Shown here piece after piece: positions 1 to 64,000 of a stretch of 64,000 nt of DNA. The stretch lies in contig JBMNCP010000026.1 in the NCBI GenBank assembly GCA_049366795.1, positions 18,608 to 82,607 of the forward strand, read 5' to 3'. The notes beneath the pieces are model-generated. The model worked only from the letters and a program-made list of their open reading frames with translations. It did no database searches and had not been told where the DNA came from. A program made the position numbers and the translations under genes. Positions within the stretch are counted from its first letter, which is position 1, and each line of letters starts with the position of its first letter. Source of the stretch: Desulfobacterales bacterium (GTDB lineage Bacteria > Desulfobacterota > Desulfobacteria > Desulfobacterales > UBA5852).

Positions 1-693
1 GCCGCCCACGTCGCAGATGAGAATGAGCTCCCCGGGATCGACGTGGCGGCTCCATTCGTCTTCATGCCGGACGAGCCAGCTGTAAAATGCGGCCAGCGGC
101 TCCTCGAGCAGGGTGACGCGCCGGTAGCCGGCCATCCTTGCCGCCGACAAGGTCAGTTCCCGGGCCACCTCGTCAAACGAGGCCGGAACCGTCAGGACGA
201 CCGTCTGATCCTCGAGAAAGCCCTCCTCACGATCGCCGAGGCCGGCGTTCCACGCCTGCCGCATGTGGGAAAGATAGGCTGCGGTCGCCTCCACCGGCGA
301 CACTTTCTTGACCTCGTCCGCCGATCCCCAGGGAAGGATGCGGGCATTCCGGTCCACGTTGCCGTGACAGATCCAGCTTTTGGCCGAAGCCACCAGCCGC
401 GCCGGGACGCGCGCGCCCTGTTCCCTGGCGAATTCGCCGGCGAAATGGTCCTCGCGGGTCGGCCAGGGATGTCGGATGCTCCCGGGATCGAGGTCGTACT
501 CCCCGGGAATGTAGAGAAAGGACGGCAGAACCGGCAGCGGGACGAATTCCCCCGGGCCGGTCAACTGCGGGATCCTGAAGCTGGTGATCGGGGGCCGGTC
601 GGCGGTGTCGATCGCGAGATCCACGTACGCAACCGCCGAATTCGTGGTGCCCAGGTCGATGCCGATGATGTAAGGTCGTTCAAGGATATCCAA
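1..693 (-). CDS. Hsp70-family ATPase (atypical DnaK/HscC-like paralogue); C-terminal part lies outside the window
   Basis: Absent from the ORF track because it has a TTG start (691-693) and is truncated by the window edge. My reverse translation reads LDILERPYIIGIDLGTTNSAVAY...VLTVPASFDE...LLEEPLAAFYSW...LICDVGG, which covers the Hsp70 phosphate-1 and phosphate-2 motifs. It starts 4 nt after the stop of the upstream Hsp70 gene. Confidence 0.8.
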   Translation of the reverse strand, partial: MDILERPYIIGIDLGTTNSAVAYVDLAIDTADRPPITSFRIPQLTGPGEFVPLPVLPSFLYIPGEYDLDPGSIRHPWPTREDHFAGEFAREQGARVPARLVASAKSWICHGNVDRNARILPWGSADEVKKVSPVEATAAYLSHMRQAWNAGLGDREEGFLEDQTVVLTVPASFDEVARELTLSAARMAGYRRVTLLEEPLAAFYSWLVRHEDEWSRHVDPGELILICDVGG

Positions 694-697
694 CGGG

Positions 698-2515
698 CTA
701 TGACTCCCTCACGTTGAATTCGAGCTTCCACCGGCGCCCGTCGATGCTCGATACGCACCACAGCTCGAGCGTGCCGATCTCGGTCACCTTGAGCTCGAGG
801 GTCACCGGAATGGCATCGCCCTTTTCGCCTTCGAGAGTGGTCTCCAGCGCCGCGACCGGTTCTATCTCCCCTTCCCAGTCCTCCACCACCGTGCCCACGG
901 CATCGGACTGCCGGGTCGTCGAGCCGAGGAATTCGAAAGCGGCGGGCTCGCCCACAGTGAGAACGAACTCCCGGCCGCTGATATCCGCGGTGGTGCCCTC
1001 CTCCATTCCGAAGGGCGCGACGCAAAGCGCCTTGGTGGGGGATGGAATTCCCGGAACGGCCGGCATGGAAGCGGCAACGCCGATGTAATAGGATCGCCCC
1101 AGGCCGCCGCGAATGCGGATGCCCCTGCCCTTCCGGGCCAATCCGTAATAAGCGGCTCCCCTGGCAACCGAGAGATCGAAATCCGATGCTTCCAGTTCCC
1201 GAATCGATTCTTGGGTGTCGGGACCGGCCCACTCGCCGAGTATGTCGAGGATCCGCTTTCTCAACATAGCGGCTTTCATGACCCCGCCGTTGAAAAGAAC
1301 GGCCGCGGGGGACCGCGGGCTCCCGTCCTCGTCGCGCCGGTTCAGGAAGGCGGACAGATGGCGGGTCACCGCCGGGTCGGATTCATAGGCGAGACCGAAC
1401 TCCCGGATACCGGCCCGCTTCGCGTCCGCCGGACGGTCCTCGGGAGCGCACCTGGGGAAGAATCCGTCCCGGAGGATCGATTCGATCTGCTCCCGCCTCA
1501 GATCCACCGTTATCGCGCCTCCGATCAGACTGCTGCCGCGGCCCAGAAGGGTGACCGGTTGACGTTCGAGGGTCGGATCCGCCAGGAGGCGTTCCTTGGC
1601 CTCACGGCAGCTGTAGCGCAGGCCGTTCATCTGCCAGGAGTCCAGACGTTTGCCCTTTTTGGCCAGGTCCTGGGCGAGAGCGTAAGCCAGCGCGAGGTCC
1701 ATGTTGTCGCCCCCGACCAGCAGGTGGTTGCCGACGGCGATCCGCTCCAGGCTCAGGTCGCCGTCCTCGTCGCCGATGCGGATCAGGCTGAAGTCGCTGG
1801 TGCCGCCTCCGACATCGCATACCAGAACCCGTTCGCCCGGGTTGACGGCCTTGCGCCATCGATCCCCCGAAAACGCTATCCAGGAGTAGAAGGCCGCCTG
1901 GGGCTCCTCCAGAAGCGTCACGTGCGTCAGGCCGGCCATCTCCGCCGCGGCCACGGTGAGCTCCCGCGCCACGGCATCGAAGGAGGCGGGGACCGTGAGC
2001 AGAATCTCCTGGGATTCCATCCTCAGGCCGGGGTCGAGCCCGGCGCCCGACCGTGCCATGACATGGTTCCAGGCATCCCGAATGTGGATCAGGATGGCGG
2101 CGGAAGCCTCGACCGGGGAGAGCTTTCGCCCTTCCGGCGCGGGGTTTTCCGCACCTTTCCACGGCAGAATGGGCGCCTTCCGGTCCACCATCGGGTTGCA
2201 CAGCCATGACTTGGCCGAGGAGATCAAGCGATGCGGAATTTCGGCCCCCCGGTTTCTGGCATACACGCCGACCGCCTTGTCGTTCGATGCGTCCCAGGGC
2301 AGCCCGAGTGCGCCCTCCGTCACGTCGTAGGCCTCCGGCAGGAGCACGAACGACGGCAGGACCGGCCGATGCTCGACGGCGCCCGCGTCGACCAGTTGAG
2401 GAATCTCGAATACGCGGATATCGGGCGGGTCCGCATTGGAAGCCGTCTCTGTATAGGCAACGACGCTGTTGGTCGTCCCCAGGTCGATGCCGATGATATA
2501 TAAAGGTTCCGCCAT
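698..2515 (-). CDS. Hsp70-family ATPase (atypical DnaK/HscC-like paralogue)
   Basis: 605-aa ORF containing IIGIDLGTTNSVVAY, LTVPASFD, LLEEPQAAFYSW and VCDVGGGTSDFSLI, which are actin-like ATPase motifs of Hsp70. Confidence 0.9.
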   Translation of the reverse strand: MAEPLYIIGIDLGTTNSVVAYTETASNADPPDIRVFEIPQLVDAGAVEHRPVLPSFVLLPEAYDVTEGALGLPWDASNDKAVGVYARNRGAEIPHRLISSAKSWLCNPMVDRKAPILPWKGAENPAPEGRKLSPVEASAAILIHIRDAWNHVMARSGAGLDPGLRMESQEILLTVPASFDAVARELTVAAAEMAGLTHVTLLEEPQAAFYSWIAFSGDRWRKAVNPGERVLVCDVGGGTSDFSLIRIGDEDGDLSLERIAVGNHLLVGGDNMDLALAYALAQDLAKKGKRLDSWQMNGLRYSCREAKERLLADPTLERQPVTLLGRGSSLIGGAITVDLRREQIESILRDGFFPRCAPEDRPADAKRAGIREFGLAYESDPAVTRHLSAFLNRRDEDGSPRSPAAVLFNGGVMKAAMLRKRILDILGEWAGPDTQESIRELEASDFDLSVARGAAYYGLARKGRGIRIRGGLGRSYYIGVAASMPAVPGIPSPTKALCVAPFGMEEGTTADISGREFVLTVGEPAAFEFLGSTTRQSDAVGTVVEDWEGEIEPVAALETTLEGEKGDAIPVTLELKVTEIGTLELWCVSSIDGRRWKLEFNVRES

Positions 2516-2578
2516 GATTCTCCTTCCAAAAGGTTTGTTGCCTTGAAACTTCGAACCCTTGGCCCATGACTCCTGGAG

Positions 2579-3337
2579 TTAACGAACCTCGATTTCGGCA
2601 GGGGCGATCAGGCCCGGGTCCTGCCGGCCGGAAAAACTCGGCAGCTCGATTTTGCGCGCCTTCCATCCGCGGTGCCGCACGGTTCCACGGAAAGGAGGCG
2701 ATCCGGTCACGTTCCCTGAAAGCTTCATGCGGTTGGGATCGAAATCCTTGTCCACGGTCACTTCCTGCCCCTCCGCCTCGGCAATCACCGCTTCGGGTGC
2801 GAGGTACTTCTCGAGCGTCCGACGGCCGCTGTCGTGAATGCTGCGCACCGCCGCGCCGATCTGGGCGTCTTCATAGGCGGACAGATCCTCGGAGAAGAAG
2901 TCGAGAAGCCGCGCCTCCCGCTGCAGAACCGATATCAGGTAGAGAAAAAGCCGCTTGTCCGGCTCCACCGGCTCCTGGATGGTTTCGGCCGCCTTCGGTT
3001 TCGCGGAAGGGGCTTTGACCCTGCGTTCCAGCAGCGGCAGGACCCGACGGCGAAAATGACGCCGTGACATACCCCACAGGATCAGACCCAGCAGCAGGAA
3101 AATCACCACGACAGCAGGAAGGAACATCGTGAGGAAGGCGGACCGAAGCCCGGCCACCCACTGCGCGAACAAGGCGATTTCGGGCGGCGCCTCAGCGATG
3201 CCCGCCAGCACCATCGTTTTCGCCGAGAGAAGGCGCAACCCCCAGTAGGCCGCACCGGCCACGACCGAGGCCGAAACGGCCATGACGAACAGCACCCTGG
3301 CCAGCTCGCTCCTGGAAAAAATTTTGAACGCTTCCAT
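2579..3337 (-). CDS. DUF2760-like membrane protein (usual partner of paired atypical Hsp70 genes)
   Basis: I chose the internal Met (MEAFKIFSR) because a GGAG RBS sits 7 nt upstream. The protein has two hydrophobic helices followed by a soluble C-terminal domain. The family assignment is from memory of DUF2760 sequences. Confidence 0.65.
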   Translation of the reverse strand: MEAFKIFSRSELARVLFVMAVSASVVAGAAYWGLRLLSAKTMVLAGIAEAPPEIALFAQWVAGLRSAFLTMFLPAVVVIFLLLGLILWGMSRRHFRRRVLPLLERRVKAPSAKPKAAETIQEPVEPDKRLFLYLISVLQREARLLDFFSEDLSAYEDAQIGAAVRSIHDSGRRTLEKYLAPEAVIAEAEGQEVTVDKDFDPNRMKLSGNVTGSPPFRGTVRHRGWKARKIELPSFSGRQDPGLIAPAEIEVR

Positions 3338-3691
3338 GCCGCTATTCTCCTTCGTGTCGATCGTGTTGGATCCCGCCGGATTCGCAGGGCCCGCGTTATA
3401 GTCCTTCGTCCCCGTCATTTCAACCGAGGCGGCAACATCTGCCTGAGTTCTCCACTTGAAGTGGTGGATTTTATCCGGATCAGACCGAAAGTCACAATAA
3501 TCCGGCTGAAAATGCCTGTCAAAAAACATCGTGCCGGGGTTGCCGAACTTGCACCGGCGGATAATGATGCTGAACTTTCTCCAAAAGCGGATGCCTTGGC
3601 GTTCAACACCACCCTGGCCCTCTTGCGGTTTCAGGGTTGTAATTCAGACCGGTCGATGGATCGGGTTCAAAGAACCGTGTGGAGTATTTCC

Positions 3692-3889
3692 ATGGATGTT
3701 TTGCTGGTCGCGATCATCGTAGGCCTCGCGGTCGCCTTCTCCGTGCGGGGCGCGGTGCGGGCTCTTTCCGGAAACAGGGAAGACCCTTGCGGATGTGGAT
3801 GCAAAGCCTGCGGGCAGGCCTCCACCTGCATCGAGCTGAAGAAGCGGGAGCCCGGGGAGAGAGATCTGCCCGTCGCCGGGCCCCATTAA
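3692..3889 (+). CDS. small Cys-rich membrane peptide (FeoB-associated Cys-rich protein-like)
   Basis: MDVLLVAIIVGLAVAFSV forms a TM helix and is followed by PCGCGCKACGQASTC. A GGAG RBS lies upstream. No feoB gene is nearby. Confidence 0.5.
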   Translation: MDVLLVAIIVGLAVAFSVRGAVRALSGNREDPCGCGCKACGQASTCIELKKREPGERDLPVAGPH

Positions 3890-3924
3890 AGCTCAGGCAC
3901 GCTGCCGGGAAAGGCGGGATCGCG

Positions 3925-4806
3925 TCAGAAGCGCCCCATGGGGTCGGCGATGTGGCCCACCCAGATGTCCGCGAAGGCGTCGAATTCGGCGGTGCCTTTC
4001 AAAACGACTTCGCACGCGAACCCCGCCGCCGTCAGCACGCTCATCCATGAGTCCGGCTCCTCTCCGGCCAGGTCGTTCTTGGCGTGGTCTCCGGCAACGG
4101 ACATGAACGGCATCAAGTAGACCTTCCGGATCCGGTTCTCATTCAGCATCGTCTGGATGTCGCCGATCTCAGGGTATCCCTCCACGCAGCCGATGAAGAT
4201 GTTCGGGTCCCTCCGCTGGACCTGGAACATGAGGGCCGCGTAAAAAGCATTGGACGGATGGTGGGTGCCGTGCCCCATGAGAACGACCGCCTCGTCTTTT
4301 TTGCGCTGCGCGGGGATCAGCGCCAATATGCCTTCCACGGCCCGTTCCATATCTTCCTGGGTGGCCAGCAGAGGATTCCCCAGGAGCACACGCTCCATTT
4401 CGCCCATCATCTGGAAGGCCGTCACGGTTCTGCGCAAGTCATGAAACTCCTTCCCCGCGATGGTGTGAAGGGATTGGACGGCGACATGGGTGAATCCTTC
4501 GTCCTGCATCCTGGCGAGGGCCACTTCCGGCGAGTCCAGCTGCCGGCCCTGCCCGGCCAGCTTCCTGCGAATGATGGATGAGGTGTAGGCCCACCGGACC
4601 GGTACGTCGGGATAGGCGGACATCACCTTCCTTTCGATGTTGTCGAACGAAACCTGCGCGCTCGCCTCACTGGAGCCGAAGGCGACCAACAGGATGCCCG
4701 TCTTTCGGGTTTTCTCCTTTCCGTGAGCGGCGGCCCAGGCAACCGAGGCGAACAGGAAAATCAGGCCGAAAACCGCTAACAGCTTGCAGACATGTCGAAT
4801 CTTCAT
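3925..4806 (-). CDS. cbiK: sirohydrochlorin cobaltochelatase CbiK-type, with N-terminal signal peptide (periplasmic CbiK(P)-like)
   Basis: Start at MKIRHVCKLLAVFGLIFLFASVAWAAAHG (signal-peptide-like), preceded by an AAGGAGAAG RBS. The sequence contains ILLVAFGSS...LMGHGTHH...MSVAGDHA, typical of CbiK. A B12 riboswitch lies upstream. Confidence 0.8.
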   Translation of the reverse strand: MKIRHVCKLLAVFGLIFLFASVAWAAAHGKEKTRKTGILLVAFGSSEASAQVSFDNIERKVMSAYPDVPVRWAYTSSIIRRKLAGQGRQLDSPEVALARMQDEGFTHVAVQSLHTIAGKEFHDLRRTVTAFQMMGEMERVLLGNPLLATQEDMERAVEGILALIPAQRKKDEAVVLMGHGTHHPSNAFYAALMFQVQRRDPNIFIGCVEGYPEIGDIQTMLNENRIRKVYLMPFMSVAGDHAKNDLAGEEPDSWMSVLTAAGFACEVVLKGTAEFDAFADIWVGHIADPMGRF

Positions 4807-4843
4807 CTCTTCTCCTTTCAGCTGTCGTGTGCCGTGCATTCGC

Positions 4844-4882
4844 AAAAAAATACCCCCCAAACCGCAACGGCGGCATGGAGGG
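4844..4882 (-). terminator. intrinsic terminator (expression platform of the cobalamin riboswitch)
   Basis: The minus strand reads CCCUCC-AUG-CCGC-CGUU-GCGG-UUU-GGGGGG followed by UAUUUUUUU. It lies about 38 nt before the cbiK start codon. Confidence 0.6.
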
Positions 4883-4981
4883 CTGCACCCAGCTCTCTTG
4901 GCCCTGCAACAATGTCCGTCAACGACGGATGCGAACAGATCCATCGATGCGGGCAAGCTGCCGTATCACCGCGGCGGATAT

Positions 4982-5152
4982 GGCGAGGCAGGTCTTCTGA
5001 CTTCCGGATCGACCGATCAGCCCGCGCCTTCCCTTCCCGCTTGGACGTGGGAAAGTGACGTGATGCAGGCGTCGTCCCCGGTTACAGCGGCGGGACCGTT
5101 CCCGAATTTCACGGGATTCCCTATTGAGCCCTGGGGGCACCTCTGCCCTTTG
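4982..5152 (-). promoter_or_regulatory. cobalamin (B12) riboswitch
   Basis: The minus strand reads ...GGUGCCCCCAGGGCUCAAUAGGGAAUCCCGUGAAAUUCGGGAACGGUCCCGCCGCUGUAACCGGGGACGA...GGGAAGGGAAGG...GAAGUCAGAAGACCUGCC. The AAUAGGGAA / GUGAAAUUC / CCCGCCGCUGUAA core (5101-5125 region) and the B12 box AGUCAGAAGACCUGCC (4987-5002) match the conserved cobalamin riboswitch elements. Confidence 0.85.
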
Positions 5153-5212
5153 TCTGGAGCATATCCAGAAATTAGTCAACGGGAAAATACCGATGGCGGC
5201 TTCTGCCGTTGC

Positions 5213-5434
5213 TTATTGTTCGCAGCTTCCCGCCATCTCGGTTGCCCAGTATTCCGGAGTCTTGGAATAGCGGGCATCCTCGAGCTTCACACACTCGACG
5301 GAATCCTTAAGCGGCTCGTAGATGTAACGCTTTCCGCAGCCGGAGCACGCCCGATACCGGGGTTTGTAGGCGCCGTCCCATTCAATCTGCTCCTCGAATT
5401 CGCAGTAAGGGCACTTCAAATCAAGGGTTCTCAT
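5213..5434 (-). CDS. small zinc-ribbon protein (2x CxxC), function unknown
   Basis: 73 aa with CPYC...CSGC and a strong GGAGGAAA RBS. Confidence 0.6.
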   Translation of the reverse strand: MRTLDLKCPYCEFEEQIEWDGAYKPRYRACSGCGKRYIYEPLKDSVECVKLEDARYSKTPEYWATEMAGSCEQ

Positions 5435-5613
5435 CGTTTCCTCCTGTTGGCTGCCGGGGTGAGCGGTTTGAAAGTCAACGGGGGCCCATTCACTTTCCCG
5501 TGAAAGAACCTCAAAGATTAACCGCTCGGCTCGTTATACTTTTCCACTACTGGTATAGAGCTTGATTTATGGGAATGGTTTCACAAAATCCACCGGCTGA
5601 TAAGGACCCGCGC

Positions 5614-7692
5614 TCAGGTTACCTTGACGACGACACACGTCATGTCATCTTCCTTGTCGCTTGCCCGGAATTCCTCGACGGCGTTGATGACCGCCAGGGC
5701 GATGTCTTTCGCCGTTGCCCCGGCATGCTCCCGTATGAGGTGATTGACCCGCTCTTTGCCGAAAATCTCACCGTCTTCGTTCCTTGTTTCCCAGATGCCG
5801 TCGGTTCCGAGGAACAGGATCTGCCCCTTTCGGATCGACACGGATCGCTCCTCGAATTCGGCGTCTTCCGCAACGCCCAGGGGAATTCCTCGACCATCCA
5901 TCGTGTGAAAGGTGTCGCTGTATGAATCGTAGAGCATTCCCGGATCATGCCCGGCCCGCACCCAGTGCATTTCCCCGGCCTCGGCATTCAGACGAACCAG
6001 CAGGAGCGTCATGAAGTTCCCGGATTTGACGACATCCTGGGCGAAAACCCTGTTTACGCTCTCGACGATCTCGTTCAGACGGCCGGGGGTCAGGGACCGC
6101 ATCCGGATCGCCGATCGCACCGAGGCCATCAACAGCGCCGACGACAGTCCGTGACCCGAAACATCCCCGATCACGACGCACAGCTGGCGGTCCAGGGGCT
6201 TGTTGCAGAGGTAGTCGAAGTAGTCGCCGCCGGCCATCTCGCTGTAAAGCGTCAGACCGAAGACATCGAAATCTACCGACGGCAGCGGATCCGGCAGGAG
6301 GTGGCTCTGGATCTCGGAGGCGACTTCGATGGATCGTCTGGTTTGATATGCCTGTTCGAGCTTGGGTCCGATGTCGTTGATCACGTCCGCGAGTTTGGCG
6401 ATCTCGTCCTTCGACGTCACCTCCACGCGTGTCTTCAGGTTGCCGTCGGCGAGATCCTGGGCGGCCCGGGTGATCTTTTCCAGAGGCCGCGTGATGGCGC
6501 GGGAGAAGAGAACGGCCGCGACCGCGCCGATAGCCGCCAGAAACAGAAGAAAGACGGCGGTGTAGATTTCAACGGTTCTCGTCCGGCGGCCGATGGAGGC
6601 GATCATCGCGTCGACCGGGTCTGAAGCGCCGGACCGGGGCAGGGTCAGGATGAGGGCGGTACCCTGGTGCGGCAGAGGGTGACATATCCAGAAAAAGTCC
6701 CCCGAGCCGGTGTTGACCGAGCGGACATTCGGACGCTGGAGCAAAAAGTCTTCCAGCACTTCCGGGTACTGCGTCTGCTGCCGGAACCATGAACGATCCA
6801 CGAAGGTCTCCCCGGCGCTCGCGGGCTTCCCGGGGGGCAGACCGGCAACGACCCGGATGCCGACTTCCCCGGCCGATGGCCGCCATTCGAGGCTTCCGAT
6901 AAACGCATCCGCCCCTTGCGGAAGGGTGCTCTCATCCACCACGGCGTGAAACAGCGATTCGAGGGATACGATCAGGCCGGCCACCCCGCGGACGATGCCT
7001 TCGTCGCTGTCGGGGTCGTGCGTAATGGGATAGGACAGGGCGATCGCCATATCCCCTGTCGCAGCATCGACGTAGGGCCGGGACCAGTAGGAGATCTTTT
7101 CATCCATGGCGGTCCGAAACCACGTGCTCGATTCCGCGTCGACCGGATCCCAGGAACCGGCCGGACAGGGATGGGAGACCCCGATGCCGCCGGGCAGCCA
7201 GGCCATCTGACGGAGCACCAGTGCCCCCAGGTGTCCGGATATCACCCGATAGGTTTCCATCATGGAGTTCAGTTCCTGGAGCTGACCTGTTCCGGGTCCC
7301 GTCCCGGATGGGGACATCGAGATCAGACAGTCTCCAGGAAATCCCAATGCGGAGATGCGAACGGGTCCGACGCTTTCCGGCGGGAAAGGAGACGGCTCCG
7401 GCAACGATGGATCGATATCGGAAGCATGTTTGAAGGAAAAAGTCCGTGTGGCGTGCGCCTGCAGAACCATCGCCATTTCGAGCTGAGCGACGATCTGATG
7501 CAGCAGGCTCCCGTGCATGCCGAGAAGCTCCTGAGTCCTCAGCCGGCTCAGGTCCACGGCGTTCTGGCGGGCCTGCTCGGCCAGCTCCGCGCCGATCCGC
7601 CTGACATTGTGGATCCCGAAGGTGCGCAGCAGCACGATGGGAAGGATGGACAGGCAAAGCAAAAGGATCAACAGTTTCCAGCGGAAGCGCAT
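5614..7692 (-). CDS. membrane sensor PP2C/SpoIIE-family protein phosphatase with extracytoplasmic sensor domain and HAMP
   Basis: N-terminal TM helix, a second TM helix, HAMP (ITRPLEKITRAAQDLADGNLKTRVEV), then GGDYFDY...VVIGDVSGHGLSSALLMA...LGTDGIWE...DDMTCVVVKV. I chose the Met at 7692 because GGAGG sits 5 nt upstream. The track start at 7704 is also possible. Confidence 0.85.
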   Translation of the reverse strand: MRFRWKLLILLLCLSILPIVLLRTFGIHNVRRIGAELAEQARQNAVDLSRLRTQELLGMHGSLLHQIVAQLEMAMVLQAHATRTFSFKHASDIDPSLPEPSPFPPESVGPVRISALGFPGDCLISMSPSGTGPGTGQLQELNSMMETYRVISGHLGALVLRQMAWLPGGIGVSHPCPAGSWDPVDAESSTWFRTAMDEKISYWSRPYVDAATGDMAIALSYPITHDPDSDEGIVRGVAGLIVSLESLFHAVVDESTLPQGADAFIGSLEWRPSAGEVGIRVVAGLPPGKPASAGETFVDRSWFRQQTQYPEVLEDFLLQRPNVRSVNTGSGDFFWICHPLPHQGTALILTLPRSGASDPVDAMIASIGRRTRTVEIYTAVFLLFLAAIGAVAAVLFSRAITRPLEKITRAAQDLADGNLKTRVEVTSKDEIAKLADVINDIGPKLEQAYQTRRSIEVASEIQSHLLPDPLPSVDFDVFGLTLYSEMAGGDYFDYLCNKPLDRQLCVVIGDVSGHGLSSALLMASVRSAIRMRSLTPGRLNEIVESVNRVFAQDVVKSGNFMTLLLVRLNAEAGEMHWVRAGHDPGMLYDSYSDTFHTMDGRGIPLGVAEDAEFEERSVSIRKGQILFLGTDGIWETRNEDGEIFGKERVNHLIREHAGATAKDIALAVINAVEEFRASDKEDDMTCVVVKVT

Positions 7693-7895
7693 GGCGGCCT
7701 CCATAATACATCACCGCCGGACTCTCCGGCATACCGGTGACTCGAGATCGCGAGATTTTGATCATATTCTCATATGTCGATAAGCCGTGAGGAACAGGGT
7801 GTCAAGCCGCGATGTTTCCCGGCCACCGAATTCGACCGGTCGCAAGGGTTTGAGCGGACGACGAAGCGAGAGACAACGGGCGGCGGACCTCCCTT

Positions 7896-7941
7896 AAAAA
7901 AAACGGAGCGGCAGCGGCCGATGGCGTGCCGCTGCCGCTCC
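7896..7941 (-). terminator. rho-independent terminator ending the tusA-hdr-dsrE operon
   Basis: Perfect 14-bp stem GGAGCGGCAGCGGC / GCCGCTGCCGCTCC with a 9-nt loop. On the minus strand it is followed by G plus eight U. Confidence 0.85.
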
Positions 7942-7984
7942 TGGGGAGAGATGGCGGTTTGAACCGACAAACCAGCTATCTCAT

Positions 7985-8686
7985 TCAGGCAAACAACACC
8001 CGCTCCATTCGAATACCGGCCTGGGCCATTTCTTCGTACAAGGCGGACAGCCTCGTATTGGCCACTTGCATCTGGCGGTCTCTCTGCGAATCGTCTTCGG
8101 TCGGAAAGCAGGCAAAACACCGCTGATACCGGGCGGTCTGTCCCAGGGAGGTCACCTCGAAATCGCCGCTGAGAAAGGTCTGGGACTGCTGGTAGTTCCC
8201 GAAATGCTCGACGGCCGGAATCAACTCCAGCGTCGCGGATGCCGACACCGGATGCCCCTCGCGGGCGAGATTCAGGTAGTCGTCGAGCGTCATCACCGAC
8301 GTGGTGACGCCTTCCAGATCGTCGAATTTCACGATCATGTCCGAAAGCGAAAACAGACGGGTCTCCACTGAGATGCCGGCGACCTGAAGCTTTTTGAGAT
8401 CCTTGACCAGGTATCGGTTGGCGATCATCACCGCCTGGGAAACGTGCGGGCAGAGGTTGTGCGAACAGCCCCTGGCATAGCACTTGCGGAACGAATAGGC
8501 TTCACCATCGACGGTCCCTTCGAAACGGCACATGAACACGTGGGCACGGTAGGGATGCTTCTTCTGCTGAAAATCCACCGGCACGATCTGAAAGGAAGGT
8601 CTGCAGTCCACCTTGGCTCCGGATAGACTCAGCTCCGTGAGGTCTGCGATTCGGTGAATGTTTCGACTTGCGGTTTGCTGTTCCAT
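7985..8686 (-). CDS. conserved-looking hypothetical protein with Cys/His motif (CYARGCSHNLCPH)
   Basis: 233-aa ORF and last gene of the operon, before a strong terminator. It carries a C-x4-C-x4-C-x-H motif (SWIM-like spacing) and a second Cys pair, CFAC. Confidence 0.6.
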   Translation of the reverse strand: MEQQTASRNIHRIADLTELSLSGAKVDCRPSFQIVPVDFQQKKHPYRAHVFMCRFEGTVDGEAYSFRKCYARGCSHNLCPHVSQAVMIANRYLVKDLKKLQVAGISVETRLFSLSDMIVKFDDLEGVTTSVMTLDDYLNLAREGHPVSASATLELIPAVEHFGNYQQSQTFLSGDFEVTSLGQTARYQRCFACFPTEDDSQRDRQMQVANTRLSALYEEMAQAGIRMERVLFA

Positions 8687-8752
8687 GGATACGCCCCTTC
8701 CCTTCGGGATCTTCCCGCCGGCGCATGGGCCGGATCGCCGTTTGCCGTGTGC

Positions 8753-9127
8753 TCAGTAAACAATCACCGCATCGGCCTGCATGGCCTGAAGGTTGACCTG
8801 CCCGGCGGCCGTGGTCTCGGCGCCTTCCAGCAGATCGGACTCCTCGATGCTGCGCTCCTTGATGCAGGGAACGCACACCAGGAGCTTGCCCCCGAGTTCG
8901 GTGAACTCGGAGATCAACTTTTTCATGGGCGGGAACCCTCCCCCGGACAGCATGTGGTCCACATAGCCCTTCTGGGCCAGGTAGACCCCATTGCCCTGAA
9001 GCACGATGGTGGCCTGGATGTCCATGGCCATGGCCGCGTTGGCCATGACAAAAGGCATCGCCGCCTTCTCCGGGTTTTCGCCTGCACAGGTTCCAAAGTA
9101 GAGAATCTTTTCTTCCTTTTCAGACAT
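8753..9127 (-). CDS. DsrE/DsrF-like sulfur-relay family protein
   Basis: 124 aa. The sequence ILYFGTCAGENPEKAAMPFVMANAAMAMD...LLVCVPC fits the DsrE-fold family pattern. Confidence 0.7.
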   Translation of the reverse strand: MSEKEEKILYFGTCAGENPEKAAMPFVMANAAMAMDIQATIVLQGNGVYLAQKGYVDHMLSGGGFPPMKKLISEFTELGGKLLVCVPCIKERSIEESDLLEGAETTAAGQVNLQAMQADAVIVY

Positions 9128-9161
9128 GTCGGGCTCTCCTCTCGAAATGTAATTTCAATCG

Positions 9162-10094
9162 TCAGGGTTGCGTCTGCCGGGCGATGACGCTCGACAGGTC
9201 TTCCACATTGGCGCCTGCTTTTCTCAAATTGGCAAGGCAGATCGGGCACATGGCCACGATGGTCGCGTCGTTGGACCGGAGATCCTCCATGCGGCGGGCG
9301 GTCACCTCGCCGGCCAGCCGGGGAGAAATCGATTCCGCCGGCCCCCCGCAGCAATGGGTGAAAAGCCCGGCATTGCGGACCGGCATGCATTCGACGCCGA
9401 GGTCCGCCAGGAGCCGGGACGGCATGTCGGAAACCTTGAGATAACGGCCGTAGAAACAGGGATCGTGGAGCGTGACCTGCCGGCGGCCGTTGTGCGACCG
9501 CAGCTTCAGCAGCTCGAAATAGGGATGGACTTCCAATTCCAGCCCCGTGATTTCCGGGTAGAGTTCCTTCAGGGCGTATGTCGTGTGGGGATCCACCGTT
9601 ATCAACCGGCGGATGCCGTTTCGCCGGAATTTGGCGGCGAGCCACCGGGCGTGCCGTTCGAATCCTTCCTGATCCCCGAGGTCGTAGAGCAGAACACCGC
9701 TGTACTCATCCAGGTCCGGGTCATAAAAGAAGTCCACCCCGGAACGGGTGAGAACAGCGGCGATATCGTTCAGAATCCGGTTGAACTTGGACTTTTCCGC
9801 CTTCGGCGTGATGGCCGCGAGCCCCGCCCCGGCCATCCGGGACGGCACATAGCGGCCATATCGGAGATAGTCGGCCCAGGGAGAGTCTTCGAAACGGGCG
9901 AGATAGGCCGTCGATTTCTCGATATAGGGAACGAACTGGTACATCAGGCCGGTGAACAGCAACGTGTCCCCCTGCCGGTTCAGCCCCGCCGATTTCCACC
10001 AGGTGTTGACCATCCGCTTGGGAATGCCGAACGGGTTGCGGGTCCTGTCCACGTTGGCGGCGATCAGATCGATGATGTCCTTGGGGTTATACAT
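9162..10094 (-). CDS. HdrB-like CCG-domain (Fe-S)-binding protein
   Basis: 310 aa with C-terminal ...LHDPCFYGR...HCCGGPAE...AMCPICLANL, a cysteine-rich CCG-domain signature. It overlaps the upstream hdrC-like gene by 8 nt. Confidence 0.75.
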   Translation of the reverse strand: MYNPKDIIDLIAANVDRTRNPFGIPKRMVNTWWKSAGLNRQGDTLLFTGLMYQFVPYIEKSTAYLARFEDSPWADYLRYGRYVPSRMAGAGLAAITPKAEKSKFNRILNDIAAVLTRSGVDFFYDPDLDEYSGVLLYDLGDQEGFERHARWLAAKFRRNGIRRLITVDPHTTYALKELYPEITGLELEVHPYFELLKLRSHNGRRQVTLHDPCFYGRYLKVSDMPSRLLADLGVECMPVRNAGLFTHCCGGPAESISPRLAGEVTARRMEDLRSNDATIVAMCPICLANLRKAGANVEDLSSVIARQTQP

Positions 10095-10398
10095 GGGTCG
10101 GCCTCCTCCAAGTCGCCACGACGAAACGTTTCAACCCCAGGATCACCTCCCCGGGATCGGCCCCCCGCGGGCATGTCTGGGTACAGAGCCCGCAGTGGAG
10201 GCACCGCCAGAGCTCGCGGGCGTTTTCCACGATCCGGTCCCGCGCTCCCAGCTGAAGATACCGTATCATCCGACGCGGGAAGTGTTCGTGAACGAGCGGG
10301 CAGATGGCCGTGCACGTGCCGCAGTTGAAGCACTCCCTCGCCTTTTCGATGCCGTATTCCTCAATGGCGTCCAGAAAATCAGGGTTGATCGTGGTCAT
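10087..10398 (-). CDS. HdrC-like 4Fe-4S dicluster protein
   Basis: 103 aa from MTTINPDF, with CFNCGTCTAICP and CLHCGLCTQTCP. A GGGAGGAAG RBS precedes it. ATGA overlap with the upstream gene. Confidence 0.8.
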   Translation of the reverse strand: MTTINPDFLDAIEEYGIEKARECFNCGTCTAICPLVHEHFPRRMIRYLQLGARDRIVENARELWRCLHCGLCTQTCPRGADPGEVILGLKRFVVATWRRPTHV

Positions 10399-10757
10399 TC
10401 TTCCTCCCGGGGATCCGGCGGCGTCGATGCCTCCGGATCGCTTGTGAAACCTTGATTGGGTGTGGACGTCTTTTCTTCTCCGGTCAGGCCGTACTTGAAG
10501 TAGCTGCCGTCCTTTTCGACTTCCTTGACGATTCCGTATTTTTTCAAGGCGGCGATGTACCAGAGCGTCTCGCCCGTCGGAGTGCCGGTGGCGGCCGCGA
10601 TTTCCGGCACAGTCTTGGAATCCTGCGCCAACGCCTTCCGGATCGCCTGGATGGCCCTTCCCTGGGCCTTGACCTTGGATCTGGCTTGCTGAATCCATGC
10701 CTTGCGCTCTTCCCGAAGGGCCTTCAACGCCTCTTTTCCGCTGGATCGAGGTTGCAT
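10395..10757 (-). CDS. small winged-helix-like protein embedded in the hdr operon
   Basis: 120 aa from MQPRSSGKE, with a GGAGAGG RBS. The segment TVPEIAAATGTPTGETLWYIAALKKYGIVKEVEKDGSYFKYGL looks like HTH plus wing. The C-terminal tail is acidic and low-complexity. Confidence 0.55.
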   Translation of the reverse strand: MQPRSSGKEALKALREERKAWIQQARSKVKAQGRAIQAIRKALAQDSKTVPEIAAATGTPTGETLWYIAALKKYGIVKEVEKDGSYFKYGLTGEEKTSTPNQGFTSDPEASTPPDPREEE

Positions 10758-10810
10758 CGATCGTCCTCTCCCTTGTTCCCGTTTATCCCTGATGTGGATT
10801 CGGACCGTCC

Positions 10811-12718
10811 TCAGGCCGCGACGATGGCGTCGACCATGGCCTCGTACTGCTTGAGCGTCCAGCCGTTGACATCGATGGCGTTCTCGGGGCAAACGGCCAC
10901 ACAGGCGCCGCACCCCGTGCACAGCGCCGGGGTCACCTGGGCCCGTTGGACCCTCCGTCCGGCCGACTCCGCTTCGATCATGCGAAGAGCGCCCTCGGCC
11001 GGACAGGCTTCCACACAACTTCCGGTTCCCCGGCATCGGTCGACGTCGACCTGCGCCACGAAAGGATCCAACTCGACGAATCCCCTGCCCAACAAGGCCG
11101 ATGCCTTGACGGCGGCGCCGCCCGCCGCATTGCAGGCCTCGCCCACATCCATAGGCGCCTGACAGGTTCCGGCCAGCAGAAAACCGGCCTGGGGCAGCTC
11201 GACCGGACGGAGCTTCGGGTGAACCTCCAGCAAAAAGCGATCCGCCCCGACCGGAAGCTTCATCATTTCCACCAGCGGTCTGATTCCGGTCGGTTCCATT
11301 CCAGTGGCCAGCACCACAAGATCCACGGGCACCCGGACCTCCTCCCCGAACGTCAGGGTATCCTTCACGCGCACCGTCAACGGGAACCGGCTGCCCGCGC
11401 CGCCGGCGGACACCGTCGGGGCCTCCTCCGCGTCAAACCGCAGAAATATGACCCCTTTTTGCGACGCCTGATGGTAGATTTCCTCGTGCCCGCGCCCGTA
11501 GGTTCGGATATCGCGGTAGAAGTCATACACACGGGTCCCGGGGTGTCGCTCCCGGATCGTGGCGGCCGTATCGAGAACGGCCGTGCAGCAGGTACGGGAG
11601 CAGTACTCGTTCAGGCTCCCCGGTTCGTCCTCCGGATGGATTCCGGGGATCTGCCGGCTGCCGACACAGTGAATCATGGCGATGGAGCGGATTTCCCGGC
11701 CATTCATGACCAGCCGGTCCCCGGTTCCTGACGCTTCGGCCAAACGCCGGATCACCTCCGGCAGGGTGACGACGTTCTCGAATCGGCCGAAGCCGTATTC
11801 TCCATTCCGGGGGGTATACGACTCAAAACCCGTGGCCAGGACAATGACCCCGGTTTCGATCGTCAGGTCATCGGTATTCGTTGGCGCCGGTGAAGCAAAA
11901 AGGCCTGAGAAAGGCACATAGTCGCCGGCGCGAAGGCCGGCCGGCGCCTCCGGCTCCGGCGGCCCGGGCGGCCGCTTTTGGATCCGAAGTTTGAAATTGC
12001 CGACATATCCTTCGAATGCAGTCACCTCCGAGCAGGTGTGAACGGTGATCCGATCGTCCGCCAGAACCGCCGACCCCAATTCGCGGATCAACGCCTCCGC
12101 TTTTTCACCGGTCGGCGCGACGTGCTCGAGACGGGCGAGGCGGCCCCCGAGAAAAGCCGTTTTCTCGATCAAGGCAACGTCGATGCCGCGCTCGGCCATG
12201 TCCTTTGCCGCCCGCAATCCCGCAATCCCGCCGCCGATGACCGTGGCGTGCCGGCAGGCTTCGACCCGGATCGGCTCCAGGGGTTCGAGGAGTTCTGCCT
12301 TTGCGGCGGCCGCCGACACCAGCCGGGTCGCCTTGTCCGTGGCCATGTCGCCGTGGTGCACCCAGCTGACCTGCTCGCGGATATTGGCGTGCTCGTAGAT
12401 GTAAGGGTTCCCGCCCGCCCTGAGGATGGCGCTGCGAAATGTGGTCTCATGCAAACTCGGCGCGCAGGAGGCCACGACGACCCGGTCGACCGCACCGCTC
12501 TTCAGGTCGTCCATGATCATCTCCTGGCCGGGGTCCGAACACATGAACGTGTTGGTCCGGGCCACCGATACCCCGGGCAGTTTTTCGACCCTTTCACGGA
12601 CGGCTTCGACATCGACGTGATCGGAAATGTTGCCGCCGCAATGGCAGATGTAGACGCCGACCTTGTGCGTGCCGGCGGCGGGCCGGTTTTCATCGTTCAT
12701 ACGGGATGGGTCGCTCAT
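10811..12718 (-). CDS. HdrA/QmoB-like FAD and Fe-S oxidoreductase (no C-terminal MvhD domain)
   Basis: 635 aa. It has VGVYICHCGGNISDHVD (HdrA N-terminal Fe-S domain), VIGGGIAGL, ...CSRTCC..., and a C-terminal 2x[4Fe-4S] region (CRGTGSCVEACP, CTGCGACVAVCP). Confidence 0.85.
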   Translation of the reverse strand: MSDPSRMNDENRPAAGTHKVGVYICHCGGNISDHVDVEAVRERVEKLPGVSVARTNTFMCSDPGQEMIMDDLKSGAVDRVVVASCAPSLHETTFRSAILRAGGNPYIYEHANIREQVSWVHHGDMATDKATRLVSAAAAKAELLEPLEPIRVEACRHATVIGGGIAGLRAAKDMAERGIDVALIEKTAFLGGRLARLEHVAPTGEKAEALIRELGSAVLADDRITVHTCSEVTAFEGYVGNFKLRIQKRPPGPPEPEAPAGLRAGDYVPFSGLFASPAPTNTDDLTIETGVIVLATGFESYTPRNGEYGFGRFENVVTLPEVIRRLAEASGTGDRLVMNGREIRSIAMIHCVGSRQIPGIHPEDEPGSLNEYCSRTCCTAVLDTAATIRERHPGTRVYDFYRDIRTYGRGHEEIYHQASQKGVIFLRFDAEEAPTVSAGGAGSRFPLTVRVKDTLTFGEEVRVPVDLVVLATGMEPTGIRPLVEMMKLPVGADRFLLEVHPKLRPVELPQAGFLLAGTCQAPMDVGEACNAAGGAAVKASALLGRGFVELDPFVAQVDVDRCRGTGSCVEACPAEGALRMIEAESAGRRVQRAQVTPALCTGCGACVAVCPENAIDVNGWTLKQYEAMVDAIVAA

Positions 12719-12802
12719 TGAAGATCTCCCTCGGATTCAGAGGCCGCCGCTCCGGCGGGACTGCCGATCGCCTCGCTCGGGGCGGCGTCCGTTGCCGGCG
12801 GC

Positions 12803-14110
12803 TCAGGCCACGGCCAGCCGGCGGCGCGGTGTCCGTGTCAGGTATTTCGCCGCTTCGACGGCAGCGGCGCCGGACTCGGTGATCGTGTCGACGATGTCCT
12901 TGGGGCCGGCGGCGGCTCCCGCCACGAAAACCCCCTCCATGTCGGTCAGCGTGGGAGCCAGCTTGGGCTGAATCGTGTGAATGAACCGATCCGTGCCGGC
13001 CGAGACCGGGCAGGCGCCCTCGGGATTCCAGGCCGGGATCATCCCCAGGGAAAGCACCACCAGGTCGTGCCCGGCCGTGGCCACGCCCCCGCCCTTCTGG
13101 TCCTCGTAGCGCAGCGCCACCCTGCCATCCTCCGCTCCTGAGAGCGACGCCACCTTGCCCTTGACGAACTCGATCCCCATCGCCTTGGCGTTCTGATAGA
13201 ACTGCTCGTAGCCTTTTCCGAAGGCCCGGATGTCCATGTAGTAGATGGTGATGTCCGCAAGCGGCAGGGCGCCGGACACCAGCATGGCCTGCTTGATGGC
13301 GTACATGCAGCAGACCCTCGAGCAGTAGGAAACGCCCATGCTCTGGTCGCGGGAACCCGCGCACTGGACGTAGGCGATGGAATCCGGCTCCATTCCGTCG
13401 GAAGGCCGCAGCACGCGGTTGTAAGGGCCGTGAGGCGCCAGCAGGCGCTCCATCTGAAGGGAGGTGATCACGTTGGGAACGAGGCCGCTGCCGTATTGGG
13501 GCTTGGTCTCCAACGCGGTCAACTCGAAGCCCGTGGCCAGGACCGCCGCCCGGGCGCGGATCTGCACCGGCTCCGGCTGCTGAAAATAGTCCACCGCGTC
13601 CGTCGGACAGACCTTGGCGCATTTGCCGCAGAGGGTGCAGTTCTCCGCCTCCAGAACGGCGACCTGCGGAATGGCGTTGGAAAAGGGAATGGAAATCGCC
13701 TTGCGGGCGGAAAATCCCCCTTCGTCCGTGTCGGGCGTGTAGACGGGACAGTTGTATTCGCACTGCCGGCACCCGATGCATTTGTCCGGGTCGACGTAGC
13801 GGGGGCGCCGGGTGACCGATGCAATCAGAACATCGCCTTCACGCTCCAGTCCATTCAGATCCGTATAGGTGAGAAGAGTGATCTTCTCGTGATGGGCGGC
13901 GGCGGCCATCTTGGGGGTGGTGATGCAGCTTGCGCAGTCCAGGGTGGGGAAGACCTTCGAAAGCCGGATCATCTTCCCTCCGATGGAGGGGTTCTTCTCC
14001 ACCACCGCCACCTCGAAACCCTGGTCCGCCAGATCCAGCGCCGACTGCAGGCCCGCTATCCCTCCACCGACGACCAGGGCGTCAAATTCCAGGACTTTTT
14101 CGGGATTCAT
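12803..14110 (-). CDS. QmoA/HdrA-like FAD-dependent oxidoreductase with inserted ferredoxin domain
   Basis: 435 aa with VVGGGIAGL, FPTLDCASC, CIGCRQCEYNCP / CTLCGKCAKVCP and CSRVCCMYA. Confidence 0.85.
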   Translation of the reverse strand: MNPEKVLEFDALVVGGGIAGLQSALDLADQGFEVAVVEKNPSIGGKMIRLSKVFPTLDCASCITTPKMAAAAHHEKITLLTYTDLNGLEREGDVLIASVTRRPRYVDPDKCIGCRQCEYNCPVYTPDTDEGGFSARKAISIPFSNAIPQVAVLEAENCTLCGKCAKVCPTDAVDYFQQPEPVQIRARAAVLATGFELTALETKPQYGSGLVPNVITSLQMERLLAPHGPYNRVLRPSDGMEPDSIAYVQCAGSRDQSMGVSYCSRVCCMYAIKQAMLVSGALPLADITIYYMDIRAFGKGYEQFYQNAKAMGIEFVKGKVASLSGAEDGRVALRYEDQKGGGVATAGHDLVVLSLGMIPAWNPEGACPVSAGTDRFIHTIQPKLAPTLTDMEGVFVAGAAAGPKDIVDTITESGAAAVEAAKYLTRTPRRRLAVA

Positions 14111-14537
14111 GGATATCTCCTCGGTTGCTGCCGAAAACAGGCGGTCCCAGTTCCCGGACGATGGCGTTCATCTGGTTGACTTCGTTCAGGAATGCCCGGT
14201 TGCAGACCGTACAGATGGCGGTGAGGCGGAGCCTCCGGATGTCCAGATCGTCGGCCTTCATCATCTGGTAGACCCGATCGAGGCGCTTGGCCAGCGCGTG
14301 GTAGGCGCCTTCGTAGGGGCATTCCTCGCCGCAGGACATGACGATGATCCCGCCGATGCCCTTTCGGAAGCAGCCCAGGTAAAAGGACTCCGGAAAGAGC
14401 ACCGGAGCGCGCACCCTGAAGATGTAAGTGTTCGCCGGATAGGTCGCGTGGGCCTGCCCGACGGAATCGGCGCCCGGGTACGCGCAGGTCTCGGTGGCGA
14501 GAATCAGAATCCGGTTCTGGTCGACTTGGGCTCCCAT
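14082..14537 (-). CDS. MvhD-like (methyl-viologen-reducing hydrogenase delta subunit family) protein, divergent cysteine pattern
   Basis: 151 aa. It can be aligned by eye to the canonical MvhD at 32099-32521 (…SCGEECPYEGAY… versus …SGCHPGDCHYINGNY…), but several Cys differ. It overlaps the next gene by 29 nt. Confidence 0.65.
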   Translation of the reverse strand: MGAQVDQNRILILATETCAYPGADSVGQAHATYPANTYIFRVRAPVLFPESFYLGCFRKGIGGIIVMSCGEECPYEGAYHALAKRLDRVYQMMKADDLDIRRLRLTAICTVCNRAFLNEVNQMNAIVRELGPPVFGSNRGDIHESRKSPGI

Positions 14538-14548
14538 GGTCCCCCCGT

Positions 14549-14803
14549 CTATTTCTTCCGCCTGACGAAATGCTTGTCATAACCGTCGGATTCGACGACT
14601 CCGAGGTATTCGTGTCCCACCTTCCCCGCCCAGGCCGGGATGTCCTTCCGGGTACCGGAATCGTTGGAATAGACCTCGAGAATTTCCCCTACCCTCACCT
14701 TCCCGATGCCCTTCTTGGCTTCGAGAAGCGGCCCTGGACAGGCGCTGCCGCGTGCATCGACGGTGCTTTCCACTTTGATGGTGCTGAGATCCACTGTACT
14801 CAT
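14549..14803 (-). CDS. tusA: TusA/SirA-family sulfurtransferase
   Basis: 84 aa with DARGSACPGPLLEAKK, the CPxP active-site motif. An AAGGAGG RBS precedes it. Confidence 0.85.
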   Translation of the reverse strand: MSTVDLSTIKVESTVDARGSACPGPLLEAKKGIGKVRVGEILEVYSNDSGTRKDIPAWAGKVGHEYLGVVESDGYDKHFVRRKK

Positions 14804-14848
14804 GACAACCTCCTTGAAATCGGTTTATGGTGTTGACTCGGCTGAAAA

Positions 14849-14863
14849 GCAATTCGGATGCCA
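14849..14863 (-). promoter_or_regulatory. sigma54 (-24/-12) promoter of the tusA-hdr-dsrE operon
   Basis: The minus strand reads TGGCATCCGAATTGC, against the consensus TGGCAC-N5-TTGC. It lies about 45 nt upstream of the tusA ATG. A sigma54 activator gene is divergent. Confidence 0.7.
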
Positions 14864-14944
14864 ACGAGTCGTATAAACCTCAACATTCTGTATTTATTAA
14901 TCTTTTAAAACTTGAAGGGACACCTTGTCATCAGAGTGTAAAGG

Positions 14945-14960
14945 GGTGTAGGCTTACACC
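14945..14960. promoter_or_regulatory. inverted repeat GGTGTA-N4-TACACC, candidate activator (UAS) site
   Basis: Perfect 6-bp arms, about 85 nt upstream of the sigma54 promoter and within the divergent intergenic region. Confidence 0.3.
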
Positions 14961-15012
14961 TGTAATTCACATGCAAATCAACTGTACACAACGACCGGGG
15001 TGGAGGAGGTCC

Positions 15013-16425
15013 ATGAAAGCGGACGGAGGCGCGGGGCTGCTTTTCTTCGACGAACACAATCTCTATTGGAAAACGATCATCGACACCATGGCCGACGGAC
15101 TCATGATCGTGGATCCCAACGGTGAAATCGTTTTCGCCAACCGGACCCTGGAGGAGCTCTCGGGCTATCGACGGGAGGAGCTGATCGGCGCCTCCTGCGA
15201 AATCCTTGGATGCAACGCCTGCTTCGGGGAGCGGCGGGACGGCAAGGACAAGTACTGCGCCCTGTTCAAGGGGGAGCGAATCCGCCGATGGCAGTGCACC
15301 TTCCGCCACCGGGACGGGGGGGAGATCCACGTCGTCAAGAACGCCGCCGTCCTGCGGAACGCCGAGGGAACCGTGATCGGCGGGGTGGAAACCCTGAGCG
15401 ACATCAGCGAAGTGCGGGCCCGGGACCAGGTGATCCACAATCTGCGGCGGGAATTGGGCGGAAAGGACGGCTTCCACGGGATCCTGGGAAGTTCGCCCGC
15501 CATGATCAAGGTCTTCGGGCTGGTGGAAAGCGCGGCGCACTCCGATGCGCCGGTCATCATCTATGGCGAGAGCGGGACGGGAAAAGAACTCGTGGCCTCG
15601 GCGATCCACGAGATCGGCGCCAACCGGGGCGGCCCCTTCATAAAGGTCAACTGCAGCGCGCTGAGCGAAAGTCTCCTCGAAAGCGAGCTTTTCGGCCATG
15701 TCAAGGGCGCCTTCACGGGCGCCAGCCACCACCGGGTGGGACGCTTCGAGGCGGCCGACGGGGGCGACATCTTCCTGGACGAAATCGGCGACATCTCGCC
15801 GGCCATCCAGGTGAAACTCCTCCGGGTGCTCCAGGAGCGTGAAATCGAGCGGGTCGGCGACCATCGGCCCGTTCCCATCAACGTCCGGGTGTTGTCGGCC
15901 ACCAACAAGAATCTGGAAAAGCGAGTGGAGGAGGAAGCGTTTCGCAAGGATCTTTTCTACCGCATCGGGGTGATCCCGATACACCTCCCGCCGCTGAGGG
16001 AACGGGGGGAGGACATTCCCCTGCTCGTCAACGCCTTCATGAACCGCATCCGGCTCAAGACCGGAAAACCCATCTCGGGCGTCAGCCAGGAAGCCTACGA
16101 GTTGCTCTCCGCCTACGATTGGCCCGGGAACGTCCGGGAGCTCATCAACGCCATCGAGCTGGCCTTCGTGCTATGCCCGGGCGGGGAGGTTCTGCCCAGC
16201 CATCTTCCCGCCAGGATCGTCGGACGCCGGTCCGAAGCCGCCCCGGGCGAATGCCGTGTTACCGTCGACACGGGCGAGCGCACCCGGCTGATCGACGCGC
16301 TGAAACAGGCCGGCGGCAACAAGGCGGAGGCGGCGCGCATCCTGGGAATCAGCCGCATGGCCCTGTACAACCGGCTCAAGAAATTCGGCATCGAGGTCGA
16401 AAAATCGGTCAACCGCGGGCACTAG
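15013..16425 (+). CDS. PAS-domain sigma54-dependent transcriptional activator (NtrC/Fis family, no receiver)
   Basis: Start at MKADGG, after a GGAGGAGG RBS. The sequence has a PAS domain, then VIIYGESGTGKELVA...GAFTGA...ESELFGH-type AAA+ motifs, and a C-terminal Fis HTH (AARILGISRMALYNRLKK). Confidence 0.9.
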   Translation: MKADGGAGLLFFDEHNLYWKTIIDTMADGLMIVDPNGEIVFANRTLEELSGYRREELIGASCEILGCNACFGERRDGKDKYCALFKGERIRRWQCTFRHRDGGEIHVVKNAAVLRNAEGTVIGGVETLSDISEVRARDQVIHNLRRELGGKDGFHGILGSSPAMIKVFGLVESAAHSDAPVIIYGESGTGKELVASAIHEIGANRGGPFIKVNCSALSESLLESELFGHVKGAFTGASHHRVGRFEAADGGDIFLDEIGDISPAIQVKLLRVLQEREIERVGDHRPVPINVRVLSATNKNLEKRVEEEAFRKDLFYRIGVIPIHLPPLRERGEDIPLLVNAFMNRIRLKTGKPISGVSQEAYELLSAYDWPGNVRELINAIELAFVLCPGGEVLPSHLPARIVGRRSEAAPGECRVTVDTGERTRLIDALKQAGGNKAEAARILGISRMALYNRLKKFGIEVEKSVNRGH

Positions 16426-16450
16426 ACGTTTCCTGTCCGAATGCTTCCCA

Positions 16451-16492
16451 TCGGTATCGGTATCGGTATCGGTATCGGTATCGGTATCGGGA
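16451..16492. repeat. hexanucleotide microsatellite (TCGGTA)6 plus one degenerate unit
   Basis: Direct reading gives tcggta x6 then tcggga. It sits in the convergent intergenic region 26 nt after the activator stop codon. Confidence 0.95.
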
Positions 16493-16720
16493 TCGAAATA
16501 AAGGGGTCGAGGTGTCCAGGAGTCAAGGGATACAGGGGTCGAGGGAGAGAAAGGGATTTGTTTTCACCGGATAGTGTCCATCCACAATGGATTGGACAGG
16601 CACGAGCGTGTCCGATTCAGAAATGCGGATTTTGGGTTTTGATCAAGGCCGCACAAGGGTTTACGGTGAGGCGTACTCCCCTTCACATCCACACCAACGC
16701 TTTTCGGGAAAGATCCTGTT

Positions 16721-17080
16721 TCAAGCCTCACCGATCGTTTCCCTGACGATACGGATCACTTCCTCGGGTTTGAAAGGCTTGTGGAGATAGCCCACGGCGC
16801 CTCTGATCGACAGGTGCTTGGAGGGCATGGCGCTGATGATCAGAACGGGGGTGTCCTTCAGGATGTCGTCCTTTTTGAATTTCCTGAAAAACCGGGTTCC
16901 CCACTCCTTCGGCATTTCCAGGTCCAGGGTCACCATGTCCGGCCGCTCATCCCGCATCACCTCCAGTGCGTAAAACCCGTCCGTGGCCGAACAGACGTCG
17001 TAGCCGTTGTCCCGGAAGAGCAGACTCAGGAAGTTCACGACTGCCGGGTCGTCCTCGACGATCAGGATTTTCTTTCCCAT
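16721..17080 (-). CDS. single-domain response regulator (CheY-like receiver)
   Basis: 119 aa. ILIVEDD...VTLDLEMP...VLIISA...YLHKPF shows all receiver key residues. A GAGGAGG RBS precedes it. Confidence 0.9.
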   Translation of the reverse strand: MGKKILIVEDDPAVVNFLSLLFRDNGYDVCSATDGFYALEVMRDERPDMVTLDLEMPKEWGTRFFRKFKKDDILKDTPVLIISAMPSKHLSIRGAVGYLHKPFKPEEVIRIVRETIGEA

Positions 17081-18669
17081 ATCGGCCTCCTCTCATTGCG
17101 CGCCCCGGCGGTGCTGCGGCCGTTGTCGACGGGAAACCGCAGCAGAAAGCGGGTGCCCTCCCCCGGCCGGCTTTCCACCTCGATGTGTCCATGGTGGCTT
17201 TCCACGATTCCGTATACGGTCGAAAGCCCGAGTCCGACGCCGTAACCTTCATCCTTGGTAGTGTAAAAAGGCTCGAAAATGTGGGGCAGATGCGCCTCCG
17301 AGATGCCGGCGCCGGTGTCCCGGATCTCAAGAAGCACCGCCCGGTCGGCCGCCTCGTGTGTCGCGGTCAGGAAGATGGTTCCCCCTTTCGGCATCGCGTC
17401 GATGGCGTTGAAAATCAGATTGATGATGCACTGTTGGAGCTGATTGGCATCCCCCTGGATGTCAGGCAGCTCGGGAGCGATCCGGGTTTCCAGGCGGATG
17501 CGGCTCAGCTCCAGCTTGTGCTGGGTCAGCAGGATCGATCGGTCCAGGAGATCGTCCAGTGAAACGGCACCGAATGCGGGGGAGGATTTTCGGGAAAAAG
17601 TCAGGAGGCTGGAGACGATCTCGGAGCAGCGGGCGCTTTCCTTTTCGATGAGGTCGAGATAGGCGATGAACTTGTCGCGATTTTCCGCTTTCAGTTCGCC
17701 TCGCCCCAATATCCGGATCATCAGCCGACAGTAGTTGAGTATGCCGGCCAGCGGGTTGTTGATCTCATGGACCACGCTCGCGGCCAGCCGGCCCAGCGAC
17801 ATCATCTTGTCCTGGTGGAGCACCCGCGACTGGTCCTCCATCTCCCGCTCCAGCCGGTGGATTTCCCGAAGGTCCCGGCAGAAACAGACCAGGCCGCTCT
17901 CCACGCCCTTCTCCCGAATGACCGATGCCGACAGCTGAATCGGAATGCGCCCTCCCTCCCTGCTCTTCAGCGTGGTCTCGAACTTGAACAGCCGGTCCTC
18001 GCCGCCGTAACGGTCATCGGCAAGGGCTCGCCGCATCCGTTCCTCCTCTTCCGGCAGAAAGAAGGTGCCGAAAGGCTTGCGATGGATCACCTCGCTCTTT
18101 CGAAACCCGGTCAACTGCTCCATTCCGGCATTGAAGGTCACGACCCGGCCTTCGGCATTGCAGCCGATAATCCCGTCCATCGAGCTGTCGATCAGACGGT
18201 TCTGGAACTCGATGGCCTCCATCAACTCCTCGGTGGTTTCGGACCAGTCGCGTTCCAGGAACTCCGTATAGACGCACAGGTTTCTCCGGTCGGTAAACCG
18301 CTGTTTGGCGCGGGAGAGCGCCACGTCGAGGGCTTCCTTGTCGAGAGGCTTGGCGATGAAGTCCGATGCGTCGCGTTGAAGGGCGCGAACCGCCACCTCC
18401 ATGTCGCCGAAGGCGGTCGCGACGACGACTTCGACGTCGGGATACCTCTTTTTGACGGCTTCCAGCAGCTCGATGCCATCCATGCCCGGCATCCGGATGT
18501 CGGTGATAATAATCTGGGGTGGGTTCGATTCGCAGAGCTTCAGCGCTTCCAGGCCGTTCGGGGCCGTTTCGACACGGTAGCCCGCATCCTCGAGGTAGAG
18601 CCTGGCGACATCCCGGATGCCGGCTTCGTCGTCGACGAAGAGAATATTCCATTCCTGGTTGGGACGCAT
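17062..18669 (-). CDS. hybrid sensor: N-terminal receiver + PAS + HisKA/HATPase histidine kinase
   Basis: Start at MRPNQEWNILFVDDE (GGAGAAGG RBS). It has REC (ITDIRMPGMDG), PAS, the H-box SVVHEINNPLAG, and the N/G boxes NAIDAM...DTGAGI...GVGLGLS. Confidence 0.9.
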   Translation of the reverse strand: MRPNQEWNILFVDDEAGIRDVARLYLEDAGYRVETAPNGLEALKLCESNPPQIIITDIRMPGMDGIELLEAVKKRYPDVEVVVATAFGDMEVAVRALQRDASDFIAKPLDKEALDVALSRAKQRFTDRRNLCVYTEFLERDWSETTEELMEAIEFQNRLIDSSMDGIIGCNAEGRVVTFNAGMEQLTGFRKSEVIHRKPFGTFFLPEEEERMRRALADDRYGGEDRLFKFETTLKSREGGRIPIQLSASVIREKGVESGLVCFCRDLREIHRLEREMEDQSRVLHQDKMMSLGRLAASVVHEINNPLAGILNYCRLMIRILGRGELKAENRDKFIAYLDLIEKESARCSEIVSSLLTFSRKSSPAFGAVSLDDLLDRSILLTQHKLELSRIRLETRIAPELPDIQGDANQLQQCIINLIFNAIDAMPKGGTIFLTATHEAADRAVLLEIRDTGAGISEAHLPHIFEPFYTTKDEGYGVGLGLSTVYGIVESHHGHIEVESRPGEGTRFLLRFPVDNGRSTAGARNERRPIWERKS

Positions 18670-18765
18670 CGCCTTCTCCGGTTGAAGTTCCACTGGGTCG
18701 CCCCTGAAAGCCGTCGAGATCCGACGGCCGGTCCGCACCGCGGATCACATGGCTTCCCAAAGCCG

Positions 18766-20286
18766 TCAGGTCGCCGCTTCAAATGGAATCGTGATCCGGA
18801 AGCGGCTGCCGACTCCCGGTTCGGAATTCACCTCGATGGCTCCCCCGTGCTGCTGAATGATCTTCTTGGCGATGAAAAGGCCGATGCCGGTTCCGTGGGT
18901 TCCCTTCGAGGAGAAAAAAAGCGTAAAGATATTCCTGCGCGTTTCATCGTTCATACCGATGCCGTTGTCTTCGATACGGAAGATCACGGCGCCGTCGCCG
19001 GCCTCGGCGCTGAAGGAGACGGCATGGGTTTTTTCCGAGGAGTCGCCCTGGCAGGCCTCGATCGCATTCTCGACAATGTTGACCAGCGCCGTCGAAAGCT
19101 GGTCGCGGTCGATGACGATCGAGCGCCCCCGCAGGGATGCATCGATTTCCCGACGAAAGGGAATATCCCGCTGCCGCGCCTTCGGTGCCGCCGTCGCGGC
19201 GACCTCGTCCATGAACCCATCGATCGGCGTCGCCTCCCGGTGGAGGGTTCTCTCCTTGGAGTAATACAGAATGTCGAGAATCAGGCTTCGGATCCGGTCG
19301 GCCATGACTTTCACCGTGGCCACGCCCTCGGTGACCTTCCCGGGATCTTCCCGGCTGACGCCTGAATCGATCAGATACAACCCGCCGTCGAGCCCGGTGA
19401 GAAGACCTTTGATGCCGTGCGAGACCGAGCCGATCATCAACCCCAGCGAGGCCAGTCGATCCTTGAGATCGACGATCTGGGATATGTCCATGGCCATCAG
19501 CATGACCCCGTCGATCGCCTCGTGATGCCCTTTCAAGGGAGTGGTCCAGGCAAAAAGTTCCAGTCGGTCTCCGCTCTCCGTCGTCAGTTTCAGCTCCCGT
19601 TGATGAGACTGCCCGTCGAAGAAGGTCTGCTCGGCCAGGCAGTCGATGCAAGGCTCGTCGGATCCCTTCAGCACCTCGTAACAGTACACCGGACCCCGCA
19701 TTTCGGCCGGATACGCGAAGTCGTCCTTGAAGAGGCGATTGGCGGCCTTGATGGAAAAATCGCGGTTCAAAACTGCGACGTAGCCGGGCAGCTCGTCGAA
19801 AAGATGCCGGTAGGTTTCGGTGCCGTCCTCCGTTCCGCGCGATGCATTGACCAGCCGCTCGGACTTCTCCCTGATCATATTTTCGAGGCTCTCCGTGTAG
19901 TTATGGAGCTGACGGCGGATCATGATCCGCTCATGGGCCTTCTGGAGCGCCCTGGCCAGCAGCCGTTCATCGATCGGCTTCGTGATGAAGTCGGTGGCCT
20001 CGTATTGGAGGCTCTGGATGGCCAGCTCCATGTCGCCGTGCCCGGTGATGATGATGACTTCGCTGTCCGGGTTTTCACGCTTGAGCCTCCGGAGCAATTC
20101 GATGCCATCCATGCCCGGCATCTTGATGTCGATCAGGGCGATCGGAGGCCGCTCCTTCGGGAAGACCTCCATAGCCTGTCTTCCATTCTCGGCGACGAGC
20201 ACCTCGTAACCCATGTCCCTGAGAATGATGGAGAAAACCTCCCGGATGCCCTCCTCGTCGTCGACCAGCAGGATTTTTTCTTTCAT
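18766..20286 (-). CDS. hybrid sensor: N-terminal receiver + sensory domain + histidine kinase
   Basis: MKEKILLVDDEEG...LIDIKMPGMDG is followed by the H-box GSVSHGIKGLLTG and the ATPase motifs NAIEA...DNGIGM...GTGIGL. I preferred the ATG at 20286 (GGGAGG RBS) over the TTG at 20292. Confidence 0.85.
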   Translation of the reverse strand: MKEKILLVDDEEGIREVFSIILRDMGYEVLVAENGRQAMEVFPKERPPIALIDIKMPGMDGIELLRRLKRENPDSEVIIITGHGDMELAIQSLQYEATDFITKPIDERLLARALQKAHERIMIRRQLHNYTESLENMIREKSERLVNASRGTEDGTETYRHLFDELPGYVAVLNRDFSIKAANRLFKDDFAYPAEMRGPVYCYEVLKGSDEPCIDCLAEQTFFDGQSHQRELKLTTESGDRLELFAWTTPLKGHHEAIDGVMLMAMDISQIVDLKDRLASLGLMIGSVSHGIKGLLTGLDGGLYLIDSGVSREDPGKVTEGVATVKVMADRIRSLILDILYYSKERTLHREATPIDGFMDEVAATAAPKARQRDIPFRREIDASLRGRSIVIDRDQLSTALVNIVENAIEACQGDSSEKTHAVSFSAEAGDGAVIFRIEDNGIGMNDETRRNIFTLFFSSKGTHGTGIGLFIAKKIIQQHGGAIEVNSEPGVGSRFRITIPFEAAT

Positions 20287-20347
20287 CGGCAAACCTCCCG
20301 AACCGCCGGTGGGATGAAGAGCGGTTCCACCGCACGGTGGAAGGGCC

Positions 20348-22069
20348 TCACGACACGTCGATGCCGTAGCGCTTCATTTTGCGCCACAGCGTCGACCGAT
20401 CCATGTTCAGGGCCTGGGCCGCCTGGCCTTTGTTCCACCGCATCCGGTTCAATGCGTCCAGGATCCGCTCTCTTTCCTCCCGGCTTTCCTCTTCCGGTAC
20501 AGGTGCGCAAATGTGGTGCGGCACCTTTCGCGTTTTGTTCCCGAGCAGGGTAGGCGGGAGATGCCGCTTCTCGATCACCTCCGACTGGCACAGGATCATT
20601 GCGTGCTCGATGATGTTCTCCATCTCCCTCACGTTGCCGGGGTAGTCGTGGTTCAGCAGGATCTCCATGACCTCAGCCGAAATCCGGCAGGGTCGGGTCC
20701 CTCTGGCCACGTTGAGCCTTTTGAGGATGTGCCCGACCAGCAGGGGGATGTCGCACCGGCGCTCCCTGAGCGGAGGCAGGTAGAGCCGCATGAGATTCAG
20801 ACGATAAAAAAGATCTTCCCGGAAGGTTTTGGCCTCGACCATGTCCATCAGGTTCTGGTTGGTGGCCGATATGATTCGGACATCCACCTGGGTGGTCTGA
20901 CGGCTCCCGAGCGGATAGAATTCCTTGTCTTCGATCACCCGCAGCAGCTTGGCCTGCAAGGGAAGGGGCAGGTCACCGATCTCGTCGAGGAAGAGGGTCC
21001 CTCGGTGCGCCATCTGGAAGCGGCCGGGCTTGTCACGGTCGGCGCCGGTAAATGCGCCCCTGACGTAGCCGAACATCTCCGACTCCAAAAGATTGCCCGG
21101 GATGGAGGCGCAGTTGACCTTGACCATTTTATGGTGCGACCGGGTGCTGGCATTGTGAATGATTTTCGCCAGAAGGTCCTTGCCCGTGCCGGTGGGCCCT
21201 TCGATCAGCACGGTGGCATCGCTGGCGGCGATGACCGGTGCGGCCTCGAAGATCCGCTGCATGTCGGGATGCTTGCTGACCATGTCGCAGAAGGTGTACT
21301 GCTCTTTGACGACCCGGTCGAGCTGATACTGGAGCGACAGGTCGGAAAGGGTCGTCATGCCGCCGACCACGGTACCGTCCTCGTTTCGGATGGGAAAGTA
21401 CTTCGCCCGTATGGGGATGTGATTCCCGGACTTGTCGACGATTTCGGTTTTCAGGCACTCCCTGTCTCCCTCAGTGGCGATCGCCCCTCCTCTCAAATCC
21501 TCGCAGAAGGACTTGCCAAAAACCGTTCCGCAGTTTCGGCCCAGCAGCTCGGTCCGGGAATAGCCCGTGATCGTTTCGGCCATCCGGTTGAAGAAGGCGA
21601 TATGCCCGTTGAGATCCACCGTGAACACGGCATGGTCCAGGCTGTCCAGAATATGCTTCAGCTTGAGGCCTTCGAAACGGATGCGCTGCATGAGTTCATG
21701 GAGGACCGTCTTGTCCTGGAAGACTTCGACGCAGCCGACAATACGGCCGTCCGCTCCGTAGAGAGGGCACTCGATCTTGGTGATGCTGCAGAGGCGATTG
21801 TCCTGGTCGGTGATCCGGATCTGGGATACGACGGTTTCGCGTTCGGCGTCCGGAGAGTCCAGGTACTTGCATCGTCCGCCGCAGAGATAATCCAGGAAGA
21901 TATCGTAGCAGAACCGGCCCAGGACATCGGCCTCCCTGGCGCCGGTCAGCTTTTCGGCGACGGCGTTCATGGCCATGATCTTCCGATGTTCGGACAGGAC
22001 GATCACGCCCAGGGCGAGCCGCTCGAAGATTCCCGAAATCTGATCGTATCGGATCAACGCATCCGTCAT
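20348..22069 (-). CDS. dual-PAS sigma54-dependent transcriptional activator (no receiver)
   Basis: Start at [10 protein letters not shown], overlapping the kinase stop as ATGA. It has two PAS-like regions, then [15 protein letters not shown]...GAFTGA and a C-terminal HTH ([18 protein letters not shown]). Confidence 0.9.
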
Positions 22070-24354
22070 GGCATCGGCTCCAGCGCCCGGAACCGAAGGA
22101 CGAAACAGGCGCCTCCGGACCGGCCGGGTAGTGCGTGGATGGTTCCCCCGCAATCCTTGATGATACCGTAGCTGATCGACAGTCCTAAACCGGTTCCCTT
22201 GCCGACCTCCTTGGTGGTAAAGAACGGTTCGAAGATTTTCTCCCGCAACGCCTCCGGGATCCCCGGCCCGCTGTCCTCGACCTCGACGACAACCGCCCCG
22301 TTTTTCCGACGGGAACGGAGATCGATCCATTTTTCAGCGGCATTCCCCGGAGCCTGGCCGAGCCCCCCTGCCTGAGCGTACTCCTCGATGGCATCCCTGG
22401 CGTTGATCAGAAGATTGATGAACACCTGCTCCATCCGGCTGCCGTCGGCAAGGATATCCGGAAGTTCCGGATCGAGATCACAGCGGACTTCGATGCCGCG
22501 GACCTTGAGCTGCTGGCTGAAAATTTCGAGTGCCCTGTGGAGCACCTCGTTGAGATTGATTCGCTCCTTGTCCGGACTGGACTTTCGTCCGAACTCCCGC
22601 ATGTGGTTGATGATCCGGGTGGCTCGACGGATGTGGCTGTCCGTCTGCTCGGCCAGCTTGCGAAGAATCCCCTCCTCGATGGGCTCGCCGTTTTCCAGTT
22701 TTTTCAGGAAAAAGCCGCTGGCCATCTTGATCACCGACAGGGGCTGGTTGAGTTCATGGGCGACGCCGGTGGCCATTTCACCCAGCGTGGCCATCTTGCT
22801 GGCGTGAATGAGCTGCTGCTCGACCTCGAGCCGCTTGGTGATATCGCTGGTGGTCACGAGGAGAACCCGTCGGCCTTCGGATTCAGACGGGGAGATCCGA
22901 ATATTGACGGTCAGCGTGCGGCCATCCTTGGCCACATGCCTTTCCTGATTCAGCTCGACCGAGTTGCGCAGCTTGAATGCAATCCGCTCGGCAGGTTTTT
23001 CATAGAAGAAGTCGAGGAATGATGTTTGAATTATATCATGTTTTTCGTATCCGTAAACCGCGGTGACGCTGTCGTTGCAATCGACGATTTCGAGCGTCTC
23101 CGCATCCAGCACGAAAATCGGGTTGGGAATGTTGTCGAAGATGGCCTGGTATTTTTTCTCGAACTGCCGGAGGCGTGTCTCCAGGGACTTGAGTTGGGTG
23201 AGATCCAGGTTCATCTCCATGGCCGCCACGATGCGGCCTTCGGCGTCCTTCATGGGTGAAGCAACCGCCAGCCAGTGAAGGGTGTTGCCATCCTGGTCGA
23301 TGCCCGTCTCTTCGCCGAACTGTGGGGCACCTTCCTGGAATGTCCTTTCGACCAGGCAGTTTTCGCACTTCTCGCTTCTTCCCTTGTAGGCGTGATAGCA
23401 ATAGTCGCCCTTCATGGGGTGGAACTTCTCGGCGAAGCGCCGGTTGTAGTTGAGCAGCCGGAAATCCCGGTCCTGCAGGGTGATCTCGCAGGGGACCATT
23501 TCGAAGAGGGTCTGGTATTCTTCCTTCTGGCGGCGCAGCTCCGCCTGGCTCGTCGCGATTTCCAGCCCCATCCGGTTGAACGCTATGGCCAGCTGACCGA
23601 TCTCGTCCTCGCTCCGGATGGGCACGCCGGTGCTGTAATCGCCCCTGGCCAGCCGCCGCGTTTCTCCGATCAGCCGTCGGATCGGCCGGTTGACGAATCG
23701 CAGCATGAGAACGACGATGGTGGTGGACGCGATCAGGAACATCACCAGCGCCAGGGTAATGATGCCTCTCTTGAGCACCAGAATTTCCCGGTCCGTGTTC
23801 CTGAGGGACAGGATCACATCCAGCGCGCCCAGGACCTTCTTGTCGGATGGATGCACGTGGCATACATCGGTGGCGCAGCCTGCCTGGTTCCAGATGGGCG
23901 TGATGATGCCCATGTGGCGGTCGCCTTGCGTGTCGGAAAAGATTCGCGTCCGTTTCTCGGATGCCAACTCTGAAACCGGCGGATCGAATCTGTGGCAGAC
24001 ATCGCAGGCCTCGGCCTTGATGTTCGTCGTTCGGTTGACCTCCTCGATGCGGTTGGTAAACTTTATTTCTCCGGCCTTGTTGTAGATCCGGATGGTTTCG
24101 ATCTCCTGCTGCCGGGCGATATTGTTGATGATCTCGTTGATGTCGTCCCGGGAGTTGTGCATCATGGCGAAGTGGGTGCCGAGCCGGATGGTTCTCCCCA
24201 GCCGCACCGCCTCGCCCAGCTTGTGCTCCATGAGATTTTGCTTCTGATACTCGATATTGAAGTATGCCCACACCCCGATGGTGACCATCAGGGTCAGTCC
24301 GACCCCCACGATGAGCTTCGAAACCAGGCTGTGCCGCATCAAGCGGGCTGGCAT
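22066..24354 (-). CDS. membrane sensor histidine kinase with periplasmic domain carrying haem-c type motifs, HAMP, two PAS
   Basis: 762 aa. TM1 (aa ~12-32) and TM2 (~198-218) flank a loop containing CDVCH and CATDVCH. It continues with HAMP, PAS, the H-box [11 protein letters not shown] and the ATPase motifs NARDA...DSGPGI...GTGLGLS. Confidence 0.9.
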
Positions 24355-24508
24355 TTGTCCGATCTCCCGGCGTCACAGGCGAGTTGGGCTTCCGTCCGGA
24401 TCGCATCGGATGCTTCGTTAGGTCCTGCCAGCGGTTTTCCGGCGGACTCGAAAGGCCGGTTAGCCGCATCAGGTGCGATCCGGGGCGGCACGCCAACCTC
24501 ATTTCATC

Positions 24509-25807
24509 TCAGAGCCCGACCTCCGCCAGGTCCGGCCCCAGGTATTCCCGCTCGTTTTCTCCCAGGATGCCCAGGGACAGGCAGATCAGCGTCCACAGGT
24601 GCACCGTGTGGTAAGGGGCCTCGAAGTGCTCGGCCAGATCGTGGATCTGCGAGTGGCAGTTGTGGCATGCCGCGATGCAGTAGGATGCCTCGGTGTCCAG
24701 GATCTGGCGCAGCTTTAGCTTCCCATATTCCCGCCTGGCGTCCACGTACCCCGACTGCAGGAATCCCCCCCCGCCGCCGCAGCAGTAGTTGTTCGAGCGG
24801 TTGGGGTACATCTCGACGAAATTCTCCTCGCCCACGACGGACTTGACAACGAACCTCAGGTCTTCCGCGATGGGATCGCCGTAGCTTTTCCGTACGATCT
24901 GGCAGGGATCCTGAACGGTGAACTTGATCTTCAGATCCTTGTTCCAGTCGGAATTCACCTTGAGCTTCCCCTCGCGGATCCACCTGGCGTAGTATTCGTA
25001 AATGTTGACGACGTCGAAATCGTGCTCGATACCGAATTTTTTCAGTCCGGCCCGGACTGCGTAAGTGACGTGCCCTCACTCGGTATTGAGATAGACCTTG
25101 CACCCCAGGTCATGGCATTGTTTCGCCGACAATTCGACCACGTGACGCCAGCTGTCATCGTCGGCCAGGAACATGCAGTAGTTTTCCCCGCCCCAGCCTT
25201 TGCTCCCGTATGTCCAGTCCGCCTTGACCTGTTGGAGGATCTTCCACAGGGGCACCATCTCGTCGGGTTCCGTGACGGGCTCCCGGGAGTTCTGGTTCAG
25301 GAAGAACCGGGCGCCCTTCTTGTCGATCGGCGCCTCCAGGGTTTCGAAACCCGGCTGGTTTTCCCGGACTTCCGCGAGGACGTCCTCCACCACGAACTGA
25401 AAATCCTCGGGAGAGGCGCCCATGGCGCTGCAGCTGTCGTTTCTGAGCGCCATGTCGCAGGACTCGCGGATGCCCTTCGGCCGCTCCTCCCGTGGCCAAC
25501 TGGCGCGCACCTCGTAGACGAGGGCGGGGATGTCGATCTGCATGGGGCAGACATAGACGCACCGCTGGCAGAGACTGCACATCCAGACCCACGGGGTGGC
25601 GCGAATCTCCTCCTCCAGACCGAGTGCGGCCATCCGCAGGAACTTTCGTGGATCCATGCCTTCGAGCCCCGTGGCCGGGCACCCCGAGGCGCAGGCGCCG
25701 CAGGTGAGACACAGATCGAGGTTTCCTCCGTCGGGCAGGAGGTCCCTCACCTTGGCCATCAGCGGGCTTTGCCGTTCCGCGCCGAGCTGAATCGCCGCTT
25801 CGCCCAT
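24509..25807 (-). CDS. hdrD: HdrD/DsrK-like Fe-S + CCG-domain heterodisulfide-reductase-family protein, predicted selenoprotein (UGA at 25076-25078 read as Sec)
   Basis: Track ORFs 25076-25864 and 24509-24958 are in the same frame, separated only by one TGA. Read-through gives ...KVYLNTE-U-GHVTYAVRAGLKKFGIEHDF...NSDWNKDL.... The N-terminal part has 2x[4Fe-4S] (CLTCGACASGCP, CSLCQRCVYVCP) and the C-terminal part has CCGGGGG...CHNCHSQ. I chose the start at MGEAAIQ because of an AAGGAG RBS. Confidence 0.75.
25043..25059 (-). other. candidate bacterial SECIS hairpin downstream of the hdrD UGA
   Basis: On the mRNA, UGA is followed by 16 nt and then CAGUCC-GGGCC-GGACUG, a 6-7 bp GC-rich stem with a G-rich apical loop. 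Confidence 0.5.
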
Positions 25808-25856
25808 GACACGCTCCTTTCGTCGGTTGTTCAAAGCCGGAGTCGGGCCCTTCGGA

Positions 25857-26738
25857 TTATGCACCGGCCGCCGACCTGATCTTTTGCTGAAAACCCGGAG
25901 TGACGGCCAGGTTCAGCGGTAAACCCAGTTCGGAATGGGAAAGACCGATGGCCATCCCCAACAGCTGGGGGAGATAAAGAATGGTGATTCCCAGGTCTTC
26001 ACCGTAGCGGGATGCGACCTTGTCCTGGTAGGCTTCCAGGTTCATCTGGCACATCGGACAGACCGTCACCACGGCGTCGGCTCCCCGGGCGGCCTTGAGG
26101 ATCCGGTAAACGCGCTCCAGGGCGACGGGCATCTTGGTGTTCATGTGCGATGCCCCACAGCATTTCGCCCCCTCGGACCAGGGGTGGACGGTGGCCCCTG
26201 TGGCTTCGATCAGGGGCTCCATCGACGTCGGAGATTCGGGGTGATCGAAAACCGCGTAGGGTCGCAGGCACTGGCAGCCATAGTAGGGTGCGATGGCGAG
26301 TCCGGAAAGTTCATGGTCGAGCCGCTGCCGGATGGCGTCGGCGCCGACATCCCGGGCCAGCACGTCGAGCAGATGCCGAGGTCTGGATTTCCCCTGGAGG
26401 TGTAGACCGGTCTCGGCCAGCAGGACGTTGACGCCTTCGAGCCGTTTCGGATTTCCGTAGACTTCCATTTCGACCCGTTTCAGGTTGAGGTAGCAGGCGC
26501 TGCAGGGCACCAGGACCTCCGGGTCGTCCGCCATGGTTTCGGCGATGGCGAGGTTCACGGCCGGCAGCGCATCGGTCAGCCGGTTGCTGACAGCCGATGC
26601 CGCACTGGCGCCGCAGCAGGTCCAATCCGTCAGTTCGGTGAGCTGCACGCCCATCCCGGCAAGGAAAGCCTTGGTGGACTGGTTGTACTCTCTCGCGGTG
26701 CCCGTCAGGGAGCAGCCCGGATAGTAGAGATAGTTCAT
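25857..26738 (-). CDS. hdrB: heterodisulfide reductase subunit B-like (two CCG domains)
   Basis: 293 aa from MNYLYYPGCSL, with ...TCCGAS...PCSACY... and ...YGCQC...KCCGAS...CPMCQMN. A GGAGG RBS precedes it. ATGA overlap with hdrC. Confidence 0.9.
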   Translation of the reverse strand: MNYLYYPGCSLTGTAREYNQSTKAFLAGMGVQLTELTDWTCCGASAASAVSNRLTDALPAVNLAIAETMADDPEVLVPCSACYLNLKRVEMEVYGNPKRLEGVNVLLAETGLHLQGKSRPRHLLDVLARDVGADAIRQRLDHELSGLAIAPYYGCQCLRPYAVFDHPESPTSMEPLIEATGATVHPWSEGAKCCGASHMNTKMPVALERVYRILKAARGADAVVTVCPMCQMNLEAYQDKVASRYGEDLGITILYLPQLLGMAIGLSHSELGLPLNLAVTPGFQQKIRSAAGA

Positions 26739-27331
26739 TGCCGCGCCTCCATGGTTTCGGCTTTTCGGAACATGGCTTCCAGGGATCTGTGGCCGCCCCC
26801 GCCCTCCCGCCTGTGGGGACCGAGCTTTCCCTTGCGCATCAGGCGCATGCCCATCGGAGTATACTTCAGTGGCAGCAAGGGTTTCCGGAGCATCTGGGAC
26901 CTGAAATACGCCGAGATGAACCCCATCTCGTTCACCCGCCCGTGGCGGCGGATGCTGTCCATGAAGCATCGGTAGAATGCGGTGCCTTCCTGATGCTCCG
27001 GCATGCCTTCCCGCGCCGCGATCTGCTTGAGCCTGGACATGGCGTCGGTCAGGGGCAGCCCCCGCGGGCATCGCAAGGTGCAGGTGTAGCAGGCGGAGCA
27101 CAGCATGAAGGTATGGCTGCGGAAGATGGCCTCGGTGTCGCCCATGAGGACGAGCCGCCACATGTGGCGCGGGGTCAGATCCATTGCGAATGCGTTGGGG
27201 CATGAGGCTGTACAGGTACCGCACTGCATGCAGGCGTTGACATTCTCCCGTATCGCCGTCAGGTCATCCGCGACGCGGGTCCCTGCAGGCGGAGACCCGC
27301 TGTTCGTCGTATGCGTCTCAGGGGATTTCAT
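26735..27331 (-). CDS. hdrC: heterodisulfide reductase subunit C-like (2x[4Fe-4S])
   Basis: 198 aa with CMQCGTCTASCP and CSACYTCTLRCP. An AAGGAGAA RBS precedes it. Confidence 0.9.
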   Translation of the reverse strand: MKSPETHTTNSGSPPAGTRVADDLTAIRENVNACMQCGTCTASCPNAFAMDLTPRHMWRLVLMGDTEAIFRSHTFMLCSACYTCTLRCPRGLPLTDAMSRLKQIAAREGMPEHQEGTAFYRCFMDSIRRHGRVNEMGFISAYFRSQMLRKPLLPLKYTPMGMRLMRKGKLGPHRREGGGGHRSLEAMFRKAETMEARQ

Positions 27332-27379
27332 GGGTTCTCCTTTCGGGATGCGCGCAAACCGGCCGGTCCGTGAAGGGCA

Positions 27380-30300
27380 TCAGCAGGCAAGAGCCGCATC
27401 GATGGTCTCCAGCATCTGTCCCGCCGGGTAGCCGTCGAGATAGGCCGCGCCGTTGGGACACACGGAGGCGCAGGCGCCGCAGCCCTGGCACATGGCGGTG
27501 TTGACCAGGATCTGCTCGTTTTCCGGATCTATGGTGCGCGCCTCGTAGGGGCACGCCTCGATGCAGCGCTCGCACAGCGCGCACAGGCTGGTGTGCACGC
27601 CGGCAACGATTCGGTCCGCGTACAAGCGGTCGCGGCAGAGAATTCGCAGACCCCGCTGCGCGGCCGCCTCGGCCGATGCGATGGATTCGGCGATCGTCCT
27701 GGGTGAAAGCGACAGTCCGCAGGCAAATACACCCTCCTTGAGGGCGTCCACCGGACGCCACTTGAATTCCGCGGCCTCGAAAAACCCGTCCCGGTCCAGG
27801 GTGGCGCCGAAGCTCTCGGCCAGGGACCGGGGCAGCTCCGGGATGACGCCGGTCGCCAGCACCACCAGATCGGCGGCGATCTCCACGTCGCGCCCCAGAA
27901 TCGGTTCGAATCCACCGACCTTGACACCGTCGCCGTCAGGCGCGACCCGCGGCTTCCGGTCGACCGTGTAGGGGATGAAGGTCACCCGGTCTTTTCTCGC
28001 CTGTGTAAAACAGGATTCAGTGAACCCATAGCTCATCATGTCCCGGTAGAAGACATAGATCGCCACCTCCGGTTTGAGTTCTCTGAGCCTCCGGATGTGC
28101 TTGAGCGTCGTCTGGCAGCAGACGCGGCTGCAATAGTTGCGGGGCTCCTCCCGGGAATCGACGCACTGGATCATGACCACGTTTCGGAGCCGCCCGCCCT
28201 CGACCTGGTTTTCATTCAGACGGCGTTCCAGCTCGCTCTGGGTGACGATCTCCGGGCTGGCGCCATATCCGTAAGAGGTGGTGGGAGCTTCCCGTCCTCC
28301 GGTCGCCAGAATGGCGACCCCGTGCTCCACCACCCGGGCGGCGCCCTGGCTGTCTTCCAGCGTCGTATGGAACCGGCCCACCTGCCCCATGGAGGTGATG
28401 ACCCGGGTCCCGGTGTTCACCTCGATGCCCGGATGCCCCTCGACCCGCGAGCGGATCTCCTCGAGCAACGGGGCAGTGGGGCGGCCTTCGAGGGTCTGCC
28501 CGATCCACAGCAGATTGCCGCCCAAGGCATCCCCGGCTTCCACCAGCTCCACCGGGTAGCCGTGATCGGCAATCGCCAGCGCCGCATGCATGCCCGCGAT
28601 TCCGCCTCCGATCACCATCGCGCGCTGGGCCACGGGGATGGCGGCCTTCGGCAGGGTCTCCACCCGCTTCAGTCTCGCGGCGGCCATCAGCAGTTCACCG
28701 GTGGCGGCGAAGGCTGCCCTCGCCGGATCTACCGCCTCCGTCGCCGCCTCGCGGGTCAGCGTCGGGGTGCGGATGTCCACGACCTCCATCAGGCGGGGAT
28801 CCAGTTGGACCTCCTTGCCGAGCGCCTTGAGTTTTCGGGCATAGACATAAGGCAGGCAGGCGCCGATCAGCAGTCGGTTCGGGTGATGTCGTTTCACTGC
28901 CTCCGTGAGCTGCCCCCAGCCTTCCGAAGTACAGAGACGCGGAAGGGTCTGCACCCGCGTGACCGCAGGATCCTGCCGCAGTCTCGCCTCCAGAACCTTC
29001 AGGTCCAGGGCGGCGGGAATCGCCCCGTCACAGCTGCAGAGAACCGCCAGCATCCGGGGGGACTCCCGGGAGACGTCCTCATAAAACGGCGTTGCCGTCG
29101 GCGTCTCCGGAACGAGGCTCCCGCCGCTGCCGTGGATCACGCGGGAAGCCTCAGCCGCCGCCGCTCCCGCCTGAATCACCGACTCGCTGATATCCTTGAG
29201 GCCTGAAAAGGCCCCGGCGACCACCACGCCCTCCCGGGCGGTGCGGGTCATCGAAAACGGCTCGGTCTCCGGGAAGCCCCAGGGATTCAGGCCGATGCCC
29301 ACCAGTTCGGCCAGTTCGGCCGATCCCGCCGCAGGCCGCTGCCCGACGGACAGCACGATCATGTCGTAATTCTCGTCCCGTGCGGCGCTGTCGTACCCTG
29401 AGAACCTGACCTGCAACTCTCCCGTCCTGCGGTCGGGAATGACGGAGTGGATCCGTCCCCGCTCCAACCGCACGCCGTCGGCTTCGGCCTCCTGCCGGTA
29501 ACGCTCGAAGGGTTTGCCGAAGGTCCGCATGTCCATGTAGTAGATGACCGTTTCGATCGGCTCCCCCGCCTTCCGGGCGCGCTCGCGGGCGATTCTGGCC
29601 TCCTTCAGTGCGAACATGCAGCAGATGCTCGAACAGAAATCCGCTCCGGACTGGAGATCGCGCGAACCCACGCACTGCACCCAGGCGATGCGCCGCGCCG
29701 GCCGCCCGTCCGAGGGCCGCTGCAACCGACCGGCAAAAGGCCCGGTGCCGCTGAGAATGCGTTCGAATTCGAGGCTGGTAACCACATCCGGAAACACCCC
29801 GTACCCGAAGGGGTTCTTGCCTTCGGACGGGTTGAAATAGTCGGTTCCTCCGGCCATCACGATGGCGCCGACTTCCAGATGCGGACCCTCCGGCGTCTTG
29901 AGCGATTCGAAAATCTGAACGATCTTTGGAATCAGCACATCGGGGTCGAAGGGCTTGATCAGATAATCCACGGCGCCGAGCTTCATGGCCTCGACGGCGG
30001 TCTCCACCGTGGCGTAGGCGGTAATCATCACCACCGGCAGTTCCGGAAAGAGGTCCTTCGCCTTTTCGAGCACCTCGACGCCGTCCATCTCCGCCATCTT
30101 GATGTCCAGGAGCATCAGGTCGATGGTGCCGGTCTTGAGCGTTTCGATCGCCTCCGGACCGGATGCCGCCATCGAGACGGAAAAGCCGCCCTCCACCGAC
30201 AGCCATTCCTTGAGGGAATCGCGGACGATCAGTTCGTCGTCGACGACGAGAATACGGAATCCCTGGCGATCGCCGTCCTCTAAACGGATGGCATCGGTCG

Positions 30301-30826
30301 GGCAGACTTTCGCACACTCCCCGCACCGGGTGCAGACGGTCGTGTCGATCCGGTAAGGATTGGGAATCGCGTGGGGAACCGGCAGATAGACGGCCTTCCG
30401 GGTCTCGAGCCCCTCGTTGAAATCGTTCGACACCTCCACCGGGCAGACCTCCACGCATCGACCGCAGCCGATGCACAGGGCCGGGTCGACAGGGTTGGGC
30501 TTCTGCTTCAAAGTGACCTGGTAGTGACCGGGCTCGCCCTCCACCGATGCCAGATCAGTGGAAAGGAGAATGTCGATGTTGTCGTGAAACAGCCCTTTTC
30601 TCAGACAGAACTGGGAGCTGCTGTCCCGGTCGACCAGGGGCAGCATTTTGCACATGCCGCAGCGGTCGGTCGGAAACTGATAGTCGAGTTGGCTGAGCAC
30701 GCCGCCCAGGTGGGGGCGGCGGTCGATCAGGGTCACCCCGTAACCGAACTCCGCAAGATCGAGGCTGGCACGAATACCGCTGATGCCCCCTCCGACCACG
30801 AGTGCCTTGCCGATCTTTCGTTGCAT
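27380..30826 (-). CDS. fused QmoA-like + HdrA-like flavo-iron-sulfur protein with an inserted CheY-type receiver domain
   Basis: 1148-aa uninterrupted ORF.
- Module 1: VVGGGISG, CIGCGRCVEVCP/CTRCGECAKVCP, ...CSSICCMFA.
- REC insert, aa ~190-306 (nt 29909-30259): FRILVVDDE...IDLMLLDIKMAEMDG...VVMITAY...YLIKPFD.
- Module 2 from aa ~590: AVLCSCDG, VIGGGIAG, CSRVCCQT, and C-terminal CALCERCIEACP/CQGCGACASVCP. Confidence 0.9.
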   Translation of the reverse strand: MQRKIGKALVVGGGISGIRASLDLAEFGYGVTLIDRRPHLGGVLSQLDYQFPTDRCGMCKMLPLVDRDSSSQFCLRKGLFHDNIDILLSTDLASVEGEPGHYQVTLKQKPNPVDPALCIGCGRCVEVCPVEVSNDFNEGLETRKAVYLPVPHAIPNPYRIDTTVCTRCGECAKVCPTDAIRLEDGDRQGFRILVVDDELIVRDSLKEWLSVEGGFSVSMAASGPEAIETLKTGTIDLMLLDIKMAEMDGVEVLEKAKDLFPELPVVMITAYATVETAVEAMKLGAVDYLIKPFDPDVLIPKIVQIFESLKTPEGPHLEVGAIVMAGGTDYFNPSEGKNPFGYGVFPDVVTSLEFERILSGTGPFAGRLQRPSDGRPARRIAWVQCVGSRDLQSGADFCSSICCMFALKEARIARERARKAGEPIETVIYYMDMRTFGKPFERYRQEAEADGVRLERGRIHSVIPDRRTGELQVRFSGYDSAARDENYDMIVLSVGQRPAAGSAELAELVGIGLNPWGFPETEPFSMTRTAREGVVVAGAFSGLKDISESVIQAGAAAAEASRVIHGSGGSLVPETPTATPFYEDVSRESPRMLAVLCSCDGAIPAALDLKVLEARLRQDPAVTRVQTLPRLCTSEGWGQLTEAVKRHHPNRLLIGACLPYVYARKLKALGKEVQLDPRLMEVVDIRTPTLTREAATEAVDPARAAFAATGELLMAAARLKRVETLPKAAIPVAQRAMVIGGGIAGMHAALAIADHGYPVELVEAGDALGGNLLWIGQTLEGRPTAPLLEEIRSRVEGHPGIEVNTGTRVITSMGQVGRFHTTLEDSQGAARVVEHGVAILATGGREAPTTSYGYGASPEIVTQSELERRLNENQVEGGRLRNVVMIQCVDSREEPRNYCSRVCCQTTLKHIRRLRELKPEVAIYVFYRDMMSYGFTESCFTQARKDRVTFIPYTVDRKPRVAPDGDGVKVGGFEPILGRDVEIAADLVVLATGVIPELPRSLAESFGATLDRDGFFEAAEFKWRPVDALKEGVFACGLSLSPRTIAESIASAEAAAQRGLRILCRDRLYADRIVAGVHTSLCALCERCIEACPYEARTIDPENEQILVNTAMCQGCGACASVCPNGAAYLDGYPAGQMLETIDAALAC

Positions 30827-30881
30827 GACGGCCCATCCTTTTTATGTTGCCGGCACCGCTCCGGGAGAGCGGCGCAATGGG

Positions 30882-32024
30882 TTAGTGGATGCCGACGACC
30901 TCCTGGAACTCCGCCTCGCGAAACGCCGAAAGCGGCGGGGCCTCGGCCGGATCCCGGCCGGCGAGGACATCGAAGGCCCCCTGCGTGTCGTGGGCGATCG
31001 TGCGGAACACCTCCATCACCGGGATGTCGTTCGGGCAGGCGTTGGTGCACTGGCCGCAGCCGACGCAGGCCGTGCTCATATGAGCCAGCCGGGTGAGATG
31101 GTAGAACACGGTATCCGTCGGCAGCTTGATCGCGCCCTTGCGGCGGGCCCAAGCCATGTACTGGGCGGGCTCGTGGTTGAAGACATCGGTGAGAAAGACG
31201 CATTCCTTGCAGTAGCAAACCGGGCAGGCCACCCGGCAGTTGTAACAGTTGACGCAGCCGGCGAAGTAGGTCGTCAGTTTTTCCAGGCTGTCGGTGGCGT
31301 TTCGGGTCGCCTCGAACATCCGGTCCCTTGCGGACGCCCTCTCCGTGACCAGCGATTCCACGGCGGCTTTACGCTTCACGGAAACAGGCGTTTCCGGGTA
31401 GGCAAGCCGTCCCAGGATCTCCTCGCCCTTGGGGCTGCGTCCTTCCAAAAGGATTTCGCGGTCCACATCCACCCCGATCAGCCCGATCGACAGGTCGGCC
31501 CACTCGGGCACCGGGTGTTCACAGACCTGGCATGCGGAGGCCAGGTCGACGCCGTCCATGGCCGCCCCCTTGCCCGACAGCACCTGAGCGGCGAACCGGC
31601 GGGTCGTTTCGGCCGCATCCTCACCCACGAACCGCAGATAGTCTTTGTTCTGGTAAGCCCCGAGGCAGTCCACCCCGATGACCAGCAGTTCGTCCAACCT
31701 GGCCTGCTTGAGCTTCACCAGCTCCACCAGCGCTCGAATTTCGCAAGGCCGCAGCACCACCGCCACCCGACCCCCGAAAGGCTTGCGGGATAGCTTCGAA
31801 ACGACCTTGGCCGTATTCATGGGGAACGCCGGGGCCAGCGGGTCGGCGCCTTCCAGGTCCTTCGGATCGCTGATCAGGGTCGGCATGACCATGGCCTTCA
31901 TGGGAAGCCGTCTCGGCACGAGAAGCGCGCTGACGTCCTCCATGCCCAGCAAATCGTTGAAAAACCCCTTGAGACTTGCCAGCAGATCCCCTTCCTTGAC
32001 GTCGAGTTTTACCTTGGTCGCCAT
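30882..32024 (-). CDS. FrhB/FdhB-family (F420-hydrogenase/dehydrogenase beta-like) flavo-Fe-S protein
   Basis: Start at MATKVKLDV (GGAGCGG RBS). It has CVNCYNCRVACPVCYC and CVGCGQCTNACP plus an FrhB-like N-terminal region. The family assignment is from memory. Confidence 0.65.
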   Translation of the reverse strand: MATKVKLDVKEGDLLASLKGFFNDLLGMEDVSALLVPRRLPMKAMVMPTLISDPKDLEGADPLAPAFPMNTAKVVSKLSRKPFGGRVAVVLRPCEIRALVELVKLKQARLDELLVIGVDCLGAYQNKDYLRFVGEDAAETTRRFAAQVLSGKGAAMDGVDLASACQVCEHPVPEWADLSIGLIGVDVDREILLEGRSPKGEEILGRLAYPETPVSVKRKAAVESLVTERASARDRMFEATRNATDSLEKLTTYFAGCVNCYNCRVACPVCYCKECVFLTDVFNHEPAQYMAWARRKGAIKLPTDTVFYHLTRLAHMSTACVGCGQCTNACPNDIPVMEVFRTIAHDTQGAFDVLAGRDPAEAPPLSAFREAEFQEVVGIH

Positions 32025-32098
32025 GTTTCCGCTCCATTTCGCGTGTTGTCCCGGCACCGGCGGGCCCTGGATCGGGACCGCCTCCCGGCGCCCAAATT

Positions 32099-32521
32099 TC
32101 AGATAACCATCCTCATCTTTGCCTGGCTCGGACCGAGGGATCTGATCTGCTCCACGAGGGATTGAATGGTCTTCGCGAATTCAATCCCGTCGCTCGCCCC
32201 GATCCAGGTCAGCCGCAGCCGCTCCGGCTCGAAGCCGAACTGTGGGAGGATTTCCTTGAGCAGCTTGATCCGCCGCCGCGCCTTGTAGTTGCCGTTGATG
32301 TAATGGCAGTCGCCGGGGTGGCAGCCGCTGACCAGAACTCCGTCCACCCCTTCCAGAAAGGCCTTGATGATGTACTGGGGATCGACCATGCCGGTGCACA
32401 TCACCCGAATGAGCCGGACATTTTTCGGATAGCTCAGCCGGGAAGTGCCGGCCAGGTCGGCCGCCGTGTAGGTACACCAGTTGCAGACAAAGGCGACGAG
32501 AGTCGGTTCGAAATTTTCCAT
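32099..32521 (-). CDS. mvhD: MvhD (methyl-viologen-reducing hydrogenase delta subunit) family protein
   Basis: 140 aa. LVAFVCNWCTYTAADLAG...IRVMCTG...VSGCHPGDCHY is the canonical MvhD pattern. A GGAGGAG RBS precedes it. Confidence 0.9.
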   Translation of the reverse strand: MENFEPTLVAFVCNWCTYTAADLAGTSRLSYPKNVRLIRVMCTGMVDPQYIIKAFLEGVDGVLVSGCHPGDCHYINGNYKARRRIKLLKEILPQFGFEPERLRLTWIGASDGIEFAKTIQSLVEQIRSLGPSQAKMRMVI

Positions 32522-32551
32522 TTTTTGGCTCCTCCATCAGAATGCAATCGG

Positions 32552-35500
32552 CTAGACCCCGACCTGGGCCAGGGCGTCCATCAGTCCGTCAAATTCCGCC
32601 ATCACCTGCTTGGGCTTGAAATGGTCGATCTGCGCCGCGTCGCTGGGGCAGAATCCGGCGCAGCTGCCGCACCCCTTGCACACTGCCTGGTTCACCACCG
32701 AGACGTTGCGACGCTCGTCGAATTCGATGGCGCTGTAAGGGCACAGACCAATGCAGGTCTGGCATCCCGAACAGACATCCGGGTCGATCCAGGAGATCAC
32801 CGAAGGAACGGCGACCCTTTTCCGGACCGCCAGGGAAAGGGCCTTGGCGGCCGCCCCGGAGGCCTGGGAGACGGTGTCCGGAATGTCCTTCGGGCTCTGG
32901 CAGGCGCCGGCGAGAAAAACGCCGTCGGTCGCGGTGTTGAGAGGGCCGAGCTTGGGATGCTCCTCCAGGAAGAACCCGTCCGCCCCGATGTTCACCCCGA
33001 AGATCCGGCCGACCTCGACCGCGTCCTCCCGGGCCTGCATGGCGACGCAGAGCACCGCCATGTCCACGGGAACCCGGATGGCACGGCCGAGCAGCGTGTC
33101 CTCCGCCAGGCAGACGAGCTTGCCCTCCTCCTCCGGGAACCGCGCCTCGTCGGTGATTTCCGCCACCTTGCCCCGGATGAAGGTCGTCCCCTCCTCCTGG
33201 CATCGGCGGTAGAACTCCTCGTAACCCTCTCCGAAGCAGCGCATGTCGATGTAAAAATCGTAGACCGGCGTGTCGTGGCCGACCTTCTCCTTGATGAGGT
33301 GGGAGTACTTGAGGGCGTACATGCAGCAGACCCGGGAGCAGTATTGGTGATAGTTCACGTCCCGGCTCCCGATGCAGTGGAGCAGCGCCACGCTCCTGGG
33401 AGGCCGCGTGAAGGCGCCGTCGCCGTCCCGCATCAGGATCTGTCCGCCGGTGGGCCCGGTGGCGTTGCTCAGCCGCTCGAATTCGAGACTGGTGAACACA
33501 TTGGGATATCTGCCGTATCCGTAGGGCGCCATCGAGGTGGGGTCGAGCACGTCATAGCCTGTGGCCAGGATGATGCTGCCGACCTTGACCTCGACTTCCT
33601 CGGCCTGCATCGAATGGTCGATGGCTTTCGCCTCGCAGGCCTTGACGCACTCCATGCATTCGCAGCAGACCCCGCAGTTCAGGCATCGTTCCGCTTCGCT
33701 CAGCGCCTGCTCCGCGGTGAGCCCCTTCGATTCCTCCTCGAAGGAGCCGACCCGCAGGCTCCAGTCCAAGTGGGTGAGGTGCTCCCGCTTCCGGGGCGCG
33801 CATTCCACAGGGATATCGGCCCACTGGCAGGCGTCTTCCACCGCCTCGGCCGGCTCGGCGATCGGGGCTTCCTTCCGGGGTCCAGATGCCGCTGCATCAG
33901 ACGCCACGCCCGTCTCCAGGAACGCGATGATCCCCTCCGCCGCGCGATGCGCCGCGGCCACGGCTTCCACCACGGTGGCCGGACCGCTCACCGCGTCGCC
34001 CGCGGCGAAAACATGGGGGATCGTCGTCTGCAGGGTGACCGGGTCCGCAACGATCAGGTTCCTGCGGCTGCACTCCAGACGACAGGCATCGTCCACCCAT
34101 GACAAGTCCACCCGCTGACCGATGGCGGGGATGACGGCGTCGCAGTCGACCACGAATTCGGAACCAGCAATCGGCTCGGGCCGCCGGCGGCCGCTTTCAT
34201 CCGGCGCCCCCAGGCGGGTTTCGATACACCGGAGGCCGGTGACGCACCCGTTCTCGGAAAGAATTTCGAGCGGCGCCGCCATGAAGCGGAATTGGACGCC
34301 TTCCTCCCGGGCGCCCTGGATCTCATCGCCAAAGGCAGGCATCTCCGCCTCCGACCGTCGGTAGACCACCGTCACGGATTCCGCTCCGAGACGCCGGGCC
34401 ACCCGAACGGCGTCGATCGCCACGTTGCCGCCGCCGACTACGGCGACGCGGCGCCCCGGACACTCCCGCCCGGCGAGATTGCAGTCCCGCAGGAAGCAGA
34501 TGGCGTCCAGGACCCCCTTCGTTCCGGTCTCGCCCGGGATGCCGAGCCGGGTGCACTCGTGGGCTCCGACCCCCACAAACACGGCGGAAAATCCCTCTTT
34601 TTCGAGATCCGCCAACGTCATGTCTGTGCCGAACCGGACTCCGGTCCGGACATCCACGCCGGTCCGGAGAATGTAGTTGATCTCCCTGTCCAGCACCTCC
34701 GGGGGCAGCCGGTAGTCAGGGATGCCGACCCGCAGCATGCCCCCGAGCTGGTCGAGCGCCTCGAAAAGCGTCACCTGGAAGCCGGCTTTCCGAAGGTCGA
34801 AGGCGGCCGTCAAACCGGCCGGTCCGGAGCCGATCACCGCCACCCTCTCCTCCCGCTCCTCCTTTATTTCCGGCAGGGGAAGCGATTCGAAGTCCACCTG
34901 ATCGGCCGCATACCGCTTCAGGTCGCGGATGGCGATCGCTTCGTCGACTTCCTGACGCCGGCACTCGGTCTCGCAGGGATGAGGGCACACGCGGCCCAGC
35001 ACGCCCGGCAGCGGAATCTTCTCCATGATCAGCCGGACCGCCTCTTCGTACTTGCCCACCTTGATGAGCTGGACGTAGCCCTGAACGTTGACGTGGGCCG
35101 GGCACGCCTGCACGCAGGGAGCCCGATCCTTCTTGTCGATGCAGTAGGTAATGGGAACGGCCTGGGGAAAGGCGCGGTAGATCGCATTCCGGGTGCCCAT
35201 CCCGACGTCCCATTCACTCGGAACCGTCACAGGGCAGGCCTTGGCGCACTCGCCGCAGCCGGTGCAGTTCGCCAGCACGTAGCGGGGGTTTTTCCGGATT
35301 CGCACCGTGTAGTTGCCGATATATCCGGACACCTCCTGGACTTCGCTGTAGGACAGCAGATCGATGTTCGGGTTCTGGGCCACGTCCACCATCTTGGGGG
35401 TGCCGATGCAGGCCGCGCAGTCCAGGGTGGGAAAGGTCTTGTCGAACTGAAGCATGTGCCCGCCGATCGTAGTGGACTTCTCCACCAGATAGGTCTTGTG

Positions 35501-35992
35501 TCCGCTATTGCCGATATCCAGGGCCGCCTGCATGCCCGCGATGCCGCCTCCGACCACCATGATGTCCGGATGGACCTCGACTTCCCGTGCATCGAGGCTC
35601 CGGTGGTAGTTCACACGATTGACGGCGGCGGCGGCCAGGGTCTTGGCCTTCCGGGTGGCTTCGTCCTCGTCCAGAGTGACCCAGGACACCTGCTCGCGAA
35701 CGGAAGCCATCTGGAATAGATAGGGATTGATCCCGGCTCTCTGGCAGGCCCCCTGGAAGGTCTTTTCATGAAGCCGCGGGGAGCAGGAGGCGACCACCAC
35801 GCGGTTGAGACCGTAGGAGGCGATATCCTTTTCGATCATCTCCTGGCCGGGGTCGGAGCACATGAACTTGTAGTCTCGCGAAACCACGACATTGGGAAGA
35901 TGCCGGACAAACTCCGCCACCTCCTCGACCCTGACCTTGTACGCGATGTTGATGCCACAGTGGCAAATGTAGAACCCGATCTTTTTCTCCAT
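32552..35992 (-). CDS. hdrL: large HdrA paralogue (HdrL-type): HdrA fused with a GltD/NfnB-like NAD(P)H-binding module
   Basis: 1146 aa.
- IGFYICHCGINIAYKV (HdrA N-terminal domain), VVGGGIAGM, FPTLDCAAC.
- An inserted CPAHVNVQGY...VAVIGSGPAGLTAA...GGMLRVGIPDYRLP...VVGGGNVAIDAVR, which is the small-subunit glutamate-synthase-like fold.
- It then resumes CSRVCCMYA and ends with 2x[4Fe-4S]. Confidence 0.85.
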   Translation of the reverse strand: MEKKIGFYICHCGINIAYKVRVEEVAEFVRHLPNVVVSRDYKFMCSDPGQEMIEKDIASYGLNRVVVASCSPRLHEKTFQGACQRAGINPYLFQMASVREQVSWVTLDEDEATRKAKTLAAAAVNRVNYHRSLDAREVEVHPDIMVVGGGIAGMQAALDIGNSGHKTYLVEKSTTIGGHMLQFDKTFPTLDCAACIGTPKMVDVAQNPNIDLLSYSEVQEVSGYIGNYTVRIRKNPRYVLANCTGCGECAKACPVTVPSEWDVGMGTRNAIYRAFPQAVPITYCIDKKDRAPCVQACPAHVNVQGYVQLIKVGKYEEAVRLIMEKIPLPGVLGRVCPHPCETECRRQEVDEAIAIRDLKRYAADQVDFESLPLPEIKEEREERVAVIGSGPAGLTAAFDLRKAGFQVTLFEALDQLGGMLRVGIPDYRLPPEVLDREINYILRTGVDVRTGVRFGTDMTLADLEKEGFSAVFVGVGAHECTRLGIPGETGTKGVLDAICFLRDCNLAGRECPGRRVAVVGGGNVAIDAVRVARRLGAESVTVVYRRSEAEMPAFGDEIQGAREEGVQFRFMAAPLEILSENGCVTGLRCIETRLGAPDESGRRRPEPIAGSEFVVDCDAVIPAIGQRVDLSWVDDACRLECSRRNLIVADPVTLQTTIPHVFAAGDAVSGPATVVEAVAAAHRAAEGIIAFLETGVASDAAASGPRKEAPIAEPAEAVEDACQWADIPVECAPRKREHLTHLDWSLRVGSFEEESKGLTAEQALSEAERCLNCGVCCECMECVKACEAKAIDHSMQAEEVEVKVGSIILATGYDVLDPTSMAPYGYGRYPNVFTSLEFERLSNATGPTGGQILMRDGDGAFTRPPRSVALLHCIGSRDVNYHQYCSRVCCMYALKYSHLIKEKVGHDTPVYDFYIDMRCFGEGYEEFYRRCQEEGTTFIRGKVAEITDEARFPEEEGKLVCLAEDTLLGRAIRVPVDMAVLCVAMQAREDAVEVGRIFGVNIGADGFFLEEHPKLGPLNTATDGVFLAGACQSPKDIPDTVSQASGAAAKALSLAVRKRVAVPSVISWIDPDVCSGCQTCIGLCPYSAIEFDERRNVSVVNQAVCKGCGSCAGFCPSDAAQIDHFKPKQVMAEFDGLMDALAQVGV

Positions 35993-36041
35993 GGCTGACT
36001 CCCTGCGGGCGGTTGGTCCGTTCGGGAAATCCGCCCCGTGG

Positions 36042-36467
36042 TCAACGACCCGGGGCCGATTCCGGCCTACTGGTTAGCTTCTCGACGGCAAGGATGAGCG
36101 CTTCGGCGTCCGGTGGATTCGCTAGAAACGCCTCCGGTTCGGGAATCGTCTGATCCGCCTGGGCGGTGCTCAAAACGCCGGACCGAAGGATGGTGTCTCT
36201 GCGAATGCTCGAGATCATGATGACCGGGACCTTCCGAAATGCCTGGTCCGTTTTGAGCGCCCTGTAAAAACAAATCCCATCCTCACCGCACATCATGCAA
36301 TTGAGAATGACGCACAATGGAGGCGACTTCCGGACCTCGCGGAGACCTTCCTCCATGCTCCCGGCGGTTACCGGCTCCAATCCATGACTTCGAATCAGGC
36401 TGCCGATATAGGTGACCGAGTCGCTGTCGTCGTCGACGATCAGAATCTTTCCCGGGCAAGCCGTCAT
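36042..36467 (-). CDS. degenerate (pseudo-)receiver domain protein, first gene of the hdrL operon
   Basis: 141 aa. KILIVDDDSD has the receiver fold, but the phospho-acceptor position reads VILNCMMCGEDG (Asn instead of Asp). The conserved Lys position reads FLANPPD (Asn instead of Lys). A GGAGG RBS precedes it. Confidence 0.75.
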   Translation of the reverse strand: MTACPGKILIVDDDSDSVTYIGSLIRSHGLEPVTAGSMEEGLREVRKSPPLCVILNCMMCGEDGICFYRALKTDQAFRKVPVIMISSIRRDTILRSGVLSTAQADQTIPEPEAFLANPPDAEALILAVEKLTSRPESAPGR

Positions 36468-36643
36468 GATCTGGCCTCCATTCGATCCATGGCCTTGGCC
36501 GGCAAGGCGCGCTCATCTTCTCAGCTGTCAGGAGTGGCGGAGCGGGGGACGGTCGTCCCAGCGTTCCATCCACTCCGATCGCATCCTCCAGGGAAGCTGA
36601 ATGCGACGTGGGGAAGTTTGGCTTCTTGGATACGATGTATTAA

Positions 36644-36658
36644 ACAAGATTTGTGCCA
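36644..36658 (-). promoter_or_regulatory. weak candidate sigma54 promoter upstream of the hdrL operon
   Basis: The minus strand reads TGGCACAAATCTTGT. The -24 element is perfect, but the -12 reads GT instead of GC. It lies in an unusually AT-rich intergenic island about 175 nt upstream of the first gene. Confidence 0.3.
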
Positions 36659-36852
36659 AGAAGGTGAATTGACAACTTTTCATTAGTATTCAATTAGTTA
36701 GACAATAAAAGATGGAATGGATCCAGAAGGAGGTGGTGGCGATGCCTTTTGCATCGGGAAGGGAATCGATGATTTTTAATAATTTTTTCTTTTAGTTAGA
36801 ATCATTTGCAACAATTTGGTGCCCGCGCAACCTTTCGGTGCATGATTCGGCG

Positions 36853-37512
36853 TCATCCCCGCAGTGTTTCGGCCTGCTCCCGAAGCAGCGACTTGAATCG
36901 ATCGAGCTTGACCGGATAGGGAGTGATCGGAATCCCCATCCAGTCGGAATACTCAAGGAAGGCTTCGGGGTTTTCGGCCATGTACGTGTCCATGTAACCC
37001 ACCCCGTCGAGGACGATCGCACCTCCCGTGTGCCGCGGGAAGTTTTCATTGGCCAGGCCCTTGTCCCACCCCTTGAAGACCTGGTGGCGAAACTTGACCC
37101 AGCCGGGCGTCATCCACCAGACCTTCTCCCCGCCGGCGATCTCCTCGGCAATGGCGTTTCTCTCTTCCTCGCTGGCGAGCATGTCCATGCAATGGGTGGC
37201 CTGGATCCTGGCCACGCGCTCCCCCTGTTCCCCGATGATCGTTTTCATCGTCCGGGTCGGCTCATCGGCGTTCACGTAGCAGAACTTGCCCCCGTAAACC
37301 ACCAGAACACCGAATGCCTTCTCCTTCGCCATTTGAATCCGGTTCACCAGCTGCCGCTCCAGTTCACGGATGTCTTCGTGAAGCCCGGGGGTGGTGAAGT
37401 AGAGTTGTGCGTTGCCAAGAAATCCCTGCGCTTTCAAAAAATTCAACTCGAGGCTCAACGTCCCGCAGGACACGATCGCCAAATCCCTGAAATTTCCGTC
37501 GGCTGACTCCAT
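36853..37512 (-). CDS. DUF1638-like protein
   Basis: 219-aa ORF preceded by a tandemly duplicated SD sequence (GGAGAATAAAGGAGAATAAA-ATG). The family call is from memory of DUF1638 sequences (…VVYGGKFCY…MTPGWV…). Confidence 0.55.
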   Translation of the reverse strand: MESADGNFRDLAIVSCGTLSLELNFLKAQGFLGNAQLYFTTPGLHEDIRELERQLVNRIQMAKEKAFGVLVVYGGKFCYVNADEPTRTMKTIIGEQGERVARIQATHCMDMLASEEERNAIAEEIAGGEKVWWMTPGWVKFRHQVFKGWDKGLANENFPRHTGGAIVLDGVGYMDTYMAENPEAFLEYSDWMGIPITPYPVKLDRFKSLLREQAETLRG

Positions 37513-37548
37513 TTTATTCTCCTTTATTCTCCTGTGGTGGAACGGACA

Positions 37549-37923
37549 CTATGCAGACTCCAGGACAACCGTGTGCTCCTCGACCAGGTCCAATGCCTTG
37601 ATTCTCCCGTGGATGAATTTCCTTTCAATGCCGTTTTTTTCGACCCGATAGGGTGCCCCTATATCTTCTGACTCGATGCACTGACCCGTCAGTATCGAGT
37701 CCGTGGAACTCCTCATCTTCTCGGTCAGCTTTTTCCGTCCTCCGACCAGTTCCATCAATGGCGCGGGTGGATGGTCAAACCCCAGCATCCGGTAAAGCCC
37801 CGAGTTGGATTCGTCCGAGTCCACGACCAGAACCTTTTGACCGCGGGCTTCGGCCTGGCGGGCCAACAATGTGACGACGGTGCTCTTGCCGCTGCCGCCT
37901 TTGCCGCAAACCGAAATTTTCAT
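37549..37923 (-). CDS. short CooC/MinD-like P-loop NTPase (only the N-terminal half of a typical CooC)
   Basis: Start at MKISVCGKGGSGKSTVVTLLA (deviant Walker A), with a GGGAGAA RBS. It is 124 aa, whereas typical family members are roughly twice as long. Confidence 0.6.
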   Translation of the reverse strand: MKISVCGKGGSGKSTVVTLLARQAEARGQKVLVVDSDESNSGLYRMLGFDHPPAPLMELVGGRKKLTEKMRSSTDSILTGQCIESEDIGAPYRVEKNGIERKFIHGRIKALDLVEEHTVVLESA

Positions 37924-38168
37924 TGCAATTCTCCCTCTTGAAAGCCCTTCCGTCCTTCGGGCACCATTTCGCAGCGAGGATGAAGCGTGGTTCTCCGCCT
38001 CCGGACACGGTGATGCGATCCGCGTTGCCGTCCGACTCGCAGCGAGACCCGGCCGCCGCGACGGCATAGCCCTAGAAGGTATCGGAACCACCGCCCACTC
38101 AGGCCGCTGATTCTTACCTGGCGCTCCATGAGCTCCGCTTTCTGATCCGGGAGGCGAATTCGATCACA

Positions 38169-38513
38169 TCAAGTGTAGCTGTGAGTTCCGAGTACGACGG
38201 GAATACCGGTCTTTTCCTGAAGGACGGCGGCCATTTCCTCGGCGGTCGCGTACGGGCAGCCCGGTTTCGCATTCACCATGCAGGAACTGAGGTAGATGAG
38301 ATCGGGCTTGAGCTGGGAGAGCTTGAATGCCATGCCGGTATTGGAGGCCAGCGATCGCCCGGGGCATTCACACTTGACGAACGCGATCACCGACGAAGGC
38401 TCCTCGAATTTACCTTCCCCCAACGCGGCCGCCTTCAGGCATCTCCATTCCCCGGGGCATCCATAACCGCTGTCCATGTAGGCGCCGCACCCGACAACTG
38501 CTGCTTTTTTCAT
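38169..38513 (-). CDS. CGGC-domain-like Cys-rich protein
   Basis: MKKAAVVGCGAYMDSGYGCPGEWRCLKAAALGEGKFEE...VKCECPGR...SSCM...PGCPY. An AAGGAGAG RBS precedes it. Confidence 0.6.
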   Translation of the reverse strand: MKKAAVVGCGAYMDSGYGCPGEWRCLKAAALGEGKFEEPSSVIAFVKCECPGRSLASNTGMAFKLSQLKPDLIYLSSCMVNAKPGCPYATAEEMAAVLQEKTGIPVVLGTHSYT

Positions 38514-38583
38514 CGTCGCTCTCCTTGTCTCCAGAAATTGAAGGAACACTTCACGGTCAGGGCGGAAGCGCTTCCCTGCTCCG

Positions 38584-39450
38584 TCAAAGTCCGAGTTTCG
38601 AGGCAACCGTATCCCAGATCGATTTCACCGCCTGGGCACCCTCGCTATCGGCATCGTGTTCGAAAATGGTCTTGGCCTGAACCATCGCCTCCGTGAATTT
38701 GGTGTCGAAGGGAATTCTTCCGACCACCGTCGCCTTTCTCTCCCGGGCAAAATCCTCGATAGCTCGGGTTTGATCGGGATTGAGATCGAATTTGTTGACG
38801 CAGACCATCGCCGGTATCTTGAAAAAATCGCTGAGCTGAATGACGCGCTCCATGTCGTGTCGACCCGACACCGTAGGCTCTGCCACGACCAGAACGGCTG
38901 TTGCGCCGCCCATCGAGGCAATCACCGGGCAGCCGATCCCTGGAGGGCCGTCCGTCAGCAGCAGGGAAAAATCCTTTTCTTCCGCCAGTTTGCCGCCTTC
39001 GCGCCGGATCAGGGACACGAGCTTCCCCGAATTCTCTTCGGCAATCCCCAGACGCGCGTGAGCCATCGGACCGAAGCGCGTATCGGAAAGAAACCATTCG
39101 CCACAGGTATTTTCAGGGAAGGCGATCGCCTTCTCAGGGCAGAAATAATAACAGACCCCGCACCCCTCGCATTCGATGGGGTCGACCACGAAATCCTCGC
39201 TGATAGAGTCCCATCGGCACAATTCCCTGCACAAACCGCATCGAGTGCACAGGGTGGCGTCGATGCGGGCGTTATGCCCGGAAACGAAGTCGTGCCGCTG
39301 CCTGATGCTCGGTTCCAGTATCAGGTGCAGATCGGCGGCGTCGACGTCGGCGTCGCAGATGGCCTTGCCGTCGGCAAGTGAAGCGAATGCGGCCAGCAGG
39401 CTCGTTTTTCCGGTACCGCCTTTTCCGCTGATGACAACCAACTCCTTCAT
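38584..39450 (-). CDS. MinD/ParA-superfamily P-loop ATPase with inserted 2x[4Fe-4S] ferredoxin domain
   Basis: MKELVVISGKGGTGKTS... then CTRCGLCRELC / CEGCGVCYYFCP. ATGA overlap with the upstream paralogue. Confidence 0.85.
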   Translation of the reverse strand: MKELVVISGKGGTGKTSLLAAFASLADGKAICDADVDAADLHLILEPSIRQRHDFVSGHNARIDATLCTRCGLCRELCRWDSISEDFVVDPIECEGCGVCYYFCPEKAIAFPENTCGEWFLSDTRFGPMAHARLGIAEENSGKLVSLIRREGGKLAEEKDFSLLLTDGPPGIGCPVIASMGGATAVLVVAEPTVSGRHDMERVIQLSDFFKIPAMVCVNKFDLNPDQTRAIEDFARERKATVVGRIPFDTKFTEAMVQAKTIFEHDADSEGAQAVKSIWDTVASKLGL

Positions 39451-40313
39451 CGCTCGTTTTTCCTTTCGGCGCTGGTCTGCGCGACAATGCCTTCCATGTC
39501 GTGGTACAGTCGTTGGAAACGCTCCCGCCACTCGGGGAATACCTCGACCAGCAGATCGCCCCTTGAGTAAGCTTCGGCGATGCGGCGTTCAAAAGGAACC
39601 TCCATCAACACCGGCAGCCCCTCCCTGTCTGCGTATCGCTTGACGCGATCGTCTCCCAGATCCGACCGGTTGATCACCAGTCCGCTGGGGATCCCCAGGG
39701 TTCTGACAGCGCCAACGGCCAATTCGAGGTCATGCAGGCCGAACGGGGTCGGCTCCGTCACCAGAAGAACGAAATCGGCGTCCTTCATCGCGGCGATCAC
39801 CGGGCACGAAGTGCCTGGCGGCGCATCGACGATCGCCACGGCTTCCGGCCGGATGCATTCCTTGACCTTCCGAATCAAGGGCGGCGACATGGCCTCACCG
39901 ACCCTCAATCTGCCATGCACGAACTCCAGCCCGTTGCGACGGCCCCGTTCAATGGTGCCAAGCTCGCGGCCGATTTCGGCGATGGCATCCTCCGGACAGA
40001 CGAGCACACAGCCGCGGCAGCTGTGACACAATTCATGAAACGGCAACACCGTGTTTCCCAGCACCACGATCGCCTTGAACTGGCAAATCTCCGCGCATTT
40101 CCCGCAGAAGCTGCACTTGTCCATGTTCACTTCCGGCACCGGGGTGGTAATGGTCTCCGCATCCTGCATATCGGGTCGTATGAAAAGGTGGGCGTTGGGC
40201 TCCTCCACGTCACAATCCAACAACTGCACATCGCCTTGTAGGCTGACCGCAAGGTTGGTGGCAATCGTGGTTTTACCGGTCCCGCCCTTTCCGCTGGCTA
40301 TACTGATGATCAT
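39447..40313 (-). CDS. MinD/ParA-superfamily P-loop ATPase with inserted 2x[4Fe-4S] ferredoxin domain (paralogue)
   Basis: MIISIASGKGGTGKTTIATNLA... then CSFCGKCAEIC / CHSCRGCVLVCP. Confidence 0.85.
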   Translation of the reverse strand: MIISIASGKGGTGKTTIATNLAVSLQGDVQLLDCDVEEPNAHLFIRPDMQDAETITTPVPEVNMDKCSFCGKCAEICQFKAIVVLGNTVLPFHELCHSCRGCVLVCPEDAIAEIGRELGTIERGRRNGLEFVHGRLRVGEAMSPPLIRKVKECIRPEAVAIVDAPPGTSCPVIAAMKDADFVLLVTEPTPFGLHDLELAVGAVRTLGIPSGLVINRSDLGDDRVKRYADREGLPVLMEVPFERRIAEAYSRGDLLVEVFPEWRERFQRLYHDMEGIVAQTSAERKNER

Positions 40314-40407
40314 TCGCCGCTCCTGATCACGCCGTCGTTCCTGCCGCATGAACGCGACGGGAAAGTCTCGAGTGGAAGTTTCGGCCGTCAACGGGGTTGA
40401 CGTCCGT

Positions 40408-40884
40408 TCATGCGGGCGCGTCCTGTCCATCTGGCGGCGCCGCATCCTTCAACAGGTCCTGCTTCCGAACAAAATCGCACAGCGCTTCCTGCACCGTCTG
40501 GGCCGCGAGAAAGGCACAGTGTCGGTCCTCCTCCGGGAACCGTCCCAGAATTTCAAGGATGGTGTCGCCGGTGACTTCCATGAGCTCATCGACCGTCTTC
40601 CCAAATGCGAGTTCGGCGGCCAAGGATCCGCACACGGTGCTTCCCCCGCATCCATCCGTCATAAACGAGGCATCGCTGACACGGCCGTTTTCGAATTTAA
40701 GATAGATCTGCATCGTATCGCCGCAGGAACCGGTCAGGCGTCCATGGCCATCGGCATTATCGATGACGCCCCTGTAAAGGGGCTTGCGCCATCTCTGAAA
40801 CCCGAGTTCTCCGTATGAATCACGGGTCTCCTCGAATATCCGCTCCTGTAGACGGTGGATAAAATCGTCCAGATGATCTACCAT
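40408..40884 (-). CDS. IscU/NifU-N-terminal-like Fe-S cluster scaffold protein
   Basis: 158 aa with three scaffold Cys in the typical context: GSCGDTM...TDGCGGSTVCGS...HCAFLA. A GGGAGAAAG RBS precedes it. Confidence 0.8.
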   Translation of the reverse strand: MVDHLDDFIHRLQERIFEETRDSYGELGFQRWRKPLYRGVIDNADGHGRLTGSCGDTMQIYLKFENGRVSDASFMTDGCGGSTVCGSLAAELAFGKTVDELMEVTGDTILEILGRFPEEDRHCAFLAAQTVQEALCDFVRKQDLLKDAAPPDGQDAPA

Positions 40885-40940
40885 TGAATCGCTTTCTCCC
40901 TGCGCGTATGGGTTCGACGTTTTCTGAAAGCCCCCTCCGG

Positions 40941-41852
40941 CTACCTTCGTCCTCCCCCGCCGCCTCTTCCGCCGCCCGCGCCTCTTCCACCGCCCATGCC
41001 CCTCCCGCCGCCCATGCCCCTTCCGCCGCCCATGCCTCTTCCGCCGCCCATGCCTCTTCCGCCGCCCATGCCCGTGCCGCCGCCCGCGCCCATGCCGCCG
41101 CCCATGCCGAAATGACTTTCGACATTCGGCGCGGTCGTACTTTTCAACTGCCCGTTTTTGAACTGCTCGACGGCATCGCGAACGACTCCCTCGACGCCGG
41201 TGATGACCTGAATGCCGGCGGCTCCGAAAACCTGAAAGGCATTGGGGCCGCAGTTCCCGGTCAACACCGTGGTCACTCCCTTTTCAGCCATCATTCGGGC
41301 GGATTGAGTCCCCGCACCGCCTCCCAGCGCGATATTGGGGTTGGGAACGGCTTCGAACTGCAGGGTCTCCGCATCGACCAGCACAAAGTATGGGCATCGG
41401 CCGAATCTGGATTCGACCCGATCTTCGAGAGTGGGTCCGCTTGCGCTGATAGCGAGTTTCATATCTTCATCCTCCTGTGTTGATAGTGACAATTCCGGTA
41501 ATCGTGCGTCGCAAAGCGCCACGCATCCTGGCATTCGAAATCTGTTTTGCCCGAGATGACCCCGCAAAAAGGCTTTCAGGATCTCGTCCACCCTACCCGA
41601 CGCAAACGGGATGATCCAAATACCATAACTTTCGATCAGATTGGCGTAAGGATAGGATATGCCACCACAGATCAGTACGTCCGTACCGAATTCACAAAGC
41701 CGCGCCGCGCGGTGAAAGGGAGAATCGGAATCAAAGCTTTCGATCTTCCTCGAGGTGATCCTTCCCTTTTCGATGACCGCGATCAACAAGGTGCGGGTGG
41801 CATCGAAAAGCGGTGAAATGCGCCCTTCCCATATCGTCAAGACCACCTGCAT
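40941..41852 (-). CDS. tandem NifX/NifB-like (dinitrogenase Fe-Mo cofactor biosynthesis domain) protein with Gly/Arg/Met-rich repeat tail
   Basis: Start at MQVVLTIWEGRISPLFD (GGAGGG RBS). A second domain reads MKLAISASGPTLEDRVESRFGRCPYFVLVD...VLTGNCGPNAF. The C-terminus is GMGGGR repeated five times, ending GGGGGRR. Confidence 0.75.
   Translation of the reverse strand: MQVVLTIWEGRISPLFDATRTLLIAVIEKGRITSRKIESFDSDSPFHRAARLCEFGTDVLICGGISYPYANLIESYGIWIIPFASGRVDEILKAFLRGHLGQNRFRMPGCVALCDARLPELSLSTQEDEDMKLAISASGPTLEDRVESRFGRCPYFVLVDAETLQFEAVPNPNIALGGGAGTQSARMMAEKGVTTVLTGNCGPNAFQVFGAAGIQVITGVEGVVRDAVEQFKNGQLKSTTAPNVESHFGMGGGMGAGGGTGMGGGRGMGGGRGMGGGRGMGGGRGMGGGRGAGGGRGGGGGRR
40950..41110 (-). repeat. 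18-nt tandem coding repeat (GMGGGR units) within the NifX-like gene
   Basis: On the plus strand, ccgccgcccatgcc(c/t)cttc recurs about five times in phase. Confidence 0.9.
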
Positions 41853-41888
41853 CCGAATCACCCTCCACGTTTTTGAAAAGAGGAGAGT

Positions 41889-41904
41889 TGCAAGCCGTGT
41901 GCCG
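41889..41904 (-). promoter_or_regulatory. sigma54 (-24/-12) promoter of the nifX-iscU-minD cluster
   Basis: The minus strand reads CGGCACACGGCTTGCAA (GGCAC-N5-TTGCA). It lies about 38 nt upstream of the start codon and directly downstream of a sigma54 activator gene. Confidence 0.7.
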
Positions 41905-42048
41905 CGTGGCACGAATGCGCCGATCTGTTGGCATTTCAACTGGTATTGTTGATCTTTGGAATAAAAGGCCGAGGGGACTGGAAGGAATTACACGAAAAAG
42001 GTTGCTTCGATGCGACGATAGAGGAGATGGTATCGCGAAGGTGCGACG

Positions 42049-43434
42049 CTATCGTTCCGTCGTGGTTGGTGTCCGGCCGTCCGTCTCCGGGAGACGTATG
42101 CCGATGCGTTTGATTTTCCGATACAAGGTGCTTTTGTGCATCCCGAGTTCCCGAGCGGCGGCCGACCGGTTGTAGTGATGGCGTTTCAGAGTGTCGAGAA
42201 TCACCCTGGCTTCGGTCGCCTTCACTGCCGTATCCATATCCGGTTGGAGTAGCGACTGGGCTCGGCCGACCTTGAGATTTTCGGGGAGACACTGAAGACC
42301 GATCTCCCCCGACGGACACAGAACAAAGGCATGTTCGATGATGTTTTCCAGCTCGCGGATATTGCCTGGATAATCGTGGAACATGAGCAGTGACATGGCC
42401 TCGTGGCCGATACCGCTCACCGTTTTCCCGTGCAACCGCTTCAGCCTGCCGATGAAATGGTCGACCAGCATCGGAATGTCTTCCTTGCGTTCCCGCAGGG
42501 GCGGCAGCTCCATGCAGACGACGTTGACCCTGTAAAACAGATCCTGCCGGAATTCTCCGGTTTTCACCAGCTCGAAGAGGTTGCGGTTGGTTGCAGCGAT
42601 GACGCGCACATTCGTCTTTACGGGGCTGGTGGCGCCGAGTGGCTGATACGTCCTCTCCTGGAGCACCCGAAGCAAGCGAACCTGAAAAGCGGGGCTCAGG
42701 TCGCCGATCTCGTCGAGCAGCAGGGTCCCGCCCTCGGCCATGGCGAAATGCCCCAGCTTGTCCTTGGTGGCATGGGTGAAGGCGCCGGCCTTGTAACCGA
42801 ACAATTCGGATTCCAGGAGGGTATCGGGAAGGGCGCCGCAATTGATCGCCACAAACGGCCTGTCCTTCCGGTGGCTGAGGTCATGGATCGCACGGGCGAG
42901 CAGCTCCTTTCCCGTGCCGGTCTCGCCCTGAATCAGGACGGTGCTGTCGGTCCCGGCGACCTGCGGCAGCACTTTGAAAATGCGCTGCATGGAAGCACTT
43001 CGACTGACGATGTCACCGATCTGGAACCGTCCTTCGAGTTCCTTGCGCAATTCCTCGACCTGGCTGATGTCCCGGAAGGTCTCGACACCCCCTAAAATGG
43101 TACCGTCGACGTCCTTGAGCAGGGAGGTCGAGACGACCAGCGGTATTCTCTGACGCTTGCTGTTGACGATGTACGTCGCGGTGTCGACCAGAGCCTTTCC
43201 CAGCTTCATGGTCCTTCGCAGGGCGCAGTCGGTTTCGCACATGTTGGAGCGGAAAACCTCCCAGCAATGCTTGCCCAGTGCCTGCTCGCGTGGAATGCCC
43301 GTGATCCGGACGGCACCCCGGTTGAAGGAGGTGATCCGCCATTGATGATCGACGGTAAACACGCCGTCCGAAATGCTGTCGAGAATGATTTCGGTAACTT
43401 GTGAAGGAATTCGATATCCACTGTCTGCTGTCAC
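42049..43434 (-). CDS. PAS-domain sigma54-dependent transcriptional activator (no receiver)
   Basis: 461 aa with a GTG start. It has PAS, VLIQGETGTGKELLA...GAFTHA...ESELFGY, and a C-terminal HTH (AARELGMHKSTLYRKIKR). Confidence 0.9.
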   Translation of the reverse strand: MTADSGYRIPSQVTEIILDSISDGVFTVDHQWRITSFNRGAVRITGIPREQALGKHCWEVFRSNMCETDCALRRTMKLGKALVDTATYIVNSKRQRIPLVVSTSLLKDVDGTILGGVETFRDISQVEELRKELEGRFQIGDIVSRSASMQRIFKVLPQVAGTDSTVLIQGETGTGKELLARAIHDLSHRKDRPFVAINCGALPDTLLESELFGYKAGAFTHATKDKLGHFAMAEGGTLLLDEIGDLSPAFQVRLLRVLQERTYQPLGATSPVKTNVRVIAATNRNLFELVKTGEFRQDLFYRVNVVCMELPPLRERKEDIPMLVDHFIGRLKRLHGKTVSGIGHEAMSLLMFHDYPGNIRELENIIEHAFVLCPSGEIGLQCLPENLKVGRAQSLLQPDMDTAVKATEARVILDTLKRHHYNRSAAARELGMHKSTLYRKIKRIGIRLPETDGRTPTTTER

Positions 43435-43709
43435 GCCGCATACCTCTTTTCATGGAACCCGGTGCATGCTCCTGCGTATCGTGTCGAAACTGCCGGAGTT
43501 CATAAAAATACCTCAGCGGTCGCATTAATGCAACGGTAGCGATCGAGATCGTAGACGATTCCGCCTCGCATCAGCCTTCGACGCCTGCGTCCCATCCATC
43601 GCCACCCGCAACGCCAAATTATCGAACCCATTGATTCGACAGCCATCTCGCGACTCACGCCATCGTAATTCCGTCCCGGACGATCGAAATCCATCCGAAC
43701 AAACGATGC

Positions 43710-43725
43710 TGGCACACACCATGCT
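43710..43725 (+). promoter_or_regulatory. candidate sigma54 promoter upstream of mrp
   Basis: TGGCACACACCATGCT has GG and GC at the correct spacing. It lies about 120 nt upstream of the mrp ATG and is divergent from the activator gene. Confidence 0.5.
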
Positions 43726-43844
43726 ATGGGCTTGCTGAAAAGGCCGCAGCGGACTGCCGCTGCGATCGGACGATCCCTGATGAAACCCATAAAACCGATT
43801 CCGACCCATATCCATCCGGCGGACTTCAAGAAGGGAACCAGGCA

Positions 43845-44834
43845 ATGGAATTGAATCGACAAGAAGAGATCCAGGCAGCATCGGATCGTAAAACCTCACA
43901 CACGGGCAGGGTCCGGTCCGAGCCGGGTCCCACTGGCGTCCAAAAGACCTGCGATACCTGCGGGGACGGGAGCTGTTCCGCCTCGCATCGGAAAAAGGGC
44001 GAAAGCGATGAAGACTTCCAGGATCGGCGGAAGCTGCAGTCACGGCTTTGCCGTATCCGGCACAAGATCGTCGTCATGTCCGGAAAAGGCGGGGTCGGCA
44101 AGAGCACGGTGGCGGTGAACCTGGCCTCGGCGCTGATGCTGGCGGGGATGCGGGTCGGGCTTCTGGACATCGACATTCACGGGCCGAGCATCCCGACCAT
44201 GCTGGGTCTCAACCCGGCGAATCTCAGCGGGGGTGAAGACGGGATGCTTCCGGTCGAGTTCGAAGGCATGAAGGTCATGTCTCTCGGATTTCTGTTGGGA
44301 GATCCGGATGAAGCGGTGATCTGGCGGGGCCCGATGAAAATGGGAGTGATCAAGCAGTTCCTCAAGGACGTCGCCTGGGGCGACCTGGACTATCTGATTG
44401 TCGATTCTCCGCCGGGAACCGGGGATGAACCGCTGTCGGTCTGTCAACTGATCGGAGAGATGGAGGGTGCGGTGGTGGTGACCACCCCCCAGAAGGTGGC
44501 GACGGTGGACGTCCGAAAGTCGATTACCTTCTGCCGCAGATTGAAGGTGCCGGTACTCGGCGTGGTGGAAAACATGAGCGGCTTCGTATGTCCGAAATGC
44601 GGGGAAGTCGTGCAGATTCTCCCTGCCGGCGGGGGAAGGCGCATTGCGGAGGAAATGGGCGTTCCATACCTGGGCGCCATTCCCATCGATCCACAGATTG
44701 CCGAGGCAGGCGACAGCGGTCGGGCATTCCTGCTTCAGTTCGCCGTTTCGCCGACCGCGGATATCATGCGCCGGATCATAGAGCCGATTATCGCGCAGGG
44801 TGAGCCGTCGAAACCGTCGGCGACGGCGGGCTGA
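43845..44834 (+). CDS. mrp: Mrp/NBP35/ApbC-family Fe-S cluster carrier ATPase
   Basis: IVVMSGKGGVGKSTVAVNLA...DSPPGTGDE...CPKCGE fits the family. The N-terminal extension carries CDTCGDGSC. Confidence 0.9.
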   Translation: MELNRQEEIQAASDRKTSHTGRVRSEPGPTGVQKTCDTCGDGSCSASHRKKGESDEDFQDRRKLQSRLCRIRHKIVVMSGKGGVGKSTVAVNLASALMLAGMRVGLLDIDIHGPSIPTMLGLNPANLSGGEDGMLPVEFEGMKVMSLGFLLGDPDEAVIWRGPMKMGVIKQFLKDVAWGDLDYLIVDSPPGTGDEPLSVCQLIGEMEGAVVVTTPQKVATVDVRKSITFCRRLKVPVLGVVENMSGFVCPKCGEVVQILPAGGGRRIAEEMGVPYLGAIPIDPQIAEAGDSGRAFLLQFAVSPTADIMRRIIEPIIAQGEPSKPSATAG

Positions 44835-44846
44835 AGGCCAGGGAAG

Positions 44847-45695
44847 ATGGAAGCCTCGATGACGCCTCCAACGGCAAGGATCACCATCCTGGTCGACAAC
44901 CGCGCGAACGACGGACTGGAACCCGAGCACGGTCTGTCGCTTTGGATAGAAACCCGGGACCAGCACATCCTTTTCGACACCGGGCAGGGGGGTGTGCTGG
45001 AAGGAAACGCCCGCGCACTCGGCATCGACCTGCGGTCGACCGACACCCTCGTACTGAGCCACGGGCATTACGATCACTCAGGCGGCATGGGAACGGCGCT
45101 TCGCCACTCCACAAACATCCATCTCTACTGCCACCCGTTGACCGTACACCCTCGATACAGCATCAAGGATGGAATCCCCCGGCAGATCCACATGCCGGTC
45201 GAATCCATGTCGGCCATGGATGCAATGCCGTCATCACAGCTGCACTGGGTTCAGGAACCGGTTTGGCTGGGGGATGGTATCGGCCTGACGGGGCCCATCC
45301 CCCGCGAGAACCATTTCGAGGACAGTGGCGGACCTTTTTTCCTCGACCCGAAGGGGAAGCGCGTCGACGCGATCGACGACGATATGGCCCTCTGGATTCG
45401 CACGGACGACGGACTCATCGTCTGCGTCGGCTGCTCTCATGCGGGTTTGGCGAACACGCTGTCCCATGTCAGCCATCTGAACCACGGGAACAGGATTCGA
45501 GCCGTGATCGGCGGGTTTCACCTGCTGAACGCCGATGATCGACGTGTGGAAGAGACCCTCATTGCGCTCGGGCTGTTCGGTCTCGACCTGCTGGCCCCGT
45601 GCCACTGTACCGGCGAGCGTGCCGTGGCGTTGATGAGACGGTCATTGGGAGACCGGGTCGTACCGGGAGCGGCGGGCATGGTGTTTCGGTTCTGA
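44847..45695 (+). CDS. MBL-fold metallo-hydrolase
   Basis: 282 aa with ...LVLSHGHYDHSGG..., the HxHxDH motif. Confidence 0.8.
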   Translation: MEASMTPPTARITILVDNRANDGLEPEHGLSLWIETRDQHILFDTGQGGVLEGNARALGIDLRSTDTLVLSHGHYDHSGGMGTALRHSTNIHLYCHPLTVHPRYSIKDGIPRQIHMPVESMSAMDAMPSSQLHWVQEPVWLGDGIGLTGPIPRENHFEDSGGPFFLDPKGKRVDAIDDDMALWIRTDDGLIVCVGCSHAGLANTLSHVSHLNHGNRIRAVIGGFHLLNADDRRVEETLIALGLFGLDLLAPCHCTGERAVALMRRSLGDRVVPGAAGMVFRF

Positions 45696-45839
45696 TCAGG
45701 ATTCCGGGCAGTCGCCCGTGCAGTGGTAGCGCATGCGGGTGCCGTGCTGAAGCGAGGTCTTTCAGCAGCCTGATAGTTTCTATCGGCCGGACGCGTCCTT
45801 TCTTGACGAAAAATTGGGCGGCAGGCCGAAGACCGATAT

Positions 45840-46151
45840 TCAATGGCCGCTTCTCTGTAAAACGATCGGCTCGTAGAGCCGGTATTTCGCCGGCCGACCG
45901 GATAGGGCCTCGATCTTGCCGTCGATGTCGGTTCGCTCCCGGCTGACGGACCACCGCTTCCAGTCTTCAATGGTCTCCCAGGTGCTGACGACGAGCAGAT
46001 CGCCGGGAGATTCGAGCCCGACAAGCGTCCTGCCGGAAATATATCCCGGCTGTACGGTTGCCAAGGCTCGGAGTTGAAGTATCCACGGCATGACGTCCCG
46101 GGCCTGTCGCCCTTGCTGCACTTTTCTGTGGATCATCACCTCGATTGCCAT
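45840..46151 (-). CDS. ABM (antibiotic-biosynthesis-monooxygenase-like) domain protein
   Basis: 103 aa from MAIEVMIHRKV (GGAGA RBS). ...VVSTWETIEDWKRW... fits the ABM pattern. Confidence 0.6.
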   Translation of the reverse strand: MAIEVMIHRKVQQGRQARDVMPWILQLRALATVQPGYISGRTLVGLESPGDLLVVSTWETIEDWKRWSVSRERTDIDGKIEALSGRPAKYRLYEPIVLQRSGH

Positions 46152-46347
46152 GAGCTGTCTCCATTCTGGATTCAAAGGGGTAAACCACCTTTGGGGACGG
46201 TGGGCATCGGCTGCCCCCCTGTCACCAGATTGGCGAAATCCCGTGATGATGTCAAACGATTGGCTGATGCGACGCGCGGTGGGATGGACGGGGCGGAGCG
46301 GTTTGCATGAAGCTTTGATGGAGACAGGAGGATCCGGCAAGGCCGGA

Positions 46348-46428
46348 TCAGCTCGTCAACACGATCACGAGCGCGACGACGACCAGAATGAATCCGATGG
46401 TATCCATGACATCGATCGTTTTGTCCAT
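46348..46428 (-). CDS. possible 26-aa hydrophobic micropeptide
   Basis: MDKTIDVMDTIGFILVVVALVIVLTS contains a single TM helix. A purine-rich stretch lies upstream. It is too short for the ORF track. Confidence 0.3.
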   Translation of the reverse strand: MDKTIDVMDTIGFILVVVALVIVLTS

Positions 46429-46619
46429 GCCTGCTGCCTTTCATTATGGGAAAAATTCGAAAGTCGGCAGACGTCTAGAGCAATTTACATGCCTCGATTG
46501 CCGAAATGCCAAATGCCTGTTCTTTCGGCATTTCATCTACGCATATGAGGAAACTATTTTCACAATGGGCGCGTTGGATTCCGCCAAATTGTATAATTTA
46601 TTTCATATCAAGAGGAAGA

Positions 46620-47906
46620 TTACCACCCAATCCGCAGGCGCCCTTCGGAATCGAAGAGGAGGGGCTGCGGAGCACCGATGAGGCAGTCGCCCCGGTTCCG
46701 CAGCTCCCCGGCCAGTGTGCTGCTGGCCAGGAAATCGACCACATGGAGGGTGTCGCGAATGACGACCATCCGGACATGCTCCGGGTCGACCGGGCCGAGG
46801 GTCGCGATGGAGGCCTGTATGGCCTTGCGGTCATCGGGCATTCGAACCGGAATGAAAGCCTTGCGCAGCGACAGGCTGGTCAGCCCGTTCATCAGGGTCC
46901 GGCCGTAGTCGAGGGAACGGAAAAGCCTCTCGGTGATGATATCGGCATTGCCCATTCCCAGGCCGTTGCCACCGGAGGCCTCGGACAGGCCGAGAATGGC
47001 GACCCGTCTCGCATTCAACACCTCTGAAAAATCGCTCTCGCCGAGATCGAAGGCGCGGCCCGTCACGTTGGGATCCATGCCGGCTCCGCTGATTTCCTTT
47101 CCGATCTGCTCGATCACCAGGACGTCCAGTTCCTTCACGGGAAGCCTCGGAAAGTTGGATTTGGACATCTCCAGCAGGACCGGTTCGCGCTCCCGGACAT
47201 GGGGCGCATCCACGGCTTCGATGTGCAGCGTCCGGTCCAGGGCGTCCTCGACGATCGCCAGCCCGAACCGGAAATTGGTCTTTGCCAGCAGCAGGCCGCC
47301 CATTTCCAGGAGCAGCGGGTGAAAGCCGATACGGACCGCCCACCGGTGGTAGGCGATGGCTCCCGCGTGCTTTCCCATGCCGACGCAGAGCATCTTGAGC
47401 AGACCGCTTTCCACCGGCGCCTTGAACTTGGTGTGGGGCTTGACCCGGTTGATGCAGATCGAGTGGTCCGCTTCCAGGGCATCCCGCGCGAAATAGACCG
47501 GCACTTCATCCCGGACGATGCCGATCCGGCGTACGTCCAGGGAGGAGCACACTTCGGCGCCGCACGCGTCCCCGGTGACCCCCAGAGCACTCAGAACCGC
47601 AGCCTGCCCGTCGGCGGTCGCCCCGCCGTGGCTGCCCATGGCGGGAATGATGAAGGGTCTGAGTCCCACAGCCTTGAGAACGCGGCAGGTCGATGCCACG
47701 ATGGTCCGGATTCCGGCGATCCCCCGGCTTCCGACGGCCACGGCCACACGCTGCCCCGGCTTCCACCGCATTCGATCGAGGGCGGCGAGAACCTGCTGCT
47801 CGACCGCCCTCGGCACATCGAGACCCGCAGCCGGCGGCGGCTTGACGCGGACGCGGTGAAACAGTGGGAAAACGGGTTCCTGTTCAAGGAATGGCGGCAG
47901 TTTCAT
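46620..47906 (-). CDS. lactate-racemase (LarA) N-terminal-domain-like / DUF2088-like protein
   Basis: ...GQRVAVAVGSRGI...PAMGSHGGATADGQ...NRVKPHTKF...GMGKHAGA.... The family call is from memory. The start is uncertain; Met codons occur at 47906, 47972 and 48077. Confidence 0.55.
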   Translation of the reverse strand: MKLPPFLEQEPVFPLFHRVRVKPPPAAGLDVPRAVEQQVLAALDRMRWKPGQRVAVAVGSRGIAGIRTIVASTCRVLKAVGLRPFIIPAMGSHGGATADGQAAVLSALGVTGDACGAEVCSSLDVRRIGIVRDEVPVYFARDALEADHSICINRVKPHTKFKAPVESGLLKMLCVGMGKHAGAIAYHRWAVRIGFHPLLLEMGGLLLAKTNFRFGLAIVEDALDRTLHIEAVDAPHVREREPVLLEMSKSNFPRLPVKELDVLVIEQIGKEISGAGMDPNVTGRAFDLGESDFSEVLNARRVAILGLSEASGGNGLGMGNADIITERLFRSLDYGRTLMNGLTSLSLRKAFIPVRMPDDRKAIQASIATLGPVDPEHVRMVVIRDTLHVVDFLASSTLAGELRNRGDCLIGAPQPLLFDSEGRLRIGW

Positions 47907-48092
47907 GATGGATTCCCGGATATTTCCCCTTGACAGCGGTGGCGGCCGGGGATAACCGAACGGTTCGGACATTTGATGGCCGGATGTCCACGGAGCACTA
48001 TCGAAAAGCCATTGCGCTGTAAAGTTCAAACCCTCATTGCAGCCTCCTGCCATCAGCCGGACCTTCTTTACCCTCAACCGCGGCCAAGCCCA

Positions 48093-50954
48093 ATGTCGAC
48101 ATCAAACCAACGCACAGCCCCTTTTCACGAACTCGCTTCGCGGCTCGACGGTACGCTTCACACCGACCCGATTCACCGGGTGCTGTTTTCAACCGATGCC
48201 AGCATCTTCCAGGTGGACCCCGTAGCCGTGGTCTTTCCGGCGTCCACGAACGACGTGACGGAAACCGTGAACTTCGCGAGGCGCCACGGCCTCCCGATCC
48301 ACCCGCGGGGCGCCGGCAGCGGTGTCTGCGGCGCGGCGCTGGGATCCGGCATCGTGCTCGACTTCACCCGGCACATGAACCGGCTGCTGCACCTGGATCG
48401 GGAAGCGAAAACCTTCGAATGCGAGCCGGGGTATCGCCTGGGGGAACTGGAGGCCGTACTGGACGGCAGCGGACTCTTCTTCCCCCCCGACCCGTCCACC
48501 GGCGAGTACGCCACCTTCGGCGGCATGACGGGAACCAACGCGAGCGGCTCCCACTCGGTCAAGTACGGCAACACGGCCGACTACCTGACGGACGCGGAGA
48601 TGGTGATGGGCGACGGAAGCCGCATCCGGTTCTCGGAGATCGCCGCCCTCCCGCCGGATCGCCTGCCGGCGAGCCTGAAAGCCCTGGCGGACCTCTACCG
48701 CAGCCACTCGGAGACGATCGAAGCCGCCTATCCGGAAATGCCTTTCAACACCGCCGGCTACAACCTTCGCGGCCTGGTCCGCGACGGACGGCTCGATCTC
48801 CGGCGGCTGATCGCGGGCGCCGAAGGCACCCTCGGCATCATCACCCGGCTCACCTTCCGCCTGGCCGACCGCCCGTCCCACGACAGCCTGGTGGTGGCCT
48901 ACATGGACGACATCGTCTCGTCCGCCCGCGCGGTTCAGGCCATCCTGCCGATGGGGCCCTCCGGCATCGAAATCATGGACAAGTCCCTGATCGAACTGGC
49001 CCGCGAAAACGACGCGTCACTGAAAGACACGCTTCCCACCGGGGTCGACAACGTGTTGATGGTGGAGTTCGACGCCTTCGATCCGGAAGCCTGCGCCGGA
49101 CAGGCCGCGGCCGTCATCGATCTGCTGGTGAAGGGCGGATTCACCGCACGCGCCTATCCGGCGGTCTCCGCGGCGGAGAAAAAACGCTTCTGGGCGGTGC
49201 GCAAGGCGGCGGTACCCATTCTCAACCGGCTGAAGGGTCCAAAGAAGATCGTGGCGCTGATCGAGGACGCCGTCGTGCCCATCCGCAACCTGGTGGGGTA
49301 TTTCGAAGGCATCTACGAGCTGCTCGACCGCCACGAGGTTCGTTTCGTCACCTACGGCCATATCGCCAAGGGCCTGATGCACACCCGGCCGCTGCTGGAC
49401 CTCAAGGACCCCGGCGATGTCCGCCGTCTTCGGATCATTGCCGACGACTTCTACGAGATGGTCCGGGCGCTCGACGGAACGGTCTCCGGGGAACACGGAG
49501 ACGGCCGGCTGCGCAGCGCCTATGTCCGGCGGCGATATCCCGCGATCTATCCCCTGTTCCAGCGAGCCAAGCAGCTGATGGATCCGTTTTCCCTGTTCAA
49601 TCCGGACATCATCACCTGCCACGACCCGGATCAGATGACGAAGGATCTTCGCTACGGGGAGGATTACCGCCGGCTGGGCCCGCCGGCGGCGTACCATCTG
49701 AGCTGGCCCGAAGGGTTCGAGAACGAAGCGGAAAAGTGCCACGGCTGCTCCAAGTGCACCACCATGACCCATGCCACCCGGATGTGCCCGGTCTACAAGC
49801 TCACCCGGGAGGAGGCCGCGACGCCCAAGGCCAAGGCCAACGCCCTTCGGGCCCTGATCAGCGGCCGTCTGACGGGACCGGATGCCTTCGAGGCCGTCTT
49901 CCGGGAAGTCCTTTCCCGATGCATCCTCTGCGGAAGCTGCGCATGGGAATGCCCCTCGGGGGTCAACATCCCCAAGCTGGCCATGGAAGCCAGGGCCCGC
50001 TATGTGGAGCGGTTCGGCAACCCGGCGGCCGACCACATTCTCACCCGTCTCGAGGAGTCCGCCCGGCTCGCCCGGCGACTCACGCCGCTCGCCGCTCCGT
50101 TGCTGGGACTGACGGCCGCACGCCGGCTGGTGGAGCGCGCGACGGGCATCTCGGCCCTGCGCCGTCCGGTGGCGCCGGCCCTCCGGTCTCTTGCGGACCT
50201 GGCGAGGCGCGCGGATCGATCGGCCAAACCCGCTGAAAAGGCCGGCCCGAAGGTGCTGTACTTTGCAGGCTGCTATGCCGGCTACGTCGTCCCGTCCATC
50301 GGGTTGGCGGCGATTCGGCTGTTGAAGCACATGGGTGTGGAGGTGCTCCTGCCCGACCAGAACTGCTGTGGACTTCCGCTCCTGTCCAAGGGCATGGCCG
50401 GCAGGGCAAGTGACAAAATAAAGGGCAACCTGGTCCGGTGGGGACGGATGCTTGCCTCCGTGGACGCGGTGGTGGTCACCTGCTCATCCTGCGGGCACGC
50501 GCTTTCCGAAGAATGGGAATCGCTTGCAGGCCGTTCGGCGTCCATCGACCTTCTAAAATCCAAGCTCCTTCACATCAGCTCCTTCGTGAACCGCCACGCC
50601 GACCGGTTGAACCTTCGACCCACCGGATTGAAACTGGCCTACCACAGCCCCTGCCACCTCAGGATCCAGCCGGATCCGGAGAGTTCGATCACCCTGCTTC
50701 GCCGGATCGAGGGGGCGGACGTCCAGCCCCTCAAATCCCACTGCTGCGGCATGGCGGGCAGTTGGGGCATGACGGCCGACCATTTCGAGCTCAGCCGCCG
50801 TATCGCCGGCGACCTGATCGGCACCATCGATCGCTCGGGCGCCGACTGGGCGGTGACGGACTGTCCCACCTGCCGGATGCAAATCGAGCAGTTTTCGCCG
50901 GTCCCCGTGCGGCACCCCGTGGAAATCGTCGCCGACTGCCTCGTCCGGCCCTGA
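48093..50954 (+). CDS. FAD-binding (GlcD/D-lactate dehydrogenase-like) protein fused to 4Fe-4S and CCG-domain (GlpC/HdrD-like) modules
   Basis: Start at MSTSNQR. It has an FAD-PCMH domain (PRGAGSGVCGAA), CHGCSKCTTMTHATRMCP / CILCGSCAWECP, and C-terminal CCGLP...CSSCGH and CCGMAGS...CPTCRMQ. Confidence 0.85.
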   Translation: MSTSNQRTAPFHELASRLDGTLHTDPIHRVLFSTDASIFQVDPVAVVFPASTNDVTETVNFARRHGLPIHPRGAGSGVCGAALGSGIVLDFTRHMNRLLHLDREAKTFECEPGYRLGELEAVLDGSGLFFPPDPSTGEYATFGGMTGTNASGSHSVKYGNTADYLTDAEMVMGDGSRIRFSEIAALPPDRLPASLKALADLYRSHSETIEAAYPEMPFNTAGYNLRGLVRDGRLDLRRLIAGAEGTLGIITRLTFRLADRPSHDSLVVAYMDDIVSSARAVQAILPMGPSGIEIMDKSLIELARENDASLKDTLPTGVDNVLMVEFDAFDPEACAGQAAAVIDLLVKGGFTARAYPAVSAAEKKRFWAVRKAAVPILNRLKGPKKIVALIEDAVVPIRNLVGYFEGIYELLDRHEVRFVTYGHIAKGLMHTRPLLDLKDPGDVRRLRIIADDFYEMVRALDGTVSGEHGDGRLRSAYVRRRYPAIYPLFQRAKQLMDPFSLFNPDIITCHDPDQMTKDLRYGEDYRRLGPPAAYHLSWPEGFENEAEKCHGCSKCTTMTHATRMCPVYKLTREEAATPKAKANALRALISGRLTGPDAFEAVFREVLSRCILCGSCAWECPSGVNIPKLAMEARARYVERFGNPAADHILTRLEESARLARRLTPLAAPLLGLTAARRLVERATGISALRRPVAPALRSLADLARRADRSAKPAEKAGPKVLYFAGCYAGYVVPSIGLAAIRLLKHMGVEVLLPDQNCCGLPLLSKGMAGRASDKIKGNLVRWGRMLASVDAVVVTCSSCGHALSEEWESLAGRSASIDLLKSKLLHISSFVNRHADRLNLRPTGLKLAYHSPCHLRIQPDPESSITLLRRIEGADVQPLKSHCCGMAGSWGMTADHFELSRRIAGDLIGTIDRSGADWAVTDCPTCRMQIEQFSPVPVRHPVEIVADCLVRP

Positions 50955-50990
50955 CCTGACGCCGGACCCCAAAACGGAGAACCCAATCCG

Positions 50991-52595
50991 ATGTTCGAAA
51001 CCCCATCCTTCGAGTGTTCCTGGGACTGCCCCTACCCGTCGTGTCGCATGCCCGTGCTCGGCGACAACATGGTCGCCACCTCCCAGCCCCTGGCGGCCCA
51101 GGCCGGACTGCGCATGCTGATGGCCGGCGGGAATGCGGTGGATGCGGCCCTGGCCACGGCCATCGCCCTCACCGTGGTGGAGCCCACCGGCAACGGGATC
51201 GGCAGCGACGCCTTCGCCCTGGTCTGGGATGGCGGCACGCTCCATGGCTTCAATGGATCCGGCCGTTCGCCCCGGGCATGGTCGGCGGAGCGCTTCAAAG
51301 GGCTGGACGCCATGCCGCAGTTTGGCTGGGACGCCGTTACCGTGCCGGGAGCCGTGGATCTCTGGGCCGTCCTGTCCCGGAGATTCGGCAGGCTTCCCTT
51401 CGAAAGGCTTTTCGAGCCTGCGATCGGGTACGCAAGAGACGGATACCCCGTCGCTCCGATCATTGCCGCGCGCTGGTCGGACGCCGAGGCCCGATACCGG
51501 CTCATCCGCGAATTTGCCGATATCTTTCTGCCGGAAGGACGTGCGCCGCGCCCCGGAGAGCGGTTTCGCTCTCCCTGGCAGGCCGAAAGCCTCGAAGCCA
51601 TCGCGCGGACCGGTGGCCGGGCGTTTTACGTGGGAGAACTCGCCGACCGGATGATCGCCCATTGCCGGGCGAACGGCGGCGTCATGGCTATCGAGGATCT
51701 CGCAGGCCACCGGACCGCGGTCGTCGATCCGATCTTCCAGGACTACCGAAATGTCCGTCTCCACGAGATTCCACCCAACGGTCAAGGCGTGGCGGCCCTG
51801 ATCACCCTGGGCATCCTCGGTCATTTCGATCTGGCGGCAATGGCCCCGGATTCCCCCGACAGTCTGCACCTTCAGATCGAGGCCATGAAGATCGGATTCG
51901 CGGCCGCCCATCGGTTCGTGGCCGATCCCCGGGAAATGCCGGTGTCCGTCGACAGCCTCCTGGACCCCGATCTTCTGGCCCGCCAGGCCGACGACATCCG
52001 AATGGACCGGGCCGGGTCCCCCGTCGCGAGGCTGCCCCACGACCGGGGAACGGTCTACCTTGCGGCGGCCGACGCCGGCGGCATGATGGTCTCCATGATC
52101 CAATCCAACTTCACGGGGTTCGGCTCGGGCGTCGTCATTCCCGAATCCGGCATCCATCTTCAGAACCGGGGATGGGCCTTCTCCCTGGATCCCGCGCATC
52201 CCAACCGCGTGGCCGGCGGCAAGCGCCCCTATCACACCATCATTCCGGGCTTCGTGACCTCAGGGGGCCGGCCCCTCATGAGCCTCGGAGTCATGGGCGG
52301 ACACATGCAGCCCCAGGGCCACGTCCAGATGATGGTCCGGGTTTTCGACCACCGCCAGAATCCCCAAGCCGCATGCGACGCCCCGCGCTGGCATCTGGAC
52401 GAAACCCTGGGCGTCAACCTGGAGGCCGGTTTTCCGGAACCGGTCCGCGCCGAGCTGAGGCGTCGGGGCCACCGCCTGGTGCAGGGGAATCCATTCTGGG
52501 GTTATGGCGGCGCTCAGTTGATCTGGCGGCTTCCGGGCGGCGGCTATGGAGGGGCGTCGGACAAGCGGAAGGACGGGCAGGCTGTCGCGTTCTAA
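50991..52595 (+). CDS. ggt: gamma-glutamyltransferase-family protein
   Basis: 534 aa with MVATSQPLAAQAG...GGNAVDAA...DRGTVYLAAAD...PYHTIIPGF. The catalytic Thr lies in the GT context. Confidence 0.85.
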   Translation: MFETPSFECSWDCPYPSCRMPVLGDNMVATSQPLAAQAGLRMLMAGGNAVDAALATAIALTVVEPTGNGIGSDAFALVWDGGTLHGFNGSGRSPRAWSAERFKGLDAMPQFGWDAVTVPGAVDLWAVLSRRFGRLPFERLFEPAIGYARDGYPVAPIIAARWSDAEARYRLIREFADIFLPEGRAPRPGERFRSPWQAESLEAIARTGGRAFYVGELADRMIAHCRANGGVMAIEDLAGHRTAVVDPIFQDYRNVRLHEIPPNGQGVAALITLGILGHFDLAAMAPDSPDSLHLQIEAMKIGFAAAHRFVADPREMPVSVDSLLDPDLLARQADDIRMDRAGSPVARLPHDRGTVYLAAADAGGMMVSMIQSNFTGFGSGVVIPESGIHLQNRGWAFSLDPAHPNRVAGGKRPYHTIIPGFVTSGGRPLMSLGVMGGHMQPQGHVQMMVRVFDHRQNPQAACDAPRWHLDETLGVNLEAGFPEPVRAELRRRGHRLVQGNPFWGYGGAQLIWRLPGGGYGGASDKRKDGQAVAF

Positions 52596-52764
52596 CCGGA
52601 TCACGGCCCGCCTGCCGGCGGGACCCGGACAGCCGGAGGGTCGATTCCGGCGCCATCCCCGATGCCCGGGTCCGGACCATGGGATGGCAGTGGCGGGTTC
52701 ATTTCGGGTACCCCGCTCGCGGAAATTTGAGGCCGCCTGTCGTGCAGGCGGAGTCGCAACACAG

Positions 52765-52800
52765 AAACGGCATCCGTTATATTGGGATGCCGTTTCATTT
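52765..52800. terminator. bidirectional terminator hairpin between convergent ggt and pfp
   Basis: AAACGGCATCC-gttatattg-GGATGCCGTTT, with U-rich sequence following on both strands. Confidence 0.7.
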
Positions 52801-52843
52801 CGCTCCGCGTCCGCCGGTGCGGCAGCAATGCATTCCGCCCCTG

Positions 52844-54949
52844 TCATTCGGAGGGCGGGCGATCCATCAACGCGTTGAGCTCCAGCGTCAGAGGGCGCTC
52901 GTCCTCGCTCTTTCCGTCGAAGAGGATGGGGCCCGGCCGCCGGTAGTGATCCTCCCCGATTTCGGCGGCGAGCCAGTTCTCCCGGCAAGCCTTGAGGATC
53001 TGGAAGGAAAGGGACTCCGTGTCGACGAGGCTCTTCTCCAGCACGAGCGCGAGCTTTCCCTTGCGCTCCTCCAGGTGCATGAGCGCGGCGATGGGGATGC
53101 CGATGGGCTCCCACTCGGAAAAATCCCGCTCCAGGTTCCGGATGGCCGCCATCTGGCCGGTGGCGCCGTTGGCGATCAGGCTGAACACGGTCCAGCCCAG
53201 GTTGTAGGTGTACATGCAGTCGAAGCGGGTCGGGTTGCTGCCCCTTCCGTCATACCCGTAGAAATGGGTCTGGGTCTTGAAATTGGGCATCGATGTCTTG
53301 AAGATCTTTTGAACGGTGGCGGGCACCGGATGGTCCTCCGGGATCAACCCCTCTCTGGCCAGGGCCTGTTTGAGCGTCTTGAGGGAAATGATGTCCGGCT
53401 TGACGATCAGGTAGTCGCCGCCGGGGTTCCGGAACAGGGCGCCGGCGTAACGATCGGGGTCGAGACCGTCCTTGTGCATCGTCTTGCGGAAGTAGCCCTG
53501 CTCGATCCCCAGCTTGTACTCCCCCTTTTCCCTGAGGATGTTGAGGTAGTCCGTGACGAGCCCCATGATGACCTTGTCCGTCTCGACCAGGGAAAACTGG
53601 AAGTTGCCGTGGCTGTCCCGTTCGGTCAGGAGCCCTTCCTGGAAGAACTCCGGCAGATCGTTGAACAGTTCGTCGTCCCGGTTGTTCCAGATCCCGGAGG
53701 AGGTCCCCTTTCGGATGTCCCTTCCCAGCCGCCGCAGGTAGTCCAGTTTGTCCTCCAACCGGGGAAAGCTCGAGTGAAAATCCCGGTCGTGGGTGTTGTT
53801 GTACTCGGCGATGATGGTGCTGAGCTTGATGATGAACACCTGGATTTCGTTGATGAACTCCAGCACGCCCTCGGGAATGACCAGGACGCCGCAGTTCTTT
53901 CCCACCGCCGCACGCCGCACGATGCCGTCGCAAATGACGCGGGACAGATGACGGAGCGTGATGCCGTAAGCGGTAAAGTCCGTCTCCCTCCGCTTCCGGG
54001 CCTCCTCGATGCGGCGCTCGTCCACGTATTCGGCGAGATCCTCGCCGATGAGAGTGATGTTGGCGTGGGTCTGAAGCGCCACCTCCAGGGCCAGATGGCT
54101 GGCGGAGCGGCCCATGACCTTGCAGATATGCCAGTATTTGCGGTCCGAGCTGCAGTCGTTGCAGAGGTTGCTGATGTCCTGCGAAAATGCGCGGGCTGCG
54201 GAGTGAAACCCGAAGGAAATGGCGCACAAAACATTCCCGTCCGCATCCTTGACCTGCACATCGCCGTCGATGGTCTTGGGAACGCCGAGCACCTGGATGC
54301 CGTCGTCCATCATCTCCTGGGCGAGAAAGGCGGCATTGGTGTTCGAATCATCGCCACCCACCACGACGAGGGCATCCAGACCGAGGTCCCGGCAGGTTTC
54401 CCTGGAGGACCGCATCTTCTCCGGCGTGTCGATCTTGGTGCGCCCGGTCCGGATCATCGTGAATCCGCCGAGGTTCCGGTATTGGTCGACCAGATTCTGG
54501 TCGATTTCGATATACTCGCCTTCGATGATGCCGTCCGGTCCCATGAGAAAGCCGAAGAGACGGTTCTCCGGATTGGCCTGCCGGGCGGCATCGAACAGGC
54601 CGGCGATGACGTTGTGGCCGCCAGGGGCGGGTCCGCCGGAGAAGACGATGCCGATGCGCCGGGATCGACGATGCCGCTCGGCGACCTCGTCATCCGCCCG
54701 ATCGATGCCTTCGACGACCTGGACCGGATTTTCGATGAGGCCCGGAAGCTGCCGGCGGGCTTCGGCGTCGGTCTCGAACCGGTACCGGTCGGTGGTCCGC
54801 AGGGTGGTCATAGGGGCTTCGAAGACCCGGCATTTGGGAGGACGGAAGGCGAGCCGTTCGATCAGGCCGGCGCTCATATCGCTGATGGCGGTCTTGACCG
54901 GATCCGTGGCCAGCAAATCCTTGATGTGTTCGAGATTGGAGTCGGACAT
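52844..54949 (-). CDS. pfp: long-form pyrophosphate-dependent phosphofructokinase (diphosphate--fructose-6-phosphate 1-phosphotransferase)
   Basis: 701 aa with IGIVFSGGPAPGGHNVI...VVVGGDDSNTNA...GVPKTIDGD. Confidence 0.8.
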   Translation of the reverse strand: MSDSNLEHIKDLLATDPVKTAISDMSAGLIERLAFRPPKCRVFEAPMTTLRTTDRYRFETDAEARRQLPGLIENPVQVVEGIDRADDEVAERHRRSRRIGIVFSGGPAPGGHNVIAGLFDAARQANPENRLFGFLMGPDGIIEGEYIEIDQNLVDQYRNLGGFTMIRTGRTKIDTPEKMRSSRETCRDLGLDALVVVGGDDSNTNAAFLAQEMMDDGIQVLGVPKTIDGDVQVKDADGNVLCAISFGFHSAARAFSQDISNLCNDCSSDRKYWHICKVMGRSASHLALEVALQTHANITLIGEDLAEYVDERRIEEARKRRETDFTAYGITLRHLSRVICDGIVRRAAVGKNCGVLVIPEGVLEFINEIQVFIIKLSTIIAEYNNTHDRDFHSSFPRLEDKLDYLRRLGRDIRKGTSSGIWNNRDDELFNDLPEFFQEGLLTERDSHGNFQFSLVETDKVIMGLVTDYLNILREKGEYKLGIEQGYFRKTMHKDGLDPDRYAGALFRNPGGDYLIVKPDIISLKTLKQALAREGLIPEDHPVPATVQKIFKTSMPNFKTQTHFYGYDGRGSNPTRFDCMYTYNLGWTVFSLIANGATGQMAAIRNLERDFSEWEPIGIPIAALMHLEERKGKLALVLEKSLVDTESLSFQILKACRENWLAAEIGEDHYRRPGPILFDGKSEDERPLTLELNALMDRPPSE

Positions 54950-55173
54950 GGATTTCCCCCGCTGTGGTTGAGGGCCGCCCGCCGGAATCCCCCCTGACGG
55001 GGGTGGGGCTGCCGCGAAAGATGGGCGAAAGGCACGCGAAGTCGAATTGAAAATATCATACCTGAGAGAGGCGGTTCAACGTCTTTCCGCATCCCGCGGC
55101 GATCTCCGCGAAAACGGGTTTGCCATTTCGGTATTCTGTGCTAAATAGCGTTTATTTTTTAGGGGATGCCATC

Positions 55174-55326
55174 ATGAAAAAGCGGAATGAGCCGGTCGAG
55201 GTGGTGTGCCCGAAATGCCGGCACACCGAAATCGTCTATATTCCGAGGGAAGAATTGCCCAAATGCCCGAAGTGCGGGAGCCAGATGGTCATACGGGAGA
55301 TCCTCGATGAAGGCAAGTCCTATTAG
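55174..55326 (+). CDS. small zinc-ribbon protein
   Basis: MKKRNEPVEVVCPKCRH...CPKCGS, with an AGGGGA RBS. I preferred the internal Met over the track start. Confidence 0.55.
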   Translation: MKKRNEPVEVVCPKCRHTEIVYIPREELPKCPKCGSQMVIREILDEGKSY

Positions 55327-55477
55327 CCGCTGGGAATGGCTCCCCTCCACGATGGATCCCTCAGGCACGATCATGTCCGAGCAGGTGGTTCCGGCAGTTC
55401 CTATGGATGGCCTGCCCTTCGATGCCTCAGGCTCGATGTTACCCACCGTACAGAACTGACTTAAAAGGAGGAGAAGC

Positions 55478-56308
55478 ATGATGAGAAAATGGATTGTTGG
55501 ATGGATCGCTGTAGCGGCACTGTGCGCATTCGCCTTCTCACCCGCCTGGGCCGACGACATCGATCTGGCAAAAAAATCCACGGTGAACGCCATCATGGAG
55601 CGCGGGGAGATCCGCGTTGGTTTCGAAGCCGGCTACATGCCCTTCGAAATGACGGACAAGAAGGGAAATTTCGTCGGTTTCGACATCGACATGGCCAAGG
55701 AACTGGCCAAGGCCATGGGCGTCAAGTTCGCCCCGGTGAACACGTCGTGGGACGGCATCATTCCCGCCCTGCTGACGAACAAGTTCGACATCATCATGAG
55801 CGGAATGACGGTCACCCAGGAGCGGAACCTCCAGATCAACTTCGCCGATCCCTATATCGTGGTCGGCCAGACCATCCTGATCAACAACAAGCACGACGGA
55901 ACCGTTAGCTCCTACAAGGACCTCAACGATCCCAAGTACACCGTGACCTCGAAGCTCGGGACGACCGGCGAGCAGGCCGTCAAGCGGATGATCCCCAAGG
56001 CCACCTACAAGTCCTTCGAAACCGAAACCGAAGCCGCGTTGGAAGTGGTCAACGGCAAGGCCGACGCATTTGTCTACGACCTGCCCTACTGCGTGGTCTT
56101 CAATGCCGAGCAGGGCGCCGGAAAGCTCACCTTCCTGGACCAGCCGTTCACCTACGAGCCTCTGGCCTGGGCCGTGCGGAAGGGCGATCCCGATTTCCTG
56201 AACTTTCTGAACAACTTTTTGCGTCAGGTGAAAAACGACGGACGCTACGAAACGATCTACAACAAGTGGATCAAGAACACCGAATGGTATAACGACGTCG
56301 CCAAGTAA
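55478..56308 (+). CDS. polar amino-acid ABC transporter substrate-binding protein
   Basis: Signal peptide followed by ...IRVGFEAGYMPFE...WDGIIPALLTNKFDIIMSGMT.... An AGGAGGAG RBS precedes it. Confidence 0.9.
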   Translation: MMRKWIVGWIAVAALCAFAFSPAWADDIDLAKKSTVNAIMERGEIRVGFEAGYMPFEMTDKKGNFVGFDIDMAKELAKAMGVKFAPVNTSWDGIIPALLTNKFDIIMSGMTVTQERNLQINFADPYIVVGQTILINNKHDGTVSSYKDLNDPKYTVTSKLGTTGEQAVKRMIPKATYKSFETETEAALEVVNGKADAFVYDLPYCVVFNAEQGAGKLTFLDQPFTYEPLAWAVRKGDPDFLNFLNNFLRQVKNDGRYETIYNKWIKNTEWYNDVAK

Positions 56309-56408
56309 CACCGCGTATTCGGCGGGGCGTCTCCTCTGAGCCGGGCGGCCGCGGAAGGCCGTCCGGGAACTCTGTGCGCGGCCCCCGCCTTCGGACAATC
56401 GGAGATTT

Positions 56409-57419
56409 ATGGAAGCATCATCGGCTTTGCGGCGCACGGGAAAAGGACCGGCCCATTACGGCTGGATCGGCGTCTTCTTTCTGGCGGTGGCCCTGTTTCT
56501 GGCGGGGCTTTACTATTCCACGCTGAAAATCGACTATGTCTGGCGCTGGTACCGGGTTCCCCAGTACTTCTTCTTCAATGACGAAATCGATATCCGGGCT
56601 GAAATCGACGGCACGATCGATGCCCTGACTCCGCAGGGAACAGCGGTGGTCGTCACCCTGAGGAACGACGCCGAATCCGAAGATTACACGCTTCCATCCA
56701 GCGGACTTCGGGTCGGCGAAGGCGACACCATCTACGTGGGCGACGTTCTGGGCACCTATACCGAATGGCGTGTCGGCATTCTCCTCCAGGGACTCTGGCT
56801 CACCTTGAAGGTCAGCATCATCGCCATCCTGTTCGGGATCATCCTCGGCTTTCTCACCGGCATCGCCCGGATCTCGGACAACCCCGCGCTCAAATGGAGC
56901 GCCATCACCTACATCGAGCTGATCCGGGGCTCGCCGCTTCTCGTCCAGATCTTCATCTGGTATTTCGTGCTGGGAACCCTCATCAACACGATGCTGGCCC
57001 AGCAGGGCTATGGCCAGGTCCCGCCGATCTGGTTCGGCGTGGCCTCCCTGGCGACCTTCGCCGGCGCCTATGTGGCCGAAATCGTCCGGGCCGGCATCCA
57101 GTCGATCCACAGGGGACAGACCGAGGCGGCGAGATCCCTGGGCATGACCTATGTGCAGTGCATGCGTTACGTGATAATGCCCCAGGCCTTCCGGCGCATC
57201 ATCCCTCCGTTGGCCGGCCAGTTCATCAGCCTGATCAAGGACTCCTCACTTCTGGGCATCATCGCGATCCGCGAGTTGACCAAGGCCACCCGGGAGGTGG
57301 TGACCACGAGCCTTCAGCCCTTCGAGCTCTGGTTCGTCTGTGCCCTGCTCTACCTCCTGCTGACCTTCAGCCTTTCGATGCTCCTGCAGTATCTGGAAAG
57401 GAGGATGCTCGTCTCGTGA
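56409..57419 (+). CDS. amino-acid ABC transporter permease (extended N-terminus)
   Basis: It contains the EAA-type loop ...[30 protein letters not shown].... Confidence 0.9.
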
Positions 57420-58147
57420 TCGAAGTCCGCAATGTTCACAAAACGTTCTACGTTCCCCACAAGGTCCATGCCCTGGTGGATGTCACCGCGTCCATTTCCT
57501 CCGGTGAAGTGGTGGTGGTGATCGGGCCGTCGGGATCGGGGAAGAGCACTTTCCTCCGATGTCTGAATCACCTGGAAGCCGCCAACAGCGGTCATATTCT
57601 CATCGACGGCGTCGACATCCTCGACAAGAAGACGGACATCAACAAGGTCCGCGCCGAGGTGGGGATGGTGTTCCAGTCCTTCAACCTGTTTCCCCACAAG
57701 ACGGTGATGGAAAACATCACCCTCGCACAGCGGGTGGTCCGAAAGCGATCCCGGAAGACCGCGGACGAAAACGCGATGGCCTTGTTGGACAAGGTGGGCA
57801 TCCGTGACAAGGCCAACGTCTACCCGGACCAGCTTTCGGGGGGGCAGCAGCAGCGCGTGGCGATCGCTCGCGCCTTGGCGATGAACCCGAAAGTCATGCT
57901 CTTCGACGAGCCGACTTCGGCGCTGGATCCTGAAATGATCGGAGAAGTCCTGGACGTCATGAAAACCCTTGCGCGCGAGGGGATGACCATGGTCGTCGTC
58001 ACCCACGAAATGGGCTTCGCCAGGGAAGTGGCGGATCGGGTGATCTTCATGGACGCCGGACGGATCGTGGAAGTCGGAACCCCGGAACACTTTTTCACCA
58101 GCCCCACTCACGATCGCACCAAGCTGTTTCTCAGCCAGATCCTTTAG
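57416..58147 (+). CDS. amino-acid ABC transporter ATP-binding protein
   Basis: GTG start overlapping the permease stop as GTGA. It has [24 protein letters not shown] and [10 protein letters not shown]. Confidence 0.9.
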
Positions 58148-58484
58148 GACAGACCCCTGGAGGAAGCGCATCGGACCCCGGGGCATTGCGCGATGGCCGG
58201 AACCGCCGAATGCGCCGGTTCCAGCCACCGTCGAAGACATCCGGCCGGGCCCGCGACCGGCAACGCAAGCAAAGGTGGAGCCGACAGCAACAACATCTTG
58301 TATGCCACATCGCTACATACCACCCTCCATTGTGTTTTCGCTTTACTTGATGACGCAATCCTGCTAATTTTCCGGCGTTGAAGCCACCGTTTCCAACACG
58401 GGTCGGACCTGGGATCCCTGATGCCGTCGAACCGGCGATTCCCCGGTCCGGTGATGCAAGCGCGACGGCAAGAGGACGGATCGG

Positions 58485-61400
58485 ATGAAGTTGAAGAAGC
58501 TTGAAATCCACGGATTCAAATCCTTCGTGGACAAATCCACGATTCACTTCCCCCTCGGCATCTCGGCCGTTGTCGGACCCAACGGGTGCGGAAAAAGCAA
58601 CATTCTGGACGCCCTTCGGTGGGTGATGGGCGAGCAGAGCGTGAAGCAGCTGCGCGGCAAGTCCATGGAGGACATCATCTTCGCGGGCGCCAGCGGCAAG
58701 CCGCCGCTCAACATGGCGGAGGTCAACCTGACTCTGATCAACGACAACGGCTCTGCGCCCGAGGAATGGCGGGACTATTCGGAAATCATGATCACCCGCC
58801 GGCTGTTCAGGTCGGGTGAAAGCGCCTATCTCATCAACAAGCAGCCCTGCCGGCTCAAGGACATCTTCAACATATTTCTAGGCAGCGGACTGGGGGCCAG
58901 GTCCTACGCCATCATCCAGCAGGGCAACATCGGCGCGATTACGGACGCCGGCCCGGAGGAGCGCCGCTTTTTCATCGAAGAGGCCGCAGGCGTCACCCGG
59001 TTCAAACAGCGCCGCACGGAAACCCTGCGCAAGCTCGCCTCCACTCAGCAGAACCTCTACCGGCTCAACGACATCATCGCCGAAATCAAAAGGCAGATGG
59101 CCGGGCTCAAACGCCAGGCCAGGAAGGCGGAAATCTACAAGTCCTTTCAGGAGCGGATCAAGGCCCTGGACATCCGGCTGGCCATCCACCACTACGACGA
59201 CTTCTCCGTCCGCATCGATGAGACCATGGGGCTGTTGCAGCGTCTCAAGGACGCCGACGTCGCGCAATCCACCGAGATGAAGGCACTCGACGCCGCCGTG
59301 GAGGAGATCAAGCTCAAACGCTTTCAGAAAAACCAGGAAATCGGTGCGCAGAAAACCCGCCAGTTCGACCTCCGGCGGACTGTGGACAAGCTGGAGACCG
59401 ACCTGGATCACATGAAACGGGATGTGGAACGCCTGGCCGTGGAAGCCCGGGCCCTCGAGGAGGCGCGCGAGGAGTTGGCCGGAAAGAACGAGAAAATATC
59501 GGGAGAAATCCTCGATGTCTCCCGCCAGAAGGAGGCCTACGAATCCGAAATCAAAGGAGTCCGGCACCAGCTTGAAAAGGAGCGGTCCGATTCCGAGGAG
59601 GTCGCCGGCCGGCATGCGGCGCTCAACCGCCGGCTCGAGCAGGAGAAAAACCGGCTGATGGAGCTGGTGGCCCGGGAAGCGAAGTATGCCAACATCCACC
59701 AGAACGCCCAGAACAACAAGGACAGCCTGCGCAGGCGCCTGAAACGCATCGACGAGGAGACCTTGCAGGCCGCGGGCAAGGTGACGGAATGCGCGAAGGC
59801 GGAAAAGCAATGCGAGGAAGCGCTGACCGTCCTGAAGCGGGAAGCCGGACAGCTCGACGGCCGGATCGCCGACCTGAAAAACCGGATCTCGGAAAAGGGA
59901 TCGGCCCTGGCGGCGCAGGTCAAGGAAACCCACACGCTTGAGATCGAACGGGGAAAGATGCGCTCCCAATTCCAGGCGCTGAAAAAAATGGAGGCGAGCC
60001 TCGACTGGTACCGGGACGGTGTCAAGGCAGTGTTGAAGACTTCCGGGAAACCCGGCGGCGGGCTCACGGGAATCCTGGGGCTCATGGCCGACATGGTAAC
60101 GCCCAGGCCGGGCTTTGAAGCGGCGGTGGAAGCGGCGCTCGGAGAATCGCTTCAATACGTGCTGGTGGAGGATCCGGAGGCAGGCCTGCGGGCGATGGCG
60201 TTTCTTCAGTCCAGCTCCGCCGGAAGGGCGGGATTCATTCCCGTATCCGCGGTCAACCCCCTGAGTCCCCCGAACGACGCCCATCTGCCCCGGGATTGCA
60301 CCCGCCTGATGGACCATCTCACGGTCGTGCCGGACTTTCGAGAGGCAGCGGAAGCGCTGCTCGGGCATGTCATCGTCGCCCCGTCGGCCGAGGCGGCCGT
60401 AGGAATCCATCATCTCAACGGCGCCCGCCGGACCGTCGTGACCGTCGAGGGCGATGTCGTCACCCACCAGGGGTTCTTGTCCGGCGGCGGAAAGGACAAG
60501 CTGTCCGGTATCCTTGAAAAGAAGCAGGAGATCAGGACCCTCGAACAGACCCTGACGAACCTCGACCGGCAGACCGAAGCGGCCAGGCGCCGGCAGGAGG
60601 AGCTCGAGAAGGAGGCCCGGCAGCTGGAAATCCAACTCCAGCATCTGGTCGAGGAAAAAAACGCCCTGGGCCAGGATGTCATGGATGCCGAACGGCGCCT
60701 CTACCGCGCAGCCGAGGATTCGAAGAACGCCCGACGCCACCTCGAGATCGTACAGCTCGAACAGGAACAGATCCAGGGAGAGGAAAGCGACATCGAGGAG
60801 GAAATCGGCCGCTGCCACGCGCTGCTCGATCAGGTGTCCTCGGAGGTCAAAAGCGCTCAGGACGGCGTGTCGGATCTGAGCTCACGGATTCAGGGGCTAT
60901 CGAACGATATGCAGACCCGTCAGCAGACGGTCAACGACATCAGGCTTCGACTCACCACTCTGAACGCCAGGCTCGAAAACAGCGTCAGCACCCTGCGGCG
61001 GCTGAAGGACTTTCAGGAGGACGGCGTCCGCCGGCTCCAGGAACTGGTCCAGGAGGTGGCGGCCAAGCGGGAGCGGCGCCGGAACCTGACCCGGAAAGTC
61101 GAGGAGGACGCCGCAACCCTCGCACAGCGTTACCTGGAATTGAAGCAGCTGGACGAAATCCTGGAGGAAAACGAGACGGAATACCAGGCGATCGACGACC
61201 GGCTGAAGGACAATGATTCCGTCATGGCGGACCTTCAGGCCCGCCGCGAGAAGACCCTCGAACAGCTTCGCACCCTCGAGCTGGAGGTCTCGGAGCTCAG
61301 GCTCAAACGGGAGAACATCACCGGCCGGATCCAGGAGCGCTATCACGGTTCGGTCATTCAGTTCAAGGCGGAGCTGGAACGTGACGGCGATGAACTCGAT

Positions 61401-62060
61401 CTGACCGTCGACGCGCTGTCCGCCGAGCTCGACCGCTGCCGGAGGAAAATCTCCGCCATCCAGGACGTGAACCTCGGTGCCATCAAGGAATACGAGCAAC
61501 TAAAGACCCGGTACGACTTCCTGTGCACCCAGAGGGACGATCTCAACCAGGCGATCGAGGATCTGCACACGGTGATCCGCAAGATCAACCGCATCACCCA
61601 GGAACGTTTTCTGACCACACTGGGCCAGGTCAACGAGAAGCTCGCCGAAGTCTTTCCCCGCCTGTTTCAGGGAGGATCGGCCAGCCTGGTGATGACCGAC
61701 CCTTCCAGCCCCCTGGAAACGGGTATCGAATTCATGATCCACCCCCCCGGAAAGAAGCTCACCCGGATGAGCCTGTTGTCCGGAGGAGAAAAAGCGTTGT
61801 CGGCGATTGCGTTTATCTTCTCGATCTTTCTGATCCGCCCGACCTCCTTCTGCCTGCTGGATGAAATCGACGCACCGCTCGATGACGCCAACGTCGGCCG
61901 CTTCAACGAGCTGCTCAAAAGCATCGGCGAAAAATCACAGATCATCATGGTGACCCACAACAAGCGCAGCATGGAATTCGCCGATACGCTGTTCGGCATT
62001 ACCATGGAAAAGAAAGGAATCTCGAAGGTGGTTTCGGTGAACCTCGAGAAGGCGGCCTGA
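58485..62060 (+). CDS. smc: chromosome segregation protein SMC
   Basis: 1191 aa with the N-terminal Walker A GPNGCGKSN, long coiled coils, a hinge, and C-terminal LSGGEKAL...LLDEIDAPLD. Confidence 0.95.
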   Translation: MKLKKLEIHGFKSFVDKSTIHFPLGISAVVGPNGCGKSNILDALRWVMGEQSVKQLRGKSMEDIIFAGASGKPPLNMAEVNLTLINDNGSAPEEWRDYSEIMITRRLFRSGESAYLINKQPCRLKDIFNIFLGSGLGARSYAIIQQGNIGAITDAGPEERRFFIEEAAGVTRFKQRRTETLRKLASTQQNLYRLNDIIAEIKRQMAGLKRQARKAEIYKSFQERIKALDIRLAIHHYDDFSVRIDETMGLLQRLKDADVAQSTEMKALDAAVEEIKLKRFQKNQEIGAQKTRQFDLRRTVDKLETDLDHMKRDVERLAVEARALEEAREELAGKNEKISGEILDVSRQKEAYESEIKGVRHQLEKERSDSEEVAGRHAALNRRLEQEKNRLMELVAREAKYANIHQNAQNNKDSLRRRLKRIDEETLQAAGKVTECAKAEKQCEEALTVLKREAGQLDGRIADLKNRISEKGSALAAQVKETHTLEIERGKMRSQFQALKKMEASLDWYRDGVKAVLKTSGKPGGGLTGILGLMADMVTPRPGFEAAVEAALGESLQYVLVEDPEAGLRAMAFLQSSSAGRAGFIPVSAVNPLSPPNDAHLPRDCTRLMDHLTVVPDFREAAEALLGHVIVAPSAEAAVGIHHLNGARRTVVTVEGDVVTHQGFLSGGGKDKLSGILEKKQEIRTLEQTLTNLDRQTEAARRRQEELEKEARQLEIQLQHLVEEKNALGQDVMDAERRLYRAAEDSKNARRHLEIVQLEQEQIQGEESDIEEEIGRCHALLDQVSSEVKSAQDGVSDLSSRIQGLSNDMQTRQQTVNDIRLRLTTLNARLENSVSTLRRLKDFQEDGVRRLQELVQEVAAKRERRRNLTRKVEEDAATLAQRYLELKQLDEILEENETEYQAIDDRLKDNDSVMADLQARREKTLEQLRTLELEVSELRLKRENITGRIQERYHGSVIQFKAELERDGDELDLTVDALSAELDRCRRKISAIQDVNLGAIKEYEQLKTRYDFLCTQRDDLNQAIEDLHTVIRKINRITQERFLTTLGQVNEKLAEVFPRLFQGGSASLVMTDPSSPLETGIEFMIHPPGKKLTRMSLLSGGEKALSAIAFIFSIFLIRPTSFCLLDEIDAPLDDANVGRFNELLKSIGEKSQIIMVTHNKRSMEFADTLFGITMEKKGISKVVSVNLEKAA

Positions 62061-62115
62061 TTGCTGACCCTGGTGTATCACTGACAGTCATTTATCCACA
62101 TCCGGAAGGACCACC

Positions 62116-63258
62116 ATGGCGTTCAAATGGTTCAAGAAGAAAGACAAGGACAGGACGGCCGAAGCCGGCGGCCCGCACACTGAGAGCGAAACCCCGCCCG
62201 AAGCCGGCGAGGGGTCCGTTGCGGCAGAATCCTCCGTCGATGACGGGCAGGAATCTTCCGACGAGAGCGCATTCGTGCCCGCGGAAGTCGAACCCGATCC
62301 GGAGGCCGACACGGCAGCGCCGCCGGAGTCGGCCGCCGCGTCCGAGGAAACGAAAGGAAGATTCTTCGCCCGCCTGAAAAAAGGCCTCACCAAGACCCGG
62401 GATTTCCTGAACACCGACATCGAGGATCTGTTCCGGGGCGGCCGGAGGCTGGATGCGGCGATGCTCGAGGATCTCGAAGAGCTGCTCATCACCGCCGATA
62501 TCGGTGTCCAGACCTCGATGAAGATCATCGAACGCATTTCGTCCCAGGCGGCGAAGGTCAAGGGCGCGGAAGGGCTGAAAACGCTTCTCAGAGACGAAAT
62601 CCGCTCGCTCGTCGAACCCTATGCGCCCCCACCGGAGACATTCGAGGAGAAACCTCACGTCATTATGGTGGTCGGGGTCAACGGCGTGGGCAAAACCACG
62701 ACCATCGGAAAACTCGCGGCCCGCTATGCGGCCTCCGGCAACCGGGTTCTCATCGGGGCCGCCGACACCTTCCGCGCCGCTGCCATCGAACAGCTTTCCA
62801 TCTGGGCCGACCGGGCCGATGCGCAGATCGTCCGGCACAAGGATCACGCGGATCCGGCCGCGGTGGCCTACGACGCCGTCGATGCCGCGTCGGCGAGGGG
62901 CATGGATGTGGTGCTGATCGACACCGCCGGCCGTCTGCACACCAAGGTCAATCTCATGGAAGAGCTCAAGAAGATCAAGCGCTCCATCGGAAAGCGGATG
63001 ACCGGAGCGCCCCACGAAACCCTGCTGGTGCTGGACGCCACCACCGGTCAGAATGCACTGTCCCAGGCCAAACTCTTCAACGACGCCCTTGAGTTGACCG
63101 GCCTCGCGTTGACCAAGCTCGACGGGACCGCCAAGGGCGGCATCGTCATCGGGATCTGCGGCGCCTTGAACATACCGCTCAGATACATCGGTGTCGGAGA
63201 GCAGCTGGACGATCTGCAGGTGTTCGACCCGGAAAAGTACGTGCAGGCCTTGTTCTGA
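62116..63258 (+). CDS. ftsY: signal recognition particle receptor FtsY
   Basis: Acidic N-terminal region followed by the NG domain: [16 protein letters not shown]...DTAGR...[10 protein letters not shown]. Confidence 0.95.
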
Positions 63259-63533
63259 AACAGCATCCCTCGGATTCGAAGCCCGCCTTGGGGCAGGGGC
63301 CTGCGGTTGGGGGATTCTTTGGAAATCGCTTCCCGGAATGCCTTGGCAACAGCAGTTTCAAGTCTGCGCTACCCGTTTAAATGCCTCAATGGAGAGCATC
63401 AAACGGCTTTTTTATGAAAAAAGGGTTTATAAACGCTTATGCCTATTGACACGGCGGATATCCTTTAATATTGGACATAGCAACCATCGGCAATCGCGGC
63501 TAATTCGAAATGAAAAGAAAAGGGGGTAAAAAG

Positions 63534-63806
63534 ATGACCAAGGCAGAAATCGTCGAGAAAGCATCAAAAGAGGCCGGTATCTCCAAGGTAGCGGCCGCCG
63601 CGGCGTTGAACTCCTTTCTGGACAGCGTCGGCAAGGCCTTGAAGAAAAAAGACGGTAAAGTGACCCTGGTCGGTTTCGGCACCTTTTCCAAAGTGCGACG
63701 CAAGGCCCGCAAAGGCCGCAATCCCCAGACCGGCGAGCCGATCAAGATCAAGGCCACGAACGTGGTGAAGTTCCGCCCGGGCAAGAAGCTGAGAGACGCT
63801 ATCTGA
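63534..63806 (+). CDS. hup: HU-family nucleoid-associated DNA-binding protein
   Basis: MTKAEIVEKASKEAGISK...GFGTFSKVRRKARKGRNPQTGEPI.... An AGGGGG RBS precedes it. Confidence 0.9.
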   Translation: MTKAEIVEKASKEAGISKVAAAAALNSFLDSVGKALKKKDGKVTLVGFGTFSKVRRKARKGRNPQTGEPIKIKATNVVKFRPGKKLRDAI

Positions 63807-63830
63807 TCCGCCCGACCTCCGATTTTGCGG

Positions 63831-63873
63831 AAAGGCGGTTTGCGCGGCCGGCGCGGACCGCCTTTCGATTTTC
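63831..63873 (+). terminator. rho-independent terminator after hup
   Basis: AAAGGCGGT...ACCGCCTTT stem around a GC-rich loop, followed by CGATTTTCT. Confidence 0.55.
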
Positions 63874-64000
63874 TCGATCCGGGAAAAAGGTCCCTGCCCG
63901 CTGGCGCGGAAGCCGTTTCTCCGGTGCGAGACCGCCCGCTGTTCACCCGGTGATGACAAATCCCGTGAATTCGCCCGTCACCGCCTCCCACTCGGTCCTG

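Follow-up and report, generated by a model that had tools for sequence, protein, structure and literature searches.

A conserved receiver domain inside a fused double HdrA-type flavoprotein of sulfate-reducing bacteria and its possible role in phospho-control

An HdrL-Type Operon With a Fused Flavoprotein

The window, a 64,000-nt stretch of DNA from a Desulfobacterales bacterium, carries an operon on its reverse strand whose gene order, HdrL, MvhD, FdhB-like, REC-HdrAA, HdrC and HdrB, is conserved, with synteny in about 30 loci among the matches listed. At the operon head lies a small single-domain degenerate receiver with Asn at the phospho-acceptor position (36042..36467, minus strand; partial PF00072 match, E=2.8e-12), and locus L002 likewise has a similar small REC gene ahead of hdrL. 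About 175 nt upstream of this gene, a pattern match with one mismatch marks a suggestive sigma54-type -24/-12-like element, TGGCACAAATCTTGT (36644..36658, minus strand); such matches are no more numerous in the window than expected by chance, and it is position alone that counts in its favour. The HdrL-type subunit (32552..35992, minus strand; Pfam Fer4_20 and Pyr_redox_2) consists of HdrA with an inserted GltD/NfnB-like NAD(P)H-binding module, with NCBIfam HdrA2 matches at both ends of the protein and PRK12771/GltD in the middle; HdrL is used here as defined in PMC2702500. It is followed by the open reading frame of an MvhD/FlpD-like [2Fe-2S] protein (32099..32521, minus strand), whose tblastn orthologues in the loci are 69-89% identical and whose counterpart in L002 is called as PF02662 FlpD. 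The next gene encodes an FrhB/FdhB-like FeS protein (30882..32057, minus strand; PF04432 plus Fer4), which lies upstream of REC-HdrAA in 28 of 31 tabulated loci with an intact receiver and in 4/4 loci with a pseudo-receiver. Downstream of REC-HdrAA are found an HdrC-like 2x[4Fe-4S] subunit (26735..27331, minus strand; Fer4_8/Fer4_17, with TIGR03290 HdrC below cutoff), syntenic in most loci, and a likewise syntenic HdrB-like subunit of 293 aa with two CCG domains (25857..26738, minus strand; PF02754 twice, E=1.7e-22), whose ATG at 26738 overlaps the hdrC stop.

REC-HdrAA itself (27380..30826, minus strand) is an ATG-started frame of 1148 aa without interruption; its product joins two HdrA-type flavoprotein modules in one chain and has a receiver domain in its interior. 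The first-pass annotation had described a single 1148-aa ORF made of a QmoA-like and an HdrA-like module, a description borne out by the ORF, Pfam, NCBIfam and PDB alignments. Pfam detects Fer4 in four stretches and the start of an FAD Rossmann fold twice (aa 7-45 and 736-776), and the AF2 model (pLDDT 84.9, pTM 0.85) has the HdrA structures 8rvy, 5odc and 7bkb as its top Foldseek matches. All four parts of HdrA, namely the FAD domain, the inserted ferredoxin, the N-terminal cluster domain and the C-terminal ferredoxin, are present and spread over the two fused modules.

The only inserted ferredoxin domain of the fused protein sits in module 1 (aa 110-184; 30275..30499, minus strand). It contains two CX2CX2CX3C motifs, with Fer4 matches at aa 113-181, and its aligned counterpart in solved HdrA is the inserted ferredoxin region; C118, C121, C124, C128, C165, C168, C171 and C175 are invariant in the homologue alignment (n=119). 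The second half of the thioredoxin-reductase-like FAD domain of this module (aa 311-566; 29129..29896, minus strand) aligns to HdrA 314-562 and to residues 174-424 of the 435-aa paralogue. Module 2 (aa 589-1146) comprises the HdrA N-terminal domain, an FAD domain lacking inserted ferredoxin, and a ferredoxin at the C terminus. Its N-terminal-domain-like segment (aa 589-730; 28637..29062, minus strand) aligns to HdrA 3-189, with C597, C599, C632 and C657 invariant (n=119), while the FAD domain and C-terminal 2x[4Fe-4S] ferredoxin (aa 733-1131; 27434..28630, minus strand; Pyr_redox_2 736-854, Fer4_10 1079-1124) align to HdrA 476-650 and to the 635-aa paralogue. Both GxGxxG motifs and the Cys ligands are invariant across the homologue alignment. 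The separate 435-aa and 635-aa genes (10811-14110), previously put forward as unfused equivalents, are distant paralogues at 28-38% identity and not near-copies.

The Receiver Domain and Its Insertion Site

The receiver domain occupies aa 190-310 (29897..30259, minus strand). Pfam PF00072 Response_reg matches at aa 192-301, covering positions 1-109 of the 111 in the profile with 101.7 bits (curated cutoff 30.2; E=3.3e-29), and the domain HMM scan proposed with the initial reading thereby recognizes the insert as a receiver. Nucleotides 29909-30259, where that reading had placed the domain, correspond to aa 190-306. Its motifs FRILVVDDE and VVMITAY are located at aa 190 and 265, LLDIKM and YLIKPF at 239 and 288, and the acidic pair (D196/D197), the phospho-acceptor D241, T269 and K291 are all present as it had stated, together with the switch residue Y288. 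In the AF2 model, strands at 191-195, 216-220, 237-241, 265-269 and 285-290 alternate with five helices, giving a canonical (beta-alpha)5 fold at pLDDT of about 82-93. The closest receivers to the insert are of the NtrC/ZraR/AtoC type.

The domain is placed exactly at the C-terminal end of the module-1 inserted ferredoxin. The view that it is a clean insertion into the FAD domain holds: residue 173 of the 435-aa paralogue aligns to query residue 180 and residue 174 to query residue 307, and in the solved HdrA 9sfi_A, residues 146-312 align to query 8-184 and 314-562 to query 312-560. From these two alignments it follows that about 126 residues were gained and none lost.

Conservation of the Receiver

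The best 120 homologues of REC-HdrAA (60-79% identity) were used to assess conservation. The same receiver insert and the same length class (1130-1180 aa) occur in all 120, far beyond what chance would give, and the architecture represents a large, widespread family rather than a peculiarity of one genome; its members are labelled “response regulator” or “heterodisulfide reductase subunit A”/“HdrA” in the databases. That the fusion or insertion arose through misassembly or a sequencing error, for example from a frameshift or chimeric contig, has next to no probability. Such an artefact is ruled out by the recurrence of the architecture in many independent assemblies, closed genomes included, and is further opposed by the conserved length and the confident AF2 model. 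No frameshift or stop separates the receiver from the flavoprotein, a defect that had been named as fatal to the original interpretation: the frame is open and the insert is common to these homologues.

Within the same set, D196, D197, E198, D241, T269, K291 and P292 are invariant in 120/120 sequences, and Y288 is invariant among the closest homologues (alignment of 119 sequences). Conservation is higher in the receiver than in the remainder of the protein (0.73 vs 0.61), and aa 265-293, spanning beta4-alpha4-beta5, form the most conserved 25-residue window among all 1148 residues. The beta4-alpha4-beta5 region is the usual output face of receivers.

Kinases and Regulators Around the Operon

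Downstream of hdrB lies a membrane histidine kinase (22066..24354, minus strand), a candidate phosphodonor composed of a TM segment, an outer loop of about 155 aa, a second TM segment, HAMP, two PAS domains, HisKA and HATPase (Pfam), with hydrophobic stretches spanning aa 8-34 and 190-222. The outer loop carries CXXCH and CX4CH haem-c motifs, which are kept in 19/19 and 20/20 orthologues, respectively. Among the matches listed, 26 intact-receiver loci are informative in having at least 4 kb of flank. A HAMP-PAS kinase orthologue is directly downstream in 19 of these, on the same strand in 18, and in six loci it comes immediately after the REC-HdrAA gene. About a quarter of the intact-receiver loci, including that of Desulfonema magnum, have no kinase adjoining the operon.

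Further along the same strand are a PAS-PAS-sigma54 enhancer-binding protein without receiver domain (20348..22069; Pfam), whose probable start at 22069 abuts the kinase stop, a REC-(PAS-like)-HATPase_c protein that is frequent in synteny (18766..20292; Pfam) and a REC-PAS-HisKA-HATPase hybrid kinase (17062..18738; Pfam). The hybrid-kinase gene is found on the opposite operon flank in L002, L003, L016, L023, L024 and L084. Of the three kinases noted downstream at first, those at 22066-24354 and 17062-18738 possess both HisKA and HATPase, but the protein at 18766-20292 has no HisKA recognized by Pfam. The REC-HATPase protein and the REC-PAS kinase each carry an additional canonical receiver, and these two may be the actual partners of the membrane kinase. 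Since the sigma54 activator has no receiver, it cannot be the phospho-acceptor of the kinase.

This gene content also bears on an unlikely reading in which signal flow is reversed: the Hdr complex would be the sensor and the receiver a phosphate sink or relay station, making the protein a “trigger enzyme.” Receiver accessibility would be set by the redox state or conformation of the flavoprotein and would tune the hybrid kinases and, indirectly, operon expression. The cluster contains several hybrid REC-kinase proteins as well as a degenerate single-domain receiver, a set typical of branched phosphorelays; a DNA-binding response regulator with a receiver was not found nearby by Pfam, and the operon is flanked by the sigma54-like promoter and the PAS-sigma54 activator. 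However, because that activator is receiver-less, no evident path leads from a phosphorelay to transcription. The window proteins scanned contained no Hpt domain, and the extreme conservation of alpha4-beta5 is more in keeping with a receiver that works on the surface of a partner than with a sink that is merely passive.

Natural Variants of the Complex

Three natural states of the complex occur, without a receiver, with a canonical receiver and with a degenerate pseudo-receiver at the same site. The canonical form is found in Desulfobacterales and Syntrophobacterales. Receiver-less orthologues belong to the same operon type and have 2 residues at the insertion site. In Desulfovibrionales, the domain at this site retains the fold and its active site is degenerate: 96 of 120 sequences have Ala or Gly in place of the Thr and 50 of 120 have lost the acceptor Asp, and the conserved parts are helices alpha3 and alpha5 instead of the active site. 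The operon kinase is absent from 3/3 Desulfovibrionales loci examined, which have a classical kinase and REC-sigma54 activator pair instead. L084 keeps the full gene set including the kinases, and P0136, its protein with the receiver, shares 46% identity with the query over the junction segment.

Because the pseudo-receiver clade keeps the domain without a working active site, part of the role of this domain is structural. That the receiver is nothing but a structural or dimerization module, which stabilizes the ferredoxin arm and leaves phosphorylation unused, is nevertheless very improbable. It would account for the fold and the conserved alpha3 and alpha5 of the Desulfovibrionales relatives, which lack the catalytic residues, and for the intact-receiver loci with no adjacent kinase. 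It sits poorly with six invariant phospho-switch residues (120 sequences; 119 for Y288) in proteins that differ by about 40% elsewhere, with the quick loss of switch residues in the sister clade once they are not needed and with the tight linkage of the kinase gene to the operon.

Comparison With Known Systems

REC-HdrAA most resembles HdrA of the methanogen HdrABC-MvhAGD complex and related structures (5ODC, 8RVY, 7BKB and 9SFI), with alignment E-values down to 1e-121 and the best Foldseek matches. As in that complex, HdrB/HdrC-like partners and MvhD are encoded beside it. Unlike solved HdrA, REC-HdrAA splits the four domains over two fused modules, forming a covalent pseudo-heterodimer, and has a receiver inserted after the ferredoxin domain. 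Its scores are far under the NCBIfam equivalog cutoffs (NF041778, 512.8/1400; NF041891, 517/1300; NF040770, 633/1100 bits). Judged by sequence, the protein is HdrA-like and not a bona fide CoB-CoM HdrA, and CoM-S-S-CoB is not an expected substrate of the complex since the host is a bacterium.

Qmo is similar in pairing two HdrA-type flavoproteins. QmoA is shorter, and QmoB is longer with extra ferredoxin-type domains. In contrast to Qmo, the modules of REC-HdrAA are fused, a receiver is inserted and the partners are HdrB/C-like. Among the cluster ORFs scanned, neither a QmoC membrane subunit nor apr genes were found; the HdrC-like protein gives a weak NCBIfam qmoC match (41.5 vs 300 bits).

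Response regulators with enzymatic output domains include CheB, PleD/WspR, RpfG and RssB. Like them, REC-HdrAA joins a canonical CheY-like receiver, its phospho-switch complete, to an effector that does not bind DNA. It differs in that the receiver lies inside the effector fold and is not an N-terminal module, and in that the effector is a multi-cofactor flavin/iron-sulfur redox enzyme and a subunit of a larger complex. Degenerate active sites like those of aspartate-less or pseudo-receivers (PMC4395418) are also seen in the Desulfovibrionales orthologues and in ORF 36042-36467, whereas the window protein retains all catalytic and switch residues.

By published descriptions (PMC5947623, PMC2702500), the same gene set, HdrL/MvhD/FdhB-like/HdrA/HdrC/HdrB, is found in the HdrABC/HdrL cluster of Syntrophobacter fumaroxidans (Sfum_0819-0824) and in the hdrL/hdrA4-hdrCB locus VIII of Desulfobacterium autotrophicum. 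By its gene content, the window operon belongs to this HdrL-associated Hdr type reported from Syntrophobacter and Desulfobacterium. In S. fumaroxidans, the presence of sulfate goes along with high abundance of the complex (PMC5947623). Neither PMC5947623 nor PMC2702500 speaks of HdrA as carrying a receiver domain, and a full-text literature search found no paper describing a receiver insert in an Hdr-type flavoprotein.

Proposed Phospho-Control of the Complex

Hdr-type flavoproteins are central to the energy conservation of anaerobes. HdrL-type complexes are presumed to use flavin-based bifurcation or confurcation to link NAD(P)H, ferredoxin and a disulfide acceptor, and the inserted ferredoxin domain of solved HdrA is the low-potential exit. 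REC-HdrAA would be the central flavoprotein of such a soluble complex (HdrL, MvhD, FdhB-like, fused HdrA-HdrA, HdrC and HdrB), which by homology may bifurcate electrons. The best reading, favored with moderate confidence, is that the Hdr-type complex is under post-translational phospho-control, probably via the neighboring ferredoxin arm. This idea, already raised in the first-pass annotation, gains support from comparative sequence evidence because the switch residues are invariant, the output face is the most conserved part and a kinase is linked in most loci, and because the active site has decayed in Desulfovibrionales, where three loci are without the operon kinase.

In the proposed mechanism, a histidine kinase, most likely the operon-encoded membrane kinase, would phosphorylate D241. 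The T269/Y288/K291 switch would then reshape the alpha4-beta5-alpha5 face, which may move or fix the adjoining ferredoxin arm or alter subunit docking. Within seconds, and with no need for new transcription, electron flow through the complex could thus be switched on or off or be coupled differently. The two haem-c motifs in the outer loop of the kinase would report the periplasmic redox state. More tentatively, the haem-c kinase may sense periplasmic redox and directly phosphorylate the receiver of a bifurcating-type Hdr flavoprotein, gating its low-potential ferredoxin branch. This would be the first example of a flavin-based bifurcating or confurcating enzyme under post-translational control by a two-component system, and it would connect the periplasmic supply of electrons with energy coupling in the cytoplasm within seconds.

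Post-translational regulation of Hdr-type flavoproteins was not found in the literature searched. A conserved, fully equipped receiver beside the low-potential ferredoxin arm suggests phospho-switching of an NAD(P)H/ferredoxin/disulfide-coupling complex in major marine sulfate reducers (Desulfobacterales and Syntrophobacterales). If so, REC-HdrAA would represent an unusual class of response regulator, in which an internal receiver has a multi-cofactor redox enzyme as its output. The receiver-less, canonical-receiver and pseudo-receiver versions are natural controls, some of them in cultured strains, and the phospho-control hypothesis is therefore directly testable. Independent REC-HdrA fusions occur as well, and one of these is followed by a kinase.

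Domain organization of the receiver-containing HdrA fusion

REC-HdrAA, a fused double HdrA-type flavoprotein with an internal receiver domain, is encoded on the minus strand at 27380–30826 by an uninterrupted open reading frame of 1148 residues with an ATG start. The insert, read as a receiver in the first-pass annotation, is recognized as such by a domain profile (Pfam Response_reg, residues 192–301, E = 3.3e-29, 101.7 bits vs. a gathering score of 30.2). The receiver motifs quoted there are located at residues 190, 239, 265, and 288, and the span assigned to the domain, nt 29909–30259, translates to residues 190–306. Receivers of the NtrC/ZraR/AtoC type are the nearest in similarity in NCBIfam, where the matches of the protein to HdrA and HdrA2 are strong but below threshold. 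Pfam further delineates four stretches of 4Fe-4S type and places the start of an FAD Rossmann fold at two separate sites (residues 7–45 and 736–776).

Alignment to solved HdrA chains places residues 8–184 on HdrA 146–312, which comprises the first half of the FAD domain and the inserted ferredoxin domain, and residues 312–560 on HdrA 314–562, the remainder of the FAD domain. Residues 589–779 correspond to HdrA 3–189 (N-terminal cluster domain and start of the second FAD domain), and residues 975–1146 to HdrA 476–650 (end of the FAD domain and C-terminal ferredoxin). It follows that the two fused modules share the four HdrA domains between them: the only inserted ferredoxin belongs to module 1, and module 2 contributes the N-terminal domain together with the C-terminal ferredoxin. 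The receiver lies where HdrA passes from residue 312 to residue 314. Comparison with the 435-aa receiver-less paralogue had suggested a clean domain insertion, and the junction bears this out, as paralogue residues 173 and 174 correspond to residues 180 and 307 of REC-HdrAA. The receiver thus adds about 126 residues, cleanly inserted where the inserted ferredoxin domain ends at its C-terminus. The unfused genes at 10811–14110, which had been taken as the separate equivalent of the fusion, do align to it but are distant paralogues (36–38% and 28% identity). An AlphaFold2 model built with 119 homologues (mean pLDDT 84.9, pTM 0.85) supports the overall layout and predicts the receiver as a textbook (βα)5 domain; its top Foldseek matches are the HdrA chains 8rvy, 5odc, and 7bkb.

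Conservation and distribution

Receivers with enzymatic outputs and HdrA-type flavoproteins are both known kinds of protein, while a receiver inside an Hdr-type flavoprotein was not found described in the searchable full-text literature. A 2024 preprint survey of 501 HdrA sequences distinguishes 11 architectures, none with a receiver. Database entries exist only under automatic names such as “response regulator,” “FAD-dependent oxidoreductase,” or “heterodisulfide reductase subunit A.”

The best 120 matches from a collection of 5.8 billion proteins are 60–79% identical to REC-HdrAA, measure about 1130–1180 aa, and all contain PF00072; the source names among them include Desulfonema magnum, Desulfococcaceae, Desulfobacteraceae, and Desulfobacterales. 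An artefactual fusion, for instance by frameshift, is rejected because the architecture is common to all 120 homologues, leaving this explanation a practically negligible probability. REC-HdrAA is a conserved family and no accident. When one genome per GTDB species is considered, full-length matches to the ferredoxin-receiver-FAD junction occur in at least about 30 species, and the carriers among the matches listed include Desulfobacteraceae, Desulfosarcinaceae, Desulfococcaceae, Desulfosalsimonas, Desulfobacula, Syntrophobacterales, and Syntrophobacteraceae. This contiguous arrangement amounts to about 15–20 clusters at 50% clustering.

The receiver residues D196, D197, E198, D241, T269, K291, and P292 are invariant in 120/120 homologues. 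Invariance was likewise seen for Y288, the aromatic switch residue, which precedes the lysine by three positions. Conservation reaches 0.73 in the receiver vs. 0.61 in the remainder of the protein. Of all 25-residue windows along the protein, residues 265–289 score highest in conservation, and the top six are confined to residues 265–295, a stretch which corresponds to β4-α4-β5 of the receiver and outranks the FAD and cluster motifs.

Operon context and the neighboring kinases

REC-HdrAA is part of a minus-strand operon. A σ54-type −24/−12-like element (TGGCAC-N5-TTGT, 36644–36658) on the same strand lies about 175 nt upstream of the first gene and is suggestive by its position alone, given that the six such matches in the window are not above chance (3.9 expected). 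The operon is headed by a small single-domain degenerate receiver (36042–36467) whose phospho-acceptor position is taken by Asn, and a small receiver gene likewise precedes hdrL in one homologous locus (L002). It is followed by an HdrL-type protein of 1146 aa (32552–35992), in which HdrA carries an inserted complete GltD/NfnB-like NAD(P)H-binding module (PRK12771, 533.6 bits, exceeding the cutoff of 516), and by MvhD (32099–32521) and an FrhB/FdhB-like FeS protein (30882–32057). Downstream of REC-HdrAA, the genes encode HdrC-like (26735–27331), HdrB-like (25857–26738), and HdrD-like proteins (24509–25807, with an in-frame TGA at 25076–25078), a HAMP-PAS-PAS histidine kinase (22066–24354), a PAS-σ54 activator without receiver (20348–22069), a REC-HATPase protein (18766–20292), and a REC-PAS kinase (17062–18738), all on the minus strand. 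The redox gene set agrees with the “HdrABC/HdrL” cluster of Syntrophobacter fumaroxidans (Sfum_0819–0824), which is abundant in sulfate-reducing conditions (PMC5947623), and with the hdrL/hdrA4-hdrCB locus of Desulfobacterium autotrophicum (PMC2702500); a receiver is mentioned in neither study. A genuine Qmo complex was rejected because neither QmoC nor Apr genes were found among the nearby ORFs scanned.

The proteins of the window were searched by tblastn against the retrieved homologous loci, and 31 loci with an intact receiver were tabulated, where several of the synteny gaps are due to short contigs or partial matches. Upstream of REC-HdrAA, 28 of these loci have an FdhB-like protein, 25 have MvhD, and 18 have a full-length match to HdrL; downstream, HdrC is found in 22 and HdrB in 21. 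Among the 26 loci whose downstream flank measures at least 4 kb, 19 have an orthologue of the HAMP-PAS kinase directly downstream (47–62% identity, at least 83% coverage), all but one of them on the same strand (18/19), and a partial match occurs in a twentieth. In six loci, the kinase gene immediately follows the REC-HdrAA gene. The linkage extends to a locus (L084) whose receiver-bearing protein (P0136) shares only 46% identity with REC-HdrAA in the junction segment; here, the kinase gene directly adjoins hdrB, and the genes for the PAS activator, the REC-PAS kinase, and the REC-HATPase are all kept. Three neighboring kinases are candidate phosphodonors for the HdrAA receiver, and two further canonical receivers are encoded close by. 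Recent duplication of an adjacent receiver was rejected because the HdrAA receiver is only 36–37% identical to the receivers of the neighboring kinases.

The HAMP-PAS kinase contains two hydrophobic segments (residues 8–34 and 190–222) separated by a loop of about 155 residues, which carries a CXXCH motif at residues 117–121 (23992–24006, minus strand) and a CX4CH motif at residues 160–166 (23857–23877, minus strand). These are kept in 19/19 and 20/20 kinase orthologues, respectively. The motifs and the predicted topology suggest that the loop is a periplasmic c-type haem redox sensor. It matches the chemoreceptor sensor family PF21563 weakly and below threshold, and a sequence search found no relative of it among solved structures. 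Furthermore, a similar Cys-rich motif occurs in PAS-type regions of the kinase (residues 319–333), the REC-HATPase (residues 203–218), and the EBP (residues 130–154). Its kinase version, C-x11-C-x2-C, is kept in 20/20 orthologues, and the motif may represent a metal or Fe-S sensing site.

Receiver-less and pseudo-receiver relatives

The next-best matches are fused double-HdrA proteins of about 1000–1030 aa with 2 residues at the insertion site, vs. 123–126 in the receiver carriers. One such receiver-less fusion shares the synteny HdrL, MvhD, FdhB-like, HdrAA, HdrC. A third group is formed by a large Desulfovibrionales clade, including Desulfolutivibrio, Desulfocurvibacter africanus, Pseudodesulfovibrio, and Solidesulfovibrio, in which an insert of identical site and length has a degenerate active site. 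In these pseudo-receivers, the Thr is replaced by Ala or Gly in 96/120 sequences and the acceptor Asp by Gly, Ser, or Ala in 50/120, while Pro, Ala, or Arg mostly stands in for the second acidic residue. An AlphaFold2 model of the Desulfolutivibrio pseudo-receiver retains a confident (βα)5 fold (pLDDT 90–95), and the conserved positions of the clade have moved to helices α3 and α5. A purely structural role of the receiver domain is quite improbable, since the sister clades contrast invariant with decayed active sites. A rough neighbor-joining tree without support values, computed after removal of the receiver columns, unites canonical and pseudo-receiver proteins in one clade with a few receiver-less proteins nested among them.

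Three closed Desulfovibrionales genomes (L086–L088) share the order HdrA, MvhD, FdhB-like, pseudoREC-HdrAA, HdrC, HdrB, Usp, where the first gene encodes a plain HdrA of about 670–690 aa in place of HdrL. The operon kinase is absent in all three loci examined, each of which has an upstream REC-σ54 activator on the opposite strand, with a PAS kinase beside it in two. Together with the intact-receiver loci, this indicates that the intact switch pairs with an operon kinase and a receiver-less activator, and the decayed switch, judging from three loci only, with a conventional two-component pair and no operon kinase. In all of L086–L088, the gene next after hdrB encodes a universal stress protein (Usp).

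Other REC-HdrA fusions, independent of REC-HdrAA, also exist. These are P0137 (locus L090), where three N-terminal receivers are fused to a complete HdrA and a REC-PAS kinase follows, and P0192, where a receiver is followed by a glycine-cleavage-H-like (GCV_H) domain and an HdrA-like part.

A putative phospho-switch

Conformational flexibility at HdrA's inserted ferredoxin domain gates electron transfer (PMC13518236). The receiver is tethered exactly to the C-terminal end of this domain, and no surface of REC-HdrAA is better conserved than the receiver's output face. The most economical model, which we somewhat favor, is that of a phospho-switch for an Hdr-type flavoprotein. Here, a kinase would phosphorylate D241, the Thr/Tyr/Lys switch would reshape α4-β5-α5, and the ferredoxin arm would change in position or mobility, or a partner subunit in its docking, by which electron flow would be switched or re-coupled. 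The conservation of the switch residues is observed, and all steps beyond it are ones that we infer. Alternatively, the enzyme itself could be the sensor and its receiver a phosphate sink or relay, which we consider rather unlikely.

A selenoprotein candidate and further redox and signaling loci

The “HdrC-like” frame at 25076–25807 and the next CCG-domain frame look like one HdrD-like selenoprotein of 432 aa (24509–25807, minus strand), with the in-frame TGA as candidate selenocysteine codon at position 244. The TGA is kept in eight homologous loci, with a protein identity across it of 61–82% in seven and 29% in the eighth, and a Pseudodesulfovibrio homologue has Cys at this position. A hairpin 16–18 nt downstream of the TGA (25043–25059) shows compensatory stem changes, while its energy by itself is no better than that of shuffled sequences (z = −0.05). 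The putative selenocysteine is called from the conserved TGA, the Cys homologue, and the stem covariation.

Elsewhere in the window, a 993-aa fusion at 47973–50954 (plus strand) joins an FAD-linked oxidase (GlcD/D-lactate dehydrogenase type) to a 4Fe-4S dicluster and a pair of CCG domains, and its C-terminus is therefore HdrD-like. At 38584–41939 (minus strand), a pair of P-loop proteins of the MinD/ParA type, in which ferredoxin motifs are embedded, adjoins a dinitrogenase FeMo-cofactor-binding-family protein, and a further PAS-σ54 activator lies at 42049–43434. The receiver-less paralogous set occupies 9162–14110 (minus strand), where HdrC-like and HdrB-like genes belonging to the set come after the QmoA-like (435 aa) and HdrA-like (635 aa) genes. 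It is adjoined on the opposite strand by another PAS-σ54 activator (14827–16425, plus strand), and a σ54-like element is present at 14849–14863.
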